A stretch of 64,000 nucleotides of DNA from a virus, in the IMG/VR virus record IMGVR_UViG_3300017605_000342, positions 64,001 to 128,000 of that record, one strand, 5' to 3'. A program made the position numbers and the translations under genes. Position 1 is the first letter of the stretch. Each line of letters starts with the position of its first letter. The notes under the pieces are model-generated. The model was not told where the DNA came from. It searched no databases and worked only from the letters and a program-made list of their open reading frames with translations. This document shows positions 1 through 64,000 of this stretch, piece after piece.

Positions 1-45
1 CGCAAAGTCTGAGCTAGTCAGGGAAATAATAGAGCATTACCTTAG

Positions 46-831
46 ATGACAACAACGTTAATACAAGGTAGGCATGGTAAATTTCTGGTGCCGGTCAATG
101 ACCAATACGTAGGTCAGTCTCTCTTAGCTTACGGAGAATTTTCCTACCTAGAATTTGAATTGTTTGAAGACCTCATAGAATCAGCGTTCGTAGTAGTAGA
201 GGTTGGGGCAAACATCGGAGCACACACAGTTGGTTTATCCGCTCTTGTCCCTGAGGGATCGGTACTTGCATTCGAGCCTCAGTCGTTTTGTTATGAGTTT
301 CTAGAAACCAATATCAACATCAACTCTATAAGAAACGTAACTACATTCGACGTTGCGTTGGGCAAGTACGCACAACAAATGTACGCACCAACATACTCAC
401 GGGATGCATTTGTTAATTGGGGTGGTATCAGCTTAGGTGCTAGGACTCGTAATAGCGAGGCAGTGTCGGTAGTTCGTGGAAGCAGCTTGGTGCCTTGGGT
501 AGATTTTTTAAAAGTAGATGTGGAGGGGATGGAGCAGGAAGTCCTAGAAGGACTAGAAGAAACTGTTATTAAGGCCAAACCCATTCTTTATATAGAAAAT
601 GATAGACCAGAAAAATCAGCATCGTTAGTAAAATACTGTTGGTCATTAGGATATGGGTTATACTGGCACATACCCCCGTTGTACAACCCAGATAATTTCA
701 ACAAAAATACCTTTAACATGTTTCCAAACATACACTCATTTAATATGGTAGGATTGCCCGTAGGCAAAACAATTAATCTACCGCCCATTACTACCTTGGA
801 GCACCCACTTGAAGCACGCAACCGTCATTAG
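46..831 (+). CDS. FkbM-family SAM methyltransferase
   Basis: VEVGANIGAHT, AFEP, KVDVEGME motifs. Confidence 0.85.
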   Translation: MTTTLIQGRHGKFLVPVNDQYVGQSLLAYGEFSYLEFELFEDLIESAFVVVEVGANIGAHTVGLSALVPEGSVLAFEPQSFCYEFLETNININSIRNVTTFDVALGKYAQQMYAPTYSRDAFVNWGGISLGARTRNSEAVSVVRGSSLVPWVDFLKVDVEGMEQEVLEGLEETVIKAKPILYIENDRPEKSASLVKYCWSLGYGLYWHIPPLYNPDNFNKNTFNMFPNIHSFNMVGLPVGKTINLPPITTLEHPLEARNRH

Positions 832-1807
832 ATTGGGAGCTATAGGAGACGCCGTGTGGACACTTCCCGTTATCCGTGAATTACACGCTGACGGCTATGA
901 AATCAGTGTACACTGTAAACAAATGTCCGCGCCCGTTTATAAGAACAATCCTTATATCAAGGATGTGTACTTATACCCAAATGAACCTGGTACAAAGGTT
1001 GATATAAGAGTTCCAAACGGAAGTAGGGTAATAGAGTTAGACAACACAGTCGAAGGAAAACTACTTTCTGACACGTTACCTGTAGGATGTACCACCCACG
1101 TACAGGCGTATTCTTTGCAATGCCCAAACTGTGCCGCAGCAAAGAAAAATCGTAGCACTACAGTGAACTACACAGAAGAACAGTTACGAGTTGCTGGTTA
1201 TCCGGGAAGCGACCCAAGTACCTTAGGAGAAATACGATTAGCTCAGGAAGACATGGAAGAAGTCAAAGATATTATCTCTTCTTGGGGTATCAGTTATGTA
1301 GTATTGTGGTCATTAGCCAACGTACGCCATAAACAATACCGCGAGTGGTTTAGCTTAATGCTAGAGTTTTGTGCCCAACACCCAGACGTGCTTGTTTATA
1401 CGATGGGTGTACCAGAATGTTCTGTGTACGAAGCTACAGCACACCGTATATGTTCTGGGCATTGGCCGCTGTCACAAAGTATTACACTGATAGCTCACGC
1501 TAATCTAGTAATCGGCGGCGAAACTGGCCCCATGAACATCGCCAGTTGTTTTGACAATGACAAGTTATTATTCCTGTCGCACTCATCTAGAGAGAATTTA
1601 TGTAAACACTGGACTAATACGGTCACCGTAACACCTAACTCAGAATGCCATCCATGCTATCAGTTACACCGCACTTTGGACAGTTGCCCTACTAGGCGCA
1701 TTAAAACTGGAACTGCCGACTATCTCCCTAAAGTACCTATTTGTACAACAGATTACGACCAGCACGAGTTACTTAACATACTTAATAGGATCAAATCGAG
1801 GATATAA
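809..1807 (+). CDS. GT9-family glycosyltransferase (heptosyltransferase-like, GT-B)
   Basis: N-terminal RLGAIGDAVWTLP, ETGPMNIA, C-terminal CHPC motif. Confidence 0.75.
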   Translation: MKHATVIRLGAIGDAVWTLPVIRELHADGYEISVHCKQMSAPVYKNNPYIKDVYLYPNEPGTKVDIRVPNGSRVIELDNTVEGKLLSDTLPVGCTTHVQAYSLQCPNCAAAKKNRSTTVNYTEEQLRVAGYPGSDPSTLGEIRLAQEDMEEVKDIISSWGISYVVLWSLANVRHKQYREWFSLMLEFCAQHPDVLVYTMGVPECSVYEATAHRICSGHWPLSQSITLIAHANLVIGGETGPMNIASCFDNDKLLFLSHSSRENLCKHWTNTVTVTPNSECHPCYQLHRTLDSCPTRRIKTGTADYLPKVPICTTDYDQHELLNILNRIKSRI

Positions 1808-2095
1808 ATGACGCGTAAAGAAATTGCAGTACAGATTCTATGTTCACTAACTTCTACCCAAGACAGTATGCGGGCCATCGGAGCTAGCGCTGACGATGCT
1901 GGTATTGATCCGTTTGTGTTTGCGGCTAGAAGTGCCGTGCAGTTCGCAGACGCATTACTGGCAGAGCTAGTAGAAGACACTCAAGAAGTAGCTACAGGTA
2001 TTGATAAAATACTTATGAAAGAAGTAGCTTCTCTACCAACACCAGTAAAAGCAAAAAGACCAAGAAGAAAGAAGATTGTAAAGAATGACGACTAA
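1808..2095 (+). CDS. Hypothetical protein
   Basis: Abuts upstream stop; AVQFADALLAEL helix, basic tail. Confidence 0.6.
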   Translation: MTRKEIAVQILCSLTSTQDSMRAIGASADDAGIDPFVFAARSAVQFADALLAELVEDTQEVATGIDKILMKEVASLPTPVKAKRPRRKKIVKNDD

Positions 2096-2822
2096 TTTAG
2101 TCTGTATAGCTACGCGGAAGTACATTCAGTACGTACCACAATTCATAGAGTCTGCATTAAAGTTCTTCTTCAATACCGAAGAGGGGTTTCGGCACATTAC
2201 TATCTTCACGGATGCCTCCGAAGAAACTATGCGCTCTTGGGAAAGTTCTGTAGTTACGTGCGTTACCATCCCATCATATGGTTTTCCTCACGCCACCATG
2301 TTACGCTATAGCATTTTTAGTGAACACGCAGAATATCTACGCCCTTACGACTATACTTTCTATGCCGACGTTGACAGTAAATTTGTTAGTCACGTAGGCA
2401 ACGGAGATATGCTCGCCGAAGTCATAACACATTCACAATGTAAGTACTACGTTGTAGCCCACCCCGGCTTTTGGGATAGTGGAAAAGGATCGTGGGAATC
2501 TAGACCAGCATCCTTATGCCATGTACCGGATGGCCGCAAGCTACCCTACGTGGCTGGTGGATTTTTGGGGGCACCTACCACAGACTTCTTAAACCTATCT
2601 GAAGTATGTTCTGCGCTGATCAACGGAGATTTGCGTAAAGGTATCACACCTACTTGGCATGACGAATCGGCACTTAATAAGTTCGTGTCTTGTATAGACG
2701 ACCATTGTATAATTCTACCGCCGGCATACGTTTACCCAGAAGAACGTCCTGCTTGGTTTACATGGACAGGCACGGCAAAAATACTAGCCCTAAAAAAGAA
2801 TCACGAGGAAATGAGATCATGA
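2085..2822 (+). CDS. GT6-family glycosyltransferase (ABO/alpha-1,3-Gal/GalNAc transferase-like)
   Basis: IATRKY..FIESALKFF, DVD, HPGF, YVAGGFLG, WHDESALNK motifs. Confidence 0.85.
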   Translation: MTTNLVCIATRKYIQYVPQFIESALKFFFNTEEGFRHITIFTDASEETMRSWESSVVTCVTIPSYGFPHATMLRYSIFSEHAEYLRPYDYTFYADVDSKFVSHVGNGDMLAEVITHSQCKYYVVAHPGFWDSGKGSWESRPASLCHVPDGRKLPYVAGGFLGAPTTDFLNLSEVCSALINGDLRKGITPTWHDESALNKFVSCIDDHCIILPPAYVYPEERPAWFTWTGTAKILALKKNHEEMRS

Positions 2823-3754
2823 CCTATAAAGTTTCTGTAGCAATACCTATTGCATACCCAGAAGAGATTACGTTTCTTCGGGGAAATATTGCACACATAG
2901 AAAAACACAACCATCCCAGTGTCGATTCCGAGGTTCTTATTATGGATCAAACGGGGACTGGCGACGTTCGTTCCGAGTTTGGGTCCAAGTACAAAGTCAT
3001 TGAAACACAGCGTATAGACGCCGGATGGCCCCTTGACCTAGCTTGTAGAGCTGCCGAAGGTGAGTACTTCGTATCCTTTGACGTAGACTGTGCGCCGATG
3101 CATAATGCGTGGTTATATGCTCCTACTAGGGTCCTAGCAGAATACCCTGACGTGTGTATGGTAGGCAAGGCAACGGGGTTGCACCTACACCACGATTACG
3201 CAAAGTGGGGTACGTTCTTCCACATAAACAACTACTACAGGTTCATGCGCACAGAACAAGCTAAGTATGTGTCACAGCAAGTAGGTTTCTTGCGGCCAGA
3301 GAACAGACCTAAAGCCAACTTTTACCCAAGCTCTACTTTCGCATTTGAAGCAAACGCTGATAATGGTGTACGAGCTAATAGCTTCACTGACAGAACTGGG
3401 ATGGGTAAGAAGTTCAGTATTGCCATGAATAAGGTGTTAGGTAACACCCAGCAAATGGGTGTTTATGGCATGGTGCTAGATGGCTTAGTGTTCCACATGG
3501 TGTTCTCTTCAAGCAAGGACTGGATCACCAACAAAGCCGTCACTTTGGGGGATGAGTACCTTGGCTGGTATGACCGCATCAACTCTGAAGGGTTTGTTAA
3601 CGTGTGGCCGGACATACAAGCCGCCCTTAAACCTAAGTATGAAATCCTGTATGATCGTCATCTGTGGGACGGTACCCAAGAATTAAAGCTAACACCCCAA
3701 GATGACTTGTTTAGAAATTTTTCTGCATGGAAATCTGAATCAAATGAAATCTAA
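2819..3754 (+). CDS. GT-A fold (GT2-like) glycosyltransferase
   Basis: Start moved to the ATGA overlap at 2819 (MTYKVSVAIP); AEGEYFVSFDVD DxD motif. Confidence 0.6.
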   Translation: MTYKVSVAIPIAYPEEITFLRGNIAHIEKHNHPSVDSEVLIMDQTGTGDVRSEFGSKYKVIETQRIDAGWPLDLACRAAEGEYFVSFDVDCAPMHNAWLYAPTRVLAEYPDVCMVGKATGLHLHHDYAKWGTFFHINNYYRFMRTEQAKYVSQQVGFLRPENRPKANFYPSSTFAFEANADNGVRANSFTDRTGMGKKFSIAMNKVLGNTQQMGVYGMVLDGLVFHMVFSSSKDWITNKAVTLGDEYLGWYDRINSEGFVNVWPDIQAALKPKYEILYDRHLWDGTQELKLTPQDDLFRNFSAWKSESNEI

Positions 3755-4388
3755 CCATTTTAACTGGTCATATCTTTTTGAAGATTCTTCCGTAGATTCA
3801 TTCTTGAAGGAAGAAAGACATTGGGGTCAAGGACAAGGCCCAGACAATCCCGGTAGACAGGCATGGTTAAACCGCGTTAAAGCATTGTCGCGTCCAGCAA
3901 TCATTGGTGAGCTTGGACCAGGTATTGGTGTTGATTATGGACTATTGCAAGACAGTGGACTCCTCTCTGGTATTACTTACCACGCACTAGATGTAACCCC
4001 AGAGTTCTGTGTTCACTTAGCCAAGACATATCCAGATCTTAAAGTAACCAATATCAACGGGTATGACATTCCATTCACTGACTGCTATTTCGATGTATTC
4101 TACATGCGGCACGTCCTAGAACACCAAGAGAATTACCGCTGGCAATTGCGTGAGATATTTAGAGTAACCCGCAACGAAATTTTTATCAACTTTTTCTTAC
4201 CACTCACAGAGTCTCCCGCAGACAATATTAAGTTTGATAATATTTTTTATCATAATCAATACTCTAAAACGTTGTTTGAAAAGTTCTGTAGCAAGTATGG
4301 ATGGGTTATTAATTCTGATACTACCAATACCACAATCATCGATGACGTAGAATACTCTGATGAAATCGTAGTACTATATAAGGTGTAA
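3744..4388 (+). CDS. Class I SAM-dependent methyltransferase
   Basis: ELGPGIG motif I, IPF.DCYFDVF, RHVLEH; start at MKSNHF. Confidence 0.75.
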   Translation: MKSNHFNWSYLFEDSSVDSFLKEERHWGQGQGPDNPGRQAWLNRVKALSRPAIIGELGPGIGVDYGLLQDSGLLSGITYHALDVTPEFCVHLAKTYPDLKVTNINGYDIPFTDCYFDVFYMRHVLEHQENYRWQLREIFRVTRNEIFINFFLPLTESPADNIKFDNIFYHNQYSKTLFEKFCSKYGWVINSDTTNTTIIDDVEYSDEIVVLYKV

Positions 4389-4392
4389 TCTT

Positions 4393-5049
4393 ATGAGAGT
4401 TGGAGTAATCCTCTACCATAAAAATATAGAAAAATACAAAAAGCACTGGATAGATAAATGTGTGTCTTCTATAGAACTACAAACATACCAAAACTTCGAT
4501 GTATGCGAGTTGTGTTATGGAGACACTGTAGTGACGGTAGCAGACCATATAGAACGTGTCCCAGAATTTCCAAACTACAAATTCCATTCATTACCACTGC
4601 CCAACCATGTTCATGCTCAAAATAGCCTGTTAGATGCCTGCTTCAAACACAACGATTATGACTATGTTTTTAATATTAACGTTGACGACTACTACGACAG
4701 ACGCCGTTTCGAGTGCCAACTAACAATGATAGAACAAGGTTATGATCTTGTAGCATCTAATTTCCAGCACGTTGAGGAAGGCCCTAACGGGTATGACGTT
4801 GTAGGCTACACATTTCCCGCGTCCAAGTACAGTGTGGGCGAGGAACTCATGCGGGATCATAATGTTATAGGGCATTCGTCAGTGTGTTATTCTCGAAATT
4901 TTTGGTTGACATATGGACCTTATCCTGATAGTATCCCCACTGAGGATTTGCTGCTGTGGAAGTTAGCCGTGTCTCGCGGAGCCGTCATTGGTATTTACCC
5001 AGAGGTTCTGATGTACTACCGCAGACATAACCAGCAAATATGTAAATGA
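4393..5049 (+). CDS. GT2-family glycosyltransferase
   Basis: NVDD...RFECQL, HSSV, EDLLLW, YYRRH motifs. Confidence 0.75.
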   Translation: MRVGVILYHKNIEKYKKHWIDKCVSSIELQTYQNFDVCELCYGDTVVTVADHIERVPEFPNYKFHSLPLPNHVHAQNSLLDACFKHNDYDYVFNINVDDYYDRRRFECQLTMIEQGYDLVASNFQHVEEGPNGYDVVGYTFPASKYSVGEELMRDHNVIGHSSVCYSRNFWLTYGPYPDSIPTEDLLLWKLAVSRGAVIGIYPEVLMYYRRHNQQICK

Positions 5050-5255
5050 AAATAAAAACTGACTTCACCACAGAATACGGTGTTCAATACAAAGAAACTT
5101 TAGGCTACCCATCTTTGTTTCATTGGTGCTGTGGTTTTAGAATGTACAGAATTATTTCTATATACAAATCAGACACCAAAGGCATCCATCGAGGCGGGTT
5201 AGTTGGTTGGATTTGTAGAGCATGTGGCACACGGAAAGACACATCATATGATTAA
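5046..5255 (+). CDS. Small Cys-containing hypothetical protein
   Basis: Overlaps flanking genes at both ends; CCG and CRACG. Confidence 0.45.
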   Translation: MKIKTDFTTEYGVQYKETLGYPSLFHWCCGFRMYRIISIYKSDTKGIHRGGLVGWICRACGTRKDTSYD

Positions 5256-5925
5256 CTTGATTATTCCCGACATCCATAACAAGATCAACATTGCGGAAAC
5301 GATCTTAAAAAATTACCTGTACGATCATGCTTGGTTTTTAGGTGACTACTTCGATGACTTTCACGACAGTGCTGAAGAGATTGTTGCCGTCGCTAGTTGG
5401 ATAAAAAAGAAACTACAAGACCCCAAGGTTACGTTGTTGTTGGGTAACCACGACTATCACTATTGGAAGCCGTTCTTACAGAAATGCAGCGGCTACACAG
5501 AAAGAAAGTACGGTGCTATAAGAACCATACTGTCTGAGGTAGACTTTGAGAGTATGCATACTCACGCTTGGGTAGATGGCTGGCTATTGTCTCATGCTGG
5601 CTACTCTAAGTATTACGCAGACCCGATTGAAGGTTTAACGCCCAAAATTACGGCTAAGCTAGATCAAAAAATGCGTGATAGCCACGCTGCCAGAAAATTA
5701 CCAGAACTTTTTTGGTGCGGACAAGATCGTTACGGTGTCAACCACCACTCCGGTATTATCTGGCAAGATTGGTTTACTGCTAGGAAAGTGCCGGGGGTTA
5801 ATCAGATCATGGGACATACTCCCCAACGCAACTGGAGAGAGCATGAAGGTGACTACTGCCTAGACACTGGCTTACATTGTGTTGGGCTACTTGAAGACGG
5901 TAAACTAACAGTAGAGTATCTATAA
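5248..5925 (+). CDS. Calcineurin-like metallophosphoesterase
   Basis: PDIHN, GDYFD, GNHD, SHAG, GHT motifs. Confidence 0.85.
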   Translation: MINLIIPDIHNKINIAETILKNYLYDHAWFLGDYFDDFHDSAEEIVAVASWIKKKLQDPKVTLLLGNHDYHYWKPFLQKCSGYTERKYGAIRTILSEVDFESMHTHAWVDGWLLSHAGYSKYYADPIEGLTPKITAKLDQKMRDSHAARKLPELFWCGQDRYGVNHHSGIIWQDWFTARKVPGVNQIMGHTPQRNWREHEGDYCLDTGLHCVGLLEDGKLTVEYL

Positions 5926-5938
5926 CCGGAGACACACT

Positions 5939-6268
5939 ATGAATCTAAACGACCCAAAGACAATATTTGCAGTAAGAACTTTCCTGAAAGATCTACATCA
6001 CACCGATTGGGAAAACCAATGGATAGCAGTGCGTGTGCAGGAACCACATAGATACCACAACGATCAGCCGTATTATGTGGCAGGTCAGTTAGATATTTCA
6101 GACGGTTCCCACACAGCTAGTTTCCATGTGGATTTCAAATCAAAAGATGAAGCAGATAAAATTCTAGAATCACTCAAAATACTTTCTAACACTTTAGTAG
6201 TATTGATTGACAAGATAGAAGAAAGTGGTGACAAACTTTCACAACTTAACGCTGGTCATAGAATCTGA
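5939..6268 (+). CDS. Hypothetical protein
   Basis: GGAG RBS; TGATG coupling to the next gene. Confidence 0.6.
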   Translation: MNLNDPKTIFAVRTFLKDLHHTDWENQWIAVRVQEPHRYHNDQPYYVAGQLDISDGSHTASFHVDFKSKDEADKILESLKILSNTLVVLIDKIEESGDKLSQLNAGHRI

Positions 6269-6900
6269 TGTCTAACACGTGGTTTTCTGCTGACCTACAC
6301 TTGGGTCACTTTAACATCAATAAATATTGCAATCGACCTTTTCTTACTAAAGAACTTTCAGAAGAGCTTGCTATACTAGAAGCGTCCAAACCCAGTGTAA
6401 CTGGTATTGGCCGTATGCACGATATTAAACGAAAAGTTACTTGGACGATGGACGAAACCATTATAGGTAACTGGAACAATGTCATCAAAGATGACGATGT
6501 TGTTTACCTTTTGGGTGATCTATGTTTTGCAGATGTAGATAAAGCACGGGAGTATATCAAAAGACTTAAAGGTAAAATTCATTTCATAGAAGGCAACCAC
6601 GACAAGCCTCTGGCAAACCTGAAGCACCTGTTTGTGTCCTATCGCAAATACAGTGAAATAACAATGGATAATGTCCCTGTAACATTATGTCATTATGCGT
6701 TGCGGGTTTGGAACAAGTCTCACCGGGGAGCCTACAGCCTTTATGGGCACTCCCACGGATCATTGCCTGACGATCCTATGGCTCTTTCGTTTGACTGTGG
6801 AGTAGATACCAACAATTTCTGTCCTTACAGTTGGGAAGATGTTACTAAGAAGATGGCTACAAAGACATGGAAACCCATAGATCATCATGGTCTACACTAG
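6268..6900 (+). CDS. Calcineurin-like metallophosphoesterase (phage type)
   Basis: ADLHLGH, LGD, GNHD, CHYA, GHSH motifs. Confidence 0.85.
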   Translation: MSNTWFSADLHLGHFNINKYCNRPFLTKELSEELAILEASKPSVTGIGRMHDIKRKVTWTMDETIIGNWNNVIKDDDVVYLLGDLCFADVDKAREYIKRLKGKIHFIEGNHDKPLANLKHLFVSYRKYSEITMDNVPVTLCHYALRVWNKSHRGAYSLYGHSHGSLPDDPMALSFDCGVDTNNFCPYSWEDVTKKMATKTWKPIDHHGLH

Positions 6901-6917
6901 TATAAAGGAAGTACTTA

Positions 6918-8015
6918 ATGAAAGTTTGTATAGTTCTGGGAACAAGACCGGAAGTAATAAAGTTCACTCCAATAATAGAAGCACTCAAGAAGAACCCAAC
7001 GATTGACTTGAGTGTTATAAGTACCGGGCAGCATACCACATTGCTGGACGTGCTGCCCTTGGATTGCACAGAGACGCTTGTATGGCAAGCACAAGAAGGC
7101 CACACCCTGTCAGGGACCTTGGCCGCAATGCTGTCGCGGTTGGACGTGGCTATACAACGTGTTGCCCCAGACATGATACTTGTTCAAGGTGATACCACTT
7201 CAGCTTTGTGCGGGGCGCTGGCGGCTGCTAATTACCAAATCCCTCTAGGACACGTTGAAGCTGGCTTACGCACATACGACAAGTCCAGCCCCTTCCCTGA
7301 AGAGAACATACGTCGCATCATATCGTCTGTGGCTGACCATCACTTTTGCATCTCCGGTACATCGATGGACAACCTCATAAAAGAGAATGTTGGTGGTAAA
7401 AAATATCTTACAGGGTCTACTGCTATCGACATGGTACACAGAATTAAACACATACATATCCCTAGTCCTAAAAAAACTATCTTACTAACTTTACATCGAA
7501 GAGAGAATTTAGATACTGACCGTGCAGCTAACTACCTGAAACAAATCATACGCTTTTTGAATGAGCATAATGAGGTCGGAAACGACCGAATAACTTGTCT
7601 GTGGGTAACACACCCCAACCCCAAAGTAAAAGCGTTGATCGACAGTTTAGATATTCCTACCAACATGGGGATCGTTGAGGCTGCCGACTACAATCACTTC
7701 ATTCAGTGGTGTAAATGGTCATGGGTTATATGCTCTGACTCTGGCGGAATCCAAGAAGAGAACACTGTATTACAGCGACCGCTGTTTATTCTCAGGGATA
7801 CCACAGAGCGACCGGAAGTCCTAGACTCACCCAACGTAGTGCTGGTGACTCACCCAGAAGCACTGTGGGTATGGCTACAAGACCTGTGGATCAGACCGGA
7901 ACGTTACCACAACAACGGTGTACGCAATGAGTTTAACTCTGTCATACCAGAATCTGAAATCTTTGGTGCGGGCACTGCTGGCGAACGCATCGCAGATATC
8001 ATTGGGACACTATGA
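6918..8015 (+). CDS. wecB: UDP-N-acetylhexosamine 2-epimerase (WecB/WbjD family)
   Basis: GTRPE, TGQH, QGDT, HVEAGLR, PEE, HRREN, DSGG.QEE, TERPE. Confidence 0.9.
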   Translation: MKVCIVLGTRPEVIKFTPIIEALKKNPTIDLSVISTGQHTTLLDVLPLDCTETLVWQAQEGHTLSGTLAAMLSRLDVAIQRVAPDMILVQGDTTSALCGALAAANYQIPLGHVEAGLRTYDKSSPFPEENIRRIISSVADHHFCISGTSMDNLIKENVGGKKYLTGSTAIDMVHRIKHIHIPSPKKTILLTLHRRENLDTDRAANYLKQIIRFLNEHNEVGNDRITCLWVTHPNPKVKALIDSLDIPTNMGIVEAADYNHFIQWCKWSWVICSDSGGIQEENTVLQRPLFILRDTTERPEVLDSPNVVLVTHPEALWVWLQDLWIRPERYHNNGVRNEFNSVIPESEIFGAGTAGERIADIIGTL

Positions 8016-8251
8016 ACGTAAAGAACACCCTACAAAAGTTATTGCCCTTGGAAGATTTAATTTGGGAACATGAACGTGAATTCCTCAGAGAGTTTTGCCA
8101 CAATGGTGACGACTTGATTGGATTGTATTTCTCAAGCGAGTGTTGTAGATTTGTTTACTTGCTACCTGAAGGACAGCACGTAATTGATACGATAAGTGCT
8201 AATAAACTAGACTGGTGGTTACACTCCATCGGTTTGTACGGGAGAGTTTAA
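8012..8251 (+). CDS. Hypothetical protein
   Basis: ATGA and TAATG overlaps with neighbours. Confidence 0.55.
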   Translation: MNVKNTLQKLLPLEDLIWEHEREFLREFCHNGDDLIGLYFSSECCRFVYLLPEGQHVIDTISANKLDWWLHSIGLYGRV

Positions 8252-8490
8252 TGCCAATATTGGAATTCAAGTGTAAAAAACATGGGCCATTTGAAATGAT
8301 TATTCTTAGCTGGGATAAAGCAGCGGAGTGTAGGCGGGCACCGTGTCCTACGTGCAAACACCACGCCCCTAAGGTAGAGTTTTCAACACCAGCTAGATTT
8401 ATGGGGTGCTTTGGAGAAAACAACGCAACTCCACCCGCACCCTCAAAAAGACATTCAACAAAGAAGATGGACAAAAAAGGAAACACATAA
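8251..8490 (+). CDS. FmdB-like zinc-ribbon protein
   Basis: MPILEFKCKKHG..FE...CPTC; TAATG-coupled start at 8251. Confidence 0.65.
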   Translation: MPILEFKCKKHGPFEMIILSWDKAAECRRAPCPTCKHHAPKVEFSTPARFMGCFGENNATPPAPSKRHSTKKMDKKGNT

Positions 8491-8843
8491 TGAAAACTAA
8501 GAAAACCAAAATTAAGAAGCCAGCTATCAAGAAAGCAACTACCGTAGAATTGCGAGAAGAGAACAAGTCTCTAAAAGAAACGTTAGCGATGGCTGACCGC
8601 ATCATTTTCAATTTGGTACAACAGCATCACGATGATGAATTCAAAGACGGTTATCGTGAATGTTACAGAATTAGCGCACCTGGTTTAGACCTGACGGACC
8701 CTAATGAATACAAGTGGGAAATCGATAGAGATATCCTAAAACAGCAGAACGTAATAGCCGTTGCTAAGTTCTCATTGATTAAACAGATATACCCATTCGA
8801 AAGACCAGAAGATCATGTCTCCCCTGTCTACGGGAAAGGCTAA
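8490..8843 (+). CDS. Hypothetical protein
   Basis: TAATG-coupled start (MKTKKTK) with AAGGA RBS. Confidence 0.55.
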   Translation: MKTKKTKIKKPAIKKATTVELREENKSLKETLAMADRIIFNLVQQHHDDEFKDGYRECYRISAPGLDLTDPNEYKWEIDRDILKQQNVIAVAKFSLIKQIYPFERPEDHVSPVYGKG

Positions 8844-8846
8844 TTC

Positions 8847-9659
8847 ATGCGGGTGTTCGTTCTTGGTAGTAAAGGCATGTTGGGTCACGTTGTATCAAGA
8901 TATCTCAAAGAACAATCTTATGAAGTCGTAGATGTTCCTAGAGAAAAGCTTGATGCAGCGCAGCACTTAGACCTTATAGACTGGAAGATACGTCCTTGGT
9001 GTTTACAACCCTCAGATGTCGTTATCAACTGTATAGGAATCGTGCCGCAAATAGAATCCGATCTTAAAACAGAACATCAAGTAAATGCGGTGTTCCCACA
9101 CAGTCTAGTAAGATGCGTAGACACACGTGTGATACACATAAGCACCAACTGCGTGTTCTCTGGGATAGAACGTAGAGCTTACACACACGCTGGATATACA
9201 GAGCATGATTTACCAAGACCCAGTAAAAGCTATGGTATAACAAAACTTCAAGGTGAGGTACCCCTGCACTCGATGGTGCTACGCACGTCTGTCATTGGCC
9301 CTCAAATAAAAGGTATGTACGGATTTCATGCTAAGGCACGATTGGGTATGATTACTGACGGTTACGTCGATCATTACTGGAACGGGGTAACCACACTACA
9401 ATTGGCAAAAACCATTGAGTGGATTATCAAAAAGCATCTGTTCAACTTTGGCGTGTACCACATACACTCTCCTAACATAATGTCAAAGTATGACCTTATA
9501 AAAGAGATACTACATGTCAATACCTCACACTGGAACATTAATCCAAAGCTAGCTGGTGGAGAAAATCTTACTCTGTGGTCCTTCCACCAAAATATCAACC
9601 ATCCTAACATAGACTGCACAATTCAGAGGCAACTAAGGGAACTTCATAAATGGTACTAA
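8847..9659 (+). CDS. RmlD-like NDP-4-keto-6-deoxy sugar reductase (extended SDR)
   Basis: VLGSKGMLG, INCIG, HISTNCVFSG, YGITK, WNGVTTLQLAK. Confidence 0.85.
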   Translation: MRVFVLGSKGMLGHVVSRYLKEQSYEVVDVPREKLDAAQHLDLIDWKIRPWCLQPSDVVINCIGIVPQIESDLKTEHQVNAVFPHSLVRCVDTRVIHISTNCVFSGIERRAYTHAGYTEHDLPRPSKSYGITKLQGEVPLHSMVLRTSVIGPQIKGMYGFHAKARLGMITDGYVDHYWNGVTTLQLAKTIEWIIKKHLFNFGVYHIHSPNIMSKYDLIKEILHVNTSHWNINPKLAGGENLTLWSFHQNINHPNIDCTIQRQLRELHKWY

Positions 9660-10471
9660 CACGCATATACGCTGTCCATTACAATCGTTCAGATTTTATT
9701 GAACTACAAAAGCAGTGCTTGGATAGATGGTTTCGTACGCCCTTCGAATACATCGTAATCAACAATGGGCGTGATCCAGATACACGCTCACAGCTAGCAT
9801 ATGCTGCTGCTAAGATCGGCTCTGATATTATTTACACCCATTCAGACACAGGCTTTGACAAAGCAGGTAAGCACCATGCAGACGCCCTCAACCAAGCTTG
9901 GAAAGAGCATATAACCAAGCACAACGACTTGGCTATGGTTCTAGACGGCGATGTGTTCTTGTTGGACAACTTCACTATCACAGATATACTATCTCAAACA
10001 AAACCAATCTTCGGAGTACCACAACATCGCAAGGTGTTCAACTATATTTCACCCACGCTGGTAGGAATGGATCTAGCAAAGATAACATTACTAGAAGAAA
10101 TAGATTGGGAAGGAAAAGAGATAGTACCTAAGGTACACTTGGACACTGGTGGAGGGTTGCATCCGTGGTGTCATGCTGGCGTTGTACGCCCCATCTCGAA
10201 TACATGGCATATCAAAGCAGACAACAACAATCTACACACGCTGCCGGACGCTGTAATGACTACGTATAGAGAAGGATTCGATGTTGAACTATACGGTGAC
10301 AAGTGGCTGCACTACTGTAGATCGTCCGGTTGGGACTGGCCCACAGAAGACTACGTACATCTAAAGTCAGTTTGGCTACGGAATTTCCTTGACATGCGGC
10401 TAGCGTGTGATATACAATTGAAGTACACTGGCTTCAATATCGGAGTCAATGACTATTTGGGTTGGGTATAA
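9650..10471 (+). CDS. Putative GT-A fold glycosyltransferase
   Basis: YIVINN, HADALN, VLDGDVF (DxD), LDTGG. Confidence 0.55.
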   Translation: MVLTRIYAVHYNRSDFIELQKQCLDRWFRTPFEYIVINNGRDPDTRSQLAYAAAKIGSDIIYTHSDTGFDKAGKHHADALNQAWKEHITKHNDLAMVLDGDVFLLDNFTITDILSQTKPIFGVPQHRKVFNYISPTLVGMDLAKITLLEEIDWEGKEIVPKVHLDTGGGLHPWCHAGVVRPISNTWHIKADNNNLHTLPDAVMTTYREGFDVELYGDKWLHYCRSSGWDWPTEDYVHLKSVWLRNFLDMRLACDIQLKYTGFNIGVNDYLGWV

Positions 10472-10561
10472 GGAAGTATGGGAGAACCAGGCAATCCACT
10501 GCCCCGCTAAGGCAAGGTCGCCCCACCGGGCGTGCATGTTCGAATCGTGCTACTTCCGCCA
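10472..10561 (+). tRNA. tRNA-Ser(GCT)
   Basis: GGAAGTA/TACTTCC acceptor stem, G73, encoded CCA, long variable arm CGCCC/GGGCG, TTCGAAT T-loop, anticodon loop CCGCTAA. Confidence 0.9.
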
Positions 10562-10566
10562 CATAT

Positions 10567-10896
10567 ATGAAAATGTTCGAAGACGAATTTCCCTGCATGG
10601 GACTATCACCACGTAGCTGGTCAGAAACCTCAGATACGACTATAGCTGTAACTAACTACAAAAAACAACTACTAGAAAAACCATCAATGATTCCCTTTGC
10701 AAAATTTACTAGATCAAACGGCGCTACTATATACGTCAATGCTAACAACATAGCTTACCTAGTATCAGTAGGAGAGACTCAGGTACGACTTGTCTTCGTG
10801 GGCGGTCCAGAGCCTGCCAACGATACAGTTATCGTACAAGGAAGTATTAGCCAAGTTGCCGACAGCCTTAGGTCCATAGGAGAAAAACATGTGTAA
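10567..10896 (+). CDS. Small protein; the part from 10687 resembles FlbD/SwrD-like small beta proteins
   Basis: FTRSNGATIYVNANNIAYL...VIVQGSISQV pattern; start uncertain (10567 or 10687). Confidence 0.45.
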   Translation: MKMFEDEFPCMGLSPRSWSETSDTTIAVTNYKKQLLEKPSMIPFAKFTRSNGATIYVNANNIAYLVSVGETQVRLVFVGGPEPANDTVIVQGSISQVADSLRSIGEKHV

Positions 10897-11011
10897 ATGC
10901 GGCCACACTCTTCTAGAACATAATGAGTTATCACACATTCTTTCATGCCCAAGGCTGGGGTGTAGTCAGTGTTCCTGTGAAGAATACTCCCCAAAGGATA
11001 CTAATGAGTAA
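10889..11011 (+). CDS. 40-aa Cys/His zinc-binding microprotein (not in ORF track)
   Basis: Hand translation MCKCGHTLLEH...CPRLGCSQCSCEEY; AGGAG RBS. Confidence 0.55.
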   Translation: MCKCGHTLLEHNELSHILSCPRLGCSQCSCEEYSPKDTNE

Positions 11012-11228
11012 GTTCTTCTGGCAGTTTATGGGAGACTTTACAGATATCCTAGATAAAGCTTTTAACTTCACAAGCGAAGTCTTTACGACCGTGCTTCAAA
11101 TAATTGGCATAGCTGTGTTGGGTATTTGTGCCGCAGCAATGTTAGCTATACCATTTGCGTTATATTGTGTGTACAGAGGAATAAAATGGCTGTTCGTTGG
11201 ATCGGTGGCTGGTCAAAACCAAGATTAG
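11004..11228 (+). CDS. Small membrane protein
   Basis: AAGGA RBS, MSKFFWQF start, long hydrophobic stretch. Confidence 0.5.
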   Translation: MSKFFWQFMGDFTDILDKAFNFTSEVFTTVLQIIGIAVLGICAAAMLAIPFALYCVYRGIKWLFVGSVAGQNQD

Positions 11229-11245
11229 CCACCAACAAAAATCAG

Positions 11246-12232
11246 ATGAAAGTACTTATCACAGGTGGGGCTGGGTTCTTAGGTACTCAGCTAACTAAGC
11301 ACTTCCTAGCACAAGACAACGAAGTAGTTGTAGCTAGTCGTGACGAAGCTAAGCACTGGAAGCTTAAACACTCGGTAGATAACGACCCACGCTTAACTAC
11401 CTTTGTCTGGAATGCCGCCGACCAGCATTACCTGAACGTCACTGGTATACTTCACTCCGTAGAGCCTGACGTTATCATCATGACTCACGCACTGAAACGT
11501 ATTGACGTGTGTGAAGCACAACCGGACGAGGCTTTAGAAATCAACACAGTTGCAGTACAACGGTTGCTGGAATACGTCATGTATTTCAAACCCAAGAATC
11601 TAAAAAACGTTGTGCTGATAAGTACAGACAAGGCAGCAAACCCGATATCCACATACGGCACCACAAAACTTCTGGCAGAACAGTTTATGCGCCACGCCCA
11701 ATCCGCGATGGGCAACCAAACAAAGTTTGTTGTAGTACGCTATGGCAATGTACTAGACAGCACTGGTAGCGTCATACCATACATCAAGAACCGTATTGGC
11801 TTTGGGCAACCCTTACAGATCACAGACCCAACCATGACTCGGTTTATCTTCTCATCCAGAGATGCTGTGGATATGGTTGTGCATATGATTACGAACAATG
11901 AATCCGGCCTGTGGATTCCCGGTAGGATACCGTCAATGAACATAGGCCATCTGTTTGAGCTATATTCTGAAAAGTATAGCCGAGCCGTTGAGCACGGCCC
12001 TCAAAGAGCATTCCCAGAAAAACCACATGAAGTCCTCAATACGGAGCACGAACAAATACAGTGGCTCCCGTACAAATGCCCTGTACCCATACGGGGTGTC
12101 TCACGGCAAGATTTTACTTGCCCCTATCAAGAGCTAAAGGTAGGTCGTGCTCAACAAATCATTTCTTCAGAAGACGTGCAAATAACAAAACAAGAACTCA
12201 AACTTCTACTAGAAAGAGAAAACTTACTGTGA
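11246..12232 (+). CDS. UDP-GlcNAc 4,6-dehydratase (PseB/CapE/WbjB-like, Polysacc_synt_2)
   Basis: ITGGAGFLG, SRDEAK, ISTDKAANP, YGTTK, RYGNVLDSTGSVIP, TDPTMTRF. Confidence 0.85.
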   Translation: MKVLITGGAGFLGTQLTKHFLAQDNEVVVASRDEAKHWKLKHSVDNDPRLTTFVWNAADQHYLNVTGILHSVEPDVIIMTHALKRIDVCEAQPDEALEINTVAVQRLLEYVMYFKPKNLKNVVLISTDKAANPISTYGTTKLLAEQFMRHAQSAMGNQTKFVVVRYGNVLDSTGSVIPYIKNRIGFGQPLQITDPTMTRFIFSSRDAVDMVVHMITNNESGLWIPGRIPSMNIGHLFELYSEKYSRAVEHGPQRAFPEKPHEVLNTEHEQIQWLPYKCPVPIRGVSRQDFTCPYQELKVGRAQQIISSEDVQITKQELKLLLERENLL

Positions 12233-13020
12233 TTGAAAAAGGCCACACCATACCGTGTTTAGACCACGGCTTTGTTAGACTAATAGATTATTTAGGCACT
12301 GAACAACGCATCGTTGAAGCAGCTAGGGTATCCTATAAATCTCCGTCTAAGGGAGATGACGCTGATAAAAAACTTATAGCTTATCTGTACAAGAATAGGC
12401 ACACTAGTCCCTTTGAGCAATGCAATATCACCTACAACATAAAATTACCTTTGTTTGTTCAAGGACAGCTAGTCAGACACAGAACACAGAGACTTAACCA
12501 AATGTCTGCACGTTACACAGAAATGCCGGATGAGTTTTATATTCCATCAGAATGGCGTCCACAAGACACCAAGAATAAACAAGGAAGTACCGAACAAGTT
12601 GGGTGGAATCCATCCGTAAAGGTCATGATGCCAAACCCACAGGTGTTAGGATCTGGCAATATACCAAATGGTCCGCTATGCGGTGACAAGCTTGGTGAAG
12701 AACCCTACCTATACACATACGAAGCTACTGCAATGGTTAATCACCACTGTAAGATCTCATATCAAAAATACGAATCCCTGCTACACGCCGGTGTAGCCAA
12801 GGAAATGTCACGCATGATCTTACCCCAGAACTTATACACAGAAATATACTCCAACTGGGATTTACACAATCTTATGCACATGTTTACATTGCGACTAGAT
12901 GCACACGCCCAACTAGAAATTAGGGTATTTGCACAAGCAATGTTTGACATCTTCGAGGCATTATATCCGTGGGTTTCGGAAGCTTACAAAAAATACACAT
13001 GGGTGGTTAAAGAACAGTGA
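12229..13020 (+). CDS. thyX: FAD-dependent thymidylate synthase
   Basis: AARVSY, HTSPFE, RHR, SARY, LRLDAHAQLEIR; GTG start in GTGA overlap. Confidence 0.95.
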   Translation: MIEKGHTIPCLDHGFVRLIDYLGTEQRIVEAARVSYKSPSKGDDADKKLIAYLYKNRHTSPFEQCNITYNIKLPLFVQGQLVRHRTQRLNQMSARYTEMPDEFYIPSEWRPQDTKNKQGSTEQVGWNPSVKVMMPNPQVLGSGNIPNGPLCGDKLGEEPYLYTYEATAMVNHHCKISYQKYESLLHAGVAKEMSRMILPQNLYTEIYSNWDLHNLMHMFTLRLDAHAQLEIRVFAQAMFDIFEALYPWVSEAYKKYTWVVKEQ

Positions 13021-13586
13021 TTGACTATAGTAAATGTATAAGAAAAGAAGCACGACCCCCACGCAAGAGAATTAGAGGCAGTGGTTCTATTTACTACGAT
13101 CCAAACTACGTTTATATTTTTCAGTGTAGTTCGTGCAGCAAAGAAATGCCTCTGCAACCGAACAAGTGGAAGACCCACTCAGGATACTGTGTGCGATGTG
13201 TTAAACGTAAGAATAAACCTTATCACACACTGTACGCAAGGCTGCTCACTTCCGCAAAGAAGGAAGGTAGGGAAGTGGAACTAACCTACGAAGAGTTTGA
13301 GTTCTTAACACAAATAGGCGTGTGTAACTACTGCAACTCAGAAATTAAATGGAATGAATTTAAGGCTGGGCCATACAATCTAGATAGGAAAGATAATACT
13401 AAAGGATATTCTTTTGAAAATGTAGTAGTTAGTTGTAAGGAATGTAACTTCATGAAAAATAGATTTTATAGCTTTGAAGAGTTCAAGGCTATATCAGAAG
13501 TTTTAAAAATCATGCGTGGAAATAGTAAAGAGAGAAAAACTGACTTAATTAGCTCACTTTGCTATACTCCACATACCAGTCTCTAA
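13017..13586 (+). CDS. HNH-type endonuclease with Zn-binding Cys pairs
   Basis: CNYC, LDRKDNTKGY..ENVVVSCKECNFMK. Confidence 0.75.
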   Translation: MIDYSKCIRKEARPPRKRIRGSGSIYYDPNYVYIFQCSSCSKEMPLQPNKWKTHSGYCVRCVKRKNKPYHTLYARLLTSAKKEGREVELTYEEFEFLTQIGVCNYCNSEIKWNEFKAGPYNLDRKDNTKGYSFENVVVSCKECNFMKNRFYSFEEFKAISEVLKIMRGNSKERKTDLISSLCYTPHTSL

Positions 13587-14248
13587 TAGTTAATTTCTTT
13601 TTGTTTGTAATACTCTATAGCGCTCTTGATTTCAATAGCGACCTCGCGCCCAGACAGTTCATTGCGCATCCCCATAGATTCAATGTGCGGGGCGTTATTG
13701 AAGTCAATAGCATACACCGTACCCTTAAACACAACGTAGTCTATTGAATACAGTGCATACGGAATTTTGTCGTTGTAAGAATCATACGCTGAAATACATC
13801 GCAGAGATATCTCTCGATCTCTCGAATAGTCCGCCTTCCAAGAACTTCCCGTCACTATAAAGCCAAACGCCTTAGATCCCACCTTAACAAACTTGTACAC
13901 CGAATACTTCCTAGCATTAACATTCCCCAGAAAGTGGGTAACAAACACACTAGGAAACTTCTCTAAGCAAGACTTGGCATCCAACAGGACCTTACCCTCC
14001 CCTCCATTGGCGCGAGTGTCCATGTGTGCTATGAAGTGCAGGTTGTCGGTTTGGTAAGCGTCCACAGCCTTCGGTATAACGGTCGCAGCCATACCATGAG
14101 TAGGTACCTTAAAGCCCCACTCAAGCAGACGTGACATCATGACGGGCCTGTCCATGTTAGGCTCTGCGTGCCTCTCCCAGACATACCCGTCCTTATCAAA
14201 CCACGTATCGTAGTAGTCAGACCAAAAACAAGAAAGTTTTACTTTCAC
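13583..14248 (-). CDS. ATP-grasp-like protein (tentative)
   Basis: GFKVP, GGEGK, SIDYV...YAIDFNNAP resembles an ATP-grasp C-terminal motif. Confidence 0.45.
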   Translation of the reverse strand: MKVKLSCFWSDYYDTWFDKDGYVWERHAEPNMDRPVMMSRLLEWGFKVPTHGMAATVIPKAVDAYQTDNLHFIAHMDTRANGGEGKVLLDAKSCLEKFPSVFVTHFLGNVNARKYSVYKFVKVGSKAFGFIVTGSSWKADYSRDREISLRCISAYDSYNDKIPYALYSIDYVVFKGTVYAIDFNNAPHIESMGMRNELSGREVAIEIKSAIEYYKQKEINY

Positions 14249-14608
14249 TTATTTAATTAGGTTGATGATTGCATCTGCCTTAGTGATAATCCACTTGGTA
14301 ACAAATGGTGCAACCAACTCCGTAGTAACACCCAAGAACAACGCAATGGATGCGTGATGGTGTAACGGCCCCAGCAGTTCGAACAGTAGCGGAAAAGGAA
14401 CTTTGTCTATGTACACAGCACTACCCAGCCAACTCGCACTTAAAGTAGCTAGCCAGCTAGCAGCATTTAACAAACTCGGTTCAAAAAACCAATCGAATGT
14501 AGCACGTTTAATTTTAGTTCTAGGCTTCTTTCCGTACGTAATGTACGAGATATACTTGTACAGCAGTACACTAAGTGTACCCGTAAACCACAATATGTAT
14601 AGATACAT
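14249..14608 (-). CDS. Multi-pass membrane protein (holin candidate)
   Basis: Two to three hydrophobic segments in 119 aa. Confidence 0.45.
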   Translation of the reverse strand: MYLYILWFTGTLSVLLYKYISYITYGKKPRTKIKRATFDWFFEPSLLNAASWLATLSASWLGSAVYIDKVPFPLLFELLGPLHHHASIALFLGVTTELVAPFVTKWIITKADAIINLIK

Positions 14609-14618
14609 TTACCTTACC

Positions 14619-14948
14619 TTAAGGTCTATTTGTATAGAACCTTGATGTAGCAGATTCTGGTCCTTCCTTCCCGTCCACGATGTACACACGCACAAAGTAC
14701 CAGTAGTTAGTTTTGCGTGCCGCAGACGTGTCGTAGAATATCAACTTATCAGTCCAACCGATCTTAACGGCGTCAGACATGTCACTACGCTGCGCACGGT
14801 AAATCGAGTACTTCAGCGCCACACCAGGTTCAATCTGCGAGCCGTCAACGTATTTAGTGGGCGCAAACCAACTACACGAGACAGTGGCTGCACTCAGGCA
14901 ACCACCGCTCAGTACCAGTAACAATAAAGCACAAATTATACTCTTCAT
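14619..14948 (-). CDS. Secreted single FN3-like domain protein
   Basis: Signal peptide; W..P, YSIYR, YWYFVRVY..DGKEG..S. Confidence 0.65.
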   Translation of the reverse strand: MKSIICALLLLVLSGGCLSAATVSCSWFAPTKYVDGSQIEPGVALKYSIYRAQRSDMSDAVKIGWTDKLIFYDTSAARKTNYWYFVRVYIVDGKEGPESATSRFYTNRP

Positions 14949-14949
14949 G

Positions 14950-15321
14950 TTATTTTACAGTGAAACCTGTTGCTGCTCCGGGGATCTTGTCAGAGAAATT
15001 GAAACGAACGATGACAGACTTTGCCCCTTCGACGCCATCAGTACTCACTCCCGAAACCTGATAATAATAAGTAGTCGTACCCGCCAGAGTCGTGTCCACA
15101 TAAGTCAATGCCGTAATAGCGGAGGCATTTAATTTAGTAGCGGCGGACCCGTCAGCGTTAACACTACGATAAACGTTGTATGTCACTCCGGTAACTGGGG
15201 TGCCATTAGTGCTTGTAGTGATTGCATTCCACGATGCTGTTGCCTTAGGTGTAGTCTGCGCAAACGCCGACCCTATTAACAACATTACCACAAACAGTAC
15301 TACAGTTAGCTTTTTATACAT
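14950..15321 (-). CDS. Secreted single FN3-like domain protein
   Basis: Signal peptide ending SAFA; YNVYRS, YVDTT, YYYQVSGV..DGVEG.KS. Confidence 0.7.
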   Translation of the reverse strand: MYKKLTVVLFVVMLLIGSAFAQTTPKATASWNAITTSTNGTPVTGVTYNVYRSVNADGSAATKLNASAITALTYVDTTLAGTTTYYYQVSGVSTDGVEGAKSVIVRFNFSDKIPGAATGFTVK

Positions 15322-15334
15322 TGTTTAAACCCTT

Positions 15335-16114
15335 TCACTTCACAGCCGCACTAACTACGACAGCGGTTACGGCTATCTCCACTGCCTTCCATCCAAAGTC
15401 CTTCACCTTCTGCCACTTCGACTTTTTGGCTGCGGTCTTGTATTTTTCCAAAGCAGCTTTATAGTCTTCCATGACTAGCTTGTAATCCTCTAACAACTTC
15501 TTGCTTTCGGCCAACACCGTTTGTGTTTGCCCCAGTAATTCAGTAAGCTGTTGAGTCTTACCCTGCTCCAGCTCTAGTTCTTGCTGTAGCGCTTTAAGAT
15601 CAGCCTCTAGCCTAGTTAGCTGAATGCTTTGGGCTACTACCTTCTGTGTATCTTCTTTAGTAAATTCGATGCCAGTTGCGGTCGGGGTAACCACCATGTT
15701 CGTGTACTTCGCCACGTCCTTGACAACTTCGGGGACTTGGCGAGTCGGGGCAGTGACTTCTTCGACCTTCTTCGTGGTTTCAACGGCTCGTGCCGATCTG
15801 AGTTTACGCAACTCACTCTGCTGAACCGATAACTGTTTGATTAATTCTTCGCGCTTTGCTGTTTCTTCGTTAAGTGCTGCTATTAGCTTTTGATTAACTG
15901 CACTATGTTCTAATACCAGTTTTTCTTTTTCTTTGGCTTCCGCTTCTTTAATCTCTGCAACTGCAATTGCTGCTTTGTAGTCTGCATACCCTGTAACAAA
16001 CTTATACCCTCCGTAAAGCAACACCAGTCCAACAATTCCAACCACCAAGAAGTTTGTAGTGAAAGAACGATTCTTCAATCCAACAACTACTTCATTGATC
16101 TTTTGGGTATCCAT
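15335..16114 (-). CDS. Membrane-anchored coiled-coil protein (spanin-like candidate)
   Basis: N-terminal TM, long heptad coiled coil, hydrophobic C-terminus. Confidence 0.45.
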   Translation of the reverse strand: MDTQKINEVVVGLKNRSFTTNFLVVGIVGLVLLYGGYKFVTGYADYKAAIAVAEIKEAEAKEKEKLVLEHSAVNQKLIAALNEETAKREELIKQLSVQQSELRKLRSARAVETTKKVEEVTAPTRQVPEVVKDVAKYTNMVVTPTATGIEFTKEDTQKVVAQSIQLTRLEADLKALQQELELEQGKTQQLTELLGQTQTVLAESKKLLEDYKLVMEDYKAALEKYKTAAKKSKWQKVKDFGWKAVEIAVTAVVVSAAVK

Positions 16115-16373
16115 TGTTTATCTTCTTCCAGACGATCCTAGAGTTATTCTTAGGATGACTCAGCACGTGCACACGAAAGAACGCGTCAAACGACATATAT
16201 ACACCGATTGACGAATCCCCATGAGCGGCGGCATCAACATCAGTCCGCCAGCACACGGCAACAAGGCCATTATGAAACACAATACCATCTAGTACACGGC
16301 CTGTAGAACTAACTCCAGAAGAATCAAATTCGCGGTACAAGGTAAACATTCTTGGTTCTGGAATTTTAGACAC
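16092..16373 (-). CDS. Conserved-looking phage hypothetical protein
   Basis: R..DSSGVSSTGRV..GIVF.NG..AVCW motif. Confidence 0.55.
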   Translation of the reverse strand: MSKIPEPRMFTLYREFDSSGVSSTGRVLDGIVFHNGLVAVCWRTDVDAAAHGDSSIGVYMSFDAFFRVHVLSHPKNNSRIVWKKINNGYPKDQ

Positions 16374-16385
16374 ATTTAACCTTTC

Positions 16386-17018
16386 TTACTGTAAAGTCTC
16401 TGGTTGGTTCTGCTGTCTTAACTGGTCTATGAACTGCCCCACTACGTCTAAGTCCCGAACTATCAAACTAAAACACTCTTCCGCACTTCTACGTAAATCT
16501 TCAAGCTCACCGTCATTGCAACGTATCTCAGCGAAATGCCCTGCGTAATGCTCTAGTTCCGTTTCAGACGGATGGCTGTGGTCTATCCCAGAAGCCATGT
16601 AGCGTTCCTGGTTCTTGTATCGCTCTACTTTTACGTAGTATCCTTCTCGATCTTTAATCCATTCTGCTTCATTCCTAAAACGAACATCTGAAACCAATGC
16701 TATCTGTGGTAGTTCAATATCTAACCTGCCTGATAATTTCTTAACCCAGTACTCTGAGTCTTGCACTCTACGAAACTCAGTGCCCCACCATTGTAACAAT
16801 TCCCTACATTTTCCCTCTTTGTCCGGCCTGTAAGGGATTCCGTATTCCTCACACAACTGGCGTTCTCGCCCACGGACTTCAGCTTTAAGTTCATCTGCAA
16901 ACGCATACCGTTTAATCTCGTATGGCCCGCCGTTTTCTTTGTGGAATTTGTCAATAATAAACTGACATACGGTGTCTTTACCGCAGCGAGCGCGGTGACC
17001 GAACCCGATGATAATCAT
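16386..17018 (-). CDS. Deoxynucleoside monophosphate kinase
   Basis: GHRARCGKDT P-loop, FADELK, RELLQWWGTEFRR, SDVRFRNE, HPSE. Confidence 0.9.
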   Translation of the reverse strand: MIIIGFGHRARCGKDTVCQFIIDKFHKENGGPYEIKRYAFADELKAEVRGRERQLCEEYGIPYRPDKEGKCRELLQWWGTEFRRVQDSEYWVKKLSGRLDIELPQIALVSDVRFRNEAEWIKDREGYYVKVERYKNQERYMASGIDHSHPSETELEHYAGHFAEIRCNDGELEDLRRSAEECFSLIVRDLDVVGQFIDQLRQQNQPETLQ

Positions 17019-17019
17019 G

Positions 17020-17226
17020 TTAAACCTTTCTTATCCAGTGGATTAGTACCGATGCACCGCAAACGATGGCCGATACTTTCAACGCAGTGCTTAATGCCAG
17101 TACGTCTGTAGCTATCACAGGCGACAACAACAACGCAACCCAGCCTGCCGCTAGGTAGACTAAACTACCTAGCAAGCAAGCCGCAACTGCCCAAGCTGCA
17201 AATTCTGTAGCGATCTTAATAATCAT
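17020..17226 (-). CDS. Small two-TM membrane protein
   Basis: Almost entirely hydrophobic 68 aa; ATGA overlap. Confidence 0.5.
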   Translation of the reverse strand: MIIKIATEFAAWAVAACLLGSLVYLAAGWVALLLSPVIATDVLALSTALKVSAIVCGASVLIHWIRKV

Positions 17227-18347
17227 CTTCCGTGCTTTTTTAAGAACTCCTTGGTGTACCTAGAATATTGATTTTCTGGTTTCTCTGATCTTATAGAACC
17301 AACATCTAAATTATACAGCCAAGTTTTCGGATGCCGCGCCGAAATGCCAAACATAGTCTGGGAAGCTTCGACCAGCGGATGTAGCTTCCACGCTAATCCC
17401 AACTCAGACTGTCCGCCCAAGCAGGAATTTACAATTAGCTTTTCTCTAATAATTGAATGGTGGAAGTGGCCGCACAAAATGATATCGAATGAATTACCCG
17501 TATCTTTAGAAAACTCTCGATAAATCTTTGAATCGAACATCGCCATAACAGCGTCTTCTAAAGATTCTAGGCGGTTCATCTTTGCATCGGTTCCATGCAT
17601 CAAGATGTACTTGTGCCCAAACTGCTTTACGGGAACAACGTACCCCGGATGTATTCTAATTGTAACACTTGGGTCATCTTCAAAATAATATGCCAACATC
17701 TCGAAGATCACATAATCCCACGTGTCGTATGCCATTCTCTTGGAAAATAGCTTTGCTGAAAATCTGCCGTGATTTCCAGCCAGACAATCTATCTCGATAG
17801 GGATACCCAGTTCCTTCAGGTCTAATATTGCCATGTGTAACAGTCGCGCCGTGAGGATGGCTGCCGAACTGTCATTCATGTCATTAGTAAGTTCAAGGTC
17901 TGAAACATGTGACCCTGAAATCATATCTCCCAAAATAGAAATCCAAATCTTGTCAAAGTTATACGCTGTACGGTGAAACCCAACAATCTGTTTAGTAGAC
18001 TTGACTATTTCCGCTATTCTATTTGCGGCAATCACACTATTAAACTTGTTAGCATTATTAGTTTCTTTATCTGATATAACTTCTGTTACGTGCCAGTCAC
18101 TCCATACTAGTGCTGCAACTTCAGAGTGTCCGAAAGCAAGGTCCTTCTCAACCTTGGTGGGGCTAACCACAAAAGGCTGCGACTTCTCCCGCTTAAGAAC
18201 ACCCGTAAGTTCGTCGATAACTTGCTCGAAGTCGAAACCGCCTCGCCTTAACAATTTCTTATTCAAGCTACGCAAATCGGCGTTTTCCGAAGTCAGGCGC
18301 TCCAACACTCGGAGGCGTTTTTCTTCGGCTGATAAAGGTTTGGTCAT
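17223..18347 (-). CDS. Metallophosphoesterase with N-terminal coiled coil
   Basis: SDWH, GDMISG, GNHGR, MHG, GHFH. Confidence 0.85.
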   Translation of the reverse strand: MTKPLSAEEKRLRVLERLTSENADLRSLNKKLLRRGGFDFEQVIDELTGVLKREKSQPFVVSPTKVEKDLAFGHSEVAALVWSDWHVTEVISDKETNNANKFNSVIAANRIAEIVKSTKQIVGFHRTAYNFDKIWISILGDMISGSHVSDLELTNDMNDSSAAILTARLLHMAILDLKELGIPIEIDCLAGNHGRFSAKLFSKRMAYDTWDYVIFEMLAYYFEDDPSVTIRIHPGYVVPVKQFGHKYILMHGTDAKMNRLESLEDAVMAMFDSKIYREFSKDTGNSFDIILCGHFHHSIIREKLIVNSCLGGQSELGLAWKLHPLVEASQTMFGISARHPKTWLYNLDVGSIRSEKPENQYSRYTKEFLKKHGR

Positions 18348-18380
18348 TGACCCTCTCTTTCGTCCTTCTATTGGTGAGAG

Positions 18381-18409
18381 ATGGTAGCACTTGAACCGTC
18401 AAAAGTCAA
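18381..18409 (-). promoter_or_regulatory. Sigma70-type promoter for the phosphoesterase/dNMP kinase unit
   Basis: TTGACT-17 bp-TACCAT with TG extension, in an intergenic gap. Confidence 0.7.
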
Positions 18410-18410
18410 G

Positions 18411-18713
18411 CTAAATCTTGAATAGAAATCTCAAGACTAGTTCGCCTGCAATGACTAAGCCCATACCGATTGCCCCCAATCGTTCACAACGGGACAGCCG
18501 CCTGTCTTGCGCCATAACTTCTTCTTGGCTCGCCTTATCCTGCTCTAATCTCAGTAGGCGTACTTCGTGTTTCACAAACTCTTCTTTTTCCACCTTGTCT
18601 CTCTCCAGTGTTGTCAGACGATAATTGGTACCATCCTTCAACTCCTTGAGATCTTTATACATCTCTGTCTGAATTGTGCGTACTTCAATTAAAATATCGT
18701 GATCTTCAGTCAT
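18411..18713 (-). CDS. Coiled-coil protein with C-terminal TM (holin/XhlA-like candidate)
   Basis: RL..LE.DK repeats, then a hydrophobic tail. Confidence 0.5.
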   Translation of the reverse strand: MTEDHDILIEVRTIQTEMYKDLKELKDGTNYRLTTLERDKVEKEEFVKHEVRLLRLEQDKASQEEVMAQDRRLSRCERLGAIGMGLVIAGELVLRFLFKI

Positions 18714-18724
18714 CCAAATCTCCG

Positions 18725-19624
18725 CTATGAAGTTCGTGTAATTCCAGTTGGATCTGTCGGCGTACCACTCAATGTAAATGTGGCTGCCGTCGTGGTACCG
18801 TCTAACTTCTTCATTGTAATAGTCAGAGACGACTTGTCAAACTCGTTCTGACGCTGCATAATCATCAACAAAAACTGCCCCAAGTTGGGTATTACGCCGT
18901 CTGCGGCATATGTCTCAGAGGCGGGAGACGACAGCCAAAACGCTGATGTGATAGCACTTAGCGCTGACGCTGCTAATGTGCCAGACGTGATTGAATTACT
19001 ACCCAAAGTTCCGACTGACACAAGCCCACTGGACAAACTAATTTCGTTAGAACCCGTGCCTGATCTTAGCTTTACGGAGTTATTTGCATCGACTGTAGGC
19101 AACCCCCCGTTAGCTGCCGCTGCTACGTTTGGAATTGCTCCTGCCGCAACAGCAGACCCACCACACTGAGTCACGTTAACAGCAGCAATACCAGAGGTTA
19201 AAGACACCTGTCCTGCACTCGTACCTGACTGTATCTGTATGCGTCCAGATGAGTCTACTACAAAAACGTCTAACGGGTAAGTGATGTTTACTTCGTCACA
19301 ACCGGATGAACGCATGTTCAAATGTACCCAATCAGAGCCAGTAGCCCAAAACGCGTCCGTCACATCAAAGCGATATACTCCGGGCATGTTGGTAGAATCA
19401 ACCTCTCGCCACCCTCCATCAGCGTGAGCAGTGTTGTTCGCAGCAAGTGTTGAACTAGGCGAGAAATTAACCGCTGTGGAAGCTCCCTGCCGATAGTAAT
19501 ACGCAGTGACACTACCAAAAGCAACACCCGTTTTACCGACCCCTGTGGAACTGTCATATAGGGTAACTTCCAAGGAAAGATCTACTCCACCTGGAGGAAT
19601 GCCACCCCTCATTTTATTAGACAT
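18725..19624 (-). CDS. Virion structural protein (tail-associated)
   Basis: G/S/T/A-rich; EVDSTNMPGVYRFD motif; end of tail operon. Confidence 0.6.
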   Translation of the reverse strand: MSNKMRGGIPPGGVDLSLEVTLYDSSTGVGKTGVAFGSVTAYYYRQGASTAVNFSPSSTLAANNTAHADGGWREVDSTNMPGVYRFDVTDAFWATGSDWVHLNMRSSGCDEVNITYPLDVFVVDSSGRIQIQSGTSAGQVSLTSGIAAVNVTQCGGSAVAAGAIPNVAAAANGGLPTVDANNSVKLRSGTGSNEISLSSGLVSVGTLGSNSITSGTLAASALSAITSAFWLSSPASETYAADGVIPNLGQFLLMIMQRQNEFDKSSLTITMKKLDGTTTAATFTLSGTPTDPTGITRTS

Positions 19625-19636
19625 CTATATACCTCA

Positions 19637-20116
19637 CTATGAAGTTGGTGGAGTAAACTGCAAGTAAAAAGCAGTCAATCTCACCACACCGGCTGACGGT
19701 GTACCACCATTCGCCGTAATTCTAATCTTTGCTGTTGAGCTTTGAGTTGGTCCGGCAGCATCCGTAGTTACAGCCCCTTTCATGTGATTCAACCCCACAC
19801 CAGTTGTTCCAGATGAAAGTGCCATGCCGGTAATAAACCTAGCCGCAGTAGTTGGGTCACCTATATCGATTGAAGTTACACCACCACCACTGATGGTGGT
19901 TGTTACTCTAGCCACCACTGCTTCTAATAAAGCATTTGCAGGTAAGTCAATGGTAGTATCAGAAGTCGTTCCAATAGTACTTAGGGTTTTTAATTCGGTA
20001 ACATAACCCTGAGTGACCTTGGCACCATTAGCCGTAGTTTCCTGAGCTTGAGTACCAAACCATGTGTTGTTCGCAGTGAAGAAATTCAGCGAACGTCTAA
20101 TCCAATTAACTGTCAT
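19637..20116 (-). CDS. Virion structural protein (beta-sandwich)
   Basis: LPANA, SIDIGD, AGVVRLTAFY; strong AGGAG RBS. Confidence 0.6.
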   Translation of the reverse strand: MTVNWIRRSLNFFTANNTWFGTQAQETTANGAKVTQGYVTELKTLSTIGTTSDTTIDLPANALLEAVVARVTTTISGGGVTSIDIGDPTTAARFITGMALSSGTTGVGLNHMKGAVTTDAAGPTQSSTAKIRITANGGTPSAGVVRLTAFYLQFTPPTS

Positions 20117-20124
20117 TTCTTCTC

Positions 20125-21306
20125 CTAGTTGTCATAAATCGTTACGCCTCTGCGTATATAGATGTTCTCCGTTCCAGGATTGTCAATCGTTATATAAGGG
20201 ATTAAATAAATGTCGGCGCTCATACTAGCTTTACCACTATTACCGATTTGATTATCCCTGATTACGCCACCTTGTGACGGGTTTAAACCACCAGTAGCAA
20301 TACCATAACCAGCGGCGGTTGCTTCTGGATTGTCCTCTCCAACACCAACAGTTCTTGTAGAGCTATATGGAGAATACTGTGTATCAGAACTTCTGTACGC
20401 TCTAATTCTATACGAGTAAATACCGCCGGTCACCACGTTAGTATCTGTAAAGGTTTGAACATCAGCCGCAGTAACAAATAAAGTTTCGAAAGTTCCACTG
20501 GACCCTATTTTACGTTCAATAATATAAGCGGTTTCTGTAGTTGCATTATCAACCCAAATCAATTTTACTTGCGGGTTACCCGACACAAACTCAGCCACGG
20601 CTGATGAGAAAGTCGGAGAAGTGAGATTTGACACCACCAAACTATCGGTGGTTATAGCACCGGAAGCTGCATAAGTAGACTCTCCGTATTGATTGACTGC
20701 TTTAACTCGGTACAAGTAAGAAACATCGTATGACAGCCCAGTATCAGAATATGAAACAGAATCTGCTGGCAGACTAGTTACTGTTCTCCACGTAGCATCA
20801 ACGTTGCTAGATCTCTGTAAAATGAAGTTACTCTCATTGTTAGAATTATCATTCCACAAAAGATCAATAGTGTTTGCAGTCGAGGCCCCAGTCAGGTTAG
20901 ACGGTGGCAACGGTGGTGCCGTATCAGTACCTGGATCTGGCACAGGATCGGGCGTAAAAGCTGGCAATGTAATTTCCGCAATATTAGAATAAGTACTATA
21001 TCCGCCAGCATGTTGATTTCTGACTCGGTATCTATAGACAGTGGAAGGGGTAAGCGTACGGTCATACCCATCCAAAAAATAAGCAAGTCCAGTGCTTGTC
21101 AAAACATACGGGTCCACAAGGTCCGTGGCAAACTCCGTAAAGCCACTACACGCAGCACCTGTACAGAACTCCAAACTGAAGAACACGCTGTTAGCCGTAG
21201 CTCCAGGTTCCCAGACTAAATAAACCACAAGTCTCTGACCAATAGTAAACTGTTTAACAGTGTAGCTTGCTTCTAAATTATTAGGTGGAAAATCTAATAT
21301 ACCCAT
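20125..21306 (-). CDS. Three-FN3-domain protein with beta-helix-like C-terminal segment
   Basis: WNDNSNNE, WVDNATTE, YRVKAVN/YRIRAY FN3 motifs; tail GVIRDNQIGNSG. Confidence 0.8.
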   Translation of the reverse strand: MGILDFPPNNLEASYTVKQFTIGQRLVVYLVWEPGATANSVFFSLEFCTGAACSGFTEFATDLVDPYVLTSTGLAYFLDGYDRTLTPSTVYRYRVRNQHAGGYSTYSNIAEITLPAFTPDPVPDPGTDTAPPLPPSNLTGASTANTIDLLWNDNSNNESNFILQRSSNVDATWRTVTSLPADSVSYSDTGLSYDVSYLYRVKAVNQYGESTYAASGAITTDSLVVSNLTSPTFSSAVAEFVSGNPQVKLIWVDNATTETAYIIERKIGSSGTFETLFVTAADVQTFTDTNVVTGGIYSYRIRAYRSSDTQYSPYSSTRTVGVGEDNPEATAAGYGIATGGLNPSQGGVIRDNQIGNSGKASMSADIYLIPYITIDNPGTENIYIRRGVTIYDN

Positions 21307-21311
21307 ATCAC

Positions 21312-23756
21312 TTAGTCAAATTGTAGAGGATAACCATGTCCATTATTTTTAATCTGATTATCACTAATAATGAAGTCTTTCAAACCATCAATCAAAATAC
21401 CGCTAGCTCCGTTACTGCAAACAACATTGTCTTGTATTGTGACACCCTCAGTAAGCGCTCCTTGTTGAGCCGCTCCCAAAATTCTAATACCATCAGAACC
21501 ATTACGACAGAATATGTTATCCGTGATTGTTAGACGTGCATCCAACCCCGCCGCTAAATCATAGATGTCTTGGTCAAAGGCCATGTCTTTTTCAACGAAC
21601 TCCATGCCATAGTCTGTGAACCAAACAGCGTTACCCATACCAGGTGTAACTAAATCGTCGAGGTTGCCGCACAAACCATCATCAGTTGGTAAAGTACCAA
21701 CAACAGTTCCGGGGATAGACGTTCCGTAGTTATTCGGTTCTGGAGAGGCACCAGTAATCTCCAAAAAGAATCTAGTAACAGCGACGTTTGTATCTGGAGG
21801 AAGTGCACCACAAGCTGCAAAGGCTCTTATTTCGGATGCTGTAAGAGCACGAGCAATCACTGCAACTCTTGCAATCTTACCGTTAAAGGCATGCTGTGGA
21901 GTCAAGCCGTACATGTTTATCCCGATACCACACGCAACTGAGCCGTTAGGTGCTATAGCATGACCACCACTTCTAGTACCAACCAGTTGCACGCTGCCTG
22001 GAGTAAACCCAGCATAAAAATCAGCAATAACAGGAGCACCAGAAAAAGTAATATTAATACAAACAAACAACGGCGTACCAGCCACCAAAAAGTTTGACGG
22101 TGCACCACCAGCAGTTGTAAGTGGAACCTTCAGAGAATAGTCTGTCCAGTTACCTGCCACTAGTGGCTCTGTTGACCAAAATAATTCTAGTTCATTTGAA
22201 GCAGTTATTCGCATAGAATAACCAGAGTCATATCTATTTCCAAGAATCGTCCCTAATACTCCTATACTGGCAGGTTCAATCCACGCGCACTGACAAGAAG
22301 GGTTATTGAATAGTCCCTGCCCAGTTAGTTTAATGTAGTTAGATACAGACCCATCCCACACCCTAGATAACCCAACATCCGCCGGCTCATCCGCTTCAGC
22401 ACCAGTTGCCCCAGTTAGGTCTGAAATATTGTTACCGTCAATAGTAACTTCAGTACTTGCCCAACATGCCGCACCTCTAAAGACACTGCAATTTTTACTG
22501 TAACAGCCAGTAACGTGCACACCGCGACACACATCCAAGTTAATCAAAGCTGTGTCTCTGTCGTTGCTGACGGCGTATTTCAGCGCGGTGTCAAATTTAA
22601 CGTTATCAAAGTTAACATAAGATGAAAAACCTATTTGAAACTTTTCACCAATTCCATGAGCAATTGTTAAATCTTTAACTGTAAGTTTACTTACTTTATA
22701 TGCCCGCAATGCCCACAAAGACTTGGCTTGCTTCGCCGCATCTTCTGTCTCGTCCTCTGTAAATTCTCCGTTAGTGTCATAGATACCTTCTAGGTCGATA
22801 GTACCTGTACCGTCAATGACAATATCATGATCACCAGAATCTATGTCTCCAACAAAAGAGTTTCGTGCTTCCAAAACAGTTATCTGTCCGTTAGGATAGT
22901 TCTGGATTGACGCAAATAATACCCGCAAAGTGCCGTTAACTCTAAAATGTACGCCACTGTCTATCCACAAACAAACCCCAACTGGTCCGTAATATGTTCC
23001 ATCACACAGATCGTCTTCAACAGGTGCAATATTGGCTATCACGCTACTTGGAACAAGAACGCGGGTTCTTCCCGATCCTGCTAAAACGTTTGCTCTCGCT
23101 TGATCCAGTGCTTGTTGGATTTTGGCGGTTTCATCACCAACTCCAGTAACTCCTAAATCTCGTACCACATCAATCCAGTCATCTGTAAAAGGAACAACAT
23201 CTGGGTCACTTTCACTAGGAAAAACAGACTGTGCAATAAACGTAGAAAATTCTCCGAGCGTGTTATAAAACAATGCGCCCAAAGGAATAGGCTCTATTAC
23301 AATAACCGCTTGTGGCACAACAATGGGTGGCGGCGTCGGTGTCGGTGGTATATCCGGTGGTGCAGGAGTGCTGTTTAACACCGTAACAGTTATAGTACTT
23401 GTTGTAAATGTATTACCAGCAAAGTCTGTAACTACCGCAGAAATTGTATGGGGGCCGTTAGTAGTTGTTGCTGTATTCCACGGCAACGAAAAGCTCGATG
23501 AAATCGAAGTTATAGGCCCACCAAGAGGAGCTGAATCTAGATAAAGTTGCACATTGGCCACTCCAACATCGTCGGTGGCAGTACACGTTACTGTAACACT
23601 GCCAGCTAGAGTAGCTCCGTTACTTGGTGCACTGATGGACCCAGTAGGCGCAGTAGTATCAGGAGTGCCACCGCCACCATACTCGTAGGCACCGATATCC
23701 CACGTTGACCCCTGAGGTCTTACAACTCCATCAAAATCTGTAGTAAATAAAGGCAT
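21312..23756 (-). CDS. Mosaic tailspike/adhesin: anchor peptide, Ig-like domain, beta-helix with inserted LamG-like domain
   Basis: DTTAPT..ISAP..G Ig domain; GDETAKIQQALD pectate-lyase-3-like start; I.DN.I..NG rungs; FNGKIARVAVIARALTASEI. Confidence 0.8.
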   Translation of the reverse strand: MPLFTTDFDGVVRPQGSTWDIGAYEYGGGGTPDTTAPTGSISAPSNGATLAGSVTVTCTATDDVGVANVQLYLDSAPLGGPITSISSSFSLPWNTATTTNGPHTISAVVTDFAGNTFTTSTITVTVLNSTPAPPDIPPTPTPPPIVVPQAVIVIEPIPLGALFYNTLGEFSTFIAQSVFPSESDPDVVPFTDDWIDVVRDLGVTGVGDETAKIQQALDQARANVLAGSGRTRVLVPSSVIANIAPVEDDLCDGTYYGPVGVCLWIDSGVHFRVNGTLRVLFASIQNYPNGQITVLEARNSFVGDIDSGDHDIVIDGTGTIDLEGIYDTNGEFTEDETEDAAKQAKSLWALRAYKVSKLTVKDLTIAHGIGEKFQIGFSSYVNFDNVKFDTALKYAVSNDRDTALINLDVCRGVHVTGCYSKNCSVFRGAACWASTEVTIDGNNISDLTGATGAEADEPADVGLSRVWDGSVSNYIKLTGQGLFNNPSCQCAWIEPASIGVLGTILGNRYDSGYSMRITASNELELFWSTEPLVAGNWTDYSLKVPLTTAGGAPSNFLVAGTPLFVCINITFSGAPVIADFYAGFTPGSVQLVGTRSGGHAIAPNGSVACGIGINMYGLTPQHAFNGKIARVAVIARALTASEIRAFAACGALPPDTNVAVTRFFLEITGASPEPNNYGTSIPGTVVGTLPTDDGLCGNLDDLVTPGMGNAVWFTDYGMEFVEKDMAFDQDIYDLAAGLDARLTITDNIFCRNGSDGIRILGAAQQGALTEGVTIQDNVVCSNGASGILIDGLKDFIISDNQIKNNGHGYPLQFD

Positions 23757-23759
23757 CTA

Positions 23760-24149
23760 TTACATCACTCTAAATGTACGATCACTAACATCAAACACAT
23801 CTGGATATTCTACACTACTTAGTTTAAGAATACATGTGCTAGATGATGGTCCTACTACCCACCAGTTTGCACTACCTGAGTTAAAAGTGTTAAATAGAAA
23901 CTGATAACTTGAACCATTATTTCTAGATAATTCAATCTTGATTGTAGAACTTTCTGGTAAGTTTGTAGAATTCCAGTAGAAACTTTTCCAACGTCCAGTC
24001 TTCAAACGTTCTCCACCATTTGGAGAAATAATAGAAATCGTAGGAGTTACAGGTTGCGGGTTATCGAAGATAAATTCTAACGCACCGATGTCCCAAGCAA
24101 CTCCCTGCGGCCTTAAAACACCATCGAAGTCTGTATTGAATAAAGGCAT
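23760..24149 (-). CDS. Anchor peptide plus single Ig-like (SPNGGE-type) domain
   Basis: ISIISPNGGE, IKIELSRNNG, DVSDRTF. Confidence 0.75.
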   Translation of the reverse strand: MPLFNTDFDGVLRPQGVAWDIGALEFIFDNPQPVTPTISIISPNGGERLKTGRWKSFYWNSTNLPESSTIKIELSRNNGSSYQFLFNTFNSGSANWWVVGPSSSTCILKLSSVEYPDVFDVSDRTFRVM

Positions 24150-24163
24150 AAGTTTTCCCTCCG

Positions 24164-25162
24164 TTAGTTAATCACAACCCCTTGGTCGATTGCGTTTGTG
24201 CTTGCGGCAGTCAGGTGGAAATCCCCACCAGCAGCGTTTACAAAGTGTGGGTCTGTGGTCAAGTTATTCGATAAAACCGTTCCTGATCCGTTGTTGGTAA
24301 TACCGCCACTTTGGTACACGATGTTGTTCTTTACCCTAGCTCCTGCACTATCTGCGTTCATGACTATTCCAGTAGGATTGTTGTAGATTGTGTTATTATA
24401 TATCATAGCGTTAGTCGGATTGTTCCAAGCTACTTCTATTCCGCGTGAATTGCCGTAGATCAAGTTGTTATAAACTAAAATGCTATCGCCAGAAGTTACG
24501 ACCACAGCAGCCGCATTACCTCCAGTGCCATTGCTATAGATCCTATTGTTCCTTATAATGTTTCCATCCGTCCGCTCACCATAGCCATTGTAAGTCTGTA
24601 CACCACAGCCAAAGTTAGAGTAGATCGTACATCCATCAACGATGTTGTGTTGACTGCCTAAGTAAAAGCCGTGATCTTGTGGGGTATTGCTTATAGTATT
24701 GTGCCCATTATGGTGTACGATGCAGTCGATAAACTCATTATAACCGTCAGCGGCGTGCGTGCAATGAACCCCTTGACGCTGAGCGTTCTTTATCTCACAC
24801 CCAATAACACGGATATGGTTCACACCACTGTTAATGGCAACAACTTCATCAGATGTGTTTTGACCATCCAGACTTAGGTTCTGAAAAATCACATACTTTA
24901 TATAAGAAGCCGTCATGTTCAGCACGCGCATATTGACTGTTTCTCCAGAATAGGCGGAAATCAGTGGTGCGTTGCTCCAAGACGTTCCGGTAGGAATTGT
25001 TTGAGAGTTGGCATCAATGCTCTCGTTATATGTGCCAGAGCGAATATAGAGCGTATCCCCAGCAACCATTACGCTGATGCCTTTGGCTATAGTTTGGAAA
25101 GGTGATCCGATAGTTCCTGGGTTACTATTATTACCTGTTGTTGCTACGTAGTATATTGCCAT
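24164..25162 (-). CDS. Right-handed beta-helix protein (DUF1565/pectate-lyase-like)
   Basis: YYVATTGNNSNPGT..PFQTI, GDTLYIRSGTY, repeated YNN.IY.N rungs, DPHFVNAAGGDFHL. Confidence 0.85.
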   Translation of the reverse strand: MAIYYVATTGNNSNPGTIGSPFQTIAKGISVMVAGDTLYIRSGTYNESIDANSQTIPTGTSWSNAPLISAYSGETVNMRVLNMTASYIKYVIFQNLSLDGQNTSDEVVAINSGVNHIRVIGCEIKNAQRQGVHCTHAADGYNEFIDCIVHHNGHNTISNTPQDHGFYLGSQHNIVDGCTIYSNFGCGVQTYNGYGERTDGNIIRNNRIYSNGTGGNAAAVVVTSGDSILVYNNLIYGNSRGIEVAWNNPTNAMIYNNTIYNNPTGIVMNADSAGARVKNNIVYQSGGITNNGSGTVLSNNLTTDPHFVNAAGGDFHLTAASTNAIDQGVVIN

Positions 25163-28100
25163 TATTCAGTTTCTCCTACGTTATCGTAAGTAAAATTTAG
25201 TCCTGGGCCATCCTCACTGGCACCTAGAACAATGTCTGAATGATTATAAAAACTCGTACCTACAAACGGAAGACACACTCTCAAGTTCAAATCTACTGTA
25301 TTGATGTTGTGTACTACCAAATTGTAATTAAGAATTGTTGCGGCTGAGACAGCAGCAGGCACTCTTGGAAGATCTACTACCGTAGCAAGAGGCTGCCAAT
25401 CTCCAGTCAACAAATAGTCTTGACGCGAGTAAAAACCATACGGCTGAATAGACTCTCCGGGGGCCGCGTCATCTTTGATGTTCAAACGAACATACAAACC
25501 GTCGTCTGCTGTAACATCAATAGCCCGTATCCAAATAAAGAAAACCGAAACGCCCTTTTGCATAGGAATTTCTGTTTCAAAATTGATAAACCCGCTGTCG
25601 AATATTGTTGCCCCACCTGGTAAAAAAACAGTGGCCCCTTCATACTGGAATCCATCGTTCGTTGGAGTAATGTTATAAGGTCCTGGGTTATCCACACCGA
25701 TTGGTATATACGGAGAAATAGCTGTGCCCACACCACGACTATCAGTGAAGACATTGGAACTCAACGATAGTAAGTTGTTGAATGTTGCAACTAGACCGTA
25801 TACATCACTACTTAGTAAAATTGTTCCGGCAGTAGTGATAGGTAAGTTAGCCTTAAACACTGGGTGTTTAATAGTACCGCCCTTTGCAACAATGCTAGAC
25901 GGGTTACCAGGAATTTCTGGGAATACAATACGGATTCCAGATGAGAACCTAGAATAATTTCCGGCTGCATCATACGCTCGAACAAAACAAATTGTTTCGC
26001 GGCGGCGGGCAATCTTAAATTCGGAGGCAGTTGTTTGTCCGTTTGTAATCGTGTCATAGACTAGGTAGTTGGTGTTGTTCGCATCTCCCCAACCTTGGTC
26101 TGCATACCTAAGCTCGAAGCCACCACCAACAGGTGGTGCTTGACCGATAGAAATTACGAAGTAGTTTGGGTCATCCTCGTCTACAGTAAGACCAGACACA
26201 AAAGTATCTGACGGTACAGAAGTCCATGCTTTTAGACGTAAGTCAACTAGAACATCTATAGCAGTCGCTGGCAACAACTCAGACGTACCACCATATGTCA
26301 GCGTTAGTGTAATTGAATTAAACAGCAATGACAGTGCATTCGTTGTTTCTATGATTTCAGCAAGATCGGCGGCGGTTGGTAACTCTGCCGTATCCGTTGG
26401 AGCAAATGGATTTGGTGGAACTTTCAGGCTAGCCAAGAATTTCTTAACTTGGTCGATCTTACCAAAAGTAACTGTGTGCTTAACAATGTCTTTTGATTTT
26501 GAATCAATCAAAGACTCTACTGAAGTAATAACTTCAGACTGAGACACAGGCAACCCAGCAGGCAAATTTGCAAACCTCAAAATAGTACCAGGACGAGGCA
26601 CACCCGTAAACTCTACAGTACTAAACTGCTCGTAGGTACCCGCATAGTGCTGGTATGAACCTTCGGCAACCAATGCAGCCGCTGCCATTTCGCACTCCAC
26701 AGATGTTCGTGGTAAAGGACTCAAATCTTTTTTGGTAATAGTACGCAACCCGTTGTCACCCCACACTGCTGCTTCTGATGTTATCAAATCAGCATTCTGG
26801 GCACGTCCTATGGCAATGCCGGCACGACGGTAGCGCAACCGCATGATTTGACCTGGTGTGGGTGTGTTGGCAGATAGCTTTGTACTGTCCTTAAAGAATG
26901 TTAGTGTTGCATCTCCTGCGTTATACAGGGTTGATCCTAGAATATTTCCAGAATCTATACGCCCTTGACGTGATGTAATAATGGTAGCAACAGGCCCCAT
27001 ACCATCGTAAGAATCTATTTCATTAGGTCCAACCTGTTTTGGCGTCCATGTTATAGAAGTAAAATCTTCTTCAATAGGAGCACCAGTACCAATATCAAAT
27101 TTGTTACGTTCAGGATACCACAGATCCTTGTCAACAGTTGACAATGACACTTGCATTGGCACACTGATTGTAATGTTTGATAGTGTTATATGCAAGTTGT
27201 TAGAAACTACAGGAACATACGCGGCAAAAAATTGTCCAGCACCTACTCCCGTGTTTGACCCCGCATGTGTCCAAATAGTTTGATTAGTTGTGGGCCTTCC
27301 GGTAGTTGCATCAATCTCTGTAATGATCGTTCTATATACCGGAATATCGGCAACAGTATTACCACCAAAACTACCCAAGGTTCCAGTGATAGTACGAAAC
27401 AGGTATTCCCTGTCGTGCCTGTTTATATTCTGAAAGGTTACTAGTGTGCGTAAAATGTATCTTTTGTTATCAGCTAACGTGCTGACCGTATAGGTATCCG
27501 ACTGCACTACCCCGTTAATGATTGGATGTAAGTCAGTGCCAACTACCTGAATACCAAACACACACCCCGCCATCGAAGAGCTTGGAGTACTTGTCCACAA
27601 TGACGCAATAATACCAGAACCACTATCTGTCACAAAGTCAAACTCTCCGTGAGTTAGACGTAAATTACCTTGCAAAGGAATCAATGCCTTAGATTGTAGG
27701 TACACTCCGTAAGCATCTGCCGCGTTGCCAATAATGTTTAGATACCCGTTGTCCACTCGGATAACGTTGTTAACGGAATCTACTTCAGTCCAAATGTTAC
27801 TATCAACTGCTGCCCCAGAAAAAATGTCATCTAACAACAAGGCACTGTCAACGCCATACACGGAAGAGGCCATCGGAAATGCATTAGTTAAACCGTCACC
27901 TACCCAAAATTCATTCATCAATCCTTGCGGTTCAACGTCTCCCAGCACAATGGCGTCATTAATAACTGGGTCTGTTATTGGACCGATAGACAAACGCCCC
28001 GGCGTGAAGTGTGGATTATGTTTACCTGCCCAGCCTGTGGCAGTACCTGTACCATTGCCCACAGAGTCTGTTAGCGTGAAATTGGACGCACCCACACTTT

Positions 28101-28860
28101 CAATAAACCAATTGCCAACGGCAGCGCTTTTAGTCCCATCAGCAAGTACGTGGTCAGATATGGAAATACAGTCTCCGTTGGCCCGTCCATGTGGTGTCAT
28201 TGTTGTCACAACAATTGGGGTACCACCAGTACTTGAAGCTATTCGCACACGACTACTCTGATCCGAATGCCCATTAATAATTAGTGTTGCGGGCGTTACG
28301 TCTTGTCGCTCGTAGTACAACTTAAAGTCATTTGTCCAGAAACGATAGTACGCGGCTGCTGCAAAGTCTTTGACAATCTGTCCAAAGGTTGTTGTAGGGT
28401 CAACGAAATAATAAGGTACCAACTGCCCGTCTTCGACAGCAGTAACATCAAACTTTCCCGGTGCAATACGGTTAGCCAAGTCTTTAATAATCGCGCCTTG
28501 TGTTTGGTTGATGTACACAGGCAGAATACCTAATGGAGCAAGATTCAAAATATAGCTATCGTCTGTTCCGGTAAAATGCCATGACCAGGTAGGTTGATCG
28601 GTAGGTGAATATTTCCCCACGTACTCTAACTGCGGCGCGTTTGTAACGAAGCCAGTCCAGTAAGTAGGATCTGAGTCAGTACCTAAAACAAAGTAACTAC
28701 CACGACGCGGTAGGACAAATCCACTACCCCACGCAGCCATATCCAAGTCAATCGTTGTAGGTTCGTTGACTGATTGCTTTATGACAGGTGACCCTGTTAA
28801 ATATTTGATGTAATCAATACCGGCCAACGTGGGGTCGGTAGAAGTTAATGTTAGTACCAT
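25162..28860 (-). CDS. Large tail tip/hub protein with C-terminal FN3-like domains
   Basis: 1232 aa, downstream of tape measure; QGAIIKDLANRI hub-like helix; VRAYDAAGNYS. Confidence 0.75.
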   Translation of the reverse strand: MVLTLTSTDPTLAGIDYIKYLTGSPVIKQSVNEPTTIDLDMAAWGSGFVLPRRGSYFVLGTDSDPTYWTGFVTNAPQLEYVGKYSPTDQPTWSWHFTGTDDSYILNLAPLGILPVYINQTQGAIIKDLANRIAPGKFDVTAVEDGQLVPYYFVDPTTTFGQIVKDFAAAAYYRFWTNDFKLYYERQDVTPATLIINGHSDQSSRVRIASSTGGTPIVVTTMTPHGRANGDCISISDHVLADGTKSAAVGNWFIESVGASNFTLTDSVGNGTGTATGWAGKHNPHFTPGRLSIGPITDPVINDAIVLGDVEPQGLMNEFWVGDGLTNAFPMASSVYGVDSALLLDDIFSGAAVDSNIWTEVDSVNNVIRVDNGYLNIIGNAADAYGVYLQSKALIPLQGNLRLTHGEFDFVTDSGSGIIASLWTSTPSSSMAGCVFGIQVVGTDLHPIINGVVQSDTYTVSTLADNKRYILRTLVTFQNINRHDREYLFRTITGTLGSFGGNTVADIPVYRTIITEIDATTGRPTTNQTIWTHAGSNTGVGAGQFFAAYVPVVSNNLHITLSNITISVPMQVSLSTVDKDLWYPERNKFDIGTGAPIEEDFTSITWTPKQVGPNEIDSYDGMGPVATIITSRQGRIDSGNILGSTLYNAGDATLTFFKDSTKLSANTPTPGQIMRLRYRRAGIAIGRAQNADLITSEAAVWGDNGLRTITKKDLSPLPRTSVECEMAAAALVAEGSYQHYAGTYEQFSTVEFTGVPRPGTILRFANLPAGLPVSQSEVITSVESLIDSKSKDIVKHTVTFGKIDQVKKFLASLKVPPNPFAPTDTAELPTAADLAEIIETTNALSLLFNSITLTLTYGGTSELLPATAIDVLVDLRLKAWTSVPSDTFVSGLTVDEDDPNYFVISIGQAPPVGGGFELRYADQGWGDANNTNYLVYDTITNGQTTASEFKIARRRETICFVRAYDAAGNYSRFSSGIRIVFPEIPGNPSSIVAKGGTIKHPVFKANLPITTAGTILLSSDVYGLVATFNNLLSLSSNVFTDSRGVGTAISPYIPIGVDNPGPYNITPTNDGFQYEGATVFLPGGATIFDSGFINFETEIPMQKGVSVFFIWIRAIDVTADDGLYVRLNIKDDAAPGESIQPYGFYSRQDYLLTGDWQPLATVVDLPRVPAAVSAATILNYNLVVHNINTVDLNLRVCLPFVGTSFYNHSDIVLGASEDGPGLNFTYDNVGETE

Positions 28861-29675
28861 TACTTATACGTATATCTTGTAGGTAAATTAAAGACTCTAG
28901 GTTTAAAATTTAAACCATACTTATTCTGCCACTCCCACACTGCACTGACGTGGCGATAAACTTTGTAAAATTCATCGATCTCTCCACGAGAGATGTAGTG
29001 TGTTGCAAACCCTTCAATGCCCTTGCGGTTTTGTGATCCAGTGTGCAAGACTAGCGCACCAACCAAGTCCTTGTACAATCCCATTTCTTCCAGCATTTTT
29101 ACATACGCCGACATCTGCAAAAACGCCGTGTCAGATACGGACTTACCAGACTTAATGTCTACAACGTACAAACCTTCAGGTAAGCTTAGTGGTTTACTGC
29201 CGTTGACTTCGTAAGTACCACTCTTAATACTCACCACTCCGTCAGTAGTACCAGCTTCTCGGTACTTCAGGGAATAAACCATACGCTCGGATTCTAGAAT
29301 AGTAGGTTTTACAACCTTCACAAACTGCACCAGTCTCCAGAATGCTAGCGCCTCGTCTTGGTCTTCTATGAAATATCTAGGCTTGGTGTCTACGACATTT
29401 GGTTCGTTATCATACTGCCCGTCTAGGTTAACAAAGACCTCGCCACCTTTGACGTATGTTTCAAACGCTTTGTGTATACTTGACCCCTTTTGCTGAGACT
29501 CTTTCAGGCGTTTGTCAGCCAACTCGTTACCAATATCACCGCGCCATTTGGCAAGATACGGTGCACCAACAGCGGATAATTTGGTTGTAACTGAGGGTAA
29601 GTAAACCTGACCTTCGCTATCTAAATCAATACGGTAGTAATGCTCGTTATACCATGAAACTTGTTTTACAGTCAA
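28860..29675 (-). CDS. PD-(D/E)xK exonuclease (Cas4/RecB-like phage nuclease)
   Basis: LPSVTTKL, GSSIH, AGTTD, VDIKSG, QMSAY. Confidence 0.85.
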   Translation of the reverse strand: MTVKQVSWYNEHYYRIDLDSEGQVYLPSVTTKLSAVGAPYLAKWRGDIGNELADKRLKESQQKGSSIHKAFETYVKGGEVFVNLDGQYDNEPNVVDTKPRYFIEDQDEALAFWRLVQFVKVVKPTILESERMVYSLKYREAGTTDGVVSIKSGTYEVNGSKPLSLPEGLYVVDIKSGKSVSDTAFLQMSAYVKMLEEMGLYKDLVGALVLHTGSQNRKGIEGFATHYISRGEIDEFYKVYRHVSAVWEWQNKYGLNFKPRVFNLPTRYTYK

Positions 29676-29682
29676 TGGGCCT

Positions 29683-30042
29683 CTATTCCAGCAATTCTAG
29701 CTGTTTCAATAAAGCTTCTGCTTTTTCTTTCCCTATTACTTCCAACAACTTACGTCGCTTTGTATCATTGCCTTTTGTCTTAAATAGCAGCAACAGCAAC
29801 ATGTCAAAGATAGTCTCTGATAAGCGGACGTTTTGGAACGAATTGCAATCCAACGTGAGGGTGAATCCTAACAGATCCTCGATACGGTCTGTCAGGAATT
29901 CACTATAATTGAGATCGCAGTTTTTGAAGGTAAGTCCACGTAGGTTCTTGAATTTACAGTTAACCAACAGAGCATTGTCAAAGTCTCTATTTACAGCAGT
30001 TAGATCTTCATCAATATGTTGTTCAGTGAACACACGTAACAT
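29683..30042 (-). CDS. Short pentapeptide-repeat-like protein
   Basis: DFDNA LLVNC KF..L TFKNC DLNYS EF periodicity. Confidence 0.55.
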   Translation of the reverse strand: MLRVFTEQHIDEDLTAVNRDFDNALLVNCKFKNLRGLTFKNCDLNYSEFLTDRIEDLLGFTLTLDCNSFQNVRLSETIFDMLLLLLFKTKGNDTKRRKLLEVIGKEKAEALLKQLELLE

Positions 30043-30048
30043 TGTGAA

Positions 30049-30077
30049 AGCTTACCACATTTGCGGGTCTATGTCAA
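30049..30077 (-). promoter_or_regulatory. Sigma70-type promoter, likely leaderless transcript
   Basis: TTGACA-17 bp-TAAGCT with TG extension; ATG begins 7 nt after the -10. Confidence 0.75.
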
Positions 30078-30084
30078 GCATTAC

Positions 30085-33000
30085 TTACGAGTTGTTAAAT
30101 CCAAAACGCGACTGGTCTGCAAAGAACGCAGTCATAGGGTCAATGATCTGGTTTGGAGTGATAGGGGCACCGCCCGTATTAATGTCAATCTTAATTTGTG
30201 GTGCCCCAACGGTTACATTAGTAATGCGTGGGCTGATCTGGCTTTGTAAAGCCGGATCTAGAGAGAAGTTCCCGGTAACCGGATCTCGCTTAATACCATT
30301 GATGATAGCTTGAATGTCCTTCCATTTTTGAATCTGACGATCTAGAGACTGCTCGTCTAACTGGTTCTGACGATCTTTTAGTTTTCCAGTATCTAGTGTA
30401 AGATTAAATATCGATTTTGTTTTTTCAAAAACCTTTTGCTTTGCAGCAATCTCTAGGTTTAACAATCGTATCTGTTCTTGAGTTTCTTTCTGCTTATCTG
30501 CAAAATCTTCACGTAATTTAACTAGAGCATTACCACGTTGAACAACGCCAGCAACACGGGCCTCGATAGCATCAGCAGTTAGTAGTTCAAACTGAGCTTT
30601 GTTAAACTCTTCCTGATCTTTGACCATCTGCTTGATCAGGTCGGAACGTTGTTTGAATAGGTCGTTCAATTCAAGCGCATTTGAAATAGCTTCCTTTTCT
30701 GCATCAACTAGGTCGTCTAGTAGGTCACCCTGAAGCTTCTCCAAAGAACGTGACAAGAACTCTACAGCGTTTTGTTGTTTTTCTAGAGTGAATTCCCCTT
30801 CACGGAATGAGTCAACATATGCCTGAACTTTTTTATTAACATCGTCCCAAGCACTACTAAAATTACGCAGAGCATCATTGCCTAGACGAAGCGCCCCTAG
30901 CTCATCTTCGAAAGAATCTTGGACTTCTTGTTGTTGCTTAATTAAGTCTTTGATAGATCTATCAAATTCAGGTAGTAGCTCTTCTAACTGCTTCTTACCA
31001 CCCTTTTTACCACTCAGACGTTCAATTGCCTGTAGTCGCTGTCTTTCCAACTCCCCGATGGTTCGACCCAAAGTTTCAGACTGATCGCGGAAATTTTCTA
31101 AAGTTTTGTCAAAAGCTTTTTTAATTTTCTCAGCAAGCCGTTTAGCCGCTGCTGTAAACGCTGACGCAATCAAAGACACTACAGCTCCAGCCGCCTGAAC
31201 GATAGGACCACCGGCTCCTAGTGCTTTTTGAAATATGGTTCCTACCTGAGATAATCCGGCACCTACTGCACCACCTATGCCAGCACTTTGGAAACCTTGT
31301 ATGACAGCACTAATTGCGCCTTCTAGTTTATTAACTACAGACAACACTGAGTTACCGAATTTAGATAAACCACTTTCTCTAAGGTGTTCAAAGTCAGATG
31401 TTAGCTTAGCTAGTTCTTCTCTAAGAGGATCTATAACTTCAGGCCCTAACTTAAGCTTACTAGCTTGTTCTATGCTACTCTGGACCTGCGCGATGCGTTC
31501 TCGTAGTACTTCACGTGCCGCATCAACAGCGGTTAGATCCAACCCAGTAACATCTTCTAAAGCACGCTTACCTCTACTTGCCGTTTTTCTACGCTCAGCA
31601 ATACGCTGGTCAATTGCAGCCCGTAGCTCTGCTTGACGCAAAGCCTCAACCGCATTTTTCTGCCGTTCCAATGCCGCAATGTTTCTTAACGCGGGTTCTA
31701 ATGCAGCCTGTTGCTGTTGTAGTCTTTGAAGTTCTACTTCAGCAAGACGCAGCTCTCCGTCAGCAACTAGGTGTGCCCCTTTAGCAAGTTCTACTTGATT
31801 TTTTAATCGCTGATCGTTTGACAGCGTGCCCTGCTCTTGTACGGCTATTAGTTGCTCTAATCCCTGTTGTTCTATTTTAACAAGGTCAATAGAAATAGCT
31901 AGTAGTTCTTGAGCTTCCTTACGACGCTGAATAACTCTGCTTGCAGAGTTAGCATTCATTGCCCTAGTAAAATCTTCGTCCAATTCCTGTTGCTTTCGTT
32001 TAAAATCTCCAGACTTGTCAAAACCTTCTGTATCGCCAGTCAGCGCTTTTTGTGTGTCTTTGGCAATCTGTATTTGACGGTTTAGATCTTCTTGAGCATT
32101 TACTTGACGGCGCAATATCAAAGATTCTTGTGCATCAATAATAGCACTTTCTAATGCAACACCATCTTGAACCTGTAACTGTAGTATCTCCGCATCTGCT
32201 TCTTTTTGCAGTTCTACCCTCTTATCTTGAAACGCAGTTTCAAATGCTAGTTTCTTACCAATCGCTATGCTTAATTGTATCTCTGATAACTGATCCAACC
32301 TTGCTGATTCTCGGCGTAACTTAGCTGCTTGAGTTATCAACTGACGTTGGCGTGGAATACTGTTAGCACTTGCCGTCTTTCTTTCCCGTTCAATATCAGT
32401 GATTTCTTTTTTAATAGCTTCTTGACGTAGTTCTGTAACTTTACTGATTGTTTCGGATTCGTCAACAACACGTACTTTGTTAAATTCTTTGAACAAATCT
32501 TCGGCTTGACGTAAGGCTTCTTTAGTAGCGTCCAAGTCATCTTTAAATTTGTCTTCACGATCTTTACGTAAAATAAGATTTACATCATGACGGGCCTTTA
32601 GCTCAGCTATCTGAGAGTCTTTGATTGCCTTACCTTCAAGCTCGGCTAGTGCATTAGCGCGTTTTTCGGCATCATCTTTAGGCTCTGTTAAACCTGGAAA
32701 TCTTTTTCTTTTCTTTTCAAGTTCTTCGATTTGCTTTTCTAGTTCTTTAAGTTCTGTTTTTGCAGCTACAAGGCTGGCTTCTGTGGCAGCTTTTTCAGCA
32801 TCCGTTGCCCTACTTATGACAAGACTTTGCTTAACTCTTTTTTGAGTAAGCTTTTCGACGGTTTCTCCTAGTTGAATGACACGAATATTAGAACGTTCTA
32901 ACTCATCGTTGAACTTTTGAATGTCATCAACATCCCCGAACAGTCTTTTCTTTTCTGCTCTAATTTCTTCTATTCTATTAAACTGCTCTCTTTGAACGGA

Positions 33001-36000
33001 GTCAATTAATTCCTTAGCTTTTCCTACTTCGTTGAAAACACCCTCACTAAATCTAAGATCTGTAAGCTCACGAATTCTAGCTTCATTGCTTTCTATGCTA
33101 GAAAGAAATAACTGCAAATCCGATTCAATAAGTTCTAGGCGACGACGAACAGCTACTTGCGCATCTGCCAATCCTGTTTCAATTGCTACACCTACACTCT
33201 TACCTAGCTCTTGTGCTTCTTTAGGCAAAGCTCTTTGAGCAGCAACCAACGGGGCCTGCACAGTATTGCGCAAAAGCTCTTTCATACCCACACCACCGCT
33301 GGCAGGGGCTTTTGCAAGCTCTTTGTCAATTTCTGTGATCTTCTTTATAAGCAACTGTCTTGCTTCGAAGATTGGAACAGATCCTTTTATGATTTCTTTC
33401 TTTCTTACTTCAGAAGTTTCTTTTTCTAAAAGTCTGCTCTTTTCTATAATTTGTACATGTGTTTCTTTAAGTTCATCAAGTAATCCTGCACGTTGTGTAG
33501 TCAATTCTTGCAGTGCTTTTTCTGGAAGTTTACTTACCTCTGCTGCTCCCACTATTTGATCCAATGCTTGGTTTACAGCCTTGACAGCGTTAGCCACAGC
33601 AGCCGGACCTATAGTAACTGCACCGATAGCCCCACTACCAGTACCACGGCTCTTTTCCGCAATCTGGCGGTTCAAAGATTCCAGAGCAGTTTCCGCTCTT
33701 TCCGCATTGTCCGCAAGTGATTTGAATGGATTGATGCTTGCGATCTTAAGTAAGATAGAGGCTAAGTCTGTTACTGTAGACAGTAAACTACCAAAGACAG
33801 ATCCTAAAGAAGATGCAAAATTAGTAATAGTGTCTTCGTTTTTTTCGAAAACTTCGATGATACGCTGCAATCCTGAAAGAGAAGCGTCGAACAACCCTTT
33901 AGAGAATGCACCAGAAAATATTTTTAGAAACAGTTCAACTTTGTCTAGAAGTCGTGCAAATATTCTGTCAGATAACTGCAAGCTCTTGGCTTGGTTGCTA
34001 GACAAAGACACCAGCACTTCAAATAGATTGCCTTCTTCTTTAGCTGTTCTGACTATCGCTGCTAGTTCATCGCTTGTTCTCTTCAGTGCACGCGGCAACG
34101 CATCTCGGGCAGTTACACCTTCTGTAAGTAACTTACTGATTTCTGAAACTGTACGTCTGGCATCCTTTAAGGAAATACCAACCGAACCCAAATCCTGAAT
34201 AATAAGCTCTACGGAACCTACAGCCTTCTCGATGTCACCACCAACAGCACGTAAACCACCCGACTGCACAAAGGATTCGAATGCCTGCTGGAAAACTTCG
34301 CTCGACGTGTTTACTCTAGTCGATGCAAGTTCTAGTCGTCTAGTTAGAGCTTCGGCAGCTTCCGTTCCCAACTCAAAGTTAGTAGCAATATCCGCAGAAA
34401 ATCTGACGTTCTGTAGTAAGATTTCTCTTACTTGAATCATACGTTCTTGAAAGTCAATCAAGAATGCCAATCCCTTCTGTATTGCTAATCCAACACCTTC
34501 GATAGGTGCCAAAGCACTACTGATAAGTGGGCCAGCTAATCTCCAAGCCAACTGGAACTTAATAACCGAACCTACCGACTGTCCTATGTTCTTCTCAAAC
34601 CCTTTTAAGATCTCGTTGAAGAACGTTCCTTTAGCGTTTGCTTTATCTTGTTCACGCTGAACTTTACGCAGATCTGTAATCACCGCTGTCATTGATGGTG
34701 GAGGCGGTGTTACAGGGGGCTTAACTGGAATAGGTGGGGTACCCGGAGGCGCACCAGGAGGTGGTGCTAATCCAACACCGGGCGGATGTGCGCGTAGTTG
34801 TGCGATCTCTTTTTCAATCACACGTATGCGCTCTAGTCTCTGTTTTTCAACAGCATCTAGTTGCTTATCGACAGCTTTTGCAGCCAACACTTTTTCAGTA
34901 TTAGCTGAACTGTTAAGAAACTTTATATTGTCGTTAATGAACTGCTGACGCTTAATCTGTTCATCAGCCAATAAAGCTTTCTCTGTGTCTAGTTGTTTTT
35001 CTTTAGATTCTATCTCTCTATTGTGCTGATCTAGTAGTCTTTTTTCTTCTGCTAATCGTTCTTTTCTTAGCTTTGTGGCTTCCTTGTTACTGTCCTTGGA
35101 GATCTTAATAGTTCTCTCTGTTTCGTCAGTAAGTGTTTTAAGCTTCTTCGCACTTAGCTCATTAAATGCTGTTGCTATGTCTTCGTTAGCCTGATCTTGA
35201 GCTTTTTTATTGTCAGAGATAGTCTGTTGAAATGCCGCTTTTTCTTTCTGTGTCTTAGCTTCGTTAGCTTCTAAGGATAATTGTATACCCTTTGCTTCTA
35301 GCTCAGCTTTACGCAACACTAACTTCTCAAAGTCCGGTAGCTGTGCTTCAAAATCCTTAACTTGCTTTTCAAACGTGTCAGTACTTTTAGTAGCTGCGGG
35401 TTTGGGAACAATCTGAAGTTCTTGTAATCTCTTTAGACTACCCGCCTTGTCTATTTCGCTTAGTTTGTTATTTGCAGCAGTAGCTTCTTGCTGGCGACGG
35501 GTACTTAAATCCTTTTCAGCACGTAGCAATTCCTCGTTAAGCGCAATAATATCGGCGTTCGCTCCGCGCTTTCTTAGCTTGCTAGTAGCAATCTCCTGCT
35601 GCTCGGCCTTATCTATGGCGGCGGCGGCTGTTGTAGTTTTGCTTTTTGCATCTGCTTCTGCTGCGTCTCTTATCTTATTAAACTCGACAGAAGCTTGCTT
35701 AGATGCGGCAATAATCTTATTAGGCAACGCCCCCGCAATGCGGTCGAATTGCGTTCCAAAAGACTTCAGCAACCCTAGCTCTTCATTCAGGGTTTTCTGC
35801 AAAGTCGCAACTTCATGCTGACGCGATGCATCGTTCTGAGCTGCTAGCAAATTATCTGCGGCCTTCTCGATGTCAACACGCTTCTGTAAAAAATCCAACT
35901 GCAAAGATTCTAACTTAGCCAAATCCGCCCGAACTTTGTCGGCTTTGGGCAAACCAGTGGGCAGGTCTACAACAGCGGCTTTCAAACCTACAACAGTGTC

Positions 36001-37488
36001 CGCTCGCGCTGACTGTTTCTCGGATATGGTCTTGAAAATCTTTGCACGGTCTGCATCTAGACGCAGTTGTTTTGAAATCTCGGCAGTGATAGCCTTTTCA
36101 GTTTCAAGGGACTGTCGTTGTAGAGTATTAAGTTCTGCGGTAAGTTCTAAAGAAGCTTTTTTAAGATCTTCTATTTCCCCTTCTACTTTAGCAACATTGG
36201 CTGTTTCTTCGTTGCTTAAAGAAATACCAGTGCCTTTCTTCTTAGAAAGATCTCGTCTAAGTAACAAGGATTCATTGTCAGATTCAAGTTTACGAATCTT
36301 TGACTGTATGTCTAAGAATTCTTGTATCTTCTTATTAAGTTGTTCTTGTAAAGCTATGTTCGCCTGGATCTTTGTTGGATGTAGCGGGTTTGATACAGGC
36401 ACTTTAAATGCTGCGGCCTGTACAGCAAACGCCTTTGCGCGAGCTAGGGCATCTTCTGCTGCCTTAGAGAAATCAGTTACAGCTTCTCCAAGCGGACGAA
36501 ATGTTTCTCCTTCTTCTGTGATCTTGAACCCAACACGCTTAACCAGCTCAAGAACAGCTTTCCCACCACGTTCTGCGGTTCTAAACTGGTCCGCCTCACC
36601 GTCAGATGCAATCTTATTTAGAGCAGTTGTTGTTTCCTTCTTTGAATTAATTCGACGCTTTTCTAGCTCAGCTAAAGACTCAAAGTTCTTGCGAGCAGCA
36701 TTTAAATCGGACTTACTAACCGAACTGCTGTCTAAAGATATCTGTCTTTGTAACGACAAAAATCTTTCCAAAGAATCCAAAAATTCTGGAGAAAACCCTT
36801 TGGCTACTTTGGCAAAATCTATTCTAGTTTGTAGCAACGATGCGTCATGGATCGCTGCCATTCCTTTTCCTAAAGTGTCTAAGAACTCTTTCAGTTCTTT
36901 GGAACGCTTTGCGGCTGTTGACGAACTATTACTTAGTTTAAGAAGTTTATTAGAAAGTAATTCAAGTTTTTCTTGTGTTTCGTTAGTACCCTTGATACCA
37001 CGAAATGCATCAATAAATCCTTCACCAACTAGCTTCTTGATGGAATTAAGTTCTCTGGTAATCTTTGCTTTTTCGGCTGCTAGATTACCACCAATTTCTG
37101 TTATACCTGCTTTTTCGGCGGCCCGAGTTTTCCCAAGTTTTACTTGGATATTTTCCAAAACGGTCAGAGGGTTAGCGTCAAGTGTTTTCTGGGCAGTAGA
37201 CGCAGCTTTAGCTAGCTGTGCAGCAAGATCTTTATCATCGACCTCAAATGTAGTTTTGAAGGGCTTTGAGAAGTTCTTGTTTAAATCTTCAACAGCAGTC
37301 TTGATTAGATTTTTCTGTGTATTTAGATTTGCTTCTAACTTTGTAATAGATTTTTGATCTATGTTAAAGTTAAGAGACGTAGTAGTAATAGTCTTAGAAA
37401 AGACCTCCCACTGCTTGGCCAGTTCTTCGACCTTACGTCCGAAATCCTTCCCGTCTAATAGTACACTAAAAATTTCTTGAAATGCCAT
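30085..37488 (-). CDS. Tail tape measure protein
   Basis: 2467 aa, helical/coiled-coil, Gly/Ala hydrophobic segments, downstream of tube and chaperone. Confidence 0.9.
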   Translation of the reverse strand: MAFQEIFSVLLDGKDFGRKVEELAKQWEVFSKTITTTSLNFNIDQKSITKLEANLNTQKNLIKTAVEDLNKNFSKPFKTTFEVDDKDLAAQLAKAASTAQKTLDANPLTVLENIQVKLGKTRAAEKAGITEIGGNLAAEKAKITRELNSIKKLVGEGFIDAFRGIKGTNETQEKLELLSNKLLKLSNSSSTAAKRSKELKEFLDTLGKGMAAIHDASLLQTRIDFAKVAKGFSPEFLDSLERFLSLQRQISLDSSSVSKSDLNAARKNFESLAELEKRRINSKKETTTALNKIASDGEADQFRTAERGGKAVLELVKRVGFKITEEGETFRPLGEAVTDFSKAAEDALARAKAFAVQAAAFKVPVSNPLHPTKIQANIALQEQLNKKIQEFLDIQSKIRKLESDNESLLLRRDLSKKKGTGISLSNEETANVAKVEGEIEDLKKASLELTAELNTLQRQSLETEKAITAEISKQLRLDADRAKIFKTISEKQSARADTVVGLKAAVVDLPTGLPKADKVRADLAKLESLQLDFLQKRVDIEKAADNLLAAQNDASRQHEVATLQKTLNEELGLLKSFGTQFDRIAGALPNKIIAASKQASVEFNKIRDAAEADAKSKTTTAAAAIDKAEQQEIATSKLRKRGANADIIALNEELLRAEKDLSTRRQQEATAANNKLSEIDKAGSLKRLQELQIVPKPAATKSTDTFEKQVKDFEAQLPDFEKLVLRKAELEAKGIQLSLEANEAKTQKEKAAFQQTISDNKKAQDQANEDIATAFNELSAKKLKTLTDETERTIKISKDSNKEATKLRKERLAEEKRLLDQHNREIESKEKQLDTEKALLADEQIKRQQFINDNIKFLNSSANTEKVLAAKAVDKQLDAVEKQRLERIRVIEKEIAQLRAHPPGVGLAPPPGAPPGTPPIPVKPPVTPPPPSMTAVITDLRKVQREQDKANAKGTFFNEILKGFEKNIGQSVGSVIKFQLAWRLAGPLISSALAPIEGVGLAIQKGLAFLIDFQERMIQVREILLQNVRFSADIATNFELGTEAAEALTRRLELASTRVNTSSEVFQQAFESFVQSGGLRAVGGDIEKAVGSVELIIQDLGSVGISLKDARRTVSEISKLLTEGVTARDALPRALKRTSDELAAIVRTAKEEGNLFEVLVSLSSNQAKSLQLSDRIFARLLDKVELFLKIFSGAFSKGLFDASLSGLQRIIEVFEKNEDTITNFASSLGSVFGSLLSTVTDLASILLKIASINPFKSLADNAERAETALESLNRQIAEKSRGTGSGAIGAVTIGPAAVANAVKAVNQALDQIVGAAEVSKLPEKALQELTTQRAGLLDELKETHVQIIEKSRLLEKETSEVRKKEIIKGSVPIFEARQLLIKKITEIDKELAKAPASGGVGMKELLRNTVQAPLVAAQRALPKEAQELGKSVGVAIETGLADAQVAVRRRLELIESDLQLFLSSIESNEARIRELTDLRFSEGVFNEVGKAKELIDSVQREQFNRIEEIRAEKKRLFGDVDDIQKFNDELERSNIRVIQLGETVEKLTQKRVKQSLVISRATDAEKAATEASLVAAKTELKELEKQIEELEKKRKRFPGLTEPKDDAEKRANALAELEGKAIKDSQIAELKARHDVNLILRKDREDKFKDDLDATKEALRQAEDLFKEFNKVRVVDESETISKVTELRQEAIKKEITDIERERKTASANSIPRQRQLITQAAKLRRESARLDQLSEIQLSIAIGKKLAFETAFQDKRVELQKEADAEILQLQVQDGVALESAIIDAQESLILRRQVNAQEDLNRQIQIAKDTQKALTGDTEGFDKSGDFKRKQQELDEDFTRAMNANSASRVIQRRKEAQELLAISIDLVKIEQQGLEQLIAVQEQGTLSNDQRLKNQVELAKGAHLVADGELRLAEVELQRLQQQQAALEPALRNIAALERQKNAVEALRQAELRAAIDQRIAERRKTASRGKRALEDVTGLDLTAVDAAREVLRERIAQVQSSIEQASKLKLGPEVIDPLREELAKLTSDFEHLRESGLSKFGNSVLSVVNKLEGAISAVIQGFQSAGIGGAVGAGLSQVGTIFQKALGAGGPIVQAAGAVVSLIASAFTAAAKRLAEKIKKAFDKTLENFRDQSETLGRTIGELERQRLQAIERLSGKKGGKKQLEELLPEFDRSIKDLIKQQQEVQDSFEDELGALRLGNDALRNFSSAWDDVNKKVQAYVDSFREGEFTLEKQQNAVEFLSRSLEKLQGDLLDDLVDAEKEAISNALELNDLFKQRSDLIKQMVKDQEEFNKAQFELLTADAIEARVAGVVQRGNALVKLREDFADKQKETQEQIRLLNLEIAAKQKVFEKTKSIFNLTLDTGKLKDRQNQLDEQSLDRQIQKWKDIQAIINGIKRDPVTGNFSLDPALQSQISPRITNVTVGAPQIKIDINTGGAPITPNQIIDPMTAFFADQSRFGFNNS

Positions 37489-38330
37489 TATTTAAACCTG
37501 CGGTTTATTTGACGTACTTTGCGAGTTCTCTGTTCTTTAGAAACAGCCTGTGGCTTTCGTTTTGCTACTGCTCTTTCTACAAACTGAGATCTTTTAATTG
37601 CCTTAAGTCTAGAACCTCGTGGCTTGTTTGCAATATGAGAATCCCCAGTTACTATGTTATCTACAGACTGTGCGCCTATAGCTACTACGACAGCAGCCTC
37701 ACGAAATATGGTAGCCGGGCTACGACCGCCTAATCTACCATCCAACCTTTTGTTAGGTTGAAACGAAGCACGCATTTGCCTGGCAATCATAGTCTTGACT
37801 TTTTGCATCTCTTCTAGAGTTGCATTTTCAAGAGCTATAAAGTCTGATTCACCGCTAATACCTTTTGCTACTGCGTTTGCCATTCCAATACGCAAAGCTT
37901 CACGAGCATCGGCCAGTGCTGTACGTATGAATCGTTTGGGTGGATAACCTGGATGGGTGATAATGTAACCCTTAGGAGTTACTAACCTACCGCCGCGCCC
38001 TAAAACCCTAAAGCCGTATGTTCTACCTTTGTATGTAGGAAAAGACATCTGATCTGGCGGCTCTGGATTATCATCTCCTGGAATGTTATATTCTTCAGAG
38101 ACACCACCAACACCAAATTCTGGAGCCGCCTTAACCTTCGTGGCCGTACCAAATTCCTGCCACAACACCCATTCAAGGGCATTTGTGGTAGGATCAGTAC
38201 CACCGGTAGGTATAAGGATCTTGGCTCCAATAGGATTCTTAAATAAATCTCTGCGCTTTCTAAGTTCAGCGCCTATCCCAGAATCTAAGATGCCACGAGA
38301 TCCAACACTCTTGACTGTTATCTTTGCCAT
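37488..38330 (-). CDS. HK97 gp10-like neck/tail completion protein
   Basis: WVLWQEFGT and HPGYPPKRFIRTAL motifs. Confidence 0.65.
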   Translation of the reverse strand: MAKITVKSVGSRGILDSGIGAELRKRRDLFKNPIGAKILIPTGGTDPTTNALEWVLWQEFGTATKVKAAPEFGVGGVSEEYNIPGDDNPEPPDQMSFPTYKGRTYGFRVLGRGGRLVTPKGYIITHPGYPPKRFIRTALADAREALRIGMANAVAKGISGESDFIALENATLEEMQKVKTMIARQMRASFQPNKRLDGRLGGRSPATIFREAAVVVAIGAQSVDNIVTGDSHIANKPRGSRLKAIKRSQFVERAVAKRKPQAVSKEQRTRKVRQINRRFK

Positions 38331-38332
38331 TG

Positions 38333-38755
38333 TTAGACACTCCAGTCAGACAGATATCTACGCAACACATCGAAGTCACTCGCTACTTCACTTAAGGACT
38401 TGTTAGGTGCGATCTGAGGATCATATCCAACTATCTTAGACGAGTCATGCGCTGCCGCAACATCTGCGTCATACGGACGCTTCTTAGCATCCTCTGAAAC
38501 TGTCTGTGATGAATTTGAATAGTCGTTGTATTCGTACTGTGGCGCGTTACTATTACGTCCTAGTCTCTCGTCCATGCGCTTAGAATTAACATGGGCAGCA
38601 TGGGACATCATAATGATTTGAGGCATCGTTAGATGCATCACATCACGCATAGGCCAGTGGTAAGCCTGACAGAAAGAGTCAACGATTAGTAAAGGATTGT
38701 CTTTGTCGTCAATGCCCGACTTTATACCATCAGACGAGCTAGTTGTGGAAAAAAA
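38333..38755 (-). CDS. Tail assembly chaperone, frameshifted C-terminal (gpT-like) part
   Basis: The -1 frame is open from the T7 run into the 105-aa ORF: STTSSSDG...CQAYHWPMRDVMHLTMPQ. Confidence 0.8.
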   Translation of the reverse strand, partial: FFSTTSSSDGIKSGIDDKDNPLLIVDSFCQAYHWPMRDVMHLTMPQIIMMSHAAHVNSKRMDERLGRNSNAPQYEYNDYSNSSQTVSEDAKKRPYDADVAAAHDSSKIVGYDPQIAPNKSLSEVASDFDVLRRYLSDWSV

Positions 38756-39189
38756 CTTGTAAAATCCTCGATGATGTTGTTTTTTGAAATCTGCATCAAA
38801 ACAACTTCAAGCATTTTAAACGGGGTCTTGCAAAGCTGCTTGCACTCGTCTATCGTTATTGTAGGCTCAGTTGCTGCCAGAACAATCAACGTCATCTGGG
38901 GTAAGGTGCTTTCAAACATTCCAAAGACTTTATCCAAGTCAATATCTGATATTGAAAAACCAATAGTGGTCTTCCCACCTTCTTGGGCTTCTTTAGCCTT
39001 AGAAAGAATTTCGTTGAATAGCGGTTTTAGGAACAGAGTAAACTTCATGTACGAATCATATTCAAGATCTACGATCTTAAACGTACGGCCACTAAGTTCA
39101 ATTGAGTGCTGGGAAAGTTCGGGGATGTTAAGTGTAGCACCTATAATCTGTTCTTGAGTAAGGTCTACTTTCTTGGTGCGGGTTGCCAT
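38722..39189 (-). CDS. Tail assembly chaperone (gpG-like)
   Basis: Follows tail tube; ends AGT TTT TTT CCA slippery site. Confidence 0.8.
   Translation of the reverse strand: MATRTKKVDLTQEQIIGATLNIPELSQHSIELSGRTFKIVDLEYDSYMKFTLFLKPLFNEILSKAKEAQEGGKTTIGFSISDIDLDKVFGMFESTLPQMTLIVLAATEPTITIDECKQLCKTPFKMLEVVLMQISKNNIIEDFTSFFPQLARLMV
38749..38755 (-). other. -1 programmed ribosomal frameshift slippery site T TTT TTT
   Basis: Seven T in X XXY YYZ register; the -1 frame joins the two ORFs. Confidence 0.8.
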
Positions 39190-39207
39190 TAGGCTCCTTT
39201 CGGGTTA

Positions 39208-39232
39208 GCTGGGGTGTTGTACCCACCCCAGC
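39208..39232 (-). terminator. GC-rich stem-loop after tail tube gene (terminator or mRNA stabiliser)
   Basis: GCTGGGGTG/CACCCCAGC 9-bp stem; no U-tract. Confidence 0.5.
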
Positions 39233-39244
39233 CCTTTAAACAAA

Positions 39245-39862
39245 TTAAGCGAAGAATGTCATTGAGAAGAACGATTCAACTGAGCTACCTGATGCCGTAA
39301 ACGACTTCAGTTTGCCCTGTCCCTGCAATTCTAGGAACTCACCGTTCTGCTGGAAGTTAAACGTCAAGTCACAAGACGGTGTGTACAACTGAATTTCCTT
39401 TCCGTCTAGCTTGTTCTGTAGTACTAGCAACATAGCCTTTGTGACGATATCTTCCGAACCCACCTGATAGTTAATGGTAGATCCTGACACGACAGTAGAT
39501 GCAGTCAAACCTGACACCTGTTCGAATGCCACGTCGTCAAACTGCGACAGGTTGAACTCGATGCTGGCAGTCTTTTCACCTACGTATGACTGACGCAAAA
39601 CCAAGTCAATACCAGTCTTGATTTCCTTAATTTCTTTGGTATACGTCACTGTTGCAACAGATTCGATGATTCCCAAGTCTGTCCAGCCAGATGGCGTAGC
39701 TCCATTACTCTTGGTAAAGTATGCCTGCACTGGAGCTGCGGTAATAGATTCTTCGTTCTTGATGTACACGCGTGGTGCCGGAACGAACTTAACTACCTGA
39801 GTACCAGTACGCCCAGAGGTAATGGGGTTCTGTCTTGTATTCTTATTAACGATAACAGCCAT
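39245..39862 (-). CDS. Major tail tube protein
   Basis: WTDLG motif, 205 aa, position upstream of chaperone, strong RBS. Confidence 0.8.
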   Translation of the reverse strand: MAVIVNKNTRQNPITSGRTGTQVVKFVPAPRVYIKNEESITAAPVQAYFTKSNGATPSGWTDLGIIESVATVTYTKEIKEIKTGIDLVLRQSYVGEKTASIEFNLSQFDDVAFEQVSGLTASTVVSGSTINYQVGSEDIVTKAMLLVLQNKLDGKEIQLYTPSCDLTFNFQQNGEFLELQGQGKLKSFTASGSSVESFFSMTFFA

Positions 39863-39892
39863 ATTTTATGGTAACTCCTATATGATTACTTA

Positions 39893-40312
39893 CTACTGTA
39901 AGATGATGTAATGCCGTAAATCAAAAGTAGCATTACTGTGGTAAATTCCTACTTCGGGAATTCGAATAAATCGAATCACGTCCCTGTCCCAGAAAATGTT
40001 TGTGCCCGTTGGGACTGGTGCTGCCGGGTTGCTGTAATTATACTTTTCAGTGTAGAATCGTTTCGACAACAGATTGAACACTTGCTGCTCTGCGTCCACT
40101 CCATCCAACTCACGTTCGTACACGATGTCAATACTTACAGTAAGTTCGTTAAGGTGTGGGTCGTAGCCCGCCACGAGAAAGCCTATGTTAACCGCGTTAG
40201 TTTTAAATATCGAGTACTCAGGGTAGTCTGGGTCATCTCTAATCGGATGTACCGACAACCCCGTCAATTCAGCATTTAACAATGATAAGAAAGTGTCGCG
40301 GCAGTTTCTCAT
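39893..40312 (-). CDS. Tail terminator-like protein
   Basis: Size and position upstream of tube; VSIDIV and IYHSNATF strands. Confidence 0.55.
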   Translation of the reverse strand: MRNCRDTFLSLLNAELTGLSVHPIRDDPDYPEYSIFKTNAVNIGFLVAGYDPHLNELTVSIDIVYERELDGVDAEQQVFNLLSKRFYTEKYNYSNPAAPVPTGTNIFWDRDVIRFIRIPEVGIYHSNATFDLRHYIILQ

Positions 40313-40779
40313 TAGTAACCAGATGTGCGCTTGTCACGTTCATCAAAAGATAGACTCAAAAATTCTGGATCATAGTCAATGGTTAGCCCATGACACTTAA
40401 TGTCTACAGAGTTACTCCAACGACTCGTTGCATTATTCTTATTCCTGAAATAACGTTTTGGGTTAGGATCGGGTTCTGTTTTATAGACAATGGAAACTCT
40501 ATCCCCATAGTCTTCTTTATACGGCCCTATTGAATTGATCTTGGCCGTTACCCAATCTACCTGTCGATCAACCTCATGGAACAAAAGCCTCTTTTTCTGA
40601 AAGACTTTGTAGCCCACATTCTCAAAGTGTTTAACTAACCACTTTGTTCCGGTCGCCGTCTCAGTAAATCGAATTGTCATCAAAGGCTTTGTTGTATCGG
40701 CGATTGTTAGCTTAGGCCACAGTCCAGCAAACATGCTCGCTAATCCGGTTTTTAGTAGAGTTCTTCGTAACATACTCAC
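40312..40779 (-). CDS. Protein with twin-arginine-like signal peptide
   Basis: MSMLRRTLLKTGLASMFAGLWP. Confidence 0.55.
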   Translation of the reverse strand: MSMLRRTLLKTGLASMFAGLWPKLTIADTTKPLMTIRFTETATGTKWLVKHFENVGYKVFQKKRLLFHEVDRQVDWVTAKINSIGPYKEDYGDRVSIVYKTEPDPNPKRYFRNKNNATSRWSNSVDIKCHGLTIDYDPEFLSLSFDERDKRTSGY

Positions 40780-40780
40780 C

Positions 40781-41203
40781 CTAACGGTCAGTAGACCTGT
40801 AGAACCCTAAGTAAGCCACCGTAACAGAGTTTACTCCAGGATCTTTGAAATCTATCAACCTGAAAATTTCTTCAACACCCAAAGAATCTTTCAGCACAAG
40901 TACCGTATCTTTGCTGGTAAACTCTTCACGTGTGATGCTATCTACCGACATTACAAACAACCAATCATCCACTAACAAAATACTGCTACCTTGTAAATAT
41001 GGAGATGATCGGTCTAATCTCAAACATGCGGGTTGTGGGTCTAACACTGTGTCCGCTTCAGATATGATAACGGAACGTCCTAGTAAAGCACTACCGCCAC
41101 TACGTGAGATCGTACGCTTGTAAGCAGTACGTTCGGTAATGGGAGCAAACTCTTCTAAGATATCAATAACTGTTTGGCGTAGTTCATCTGACAACGCAGA
41201 CAT
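40781..41203 (-). CDS. Head closure/stopper-like protein
   Basis: Position after adaptor, size, beta-rich. Confidence 0.55.
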   Translation of the reverse strand: MSALSDELRQTVIDILEEFAPITERTAYKRTISRSGGSALLGRSVIISEADTVLDPQPACLRLDRSSPYLQGSSILLVDDWLFVMSVDSITREEFTSKDTVLVLKDSLGVEEIFRLIDFKDPGVNSVTVAYLGFYRSTDR

Positions 41204-41206
41204 TGA

Positions 41207-41839
41207 TTATGACCTATAAACCTTGTCCGCTTGCAACATATACGGTGAAAGATACTGCATTGCCTGGGTGGAAACTGAGGCGGTAAGGGAGGCTGCACCG
41301 GACGAAGACACCTTAGCAGCATCTTGGTAGGTTGTGGCCTTTCTAATAGGACCAGGCAACTCTACTTCCTCGCTCTTTATCCCGGCCAGTATTTTTGCAG
41401 AAGTAGTGACCAAAGCCGTATCCGTGCTGGTAAAATTTTTCAAAAATATTGCCTGCTCACACTGAGCAATTTTAACAGCCTCTGGGATATAGGTATCTCC
41501 ACTGATAGAGTCAACGTCTAGGTTACGCGGAAATTGTAGATTTTGATTCCAAGTATATCTTACAGGATATTGTACATGTAAAAAATCATGCACCAACCCT
41601 GTTTGAGAATCATAATGTAGTGTTAGTTCCCTACGTTCTAAAACGTAGGTGTACTTAAACTGTTCAATGATTAAAGCGGCTTGGACTAGTAACGATTGCT
41701 TTTGCCCATCCCCCAAAGCTTCCCATGTAGAAGTCTTAGTTGTGTCAAAGTGATCGCTGAAATACTCATCTGCGTAGGCCACATTAATATATGAATTACT
41801 GTATTCACCACTTATTGTGTCATCCACCAGAACAGCCAC
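41207..41839 (-). CDS. Head-tail adaptor (DnaT-like family)
   Basis: NSYINVAYADEYF, QNLQFPR, IPEAVKIAQCEQA. Confidence 0.8.
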   Translation of the reverse strand: MAVLVDDTISGEYSNSYINVAYADEYFSDHFDTTKTSTWEALGDGQKQSLLVQAALIIEQFKYTYVLERRELTLHYDSQTGLVHDFLHVQYPVRYTWNQNLQFPRNLDVDSISGDTYIPEAVKIAQCEQAIFLKNFTSTDTALVTTSAKILAGIKSEEVELPGPIRKATTYQDAAKVSSSGAASLTASVSTQAMQYLSPYMLQADKVYRS

Positions 41840-42353
41840 GAGCTTTCTCCCGTTTTAATTCATGTTCCTTAGCATGTCTTAGTCTGTGACAATTAGCACA
41901 CAGAACTACCACACCAAGAGCCACTTCTTCTAGTATTTTCTCCCAAGTCGTAAGTAACAGCGTATTAAAATAGTTTTGTTTCTTACTTGGGTTAGTGTGA
42001 TGAAAGTCAAATACTTCCGTATAGTCACAAATAAAACCACAATCGTAACATCTTCCACCTAAGTGGGCTATCAACTTTCTTTTGACTTGTATTCTTCGGG
42101 CTTGCTGTGTAAGATTGTAAAGATTACTGCAAACTTGACAGTATTTAGTGCCGAGTTTTATAGGGTTTTTGCTGCAACGAATACACAGTCCGCCGACTAG
42201 ATTTTTGACTCTGTATAAACTAATTCTACTGGCCGGATTTGAGCACTTTTCGCAGTACTTACAATACCAAGTACGTTTTCTTCGCGGATTGGGATCAATC
42301 TTACTGTAATTTGTTTTACAAATCCCACAGAGTTGCGGTTCAAGACTAGCCAT
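41820..42353 (-). CDS. HNH endonuclease
   Basis: GGRCYDCG, FDFHH, LCANCHRLRH; multiple CxxC. Confidence 0.85.
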   Translation of the reverse strand: MASLEPQLCGICKTNYSKIDPNPRRKRTWYCKYCEKCSNPASRISLYRVKNLVGGLCIRCSKNPIKLGTKYCQVCSNLYNLTQQARRIQVKRKLIAHLGGRCYDCGFICDYTEVFDFHHTNPSKKQNYFNTLLLTTWEKILEEVALGVVVLCANCHRLRHAKEHELKREKARGCSGG

Positions 42354-42368
42354 GTGTCGACAACTCCA

Positions 42369-42671
42369 TTAACTAGGTTCACCCTTTCTCGGTGGCTTAG
42401 CCCCAAGAGCTTTATTAATGATTTCAACAGTCTTGGCAGCTTTTTCGTTAGATGTTGTTTTCGGTGTGTTATAATCTTCTACAATTTCTATAGCTTTTTT
42501 TAACTTTTCCGAATCAATCTCAAGTTTTTTTGATAAGTTTGCTTGCTCAGCTATCAGTTTTTCTGCTGCTGCCTGTACTTCTACAAAAGGAGTTGTATTA
42601 ATTGGAATAGCCGCTTGCTGTATCATCACTCCTACAAGATTTCCATTACCATCGTTGATATACTCGATCAT
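42369..42671 (-). CDS. Hypothetical protein
   Basis: ATGA overlap; coiled-coil middle. Confidence 0.5.
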   Translation of the reverse strand: MIEYINDGNGNLVGVMIQQAAIPINTTPFVEVQAAAEKLIAEQANLSKKLEIDSEKLKKAIEIVEDYNTPKTTSNEKAAKTVEIINKALGAKPPRKGEPS

Positions 42672-42877
42672 AGGGTTCTTTCAGCAACACCTTCTGCTTT
42701 GCCTTCTGAATGAGAAAGTTTTTTAGTTACTTCCAGCAATTGTGTCAGACGGCTATTCAATGAAAGTTCAATTTTCTGAATGTCATTAGCTGTTCTTCGT
42801 TGTGCCAGCAGCGTAAGGATGTTAGTCAAAAAAACAGTCAGTATTCCTATCAGTGTTACAAAACTAGATAAATCCAT
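42668..42877 (-). CDS. Small N-terminal TM protein
   Basis: Hydrophobic N-terminus, LNSRLTQLL, EG.AEG. Confidence 0.55.
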   Translation of the reverse strand: MDLSSFVTLIGILTVFLTNILTLLAQRRTANDIQKIELSLNSRLTQLLEVTKKLSHSEGKAEGVAERTL

Positions 42878-42895
42878 GATATTACCAATTTGTGG

Positions 42896-42970
42896 TGGTG
42901 GAGACGGTGAGAATCGAACTCACCCACGTGCATTGCAAGTGCGCATCGCCCCCTTGGTACATGCGCCCCC
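42896..42970 (-). tRNA. tRNA-Ala(TGC)
   Basis: GGGGGCG/CGTCTCC acceptor with G3:U70 and A73, loop CTTGCAA, TTCGATT T-loop, encoded CCA. Confidence 0.85.
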
Positions 42971-42981
42971 ACTGAAAAATT

Positions 42982-43033
42982 GGGTGAGGCTAACTGCTCA
43001 TCATTATAACGCGACTCGCTCGTTGCCCCACCC
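42982..43033 (-). terminator. Stem-loop after major capsid gene
   Basis: GGGTGGGGC/GCCTCACCC stem enclosing ~34 nt, followed by AATTTTT. Confidence 0.5.
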
Positions 43034-43039
43034 TCTTCC

Positions 43040-43963
43040 TTAACGACTATTTACGCGTACAACAAGGATAGACTTGTTGTCTTCTGCAACTACACCACCA
43101 GTTGCATCGCTGTATCCGTACAAGTGTGGAGCGAAGTGAACCGACGCAGAGATCACATCAGAGAACTTCAATGTGTTACGGTCGAATTCAACCTGCACTT
43201 CACGCTGGTAGAACAACGCCAACGCATCCGGTGCTACTAGATAAGTCTTGTACTGCTGGATAGCAGATACAGTGTTACTTGTTACCAAGTCAGAAACGTG
43301 GATTTTTAGACCAGCAATCATAGGTAGCACGCCACCAACGATCACGTTGTCATTTCCAGACTTCCCGATCTGGTACTGATTCTGAACTGCACCAGTCTGT
43401 AGCAGGTCACCGTACACCTTTGAGTGCATGATGATCCAACCACCCTGAAGCAATCGGCTGTGATTATCTCCCAGCTTGCGGGTCATAGCGCGGATAATAG
43501 CGTTCTGATCCATAGTACCGTTTGCGTTTGTCTGATCAGCCACAAGGTTCTGATCAAAGTTGTTGGGTGTTAGATCCAACTGACCTACCAGCTTAGCATC
43601 GATATACTCTGCTGCACGACGAGCAATCTGGTTGGCAATTTCTTCCACAGGGCTAGCCTTAGAAACCAAGCTAGCTGTGTCGGCGACTTCCCATGATCCA
43701 CCACCACGTACCACTGTAGCGGTTTCGCTATGTGTAGTGATGTTGTTGGGGGTTAGCGCCACACCTTCAACTAGGTCCGAAAACCCAGTCATACGGTTCC
43801 ATGCAGGAATCTTGAAGATTGTTCCGGGGCTTCCCAAAGGAAACTCACCGTTAACCCGAACAAGATTTGTGTTGCCAAGTACCAGATGGTCTGGAAACTT
43901 AGCAGACACCTGGTCTGCAAGAACCTCCGGGTTGATGATGTTAGCAATTTGTGTTAATGCCAT
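43040..43963 (-). CDS. Major capsid protein (HK97 fold)
   Basis: IINPEVLADQV, PGTIFKIP.W, MHSKVYGDL, VEFDRN; follows scaffold. Confidence 0.9.
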   Translation of the reverse strand: MALTQIANIINPEVLADQVSAKFPDHLVLGNTNLVRVNGEFPLGSPGTIFKIPAWNRMTGFSDLVEGVALTPNNITTHSETATVVRGGGSWEVADTASLVSKASPVEEIANQIARRAAEYIDAKLVGQLDLTPNNFDQNLVADQTNANGTMDQNAIIRAMTRKLGDNHSRLLQGGWIIMHSKVYGDLLQTGAVQNQYQIGKSGNDNVIVGGVLPMIAGLKIHVSDLVTSNTVSAIQQYKTYLVAPDALALFYQREVQVEFDRNTLKFSDVISASVHFAPHLYGYSDATGGVVAEDNKSILVVRVNSR

Positions 43964-44042
43964 ATTAGTATGTTTTTAACTCCTAAATATAAAAATACTC
44001 GTACAGAGTAGTACGCATCCGGCAGTTGTTAAACTACCCCTC

Positions 44043-44843
44043 TTAAATTAATTTTTTGTCTTTAGCTTCTTTGCGCATTGCGTCGTATTTAGCTCTGTCC
44101 TTAATAAATAGTTCATTCGCTTTGTTGATATCTGAATTCTTACCAAATACGTCTTCTAGTGCCCAACCCTTGCTGTTTAGCTTAGACTTAGATTCGCTAG
44201 AACCAAATCCTTGCAGCGCATCTGCTTGAACGTGTTGTGGGTTAAGTGTTCCGAACTCAATATATAGCTCGGTAAGACTCATAGGATCTGTCGTAGAATT
44301 AACGCGGGCACCGCCTTGTTCATTAACAACTATAAAATCGTCAAGATCCCTGTCATACTTAACCAAGTCTTCAGTTAGACGCAAGACCTGCTTTGGATTA
44401 ATAAATTTGAATTTGCCAATCGCTTCAGACATTACGTTGCGTTTGCGGATCGCAATCATCTCGTGATCCTTAGACACCAACGCCTGCTGATGGCGTTCAG
44501 CTTCCTTCTTTATTGCGTCTCTGTCGGCCTGAACTACTTTATTAGCTTTCTTTAGTTCTTCAACTTCGTTCTTCAGAATAATAAGTTCCTCAGAAGCATC
44601 CTTCGCTGCCTGAGAACCTTTGGGAGCAGCCTCTACCGCAGCCTTAGCTTCGGTTAGTGCCTGCTGTAATGCCGTTAGATCTTCCTCTAGCTTCTTATTC
44701 TTAGCTTGCAAATCTTTCTGGTGTCGTTGCAAACGTTCTGCAATCTTGTCATCGAAAAGTTTCTGCTGAGCTGGGGTTAATTTGTTCTCTGCACCGTCGT
44801 CTGACGTATTGTCCAACGCCGGATTTGTCGCATCCGTTGCCAT
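44043..44843 (-). CDS. Capsid scaffolding protein
   Basis: Coiled coil, IAERLQR, G.GS near C-terminus; between portal and capsid. Confidence 0.8.
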   Translation of the reverse strand: MATDATNPALDNTSDDGAENKLTPAQQKLFDDKIAERLQRHQKDLQAKNKKLEEDLTALQQALTEAKAAVEAAPKGSQAAKDASEELIILKNEVEELKKANKVVQADRDAIKKEAERHQQALVSKDHEMIAIRKRNVMSEAIGKFKFINPKQVLRLTEDLVKYDRDLDDFIVVNEQGGARVNSTTDPMSLTELYIEFGTLNPQHVQADALQGFGSSESKSKLNSKGWALEDVFGKNSDINKANELFIKDRAKYDAMRKEAKDKKLI

Positions 44844-44894
44844 TTTAAAACTCCTTTTTACTTCAACCTAGTTATAACGTACTAGTAACCGTGA

Positions 44895-45101
44895 TTAGTT
44901 GCGGCTGTCTTGGCCGTCTGGATTTGCTGTAGCGGCTAATTTCTTTTTAGAAATCAACGCCATCGCATCTCCTAGTTTTCCTACAGTCTTTCCCATCTTA
45001 GTAATGTCAGAGGCTGCCTCAGGCTTTTCTCCTGTAGCTGCTCCACCACCACCACGATTGGTAGTTGACTTATACTGATTTCCTACTTCGGGTTTTTCCA
45101 T
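44895..45101 (-). CDS. Hypothetical low-complexity protein
   Basis: Fills the portal-scaffold gap. Confidence 0.45.
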   Translation of the reverse strand: MEKPEVGNQYKSTTNRGGGGAATGEKPEAASDITKMGKTVGKLGDAMALISKKKLAATANPDGQDSRN

Positions 45102-45102
45102 A

Positions 45103-46695
45103 TTAATCACTCCGTAACTTATTATTAGGGCCTGTTTTCTGTTTCTCGGATTCCTTCTTTACTTCCGCCATCGTACCGGTTTGCTTCGGCTTCTGCTGAG
45201 CAGCGGGTGATTTTCCACCAGCCATAACTTCCTCGTGCCATTCTGCAAAATCAAGGCTGTCAATTTCTTTCATGACCTTGGCTAGGTCTTCCACAGAAAG
45301 CTTACCGTCATGTTCCTTGACTAAACGCTTAAGTTCGGCTTTAGCAAACGTCTCGGAGGGCAACGCCAAGTCCTTGAACAACATCAAGAGATTCGTCATG
45401 GAATCTACAAGGTTCGTTAGTTCGTAATGGTCCTTGTACTTGATCTTGCCTGACCACTTCTTTCCGTTAAATAGCCACGTTAAGCGGAACAGCTTGTTCT
45501 CGGCATCTTCTAACCGCTGTGCCCACGTTGCAATAAAAGGCACGGTGCGGGAAAATGACATCGACTGAGACATACCAGAAGATTTCGCTCCGTTAGCTAA
45601 ATCGCTACGTAAGTCTTGTACAGCCTGCCGAAAAATTTCGTTGATATTACTCTGACGTTCTTCCTGCAAGAACTTGGCGGGGTCTGCCGGCGGCGTAATG
45701 TATTGTGGCGGCTGCCCTCCCTTAGGGAAGTACACAACGTTAGACGTTGATACGTTACCCTGACTTGCATTCTGCATCGGGAACATCATGTCTTGTTCTT
45801 TGGCTAGAATATTAAAACACTGTCTATACAGAAACTCATCGATTAACGATGTAATATTCAAAATCGATCTGTTGGTGGCTCCAATATCTCGTAAAAAACT
45901 ATTGCCCATTCCTTTATACTTCTTGCTGTGTTTGTATGCGATGCATACAATCGGTAACTCTTTTATAGGTAGCGGGCGTTCCTCACGGGACACAATCTCT
46001 GGTCGCTTTTCATCAGTGACATCTACTATGGTTACTGTGACGCGATCCAAGAACCACTCACGGTAAACTTCATAGTACTTTTTACTACCCGATAACTGGT
46101 CGTGAGAGATTTCCATCTGAAGTCTCTTCACATAAACGAAGTTACCAAAGTCGTCAGTATCCCAATCAAGTATTTCGTCTGGAGGTACTATGCACCAATA
46201 GGGTCTGATGCCTAACTCTTGGGCACGATAAACAGTGAAGATATCTCCTTCTGCCAATTGAACCAACGGAGTATCTACAAAAACAAAAACATGTCCGTAA
46301 ATACGGCCTAAGTTGGAGACTTCGTGCATAAACCCATCGACCGACGACCCACGTTTATCCACGTCCTTAATGAACTCTGAAAACGCCAAGTTGTCTGCTC
46401 CACCGTCTCTATCGATAACATCAGAGAAAATGAAGTTTGTGTAAAAGTCAATAGTTAACGCACAGTAATTAAGATAATGGGCGCGTTTAATACGGTCGTA
46501 ATAATCTTCTTCGTTCTCACGCATATGCTTGAAGATGTTGTTTGCAATTGCATCCGCCCCACCTTCATAGCTATTAACAAAAAATTCCCACTGAGGTTTA
46601 TAGATGTCGTAGTACTCGTGAGTACTCCGTAAACGCTCTAGTTCATCCCTCTCAGACTGATTAGGAATATCGACGTATGTTACAATGTCTGCCAT
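45103..46695 (-). CDS. Portal protein
   Basis: SYEGG, RE..EDY.DR..RA.YLNY, YGHVFVFVD, KSSG motifs; 530 aa. Confidence 0.9.
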   Translation of the reverse strand: MADIVTYVDIPNQSERDELERLRSTHEYYDIYKPQWEFFVNSYEGGADAIANNIFKHMRENEEDYYDRIKRAHYLNYCALTIDFYTNFIFSDVIDRDGGADNLAFSEFIKDVDKRGSSVDGFMHEVSNLGRIYGHVFVFVDTPLVQLAEGDIFTVYRAQELGIRPYWCIVPPDEILDWDTDDFGNFVYVKRLQMEISHDQLSGSKKYYEVYREWFLDRVTVTIVDVTDEKRPEIVSREERPLPIKELPIVCIAYKHSKKYKGMGNSFLRDIGATNRSILNITSLIDEFLYRQCFNILAKEQDMMFPMQNASQGNVSTSNVVYFPKGGQPPQYITPPADPAKFLQEERQSNINEIFRQAVQDLRSDLANGAKSSGMSQSMSFSRTVPFIATWAQRLEDAENKLFRLTWLFNGKKWSGKIKYKDHYELTNLVDSMTNLLMLFKDLALPSETFAKAELKRLVKEHDGKLSVEDLAKVMKEIDSLDFAEWHEEVMAGGKSPAAQQKPKQTGTMAEVKKESEKQKTGPNNKLRSD

Positions 46696-47651
46696 TATCT
46701 ATAACTGACCTCGTTCGTTAAGAACCAGTGCAGTTGTTCCTCCAGCGTCTTTAAGCGCCGTAACCGCAGCCACTCTGTGTAAGGTTTGCTGCGTTCTTTT
46801 GCTTCCATCATCAAATCAAACATTGACTTACTTTGTAATGGCTTTGCTTGTTTCTTAAAATGCTCAGCCATGTCGTACACATATTGATCGGCGGTTTTAT
46901 CTGCCAAAATGTACGCACAAGAAAATAAGTTCTTGTAAAAGTTCGATGAATGGTGTCTTGCATACCCTCTGCTTGCTGCTGCCCAGTGGCGGTGTATTGA
47001 CAGAGGTGACATATACACCTTACCGCCTTGCATCCAAATCGATAAGTCCGTGGATAACTCTTCACCCGCGTAGCCTTCGAACGCGCTGCATAGATGATAC
47101 CCACCATACTTTACAAACGACTCTCGCTTAACACTGACTCCACCATGACCCCCAGCGGCGATTGGAAATGGCTTATATGGATAATAAGGAACAGCTTCTG
47201 CCGAACCCCAAAAATCTCTTTTGAGTTGCAGCTTGTATCCATACAGCACCAAGTCTTTAGGATAGTACTGAGTAGCTGAATGCAGCATATCTGCGTCTGG
47301 CACTCGTTCCCAATCGTGCATCAGTTGCTTAAAGAACCCAGGACAAACCACGATATGGTTGTCAGCGAAAAACACGTACTTTCCAGTAGAGTTCTCAAAA
47401 GCCCTTGCACGAGCAGCTTGGGGAGTAAGCGGGTTATCTGTATGGTCGTAATACGTTAAAAAATCTGTTGTGCGCTTCAGTTCACCTATTGTTTGTTTGA
47501 GATCAGCGTCGGGCTTTTCACCGTTTGAAACGATGCTAAACTCAAAGTCTAGCTTTGCTTCCTGTAGCTCAAACTCGAGAGAATTGATTGTGGCCCACAA
47601 CAAACCTGCCGGGCCTCTATGTGCTATACATATTGAAATGTCTTTCGTCAC
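46695..47651 (-). CDS. GT2-family glycosyltransferase
   Basis: ISICIAHRG, ARARAFENSTGKYVFFADNH, GGY, GYAGEE. Confidence 0.75.
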   Translation of the reverse strand: MTKDISICIAHRGPAGLLWATINSLEFELQEAKLDFEFSIVSNGEKPDADLKQTIGELKRTTDFLTYYDHTDNPLTPQAARARAFENSTGKYVFFADNHIVVCPGFFKQLMHDWERVPDADMLHSATQYYPKDLVLYGYKLQLKRDFWGSAEAVPYYPYKPFPIAAGGHGGVSVKRESFVKYGGYHLCSAFEGYAGEELSTDLSIWMQGGKVYMSPLSIHRHWAAASRGYARHHSSNFYKNLFSCAYILADKTADQYVYDMAEHFKKQAKPLQSKSMFDLMMEAKERSKPYTEWLRLRRLKTLEEQLHWFLTNEVSYR

Positions 47652-47689
47652 ACATCTGCCTTTCCGAGGGTATATTACCCGATATTTTT

Positions 47690-47713
47690 ATTTTACCACA
47701 GTACTAGTACTGT
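47690..47713 (-). promoter_or_regulatory. Extended -10 promoter with overlapping 16-bp palindrome
   Basis: ACAGTACTAGTACTGT (47698-47713), then GG and TAAAAT. Confidence 0.5.
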
Positions 47714-47735
47714 TGCTTAATCATACCTGTTAATA

Positions 47736-48074
47736 TTACTCGTTATTCCCAGTACGTACTTTAACTTCTGCCGGAATTACCCATTTACCTTGAATACCAG
47801 ATTGTACAGCTACAATCTCTAGTTTATAACCACCACCTAGTGTTGGATTAAAAGTTTCTTGGATAGGTCCTCGATACATACCATTACTTGCTACCACGTA
47901 AGACAGCGTAATTGCATTGACTTCAGGTACTATGTCTCCGTCTCTGTCTTTAAGGGTAGCAGTCACAGTTGCGGCGTTGAAATACGACGCGTCATCCAAC
48001 CCGTCATGGAGTTCGTCGATTTCCACATACATATCATTTTCAATAAATAGTGTTACTTTGGTTGGTATTGCCAT
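47736..48074 (-). CDS. Small Ig-like structural protein (BppU N-terminal-like)
   Basis: ATVTATLKD.DG, NGMYRG, GYKLEI strands; start MAIPTK. Confidence 0.55.
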   Translation of the reverse strand: MAIPTKVTLFIENDMYVEIDELHDGLDDASYFNAATVTATLKDRDGDIVPEVNAITLSYVVASNGMYRGPIQETFNPTLGGGYKLEIVAVQSGIQGKWVIPAEVKVRTGNNE

Positions 48075-48085
48075 TAAATGTCCCC

Positions 48086-48901
48086 TTAGATGCCTACTAC
48101 TCTGAACCAATCAGATAGCATATGAGCGCCTGAACTAGATGTTTGCAGGCAGTAGCCTACCTGATCAAAGCTAGTAATGTACGTCGCAATGGTTTCAGAG
48201 TATACCGTTCTCCAGTCCGTCTCCGCACTATCTCCAGACGCTACTCTAAAAACAATGTTTGTACCATCATTCTCAATAGCTAGCATTGTTCTAGCCGATC
48301 TAGTCAGTTCAATGTCGGCAGTCAGTGCGTTCGCGTTGAACGTTGACGAGTCAGTATTTTTCTGAATAAGCACCTCACCAATATGAGAGGATAGTAGGCA
48401 TATCAACCTACCATTGCTGTTATTACGCACGAACAACCCACCGTATGTAGCAGACGATCCTACTGGTAGAACAGTGATTGGTGCGTAATACCTTTTGTTA
48501 GTTGGTGACGAAGCTGTTTTGTAAAGATATGCACCACGACCAGAAGTACCGGAAGTAGCAGACATACGTAACAGGCTGGGTGTCAAATTGTTCACGTCTG
48601 CAACTACTACTGAATGGTTATCATAGGTCCACCCAGATGGCGGATCGGCATTGGCACCTTCCCACTCTTCGTCTTCAGAAGCGTCTCGTCTCGGCCAACC
48701 TGGTTGATCTACTGGCCTCCACAACGCCCCAGAAGAATCCTTAAAGTACAGCTTATTGTCCTTACTTAATTTATATAGCTGAGTCGCGCTAGCACCACCC
48801 ACACTTGGCAAACTTGTCACTTCAATCATGTCATCCTCTTCTGATCTAACTGCATTTGTATAAATAAATGTGTCGGTGAAATCTATTATAGCTCTAGGCA
48901 T
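48086..48901 (-). CDS. Putative virion beta-sandwich/lectin protein
   Basis: LYFKDSSG fibre-like segment; DGTNIVFR, SDWFRV. Confidence 0.55.
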   Translation of the reverse strand: MPRAIIDFTDTFIYTNAVRSEEDDMIEVTSLPSVGGASATQLYKLSKDNKLYFKDSSGALWRPVDQPGWPRRDASEDEEWEGANADPPSGWTYDNHSVVVADVNNLTPSLLRMSATSGTSGRGAYLYKTASSPTNKRYYAPITVLPVGSSATYGGLFVRNNSNGRLICLLSSHIGEVLIQKNTDSSTFNANALTADIELTRSARTMLAIENDGTNIVFRVASGDSAETDWRTVYSETIATYITSFDQVGYCLQTSSSGAHMLSDWFRVVGI

Positions 48902-49735
48902 TTAGTACTCTATAATTTCAAATCTTTTTGAATATGAATAATTGCTAGTATTGATACACTTCGGACTGGCAGTTACACCACCCGACAACCACTTGTTTGT
49001 GAAATAACTGGTTGCTATGGCTAAGTCCGACCCTTGTCCGTTAAGGTCAACGTTGTACATGGCAACTTCGCCAACACGGCCATTGAAGTAAGCACTTCCT
49101 GCCGTACCATTCCTACCAAGCATAATGTTTCCGGTAGTTGTGGAAGTTGCTCCACTAGCAACACTAGACTCTGCCCCGCCATTAATAGCCATGTACAGGT
49201 TTGTTCCATTATGTCTAAGCATGACAACATAAGATGTAGCCAAACTGATTGTAGCTTCAACTTTGTCTTCATTCCCATCCCAGTTATACCCTTGTAAAGT
49301 ATGAACTCCAGCAACACTCTTAACATGCAAACCAAAAAACTGCCCAGAATCTACAAAAATTCCATCGTTGTTAAATGCACTTGCATCCGAACCAACTATT
49401 GCCTCAACATAAATAGACAACAAAACTGTTTTGGCACTTGCACTCAAAACATTGGCCAAACTTTTTGGAGTAACCCCGGCACTATCGTACAAACCCATTC
49501 GGTCATTTGTACCATCAAAATCTAAACATGCCAAAGCCATCAACGGAACAGAAGTTCGGTAAGTCGGTTCGGCAGACGGGTCTGACAAATACCAAAAAGA
49601 CAAATCTTTACCGTCATCGTCTTCCCATTCTTCTACAGTTTCCCCATCCACAGCAGAAGTTGAACCTGTCTTGATAACGTCGTCATTATTAGATGCATCA
49701 AAATGTGCCGTTAAGTTCGTTGTTGGTAAAGGCAT
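48902..49735 (-). CDS. LamG/concanavalin A-like domain protein
   Basis: AHFDAS, FDGTND, FNGRVGEVAMYN, YFTNKW. Confidence 0.8.
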   Translation of the reverse strand: MPLPTTNLTAHFDASNNDDVIKTGSTSAVDGETVEEWEDDDGKDLSFWYLSDPSAEPTYRTSVPLMALACLDFDGTNDRMGLYDSAGVTPKSLANVLSASAKTVLLSIYVEAIVGSDASAFNNDGIFVDSGQFFGLHVKSVAGVHTLQGYNWDGNEDKVEATISLATSYVVMLRHNGTNLYMAINGGAESSVASGATSTTTGNIMLGRNGTAGSAYFNGRVGEVAMYNVDLNGQGSDLAIATSYFTNKWLSGGVTASPKCINTSNYSYSKRFEIIEY

Positions 49736-49737
49736 AA

Positions 49738-51273
49738 TTAAACTGGAGTTGGCATGTTTGCCCCAATATCACCACCATCTGTCGCAGCATTGTGATATGG
49801 GCTAATATTAGTTAAACGTAGGTCAGCATATCCAGATAATGTTACAAACCCGACCTCAGCCAAAGTATCAGGAAAGTAATTACCAGCGGGATAAAATGGT
49901 CCCCACCCTTGATCTACGGGAGTTGCAAATACATTCTTAGAAATCACAGAATTTGGAAGATATGTATTGATTGACGGAGTACCAGAATTCTGTCCATCGC
50001 CTTTAATTCCATATTGATTGTGCTGAACGATGTTATTGGTAAAACGCATTCGCGGACAAGGAGCTGCGCTAAGAATCATCGTATCTCCACTATTCAAAAT
50101 AGTATTGTGGTCGATGTTAATATCTTGATAACCATTAATTAATAGGAATGGATTTACATCAATGTCATAAATCAAATTTCTTTGAATACATAGTCTTTGA
50201 GCGAAATCACTTGGAACGCCACTTTCTGTGTCCTGCCCGAGCATATTAATACCGTTGTACGAATTACGGATCGTGTTACGTAAAAACGAAACATCACTAA
50301 CAGTAGCCCAAGGATTTGTACCACTTTGGTTACGTACAGTAAATAGAACCGCGTAGCCAGTCTGAGCATCCGCCCAACAGTTTTCAACAATATTGTCAGA
50401 AACTAGAACTCTCTTGGCGTGTTTAAGTTCCAAGCTATTCTTCACTGTCCAGTGAGTTCCCAAATAACTAGGATCGTCTATCTTCCAAGTTAGTGGCTTA
50501 AACAATAAATTATTGCGAATCTCAATGTCTGACGGAGTAAGGTTGTGAATAGCTGCATCTGCCCCTCCAAACAAAACATTCTCACCAGCACCCTCTAGGT
50601 AATTGTTAACAATCTTATAGGGGCCTAAACCTGTCCACCCAGCAATAGCTTGAGTATCTGCTCCGACCTCTTTCCAGTCGGAAACATAAGAGTCAATAAC
50701 TGCCTGGTGACTTCCTGCAAACATAACCCCGCGTCTCCCGCCATTTACCGAACTACCACGCACGCCACAACGATCTAAAATGATGTGGTGCGGAAAATTG
50801 TTTGCGTTTGTTTCAGAGCCTGTACCAAGACACACTAATCCACCGTTTGTTGCCGTTGCGCCGGATTTAATGTCACAGTTAATAAAACGGTAATGATGTG
50901 CTCCTGCTTCTGCTTGGATAGTTGCGGCAGTATTGGCAGTAGCGATCTTAGGAAATCCGGTCAAGTCCCCGGTAGTAACTCGCGTACCCTCCGTAGTTAA
51001 CGAAGCAGAACTACGAATATAAATGTAACTACTACCACTCTTAACTGGTAGACTGAAATTTCCAGTATAAACAGATCCAGCATTAAGCGTAATTATATCT
51101 CCAGGATTTGCAGAGTTTAACGCGGCTTGAAAATCTCCACCATCTCCTACTACAATGGTTGACCCAGAAGGAGTAACGTACGTTGTATCTATATACACGC
51201 GTGGTAATTCTGGATCTGCAAATGGAACTGGCTTAAAATGTTTATGTGTGAATGGAAAATTATAACCAATCAT
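49738..51273 (-). CDS. Right-handed beta-helix (polysaccharide lyase-like) protein
   Basis: GDFQAALNSANPGDII, NNYLEGAGEN, KNSLELK, C-terminal SPY...TDGGDIGAN; start MIGYNF. Confidence 0.85.
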   Translation of the reverse strand: MIGYNFPFTHKHFKPVPFADPELPRVYIDTTYVTPSGSTIVVGDGGDFQAALNSANPGDIITLNAGSVYTGNFSLPVKSGSSYIYIRSSASLTTEGTRVTTGDLTGFPKIATANTAATIQAEAGAHHYRFINCDIKSGATATNGGLVCLGTGSETNANNFPHHIILDRCGVRGSSVNGGRRGVMFAGSHQAVIDSYVSDWKEVGADTQAIAGWTGLGPYKIVNNYLEGAGENVLFGGADAAIHNLTPSDIEIRNNLLFKPLTWKIDDPSYLGTHWTVKNSLELKHAKRVLVSDNIVENCWADAQTGYAVLFTVRNQSGTNPWATVSDVSFLRNTIRNSYNGINMLGQDTESGVPSDFAQRLCIQRNLIYDIDVNPFLLINGYQDINIDHNTILNSGDTMILSAAPCPRMRFTNNIVQHNQYGIKGDGQNSGTPSINTYLPNSVISKNVFATPVDQGWGPFYPAGNYFPDTLAEVGFVTLSGYADLRLTNISPYHNAATDGGDIGANMPTPV

Positions 51274-51274
51274 T

Positions 51275-54200
51275 TTATTCATCATCCTTACATGCTGCAA
51301 GATCAACATCGGCTTGCACTGCCTTGACTATATCAGCCGACCCAACAACAGCCGCAGGGATAACTTCGGCAGTATTGGTTACTGCTGCTGGTATAACATC
51401 AGCCGCCAGCACAACAGCCGCAGGGATAACATCAGCAGTGTTTGTGACACTAGCTGGAGTAACTTCAGCAGTGTTGGTTACCATAGCCAAAATAACGGCG
51501 ATGGTAGTTAGACACATTGTTCTTAAAATAAACAACGACTGATCTGGTGTCAGATGTATTTGCTGAATTAACCATGATTTTACAAAATGTGTAAAAATCG
51601 GTTCGTTGGTTTGTAACAACCAATCCAAGTCAATCAGAGGAGTATTGAACTCCATTCCACTAATTAGTGAAAGCAACTCGGCACGGAACTTTGCTGATCG
51701 AGTGATTTCGGTAAACGCCGGCAACCACGTAGAAAGATCAAAGATTTCTTCACGTTTTACAAAAGATAACCGTGATAGTTCAACAGAGTTCTTTCTCCCT
51801 AACAGCGTTGGAACAAAGTTCTCTTTGAACCACTTGTCCAAAGTAACCACTTCACTAGGAGTAAACTGGAATGTGCCGTTTCTGTCTATAAGTGCGAATC
51901 TCTTCTGGGGACGCTCTAGTTCTCTAGCCCATTTATCCAGAGTTACTTGCTCTCCGCTAGGAGTAAACTGGAATGCACTACCCTTATCTAGTAGTGTTAA
52001 CTTCTTAGCTGGGCGTTCTAATTCTTTAAACCACTTATCGACAGTAACACCACCATCTTGGCGTGGAACCACTACTCCCAGAACATCACGGAAAAATTTC
52101 TTAGAGAAGATCGGGTTGTGATCTTTGTACCACTTATCAACCGTAGTTCTCTCGGCTTGTGTTAGCTGTCTTGGATCAATTGCGTAATACCCCGTACGAA
52201 TAAGAGGAATGCGGGTTGTGGGTGGTATACCAGTTTCTCTGAACCAACGATCCACGGGAACTCTAAACTCGCGTGTATCCATAACAGACACACCCTCTCT
52301 TACCAAGCGAAGCTTATCTCTCTGTGGTACAGACAACTGCTGCCAATACTTATCCAAGTCAATTCTGAACTGCTTGGCATCAAACACACTAGCCCCTTCA
52401 CGCACCAACTGTGGTGGAAATCTTCTAGGTTCTGCTAGTTGTCGCCAGTACTTATCCAGTGTAATTCTTTCTGCTTGTGTCAATTGTCGCGGGTCAATAG
52501 TGAACCACCCAGGCAATCTTGGGGCAGCTTTCTTTGGCGGTGTTTCTGTTTCTTTAAACCACCGATCTGAAAACGCAGACGTGTCCTCGTATCTAAACGG
52601 AGAAACTGAATGATCATACTGGGGCAATTCACGAATAGGCAAATACAAACTAGTCTTAGTACCAACCACAAAGCTAACTATAAACCGTGGTAAAACCTGA
52701 GATTGGCTTTCACGAACTAGCGGTAACACGCTGCGTCTTGGTTCTGAAAGTGGTCCCCACCACTTATCTACAGTTACTATTTCTTGTTGCTGTTGGTACG
52801 GAGGATATACCGAAGTATCGCGCAAACTTGGTCTAGCTTTGTTGAAGTCTAGATAAAAAGTACCATCCTGTCCCACAACAAATGAGATATCTTTTGCATC
52901 TATAAACTCATTAACATAAGGTGTTAATTGCTTTTGTATGCGCTTATACTCTTGTTGATAAACAAACTTATCCACATCAATTCTAAACTGCTTAGGATCA
53001 AAACCAGACACGCCCTCTTTCACTAGCTCAGACTTAGAACGACGTGGCTCTGACAACTGCTGCCAGTACTTATCGATGGTACTGCGTTCAGCCTGAATCA
53101 ATTGATATGGATCTATTGTGTACCCCTCTTTCACCAACGGCTTAGCAGTCTTTGGAGGTGTCTGAGTTTCACGATACCATCTATCCAGATCTACCCTGAA
53201 TTCTTTTAGATCAAACGCAGAAATGCCTTGCTTCAACAGTTGGGCCGAAGTTCTTACTGGTGTTTCAGTATTACGATACCAACCGTCCAGTCTCGCAACA
53301 AACTGTCTTACATCGAAAATACTAAGACCTTCTCTGACAAGTGCTGGTTTGGAACGCACTGGTTCTGTTAGTTGTTGCCAATACTTATCAACTGTAGAAC
53401 GCTCAGCCTGTGTTAACTGACGTGGATCAATAGTGAACGCACCTTCACGAACTAGTGGCATACGTTGCCAAATAGTCTTTTCAGTTTCCTTGAACCATTT
53501 ATCTACAGTTATTGTTTCACCACGAGAAACTAAGTCCTTCGCAAAAAATCCTTCTGGTACTAATGGTTTCTTTGTCCAAAGTGTTCTTGCAGTTTCTCTG
53601 TACCACTTATCCAACGTACTATTCTCAGCCTGTGTTAGCTGTCTAGGATCTATGACAAATAAACCCTCACGCACAAGCGGTCGAACCCTATCCGGTGGCG
53701 TCCCAGTCAGTCTAAACCATCTATCTAATGGTACCAGAAGCTCGTGTGGGTCTGTAACAGATATACCAGATCTAGGTAGTATCTTAGCTAACGGCATCGG
53801 CTCAAAAATATTTCTAAACCACTTATCTACTGTAGATGTTTCTCCAGTAAAGAACGGGGCGGCTTTACCTTGGTACTGAAACTTGGTTAGATATCTTAAA
53901 TGCAAGTCATTGGTTACAACTGCAATTACGTCAGGCTGTGAAAACGGATACGTAGGAAACGTACTTTGTTGCCCTGTGATAAGTGGATCACGTAATGGCA
54001 AGTAAATACTTGTCTTTGTACCTACTGCGTATCTCACAGTAAATTCAGTGAACGCCTGCGTATGACCTTCTCTAACCAACTGGCGCGGCACCATTCTTGG
54101 CTGATTAGGTAATTGGTAATGCTTGTCTATCGTCACTATCTCTTGCTGCTGTTGGTATGCGGGTGCTGCCAACATATCCAACGTCGCTAATCTAGCCTTA

Positions 54201-54730
54201 CCAAAAGGACGGTACGACACTTGATAGTACTTGTCGATAGAACTACGTTCAGCCTGTGTTAATTGTACAGGGTCGATTATTGAAATACCTGTCTTAACTA
54301 GTGGCTTGTAAACATTGGGCGATCTCTCAGTTTCCTTAAACCACTTATCCAAGTTAATCGGAAATTCAGCTTGAGCATCTTTCGAGAAATGGCCTTCAGC
54401 GACCAGCTCTCTGCGAACCATCTTCGGTTGATTTGGCTGCTGCCAGTATTTGTCAACCGTGCTGCGTTCAACCTGTGTTAGCTGTCGCGGATCTACAGAA
54501 AAATGCCCTTCTGGTACAAGGTACTTCGGAAATTGTTTTGGCTGATTTGGTACTTGGTAATACTTATCTAAAAAAACAACTACCGGAAAAGAGGCAACAA
54601 ACGGTGGTTCAGCCTTAATCTGATACTGGAACCGCTCGTCAACCCCAATAGCTGTACTATCAAGTTCGACTTGAAGAGTGGGTGATGCCCCTCCAACATC
54701 TGTTCCACCAAATAGCAATAGCAAAGACAT
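51275..54730 (-). CDS. 1151-aa tandem repeat protein (D[KR][WY] repeats), function unknown
   Basis: About 23 clear 33-38 aa units; MSLLLLFGG N-terminus; 11-aa repeats at C-terminus. Confidence 0.9.
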   Translation of the reverse strand: MSLLLLFGGTDVGGASPTLQVELDSTAIGVDERFQYQIKAEPPFVASFPVVVFLDKYYQVPNQPKQFPKYLVPEGHFSVDPRQLTQVERSTVDKYWQQPNQPKMVRRELVAEGHFSKDAQAEFPINLDKWFKETERSPNVYKPLVKTGISIIDPVQLTQAERSSIDKYYQVSYRPFGKARLATLDMLAAPAYQQQQEIVTIDKHYQLPNQPRMVPRQLVREGHTQAFTEFTVRYAVGTKTSIYLPLRDPLITGQQSTFPTYPFSQPDVIAVVTNDLHLRYLTKFQYQGKAAPFFTGETSTVDKWFRNIFEPMPLAKILPRSGISVTDPHELLVPLDRWFRLTGTPPDRVRPLVREGLFVIDPRQLTQAENSTLDKWYRETARTLWTKKPLVPEGFFAKDLVSRGETITVDKWFKETEKTIWQRMPLVREGAFTIDPRQLTQAERSTVDKYWQQLTEPVRSKPALVREGLSIFDVRQFVARLDGWYRNTETPVRTSAQLLKQGISAFDLKEFRVDLDRWYRETQTPPKTAKPLVKEGYTIDPYQLIQAERSTIDKYWQQLSEPRRSKSELVKEGVSGFDPKQFRIDVDKFVYQQEYKRIQKQLTPYVNEFIDAKDISFVVGQDGTFYLDFNKARPSLRDTSVYPPYQQQQEIVTVDKWWGPLSEPRRSVLPLVRESQSQVLPRFIVSFVVGTKTSLYLPIRELPQYDHSVSPFRYEDTSAFSDRWFKETETPPKKAAPRLPGWFTIDPRQLTQAERITLDKYWRQLAEPRRFPPQLVREGASVFDAKQFRIDLDKYWQQLSVPQRDKLRLVREGVSVMDTREFRVPVDRWFRETGIPPTTRIPLIRTGYYAIDPRQLTQAERTTVDKWYKDHNPIFSKKFFRDVLGVVVPRQDGGVTVDKWFKELERPAKKLTLLDKGSAFQFTPSGEQVTLDKWARELERPQKRFALIDRNGTFQFTPSEVVTLDKWFKENFVPTLLGRKNSVELSRLSFVKREEIFDLSTWLPAFTEITRSAKFRAELLSLISGMEFNTPLIDLDWLLQTNEPIFTHFVKSWLIQQIHLTPDQSLFILRTMCLTTIAVILAMVTNTAEVTPASVTNTADVIPAAVVLAADVIPAAVTNTAEVIPAAVVGSADIVKAVQADVDLAACKDDE
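51317..51481 (-). repeat. Five degenerate 33-bp (11-aa) tandem repeats
   Basis: VTNTAEVTPAS/VTNTADVIPAA/VVLAADVIPAA/VTNTAEVIPAA/VVGSADIVKAV. Confidence 0.85.
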
Positions 54731-54733
54731 AGG

Positions 54734-55429
54734 TTATATACCAAACATACCGGCTGACCCAACTGGGTCCACCATGCTGATTCCAGTGCCAGAAACGTAG
54801 AACTCCATCACAATAATTCCCCACGCAGTTGTGTTTGCGTTAGTCCAAGTAATCGTCGATCCAGTCTCACCACTTGCACGAGACGCAGTTTCCTGACTAT
54901 GTGCTGGATTGGTAAAAGATACCTCTGAGCTTGCGATTTCTCCCCATGATCCTGGGGCAGTCCACTGAGCTGCTGAGTTGGTTGTATTCGTCGCAAACCC
55001 CAAACAGCCGTTACCTGTAAGAATAGCAGCATCCATAGTAACTGCGGGATTTGCAGAAGAGCCTGTAGCCGTCTTGAATTGACGCAGTAAAGGATTAGTC
55101 GTTGAATCACCACCAGTCACACGAACCACATGCATCGCACTACCGGTGGAATTTCCTGAAATTGTATAGACAGGAGTCGTTGAAGTGGCGGCTGTAGCAG
55201 CAGCATAAAATATGAAGATTGTATCTGCGCCAGCATTTTTTGTAAAGCTTGTTAAGAAGTACCACGTCCAAGCACCAGACATGGAACCGACAGCGGTATT
55301 ACCGGTCACGCTTACACAAGCAATTAACAGGTCACCAGCCGCTGGCGTTCCAGCAGTACCAGTGTGATTAGCTGCGTTGTTAGATGTGTTCGCTGAAGCT
55401 GCCGCCAAAGCTGTAAAGGCTAGTGCCAT
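54734..55429 (-). CDS. Ser/Thr/Ala-rich virion beta-sandwich protein
   Basis: AGDLLIACV motif, WTAPGSW. Confidence 0.6.
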   Translation of the reverse strand: MALAFTALAAASANTSNNAANHTGTAGTPAAGDLLIACVSVTGNTAVGSMSGAWTWYFLTSFTKNAGADTIFIFYAAATAATSTTPVYTISGNSTGSAMHVVRVTGGDSTTNPLLRQFKTATGSSANPAVTMDAAILTGNGCLGFATNTTNSAAQWTAPGSWGEIASSEVSFTNPAHSQETASRASGETGSTITWTNANTTAWGIIVMEFYVSGTGISMVDPVGSAGMFGI

Positions 55430-55605
55430 TATTCCTCTTTAACACACTGAACTCTGTTGTTGTGGGTGTGGTTATTACCTTTTCGTTCCTCTTTAGTTTC
55501 AGGTTGCCCACATTTGCAGCAATGATACCATCCACGTCCGTTGTAGAATTCTCCGAAAGTGTCGTCGTTTACTTCTTTGTAATCGCAAAAACAATGTTTA
55601 TTCAT
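55429..55605 (-). CDS. Cys-rich microprotein
   Basis: HCFCDY, HCCKCG; AAGGA RBS; TAATG coupling. Confidence 0.45.
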   Translation of the reverse strand: MNKHCFCDYKEVNDDTFGEFYNGRGWYHCCKCGQPETKEERKGNNHTHNNRVQCVKEE

Positions 55606-55610
55606 AGTCC

Positions 55611-56429
55611 TTACCATTCATACCCAGCTACACAGACATCGATTGAAATACCAGCATCCGTAGTAATGTGTAATTCTCGGTCTGCTGTTGTACAAAAGAT
55701 CGGTGAGGCTGGCGTAAAAACTAAACCAGGTTTAGATGTAGTACTTGGAGCCGATGAAAATGCAAGCACGGCTTGGTCAGTACCCGCTGAGTAGGTGGTA
55801 TCCGCATTATCACCGAACCACAAAATAATACGGGCGGCAGTCGTCGCGTAAGTACCGACCACAATCGACGTAATGGCAATTTTCTTACCAGAGGTTGGGG
55901 ACCATACGTCAGTACCAGTCTGAGTAGAAGTGGCGTTAAATGTCTTATGGATAAATAGCGCGGGATCAATATGCGCAGTAAGTTGTCTTCCCCAAAGGTC
56001 GCTCACACCATTTGCACGATCTGAGTTTGCAACAGCAGTTGGTAAAGCGTTGATCGCCTTGAAACCAACCTTGACTGGGTTACCAGAATCGGCAGAATCA
56101 TGCGGCGTGCCTCCACCAACTGCCAATGCATCCACAGCAGAAGAACCCGTCTCATCAACCACGGAAGTTTGTAGAGTACCATCACCGATTCTTACAGCAA
56201 CTGGAGTCCCTGATGGGGCATCGACTGTGATCGAGTTACCACCGTCGTTCATACGAGTTACATCAACGTCTAAACCGTTGGTCGCATCTCCACCTATTTT
56301 TCCGGTTGCATCTGCCGTTCCATCTACCAACTTTACATATTGATAATGAACACCGGAAACGTCGTCAGTTGCAACTACTGGGGTTGCTGTGCCTGTACCA
56401 GATGCTGGAATTGTTACGTTATCTGCCAT
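55611..56429 (-). CDS. Putative virion structural/fibre protein
   Basis: MADN...ATDDVSGVHYQYVKL N-terminus; C-terminal PTSGKKIAITS beta domain. Confidence 0.65.
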   Translation of the reverse strand: MADNVTIPASGTGTATPVVATDDVSGVHYQYVKLVDGTADATGKIGGDATNGLDVDVTRMNDGGNSITVDAPSGTPVAVRIGDGTLQTSVVDETGSSAVDALAVGGGTPHDSADSGNPVKVGFKAINALPTAVANSDRANGVSDLWGRQLTAHIDPALFIHKTFNATSTQTGTDVWSPTSGKKIAITSIVVGTYATTAARIILWFGDNADTTYSAGTDQAVLAFSSAPSTTSKPGLVFTPASPIFCTTADRELHITTDAGISIDVCVAGYEW

Positions 56430-57716
56430 TTAGTAACCTACCTGTTTTCTACTTTTGTAAAAGTTTATGTTTGATGCAGAAACAAACGGAGACAAACTAG
56501 CCGCTGTTACACGTATGTCATCAAACCACATGGTGTGTGCGTTAGTTGCCGAACTATCCAAGTCTATAGTAGTGATTGAAGCATAGCTGCCGGTATTAAC
56601 AGTATTCCAAGGGGTCCATGATCCACCGTCGATTCGCGCCCTATACTGATTCGGCTGGTTAGTGTTATCAAACTGCATCTCGCATTGATACCACGTATCA
56701 GCCGAATAAGCTTGAATCGTTTCGTACACCCCACCGCTATCGTCATACGTTTCTATGTTACCTGTTGGGCCGAATCTAATATACATCCGACCACCAGTAT
56801 TACCAATCGATGACCTTAACGTCACACCTATATTGTCATTAGGATTGGTGATACTGATACGCATTCTCCAAGAAACGCTTCCCGCAGAAAGCGGGGCAAT
56901 TTCTCGGTAGTAATGAGTTTCAGTAGTTGTATTGGCCCGTACCGCTTTGCCGCCTTGACCACCGGATGGAGCAACTTCAACACTCTTATGACCAGTCGTT
57001 GGAGTAGACCAGCCCGTTAAAAACGCAGCCCAAGGACTCACCCAATTCGCACCGTCAGACAAACCAACCAATTCGGCACCAGTCGCGTAACTATCAAAAG
57101 AATCTGCCGCCACCCACGAAGTTCCTAATGCTACTGATCGGATGTCATCAACATAGGCAACTGCATTAAATCCAGTCTCAGCATCAATGTGAAACCGTGA
57201 AATGCTGGCGTAAGATCCACCGTCTACAGACTTAAAAGCACTCCAGTAAGAATCATTGATTCGAACTCGATACAAACCAGGATGGTCAGTATTATCAAAG
57301 TGAACCACAATGGTATACCAAGTATTGGCGGCGTATGTTTGTAAAGTATCGTAGACGACGGTATTCCCATTCCATATCTTGATGGTTCCGTCAGACGCAA
57401 AGTTCACAAACATCTTACCGTTTGTACTGTCATCCAATACGATCTTAAAATCACCGCTTGGGGACGCGGAATCCAGCCGTACTCTGTAAGAAACAAACCC
57501 TTGCGTAATAGCAGTCATACTACGATGGTACTCTGAAAGTGGGTCGGCATTACAACGCACTGCGTTGCCACCCTGTCCGCCACTGGGAGCCGTTTCGATG
57601 GTCAACACACCAGCCACTTGCGTCCATGCGGAAGTCCAGTTGCTACCACCATTCTTGCCGTTTAGGTCATTTGTTAGTGTGTAGCTATCAAAGTCATCTG
57701 TTGCAATCCAAGCCAT
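56430..57716 (-). CDS. Tandem two-domain lectin-like (concanavalin-type) protein
   Basis: Internal ~200-aa duplication: D.FDSY, APSGGQGG, TWY, DDIR each occur twice. Confidence 0.75.
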   Translation of the reverse strand: MAWIATDDFDSYTLTNDLNGKNGGSNWTSAWTQVAGVLTIETAPSGGQGGNAVRCNADPLSEYHRSMTAITQGFVSYRVRLDSASPSGDFKIVLDDSTNGKMFVNFASDGTIKIWNGNTVVYDTLQTYAANTWYTIVVHFDNTDHPGLYRVRINDSYWSAFKSVDGGSYASISRFHIDAETGFNAVAYVDDIRSVALGTSWVAADSFDSYATGAELVGLSDGANWVSPWAAFLTGWSTPTTGHKSVEVAPSGGQGGKAVRANTTTETHYYREIAPLSAGSVSWRMRISITNPNDNIGVTLRSSIGNTGGRMYIRFGPTGNIETYDDSGGVYETIQAYSADTWYQCEMQFDNTNQPNQYRARIDGGSWTPWNTVNTGSYASITTIDLDSSATNAHTMWFDDIRVTAASLSPFVSASNINFYKSRKQVGY

Positions 57717-57997
57717 TATCTAAGTACCGATATCTTACCGTTCTCAAAATCTTCCATACGTTTCTCAAATGGGTAACATTTTGCAATACATGCGGGCGCA
57801 CCACAAAGCCAAGAATCGCACTTAGTGCAATAACCGCGTAATACACCACTACCTTTCACAGAAATACAGTGTTTATGGCAATGACCACATTGAAGTGTCT
57901 GCGCGATTTCCTCGCCATCTGCGAGGATATATCCTGACGGTTTTCTGCTTGTTGTGGCAGATTCACCGGGTTCGAGGATTAGTTTGCCTTCCGCCAT
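57716..57997 (-). CDS. Cys-rich zinc-binding protein
   Basis: TLQCGHC, KGSG..RGYCTKC, LCG..C...C.PFEK. Confidence 0.7.
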   Translation of the reverse strand: MAEGKLILEPGESATTSRKPSGYILADGEEIAQTLQCGHCHKHCISVKGSGVLRGYCTKCDSWLCGAPACIAKCYPFEKRMEDFENGKISVLR

Positions 57998-58140
57998 TAC
58001 CCAATTCTCCAATTAGTTCCCCAACTGTGGGATATGGACTTTTTCTTACCACTAGCCAACATAGCTTCCTGAGTTCTGCGATAAGCTTTTTCTTCTTCTG
58101 TAAGGGGAAATAATGCGGCTGTAAAAACACATACTATCAT
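57997..58140 (-). CDS. Small hypothetical protein
   Basis: Fills the gap; TAATG coupling. Confidence 0.4.
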   Translation of the reverse strand: MIVCVFTAALFPLTEEEKAYRRTQEAMLASGKKKSISHSWGTNWRIG

Positions 58141-58141
58141 G

Positions 58142-58351
58142 TTAACCTGCCTTTTGTTTTTGAAGCATGTAGTTGTTAAATGCGCGGTTTTTCTCGGCAC
58201 ATAAAACACAATGCATATCTTGGTTTATCTTGGTGTCTAGGCCACAAGACATACATTTGTGGGGTTGTGGGGTTGGTTCAACTAGTATGATGTTTTGAAA
58301 CTTTTCGTCATCTATCTGATTGTTCTGTTTAAGGTAGATCGGTTGTGACAT
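58142..58351 (-). CDS. Small zinc-finger protein
   Basis: CMSCG...CVLC. Confidence 0.5.
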   Translation of the reverse strand: MSQPIYLKQNNQIDDEKFQNIILVEPTPQPHKCMSCGLDTKINQDMHCVLCAEKNRAFNNYMLQKQKAG

Positions 58352-58676
58352 CACGTTCTTCTTTCTTATGCTTTTTACTATAAACAGCCACCGAATCTGG
58401 AAGTGGGGCCTTAGGGTACTTCTCTTTGAAAGCATCCAAATAACAGTCAACACAATACTCTGCGAAAATTGATTCTCTACCATTTACACCCAAAACAGGT
58501 CTTAAATGGAAGTGGTGTGGGACTGGAGATTGAAACCCATTTCCCTGCATATTTAGGTACTGTTCTAGAGTATCTCCACACGCATTACATGAACGTCCTG
58601 CTGTCGTGTTTTCGCGCCATCCTGCACAGATCTCACAAGCACCATCCTGCTCGTCGATCAAAACTGGTCTTACCAT
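58329..58676 (-). CDS. Cys-rich zinc-binding protein
   Basis: CEIC, CNAC, CVDC; AAGGA RBS. Confidence 0.6.
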   Translation of the reverse strand: MVRPVLIDEQDGACEICAGWRENTTAGRSCNACGDTLEQYLNMQGNGFQSPVPHHFHLRPVLGVNGRESIFAEYCVDCYLDAFKEKYPKAPLPDSVAVYSKKHKKEERDVTTDLP

Positions 58677-58694
58677 TTGATATCCTTTGAAATA

Positions 58695-58767
58695 AATTGA
58701 GGTGTCATTGCTTACGATTGCCAGCCATTGTAGGCGTATGATCTTACTCGCTGGCGCAACCCCAATT
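58695..58767 (-). ncRNA. Candidate structured RNA element
   Basis: Nested stems AATTGGGGT/ACCTCAATT, TGC/GCA, GCCAGC/GCTGGC fill the intergenic gap. Confidence 0.45.
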
Positions 58768-58770
58768 CAA

Positions 58771-59220
58771 TTACTCTTCGAACAAAATTGTGTAGGTCAT
58801 TGCAACAGCAGACCCACCGATAGCGTTCTGTAATAGCCCGATACCGTTAGATGCTGTAGACGGTGCTTTCAACTCACTTCCCGGTGCAGCGACCCAACGG
58901 AATGTCGCACGTTGGTTTGTTGCAAAACGAAGTAAGATTGTGTTTGCGGTGTAGGTAGGTTCTACAGAGTGGTTAACCTTCACCACAGATGTACCTGCCG
59001 GATCACCAGAATCTAGCGCTGCGTAGGTAAAGGTTGTACCAGTACCGTCAGCAGTGTAACGCTGTAGGATGTACTCACCAGCGTTGTCGGCGGGTGTTGC
59101 TACCGAACCCACCAACACGTCATAAATTAACGGACGAACTGCTGCTGTCGCTGTGATAGAAATCGCAGACGTGCTAGCAGTGTTTGTATCCGTAGTTGCT
59201 ACTGAATATTTTCTTGCCAT
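58771..59220 (-). CDS. 149-aa Thr/Ala-rich structural protein, candidate high-copy subunit
   Basis: ATPADNA, NQRATFRWVAAPGSEL; strong AGGAG RBS; 3' stem-loop. Confidence 0.7.
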   Translation of the reverse strand: MARKYSVATTDTNTASTSAISITATAAVRPLIYDVLVGSVATPADNAGEYILQRYTADGTGTTFTYAALDSGDPAGTSVVKVNHSVEPTYTANTILLRFATNQRATFRWVAAPGSELKAPSTASNGIGLLQNAIGGSAVAMTYTILFEE

Positions 59221-59243
59221 AATAGTTTATTAGCTCTCCTAAA

Positions 59244-59423
59244 TTAACATTCAAAAAATTCTACACGGTCATCTTGTAGAAAATTATCAAACCCATCTGT
59301 TATGCGGGCTATTTCATTCTGATAGCAAAACTCTATCAATTCTAATGCTTCAGCCATTGACACGACCGGACTGACAATTCTAACCACAACTTTGGTTGAT
59401 TTCGAATCGGTAATCTTTTCCAA
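59244..59423 (-). CDS. Small hypothetical protein
   Basis: TTG start after GAGG RBS; start uncertain. Confidence 0.35.
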   Translation of the reverse strand: MEKITDSKSTKVVVRIVSPVVSMAEALELIEFCYQNEIARITDGFDNFLQDDRVEFFEC

Positions 59424-59676
59424 TGAATTCCTCACCAAGGTACTCGTACAATGCTTTGAAGTTCTTGGAAAATGCATCGCGCATTCTCTCAGCGACTAAC
59501 GTAGATGCACTCTGTGTATCAACGTGACAGTCTAAACAGTAAAACTGTGTGCAATACTTACAGTACTCTAGGTGCGGGTGCAGACACGGTGCGTACTGTT
59601 CCGGGTGTTTGTGCTTCTCACTCTGACTAATTGGGGTATAGTTGGCTCCCCACGCGCCATAAAACATATTAAACAT
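59380..59676 (-). CDS. Cys-rich hypothetical protein
   Basis: CLH...CKYC..FYCLDC. Confidence 0.55.
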   Translation of the reverse strand: MFNMFYGAWGANYTPISQSEKHKHPEQYAPCLHPHLEYCKYCTQFYCLDCHVDTQSASTLVAERMRDAFSKNFKALYEYLGEEFIGKDYRFEINQSCG

Positions 59677-59899
59677 TGTAATTCTCTACTTCCTTTCGCA
59701 AGATTTCCTTGAGTTCGATTTCAGAAGTAACCCCGGCTGTAAACTCTGCAATTTGATGGTCGATTGTTTCGGATAACTCACTAACAGCCTTAGGTGGCGA
59801 CCACGTAAATGGTACAAACCAGTCTTGAAATTCATTAAGGGAAGTCTCTCCAAAGATATACTTTTGTAGTTCAAACACTAACAAGTCGGCTTGTTTCAT
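59669..59899 (-). CDS. Small acidic helical protein
   Basis: GETSLNEFQDWF...SEIELKEILR. Confidence 0.55.
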   Translation of the reverse strand: MKQADLLVFELQKYIFGETSLNEFQDWFVPFTWSPPKAVSELSETIDHQIAEFTAGVTSEIELKEILRKEVENYNV

Positions 59900-59904
59900 T
59901 TTGT

Positions 59905-59978
59905 TGGTCTGGGTAGCTGGAATCGAACCAGCTCTTCATGATCCCAAGTCACGGGTGCAACCATTACACCATACCCAG
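59905..59978 (-). tRNA. tRNA-Pro(TGG)
   Basis: CTGGGTA/TACCCAG acceptor, C1-G72, A73, loop CTTGGGA, TTCGATT, CCA. Confidence 0.92.
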
Positions 59979-60124
59979 ATATGTCGGGTATGGGTTGGGG
60001 TTCTCAGGATTTGTCATTGTGATATTCCTTCCACTTTTTCATAGTATCTGGTCTTGAGAGATACATGAACTTCCAATATGCTTTAAAACAAAACTTACAG
60101 CGTGGGCCTTCTTTGCAAGGCACG

Positions 60125-60259
60125 TTATGAACGACTGCCACTTTTCTTTTTGTCCTTAGCTTTGACGACTTTGATGCCGCCGTCTTTCTTGAACTGCTCG
60201 TAAATTTCTGGCTTATGTTCTTTAAGCCAAGTACGCTGTTTACGTGAATAAAATGTCAT
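60125..60259 (-). CDS. 44-aa basic microprotein (paralog of the adjacent 37-aa gene; not in ORF track)
   Basis: MTFYSRKQRTWLKEHKPEIYEQFKKDGG...; ATGA overlap. Confidence 0.65.
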   Translation of the reverse strand: MTFYSRKQRTWLKEHKPEIYEQFKKDGGIKVVKAKDKKKSGSRS

Positions 60260-60369
60260 TTGCGTTTACCACGGCGAACCTTGGTGCCGTACTTCTTTGC
60301 CCAACGTTTCGCAATTTTCGGAAGCTTTGCAAACATGTAACGACGTTGTTTAGCAGACTTAAATGGCAT
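60256..60369 (-). CDS. 37-aa basic microprotein, MPFKSxKQRR type (not in ORF track)
   Basis: MPFKSAKQRRYMFAKLPKIAKRWAKKYGTKVRRGKRK. Confidence 0.75.
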   Translation of the reverse strand: MPFKSAKQRRYMFAKLPKIAKRWAKKYGTKVRRGKRK

Positions 60370-60370
60370 C

Positions 60371-60511
60371 CTAGACCTTCTTTACAGTCAAAAGTTTTAG
60401 AAAATTACTATCTATTATTTCTTCTAAGATATATTCAAGTTCTTTATACGTTGCCACTAACTTTGTACATTCGCGTGAAGTTTGCAGCTCCATATAAATG
60501 ATTTCATACAT
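60371..60511 (-). CDS. 46-aa hypothetical protein (not in ORF track)
   Basis: GAGG RBS; MYEIIYMELQ...TVKKV fills the gap. Confidence 0.45.
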   Translation of the reverse strand: MYEIIYMELQTSRECTKLVATYKELEYILEEIIDSNFLKLLTVKKV

Positions 60512-60521
60512 CTTAGTAACC

Positions 60522-60947
60522 TCATGATTTTTTACTCGGTTTGATGTACTGCACGGATGCTGGCAATGGTGAATCTTTTTCCCAAAATGCTAGTCTAGTT
60601 TGATTTTTGTTTACGCTGAGTATTCCTGTTACGCAGTGGTTATGGCGTCTATGGTCTTGAAAGTCGCAGTGTGACATCACAGTGTCATCGTCTGGATGAC
60701 TATGAATATCGCCGATTACTACCATGCCCCATTCTCTTGCGCGGGCATGCACTGTCTCAACAGCACCACGAACTGTTTCGATATTACCCGGAGTCTTTGT
60801 CGCTAGCTCCGGGTAAATCCATCTATGTACCTCAACTAATGAGGGTGATATCCGATATCCAAGCAACATTGCATACTCTTCATCCAGCGACCGAATACAC
60901 TTGCGGCGAAAGTAGTCAAGATGATGCCGTTTTAACCGGACTATCAT
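60522..60947 (-). CDS. JAB/MPN+ (JAMM) metallo-isopeptidase
   Basis: E..AMLLG and GDIHSHPDDDTVMSHCD = HxH-x7-S-x2-D. Confidence 0.85.
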   Translation of the reverse strand: MIVRLKRHHLDYFRRKCIRSLDEEYAMLLGYRISPSLVEVHRWIYPELATKTPGNIETVRGAVETVHARAREWGMVVIGDIHSHPDDDTVMSHCDFQDHRRHNHCVTGILSVNKNQTRLAFWEKDSPLPASVQYIKPSKKS

Positions 60948-60949
60948 AC

Positions 60950-61267
60950 TTACTGTCTGAATACTAAAATCACATCAGAGGTTTTAACATCCGGTAGGGT
61001 TTCTAACGGAGTTGTAGGACGATCTTCTGTTAACAGTGCCACTACAGCGTATGCGGCACCGATAGTGCCCGTCTCATCGCCAAAATGACAAGACACTGCC
61101 CAATGGCCACCATGCTTTTCTACTTCACGCTGCAAGTACCATTTGTTGTCAGCAGCCTGTACATAGACCTGCACAGGGAGTTTAGCTGGAGTAACTTTAC
61201 CACACACTGTGAACTCAAAGCCCACAGTGTCAAACATCTCAGGACTGTCTATTCTTACTTTGCTCAT
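60950..61267 (-). CDS. Single Ig-like domain protein
   Basis: IDSP, TVCGKV, WYLQ, GHW...HFG, YAVVA. Confidence 0.55.
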   Translation of the reverse strand: MSKVRIDSPEMFDTVGFEFTVCGKVTPAKLPVQVYVQAADNKWYLQREVEKHGGHWAVSCHFGDETGTIGAAYAVVALLTEDRPTTPLETLPDVKTSDVILVFRQ

Positions 61268-62326
61268 TTAATCCGTCCTTATGTCATCTTCATTACGACT
61301 CTTAAAGTATGCTCTAATCTTGTCGCGTAAGATAACATTACGATCAGTTAAAGTGTACAATCCCTGAACATCTTTCTTCAGGTCTAACTGGTAGTTGAAC
61401 TGCTCATCTACCAGAATTTTCCAACGGCTGTTATAGCGTCTGTTACGCTTTGGTCCGTGGAAGTAATGCAGGACCAAACCAGGTGTATATCCGATGTTCT
61501 GCTTAATGTGCAGATCACATCGATTCTGCCATTCCTGCCAGTAATCTTTAAATGTCTGGTGCATTCCTCCATGAATGGACTCTTGCACTTTCCCAATTAG
61601 GGCAGTTGCTTGGTGATGGTCCCCAGATCCCAATATCGCAACGTCTCCCAAACCACCCAAGTCAGCCAACGCTGACCTACGATATGCCCAAGAATAACCG
61701 CTGTGAAAGGCAGCTCCACCACTACCATATGGATAGTTCCAATGCCCCTGTTCTTGCTTCTTTGTGTTAACACGTGTGGGTTGTTTATGCCCGTGCATCC
61801 AATCAAAGACAAAACCCGTCTGTGTATTTAACGGCTCAAAGTCAGGGTTTAAGTCTGTTGCATAAGAAAACATCTGTACAATTTTGTACGACTGTAGTTG
61901 GTGTAATGTTTCGTTCACCCAATCTGGGCGTGCAAACTCGATGTCTGCGTCAATTGTTGCCACATACTCCCAATCTGCGGGTAGTCTCTGAATAGCTAAG
62001 TTTAGCAACAGCTCTTTAGACCAGATTTCAGATGTTGTGCGCAACTGAATGTGGTGTGGATTATCTGGTTCAGTTACTTCAAAAGCACGATCACGCAACG
62101 CAAGCTCAATGGTGTACAGAATACCACCAGCATTCTCAACCATCTGTTCAAACGCGTGATACAACTTATATCGCGTGTAGTAACGTGGCGGATTAAAGAT
62201 AGCGGTCACCACGTACAATGGAGAAACAATCGGCGTAACATGATGCTGACGACGTGCAGGATCGTTTCTATAAGGATCAATCTGCTGAATCTTTTCTACA
62301 TGTCTTGAGGGTGTAATATATTTCAT
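61268..62326 (-). CDS. GT-A fold glycosyltransferase-like protein
   Basis: WSKELLLNLAI, YVATIDADIEF (DxD), GSGD, LHYFHG. Confidence 0.65.
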   Translation of the reverse strand: MKYITPSRHVEKIQQIDPYRNDPARRQHHVTPIVSPLYVVTAIFNPPRYYTRYKLYHAFEQMVENAGGILYTIELALRDRAFEVTEPDNPHHIQLRTTSEIWSKELLLNLAIQRLPADWEYVATIDADIEFARPDWVNETLHQLQSYKIVQMFSYATDLNPDFEPLNTQTGFVFDWMHGHKQPTRVNTKKQEQGHWNYPYGSGGAAFHSGYSWAYRRSALADLGGLGDVAILGSGDHHQATALIGKVQESIHGGMHQTFKDYWQEWQNRCDLHIKQNIGYTPGLVLHYFHGPKRNRRYNSRWKILVDEQFNYQLDLKKDVQGLYTLTDRNVILRDKIRAYFKSRNEDDIRTD

Positions 62327-63651
62327 TAAATACCACGTTCGTTACAATAGATATATTTATTTTCCGGCTGGTTTAATAACATTGCTGCCAATGCTAGTGA
62401 AATAACACAGTCGTCAAACTTTTGTCTACCTCTTGGAGCACTATATTGAACAACACCGCCCGGTGTTATGTGGATCTCATAATCTTCCAACTCTCGCATC
62501 AATTCGGGAATATTAGGGTACGTGATCTTGCGTTGCTCAATCATGACGCGTAGATTTTCTATGGCTTCACGTTTAGCGATGTTGGTGTAAAACCGATATG
62601 GAATCACATTCAAACCAGAAACCTGCAAGGTGTTGAATATCGGATCTCCCTGAGAAGTTGCGTCCATTATTAGAATCGCATTATTATAACGACGACATAC
62701 GTCGATAATACGAGTATATTGCAGTTGCCAGTCTATTTCATTAAAACGTTCAAAATAAACAACTCGCCGACGATTAAGGTCTACTACCGTTATAACAGTG
62801 TAGTCGTGTGACCTTGCTAAGTCTAGCCCAACACCATACCTAGTATGCGGGTTAGGCAGCTCTCCGATACCATCCCAAGGACCATGTACGCAGTCCTTGT
62901 AAGTACCGAACACTGTTGAAGCGTTGTCCAAAAACTCTGCTTCAATTTCCTGGCGAAACACCTCTGTGGGCATGTTTCTGCGAGCATCTTCGATGTCTTC
63001 CGGTTTGATCCACGGATTTGCCCACGTGGGCATTCTCATCGAAAACCACTCTGGGTGTGGATCAATCTCGCCTTTGCCTAAACGTTCCTTGTTCCCGCGC
63101 TGGAAGAAATCGTAGAACAAGTTATGCCCTTTAGGGGTTGACAGAAAAATAACTCGACCACGAGTCTGTGTGATAGTCGTTCTAAACGAATCGTAGGCAG
63201 CGTCTTTGATACGCGCCATCTCGTCTGCAACTATTAAGTGAACTCTGAATCCTCGCAGTTTGTCTTCGTCTTCCGCAGTTTTGAACCACATTTCGCTATG
63301 CGGTTCGCCATCAGGCCGAAATAACGTAATCATGTTTTCTTTCTTGGATTCTTCCCAAGAGCCTTTCGGCAACAATTTCTTTACGTAATCTTTTCCAACT
63401 TCTGCCTGCGCGTATGACGGCGCGATCCACCAATTCACCGACTCCGGTGTTTCCCACGCATGCTTTGTGAATACGATACTAGCACCGTAGGATTTTCCTG
63501 CTTTTGATCCCCATGCTCCAACCACGTAGCGGATTTTGGGATCTCTATAAAATGCCATTAGCAACTGAGCTTGACGATCATATAACTCAGGTAAAATTAA
63601 AACTACATCCTTTGCCGCTGGCGGGCGTGGTGGTTGAACTATTCCTTGCAT
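62326..63651 (-). CDS. terL: Terminase large subunit
   Basis: GSKAGKS Walker A, WWIAPSY, LRG, ADE Walker B, STPKG.N.FY, F.QE..AEF, GLDLA, DDCVISLALA. Confidence 0.95.
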   Translation of the reverse strand: MQGIVQPPRPPAAKDVVLILPELYDRQAQLLMAFYRDPKIRYVVGAWGSKAGKSYGASIVFTKHAWETPESVNWWIAPSYAQAEVGKDYVKKLLPKGSWEESKKENMITLFRPDGEPHSEMWFKTAEDEDKLRGFRVHLIVADEMARIKDAAYDSFRTTITQTRGRVIFLSTPKGHNLFYDFFQRGNKERLGKGEIDPHPEWFSMRMPTWANPWIKPEDIEDARRNMPTEVFRQEIEAEFLDNASTVFGTYKDCVHGPWDGIGELPNPHTRYGVGLDLARSHDYTVITVVDLNRRRVVYFERFNEIDWQLQYTRIIDVCRRYNNAILIMDATSQGDPIFNTLQVSGLNVIPYRFYTNIAKREAIENLRVMIEQRKITYPNIPELMRELEDYEIHITPGGVVQYSAPRGRQKFDDCVISLALAAMLLNQPENKYIYCNERGI

Positions 63652-63655
63652 TTAA

Positions 63656-64000
63656 CTACTCCGACGGTACAGTCCCGTCGTCAGACTCCTTAGGCGCTTG
63701 TATCAACGCCTTGTAATGGTATTGCGGACCATCTTCATGAATCTTGTCCACAATTTCTTTGGCTCTGTTCTGGTCTTGTACCGTCTCGGTTACCACAGTC
63801 CCATCGTGAGTATTGACTACTGCGATGTGTACGTATGATGGAGCATGTGCTCCAGCAACGTTCTTAGGCAACCAACCAAAGTCTTGAAGGAGTTTTAACA
63901 TTTGTACTCGCATGTCGAAAATCATCTTACATGCTTGGTTAAATGTAGGCGATCCTTCTCTCGCCTGCTTCTTGTTACGCTCTAAATCTGCTCGCTGTTT
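63656..64000 (-). CDS. 5'-truncated gene upstream of terL (terminase small subunit candidate)
   Basis: Frame is open from the window edge (KQRADLERNKK...) into the 89-aa ORF; assigned by position only. Confidence 0.5.
   Translation of the reverse strand, partial: KQRADLERNKKQAREGSPTFNQACKMIFDMRVQMLKLLQDFGWLPKNVAGAHAPSYVHIAVVNTHDGTVVTETVQDQNRAKEIVDKIHEDGPQYHYKALIQAPKESDDGTVPSE

What the first reader, a model, noticed from the sequence alone, without database searches (positions are those of the whole stretch)
51275..54730. 1151-aa D[KR][WY] repeat protein: candidate ruler or multivalent scaffold
Seen: about 23 clear units of 33-38 aa (consensus roughly T[VL]DK[WY][FWY].....P......LVREG....DP.Q), alternating long IDPRQLTQAERST and short FD..[QE]FR subtypes; a higher-order duplication (QQQQEIVT.DK...VGTKTS.YLP.R twice); a hydrophobic MSLLLLFGG start; an 11-aa repeat tail. 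It is Pro-rich, Cys-free across the repeats, and not like a helical tape measure or any repeat family I recognise. Inference: an extended chain in which each unit binds one subunit or ring of a partner, setting filament length or valency.
Basis: partly seen in the sequence, partly recalled or inferred. Interest (0 to 1): 0.8.

Follow-up and report, generated by a model that had tools for sequence, protein, structure and literature searches.

The report
Phage Trp-Pro repeat protein family
The 1151-residue repeat protein is real and belongs to an undescribed family from uncultured phages that is always encoded after a small jelly-roll protein and a zinc-ribbon protein near the head genes, so it is probably an extended multi-site tether on the virion rather than a tail ruler, though no binding was tested.

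Summary
Window 51275-54730 (minus strand) is an intact 1151-aa ORF with 23 D[KRG][WYFH] units spaced 33-38 aa; shuffled sequences give 1.5 +/- 1.2. The 11-aa repeat tail is also present.

The ORF is not the tail tape measure. It lies between the large terminase and the portal. A Pro-poor 2467-aa ORF after the major tail gene fills the tape-measure position.

No Pfam, PHROGs, NCBIfam, PADLOC or PDB family matches. A profile search still finds 533 clusters, all from uncultured phages.

AlphaFold2 with an 87-row alignment predicts a non-globular chain (pLDDT 59). Only the long-type motifs are locally ordered.

The main new result is synteny.
- Every family member with enough upstream DNA lies downstream, on the same strand, of an adjacent gene pair. 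The pair is the 149-aa protein, a confident jelly roll (pLDDT 94), and a 98-aa Cys-rich protein.
- The pair itself is adjacent in 91 of 94 loci.
- The cassette sits in head-gene modules of unrelated phage lineages.

Family hallmarks are an N-terminal [FW]QY[QP]..P motif and, in 23% of members, a Cys at the C-terminus.

My best reading is a flexible, multivalent, virion-surface tether linked to the jelly-roll protein. The same stretch was noted by other first readers of this genome, but nothing like it was found on other DNA in this scan.

The parts
51275..54730 (-). Whole ORF of the DKW-repeat protein (1151 aa, P0001)
   Evidence: 100% self-match in the virus record
54596..54730 (-). N-terminal 45 aa: MSLLLLFGG start and the family motif FQYQIKAEPP (aa 34-43)
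   Evidence: The motif [FW]QY[QP]..P is found 18 times in 3813 ORFs, always in an ORF downstream of the jelly-roll gene.
51776..54595 (-). Repeat region, aa 46-985: 23 units of 33-38 aa. Family consensus LTQPETVTLDKWFQPLSEPVRVK.
   Evidence: units conserved across 160 relatives
53852..54040 (-). Non-repeat insert 1 (aa 231-293): VGTKTS.YLP segment and a second FQYQ motif
   Evidence: conserved in orthologues
52568..52933 (-). Non-repeat inserts 2 and 3 (aa 600-721) around one unit: predicted helix, a beta-hairpin (SFVVGQDGTFYLD) and the second VGTKTS.YLP segment
51479..51775 (-). C-terminal non-repeat domain (aa 986-1084) ending in a hydrophobic segment, aa 1066-1084 (Kyte-Doolittle 19-residue mean 2.27)
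51275..51478 (-). Tail of 11-aa repeats (aa 1085-1151) ending AACKDDE, with a conserved Cys near the C-terminus
   Evidence: A Cys near the C-terminus is enriched in the family: 37/160 against 1.5% expected.
58771..59220 (-). 149-aa jelly-roll protein (P0161), the conserved first gene of the cassette
   Evidence: AF2 pLDDT 94.4, all-beta. Structural neighbours: Ena1B Z 9.7, KHP40 cement protein Z 8.5. More than 739 relatives of 148-156 aa. Upstream of every evaluable DKW gene.
57716..58012 (-). 98-aa Cys-rich protein, probably zinc-binding (likely start ATG at 57997). It is the obligate neighbour of the jelly-roll gene.
   Evidence: Adjacent to the jelly-roll gene in 91/94 loci, median gap 4 nt. 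Seven conserved Cys and one His.
58329..58676 (-). 115-aa second Cys-rich small protein, with relatives in 13 loci
47736..48110 (-). 124-aa small protein. In other phages its relatives lie directly after the repeat gene.
   Evidence: L006, L010, L002
48086..51309 (-). Variable genes downstream of the repeat gene: 523-aa beta-helix, 277-aa ConA-like lectin, 271-aa protein
   Evidence: orthologues in L002
54734..57716 (-). Variable genes between the Cys-rich gene and the repeat gene: 428-aa protein with a sialidase-like CBM match and two sequence-similar halves, 272-aa, 62-aa and 231-aa proteins
   Evidence: LamG-type proteins hold this position in many loci.
30085..37488 (-). 2467-aa ORF, the likely true tape measure (not part of the finding; listed to exclude that role)
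   Evidence: It lies after the major tail gene. Pro 2.2%, Ala+Leu+Glu+Lys 42%, Pro-free runs up to 229 aa. No family hit confirms it.

Best explanation
P0001 is a large member of an undescribed family of phage late proteins that I call DKW-repeat proteins. On its own it is a non-globular, extended chain.

Its layout is:
- a conserved N-terminal [FW]QY[QP]..P motif;
- a variable number of 33-44-aa units with the core LTxxExxTxDKWxxPxxEPxR;
- a short-period C-terminal tail that often ends in Cys.

It is the third conserved part of a mobile cassette. The cassette runs: jelly-roll protein, Cys-rich (zinc-ribbon-like) protein, zero to five variable lectin-like or beta-helix proteins, the DKW protein, then a small roughly 100-aa protein. 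It sits in or beside the head-morphogenesis genes of unrelated tailed phages.

Most likely mechanism (inferred). The abundant jelly-roll protein decorates the head, like the jelly-roll cement proteins of BPP-1 and KHP40. The DKW chain is a flexible multivalent tether on that layer. It is anchored by its N-terminal motif and beta segments. Each DKW unit is a short docking motif that takes one copy of the jelly-roll protein (or the jelly-roll/zinc-ribbon pair), so the chain strings or cross-links many copies and may display the co-encoded lectin-like proteins.

Shown: the repeats, the family, the synteny, the predicted lack of a globular fold, and the jelly-roll fold of the partner. Inferred: virion location, binding, and stoichiometry.
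For: - Repeats are real and far beyond chance.
- The family has 533 clusters at E<=1e-3 and 273 at E<=1e-10, all from metagenomes or viromes.
- AF2 with an 87-row alignment gives pLDDT 59 and pTM 0.20, almost all coil. pLDDT rises to about 80 only at the three long-type motifs, which form two short helical turns. This is the usual picture for linear motifs that fold on binding.
- Synteny from the repeat side: a jelly-roll gene lies upstream on the same strand in L002, L004, L005, L006, L089, L090, L093-L096, L098 and L112, and 15 kb upstream in L097/L045. The only loci without one have under 1.3 kb of upstream DNA.
- Synteny from the jelly-roll side: 39 of 94 loci carry a DKW ORF 0.24-7.3 kb downstream, always on the same strand. 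That is 36 of the 67 loci with at least 8 kb downstream.
- In the minimal form the three genes abut or overlap (L010, L016, L084, L028).
- Jelly-roll and Cys-rich genes are adjacent in 91/94 loci, median gap 4 nt.
- Head-module position. In L093 the order is portal, MuF-like, protease, a 424-aa protein, jelly roll ... DKW, then head-tail adaptor. In L004 the cassette lies after a Linocin_M18-type capsid gene. In L006 it lies between the portal and the Mu-type protease. In the P0012 contig it lies after a Phage_capsid_4 gene. Here it lies between TerL and the portal.
- The jelly roll is confidently folded (pLDDT 94.4). Its structural neighbours include phage cement and turret proteins and Ena pilus subunits.
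- BPP-1's cement protein is a 140-aa jelly roll (PMC3863775).
- The jelly-roll gene has the same TTTAGGAG ... TATGGCA start context as the capsid gene.
- The jelly roll has constant length and no fused form was found.
- Neighbours are carbohydrate-binding types: ConA-like/LamG, beta-helix, sialidase-like CBM, PKD, Big_7. Rare fusions within the family are to Laminin_G_3, viral BACON and a head completion protein.
Against: - No direct evidence that any cassette protein is in virions. No cultured phage carries the jelly-roll gene: the only GenBank phage hit is one uncultured record, and P0001 has no match in the GenBank phage collection.
- The jelly-roll protein is 45-60% identical across phages with unrelated portals and capsid proteins. 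That is unusual for a protein that must fit a specific capsid lattice.
- It stays equally conserved in clades that lack DKW genes, so DKW binding cannot be what constrains it.
- The conserved N-terminal motif fits end-anchoring with free repeats as well as it fits unit-by-unit binding.
- Some cassette neighbours in other phages begin with signal-peptide-like segments, and P0001 has a transmembrane-grade hydrophobic segment. Both are odd for parts assembled in the cytoplasm.
- Low AF2 confidence can also mean an obligate homo-oligomeric fibre that a monomer prediction cannot fold.
Confidence: 0.38

Rival explanations
1. Autonomous adhesin or fibre. The chain is fixed to the virion only by its N-terminal motif. 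The Trp/Pro/Arg-rich units bind a repetitive host or environmental polymer (glycan, cell wall, mucus), or simply act as a spacer stalk. They do not bind the jelly-roll protein.
For: - The N-terminal motif is conserved even in relatives whose repeats lack the DKW core.
- Repeat number changes quickly by whole units, as in adhesins and stalks.
- Aromatic-rich repeats are typical of polymer-binding modules (general knowledge).
- Neighbours are lectin-like or beta-helix proteins.
- The jelly-roll protein stays conserved in clades without DKW genes.
Against: - No match to any known cell-wall- or carbohydrate-binding repeat family.
- AF2 finds no solenoid or beta-hairpin stack of the kind such repeats usually form.
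- The strictly conserved DKW core with fixed flanks looks more like a protein-docking motif than a glycan site. This is inference.
Confidence: 0.25
2. Assembly scaffold or ruler. The chain templates polymerisation of the jelly-roll subunit into a filament or ring stack, one unit per subunit or ring, so that repeat number sets the length of a head or neck appendage. It may or may not stay in the mature particle.
For: - The best structural neighbour of the jelly roll is the Ena1B pilus subunit (Z 9.7); Ena3A, Ena2A and the Ena1C ring also score.
- Obligate co-occurrence with the jelly-roll gene.
- Extended multi-motif chain.
- Strong start context of the jelly-roll gene.
Against: - About half of the jelly-roll loci have no DKW gene within 10 kb, so the subunit does not need it.
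- Z values of 8-10 for small jelly rolls are near the background this tool reports.
- The jelly-roll protein lacks the Cys-bearing connector of Ena subunits.
- Close orthologues differ by whole units.
Confidence: 0.15
3. A role in the infected cell rather than in the virion. The protein is tail-anchored in the membrane by its C-terminal hydrophobic segment and works with exported cassette proteins, for example to remodel the envelope or exclude other phages.
For: - Hydrophobic segment at aa 1066-1084, conserved in orthologues.
- Signal-peptide-like N-termini on cassette neighbours in L004, L012, L059 and L071.
- A small protein with a transmembrane segment carries the same C-terminal tail.
- Glycosyltransferase genes lie at or in the cassette here and in L006.
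Against: - Most family members have hydrophilic tails and no hydrophobic segment.
- The cassette is embedded in late structural operons next to capsid genes.
- The jelly-roll gene shares the capsid gene's start context.
- No defence-system family matches.
Confidence: 0.15
4. The protein is the tail tape measure.
For: Only its length and repetitiveness.
Against: - It lies between the terminase and the portal, 12 kb from the tail genes.
- Pro occurs at least every 33 residues and no long helices are predicted.
- A helix-type 2467-aa ORF occupies the tape-measure position.
Confidence: 0.01

Closest known systems
Jelly-roll cement or decoration proteins of HK97-type phages (BPP-1 Bbp16, KHP40 trimeric cement protein). 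Relevant to the 149-aa partner.
   Same: - Small stand-alone eight-stranded jelly roll: 149 aa here, 140 aa in Bbp16 (PMC3863775).
- Structural match to the KHP40 cement protein: Z 8.5, rmsd 2.8 over 102 residues.
- Encoded close to the capsid gene in most loci.
   Different: - No sequence similarity.
- Far more conserved than the capsid proteins it travels with.
- Always paired with a Cys-rich protein, which known cement proteins are not (own knowledge).
- Capsid binding untested.
Extended minor capsid 'tape-measure' or cement proteins of jelly-roll viruses (PRD1 P30, PBCV-1 P2, adenovirus cement proteins). Own knowledge; not tested here.
   Same: A works-like analogy only: long, largely unfolded chains that contact a periodic array of jelly-roll subunits.
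   Different: - No homology.
- Those viruses build their shell from double jelly rolls, whereas this phage has an HK97-type capsid gene.
- Those proteins lack tandem sequence repeats of this kind.
- Repeat number here is not fixed among relatives.
Phage tail tape measure proteins
   Same: Long and repetitive, with aromatic residues at regular spacing.
   Different: - Wrong gene position.
- Pro-rich and not helical.
- No TMP family hit.
- Another ORF fills that role.
Bacillus Ena endospore appendage subunits (7a02, 8pdz, 9i0y). Relevant to the partner.
   Same: Best structural neighbours of the 149-aa protein (Z 8.0-9.7, about 96 aligned residues).
   Different: - 4-9% identity.
- No Cys-bearing N-terminal connector.
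- The Z values are near the range this tool reports as common for small beta sandwiches.
Multivalent disordered repeat scaffolds such as carboxysome CsoS2 (own knowledge)
   Same: A works-like analogy: a repetitive, mostly unfolded chain whose short motifs each engage one copy of a folded partner.
   Different: No sequence relation, a different biological setting, and binding not shown here.
Pfam DUF6926 (PF21977)
   Same: A stretch of about 19-22 residues of each long-type unit resembles positions 14-37 of the 73-position model.
   Different: - P0001 scores 23.6 bits against a cut-off of 27.
- No single stretch passes.
- Only a third of the model is covered, so this is a motif coincidence and not membership.

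Membership tests
Tail tape measure protein | Gene lies between the tail chaperone genes and the distal tail or baseplate genes | tested here: not met
   The ORF lies between TerL (62326-63651) and the portal (45103-46695). The major tail gene is at 39245-39862 and is followed by the 2467-aa ORF.
Tail tape measure protein | Long, mostly alpha-helical, Pro-poor chain | tested here: not met
   Pro 7.6%, longest Pro-free run 33 aa. AF2 shows only 4-5-residue helical turns within the repeat units.
Tail tape measure protein | Match to TMP profiles (Pfam or PHROGs) | tested here: not met
   No TMP family among the hits.
Pfam DUF6926 | Whole-protein score above the gathering threshold, covering the domain | tested here: not met
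   23.6 bits against 27; only model positions 16-37 of 73 are matched; no stretch passes on its own.
Trimeric phage fibre (beta-helix, collagen-like or coiled-coil shaft) | Shaft repeat type (Gly-X-Y, heptads, beta-helical turns) and homotrimer formation | tested here: inconclusive
   No Gly-X-Y or heptad pattern in the sequence and no fibre family hit. The monomer AF2 model is unfolded, which does not exclude an obligate trimer. The homo-oligomer prediction could not be run.
Cell-wall or choline-binding type aromatic repeats | Match to the repeat profiles and a beta-hairpin solenoid fold | tested here: not met
   No such Pfam family at E<=1; no beta-hairpin stack in the AF2 model (low confidence).
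Jelly-roll capsid cement protein (for the 149-aa partner) | Eight-stranded jelly-roll fold of about 120-150 aa | tested here: met
   AF2 pLDDT 94.4, ten strands, no helix. KHP40 cement protein Z 8.5; GP4 and Pam1 capsid entries Z 6.8-7.1.
Jelly-roll capsid cement protein (for the 149-aa partner) | Binds the outer capsid surface at defined lattice positions | not testable with these tools
   This needs virion proteomics or cryo-EM, and no cultured phage carries the gene.
DKW-repeat family (defined here) | At least two units matching the family unit profile, encoded downstream of the jelly-roll and Cys-rich gene pair on the same strand | tested here: met
   23 units. The jelly-roll gene is at 58771-59220 and the Cys-rich gene at 57716-58012, both upstream on the same strand.
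Known anti-phage defence systems | Match to PADLOC models | tested here: not met
   No hit for the repeat protein, the jelly-roll protein or the Cys-rich proteins.

The most novel reading that the evidence does not exclude
The jelly-roll protein, the zinc-ribbon protein and the DKW chain form a self-contained, horizontally mobile appendage kit for HK97-type phages. An intrinsically unfolded chain would carry a row of docking motifs that arranges a defined number of jelly-roll subunits, and through them lectin-like cargo, into a beads-on-a-string filament or a net over the capsid. The size and valency of the structure would then be written in the number of repeats. This would be a tailed-phage counterpart of the tape-measure minor capsid proteins of jelly-roll viruses.
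Probability: 0.2. Interest if true: 0.85.

Novelty: new variant of a known kind. Interest (0 to 1): 0.62.

Why it matters
Three linked protein families have no annotation in any library searched:
- the repeat chain (533 clusters);
- a jelly-roll protein (more than 739 relatives);
- a Cys-rich partner.

Together they form a cassette that recurs in the structural gene blocks of many unrelated uncultured phages. That makes it a sizeable piece of phage 'dark matter' with a clear genetic signature and testable partners.

If the chain does dock many jelly-roll subunits, it would be a new way for tailed phages to build or organise surface structures, using a disordered multi-motif chain instead of a folded fibre. 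It would also be a modular, repeat-tunable scaffold of possible use for display. If it proves to be a plain adhesin stalk, the value is mostly in annotation.

Tried and rejected
- Family libraries. Pfam, PHROGs, NCBIfam and PADLOC scans of the repeat protein gave only sub-threshold motif coincidences: Peptidase_M24_C, DUF6926, aRib and MORC2 chromo-like.
- GenBank phages. tblastn of P0001 found no match.
- ESM Atlas feature search gave no usable hit.
- PDB. The family alignment found nothing by sequence. Foldseek with the low-confidence repeat model found nothing meaningful, as expected.
Binding therefore remains untested.
- Possible fusion of the upstream 231-aa protein with the N-terminus of relative P0010: no significant similarity.
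- Fused, longer forms of the jelly-roll protein: none found, which the tool itself rates as weak evidence.
- Context of P0147, the small protein that shares the C-terminal tail: its contig is only 723 nt, so nothing could be learned.
- The search for related loci with the 87-row alignment failed for lack of a conserved block. The 3-row alignment worked.
- The tape-measure reading was rejected on gene position and composition.
- A strict ruler for capsid size was not supported. Among contigs of about 35-60 kb the protein ranges from about 250 to about 940 aa. Contig completeness is unknown, so this is weak.


Full report
**1. The observation**

The ORF lies on the minus strand at 51275-54730 and encodes 1151 aa without stops.
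- It has 23 D[KRG][WYFH] anchors spaced 33-38 aa, with three larger gaps.
- The same pattern occurs 1.5 +/- 1.2 times in 2000 shuffles, at most 6.
- A unit profile built from relatives recognises 23 units.
- The long (DPxQLTQAExxTxDKW) and short (FDxxxFRxxxD[KR]W) subtypes are present. So are the duplicated QQQQEIVT...VGTKTS.YLP block, the MSLLLLFGG start, the Cys-free repeats and the 11-aa tail.
- Only the tail is also repeated at DNA level. The 33-38-aa units have diverged as DNA while the protein motif is kept.

**2. Setting**

The window is part of a 160.9-kb IMG/VR virus record estimated 77% complete. On the minus strand the gene order is:
- large terminase;
- a roughly 15.6-kb block of unannotated genes that contains this ORF;
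- portal, scaffold, HK97-type capsid protein, adaptor, major tail protein;
- a 2467-aa ORF and distal tail genes.

The 2467-aa ORF has a tape-measure-like composition: Pro 2.2%, Pro-free runs up to 229 aa. P0001 has a Pro at least every 33 residues. P0001 is therefore not the tail ruler.

**3. No known family, but a large family**

Pfam, PHROGs, NCBIfam, PADLOC and PDB sequence searches give nothing above threshold. The recurring DUF6926 and MORC2-chromo hits cover about 20 residues of the motif only.

A word-based search found 20 relatives. A profile of three orthologues found 533 clusters at E<=1e-3 and 273 at E<=1e-10. All show the same 33-44-aa period.

Close orthologues differ by insertion or deletion of whole units. 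Rare fusions in the family are to a ConA-like lectin domain, a viral BACON domain and a head completion protein.

**4. Fold**

AlphaFold2 on aa 290-640 with an 87-row alignment gives pLDDT 59.4 and pTM 0.20, almost entirely coil.
- Confidence rises to about 80 only over the three long-type motifs, which form two short helical turns.
- One non-repeat insert forms a helix and a hairpin.
- There is no solenoid. Foldseek finds nothing.
- This fits a chain that is extended on its own. It does not exclude an obligate oligomer.

**5. The partner genes**

All-against-all comparison of neighbours in four distant loci showed that the 149-aa gene (58771-59220), two small Cys-rich genes and a 124-aa gene travel with the repeat gene.

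The 149-aa protein:
- It has more than 739 relatives of 148-156 aa, 55-95% identical, and none is annotated.
- No longer fused form was found.
- It folds confidently (pLDDT 94.4) as an all-beta jelly roll.
- Its structural neighbours are Ena pilus subunits (Z 9.7), the trimeric cement protein of phage KHP40 (Z 8.5), XepA/YomS, the HFTV1 turret, BclA/C1q-type heads and small-virus capsid jelly rolls.
- These Z values are near the tool's stated background, so they indicate a fold class and not a function.
- BPP-1's cement protein is a 140-aa jelly roll (PMC3863775).

**6. Synteny statistics**

I fetched 80 viral loci through the jelly-roll protein and 10 through the repeat protein. I added the assembly loci and searched them all with profiles.

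| Test | Result |
|---|---|
| Jelly-roll and 98-aa Cys-rich genes adjacent on the same strand | 91 of 94 loci, median gap 4 nt |
| DKW ORF downstream of the jelly-roll gene, same strand | 39 of 94 loci, 0.24-7.3 kb away |
| Same, among loci with at least 8 kb downstream | 36 of 67 |
| Repeat-protein loci with enough upstream DNA that carry the pair upstream | all of them |

- For the last row. In L097 the pair is 15 kb upstream, as shown by L045.
- In the smallest form the three genes abut or overlap (L010, L016, L084, L028).
- On a jelly-roll tree the DKW label is clustered: 10 changes against 21 in shuffles.
- Several DKW-less clades carry proteins with the same N-terminal motif but other Trp/Pro repeats.

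**7. Where the cassette sits**

- L093: portal, MuF-like, protease, a 424-aa protein, then the cassette, then head-tail adaptor, Neck1, major tail protein and a long ORF.
- L004: after a Linocin_M18-type capsid gene and before the tail terminator.
- L006: between a Mu-type portal and the protease.
- The P0012 contig: after a Phage_capsid_4 gene.
- L112: after an SU10-type portal and further head-region genes.
- An uncultured 39-kb GenBank phage: after terminase, portal and three further ORFs.
- L007, a P22-portal phage: after an adaptor and a beta-helix protein.

The cassette is therefore mobile among lineages but stays in the late structural region, mostly the head module. The variable genes inside it are LamG/ConA-like, Gly-rich, PKD/Big and beta-helix proteins. 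A small protein of about 100 aa often follows the repeat gene.

**8. Further family hallmarks**

- The motif [FW]QY[QP]...P occurs 18 times in 3813 ORFs of these loci. Every instance is in an ORF downstream of the jelly-roll gene. P0001 has it at aa 34-43 and again at aa 283-292.
- C-terminal tails are short-period repeats (9-11 aa).
- 37 of 160 members have a Cys in the last eight residues, often the very last one. That compares with 1.5% expected from an overall Cys frequency of 0.19%. P0001 ends AACKDDE.
- P0001 and its orthologues also have a hydrophobic segment at aa 1066-1084.

**9. Interpretation**

What is shown:
- a real repeat protein;
- a new, widespread phage family;
- obligate genetic linkage to a jelly-roll and Cys-rich gene pair;
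- location in the structural region;
- a predicted non-globular state.

What is inferred: that the jelly roll is a head decoration protein, and that the chain is a multivalent tether whose units dock it.

Points against, or left open:
- The jelly roll is conserved beyond what lattice fitting would predict, and it is equally conserved where DKW is absent.
- End-anchoring through the N-terminal motif is an equally good reading.
- Some neighbours have signal-peptide-like starts.

I rate the docking-tether model at about 0.38. The rivals are an autonomous adhesin or stalk at 0.25, a filament scaffold or ruler at 0.15, a role in the infected cell at 0.15, and a tape measure at about 0.01.

**10. 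Distribution**

The jelly-roll gene occurs in one GenBank phage record, from an uncultured phage. It also occurs on 11 small MAG contigs from soil and groundwater phyla. The system is therefore known only from uncultured phages, and its host is unknown.

Noticed in passing
window 57716-59220 (-): The 149-aa jelly-roll gene and the 98-aa Cys-rich gene form an obligate adjacent pair in 91/94 phage loci. Neither family has any annotation. About half of the loci have no DKW gene, so the pair has a function of its own.
   Followed up: partly
window 46695-47651 (-) and 61268-62326 (-): The block between terminase and portal is bracketed by a family-2 glycosyltransferase (28.2 bits, cut-off 23.3) and a weaker GT2-like gene (16.6 bits). 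In L006 a GT9 and a TylF-type methyltransferase lie inside the cassette. Cassette proteins may be glycosylated.
   Followed up: no
L005 748-1173; contig of P0020 (no DNA held): Small Asp/Arg hydroxylase-family genes lie a few genes upstream of DKW genes in two unrelated contigs. Each DKW unit has an invariant Asp, so hydroxylation of the repeats is conceivable.
   Followed up: no
window 60522-60947 (-): Stand-alone Prok-JAB (JAMM) protein next to the terminase, conserved in the syntenic relative L002. It has weak matches to the PADLOC BilC and JAB models.
   Followed up: no
window 55429-55617, 58142-58483, 58329-58676, 59380-59676 (-): Four more small Cys-rich (CxxC-type) ORFs lie in the same block. 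Only the 115-aa one has relatives in other loci (13 loci).
   Followed up: partly
window 30085-37488 (-): The 2467-aa probable tape measure has no Tyr and no Cys, and matches no PHROG, Pfam-derived or PDB family. At the usual 0.15 nm per residue it would imply a tail of about 370 nm.
   Followed up: partly
P0147 (L100, 723-nt contig): A 150-aa protein with an N-terminal transmembrane segment carries nearly the same C-terminal 11-aa repeat tail, ending AACKDN, as P0001. The tail is therefore a separable module.
   Followed up: partly
L004 5697-8522; L059, L012, L071 (ORFs after the Cys-rich gene): Several large cassette neighbours (PKD, Ig-like, beta-helix) begin with signal-peptide-like segments. 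That is unexpected for virion parts.
   Followed up: no
L007 13497-15104; L008 15908-17746: Proteins with an N-terminal Gly_rich_2 domain carry a few weak DKW units, FQYQ-like motifs and, in L008, an 11-aa repeat tail. The repeat module can therefore be combined with a folded head domain.
   Followed up: partly
L112 9301-9999; L005 1456-2136; L004 8523-9191 and 9214-9960: A family of beta-rich proteins of about 220-250 aa often sits just upstream of DKW genes. The window's 231-aa protein at the same position is not detectably related.
   Followed up: partly
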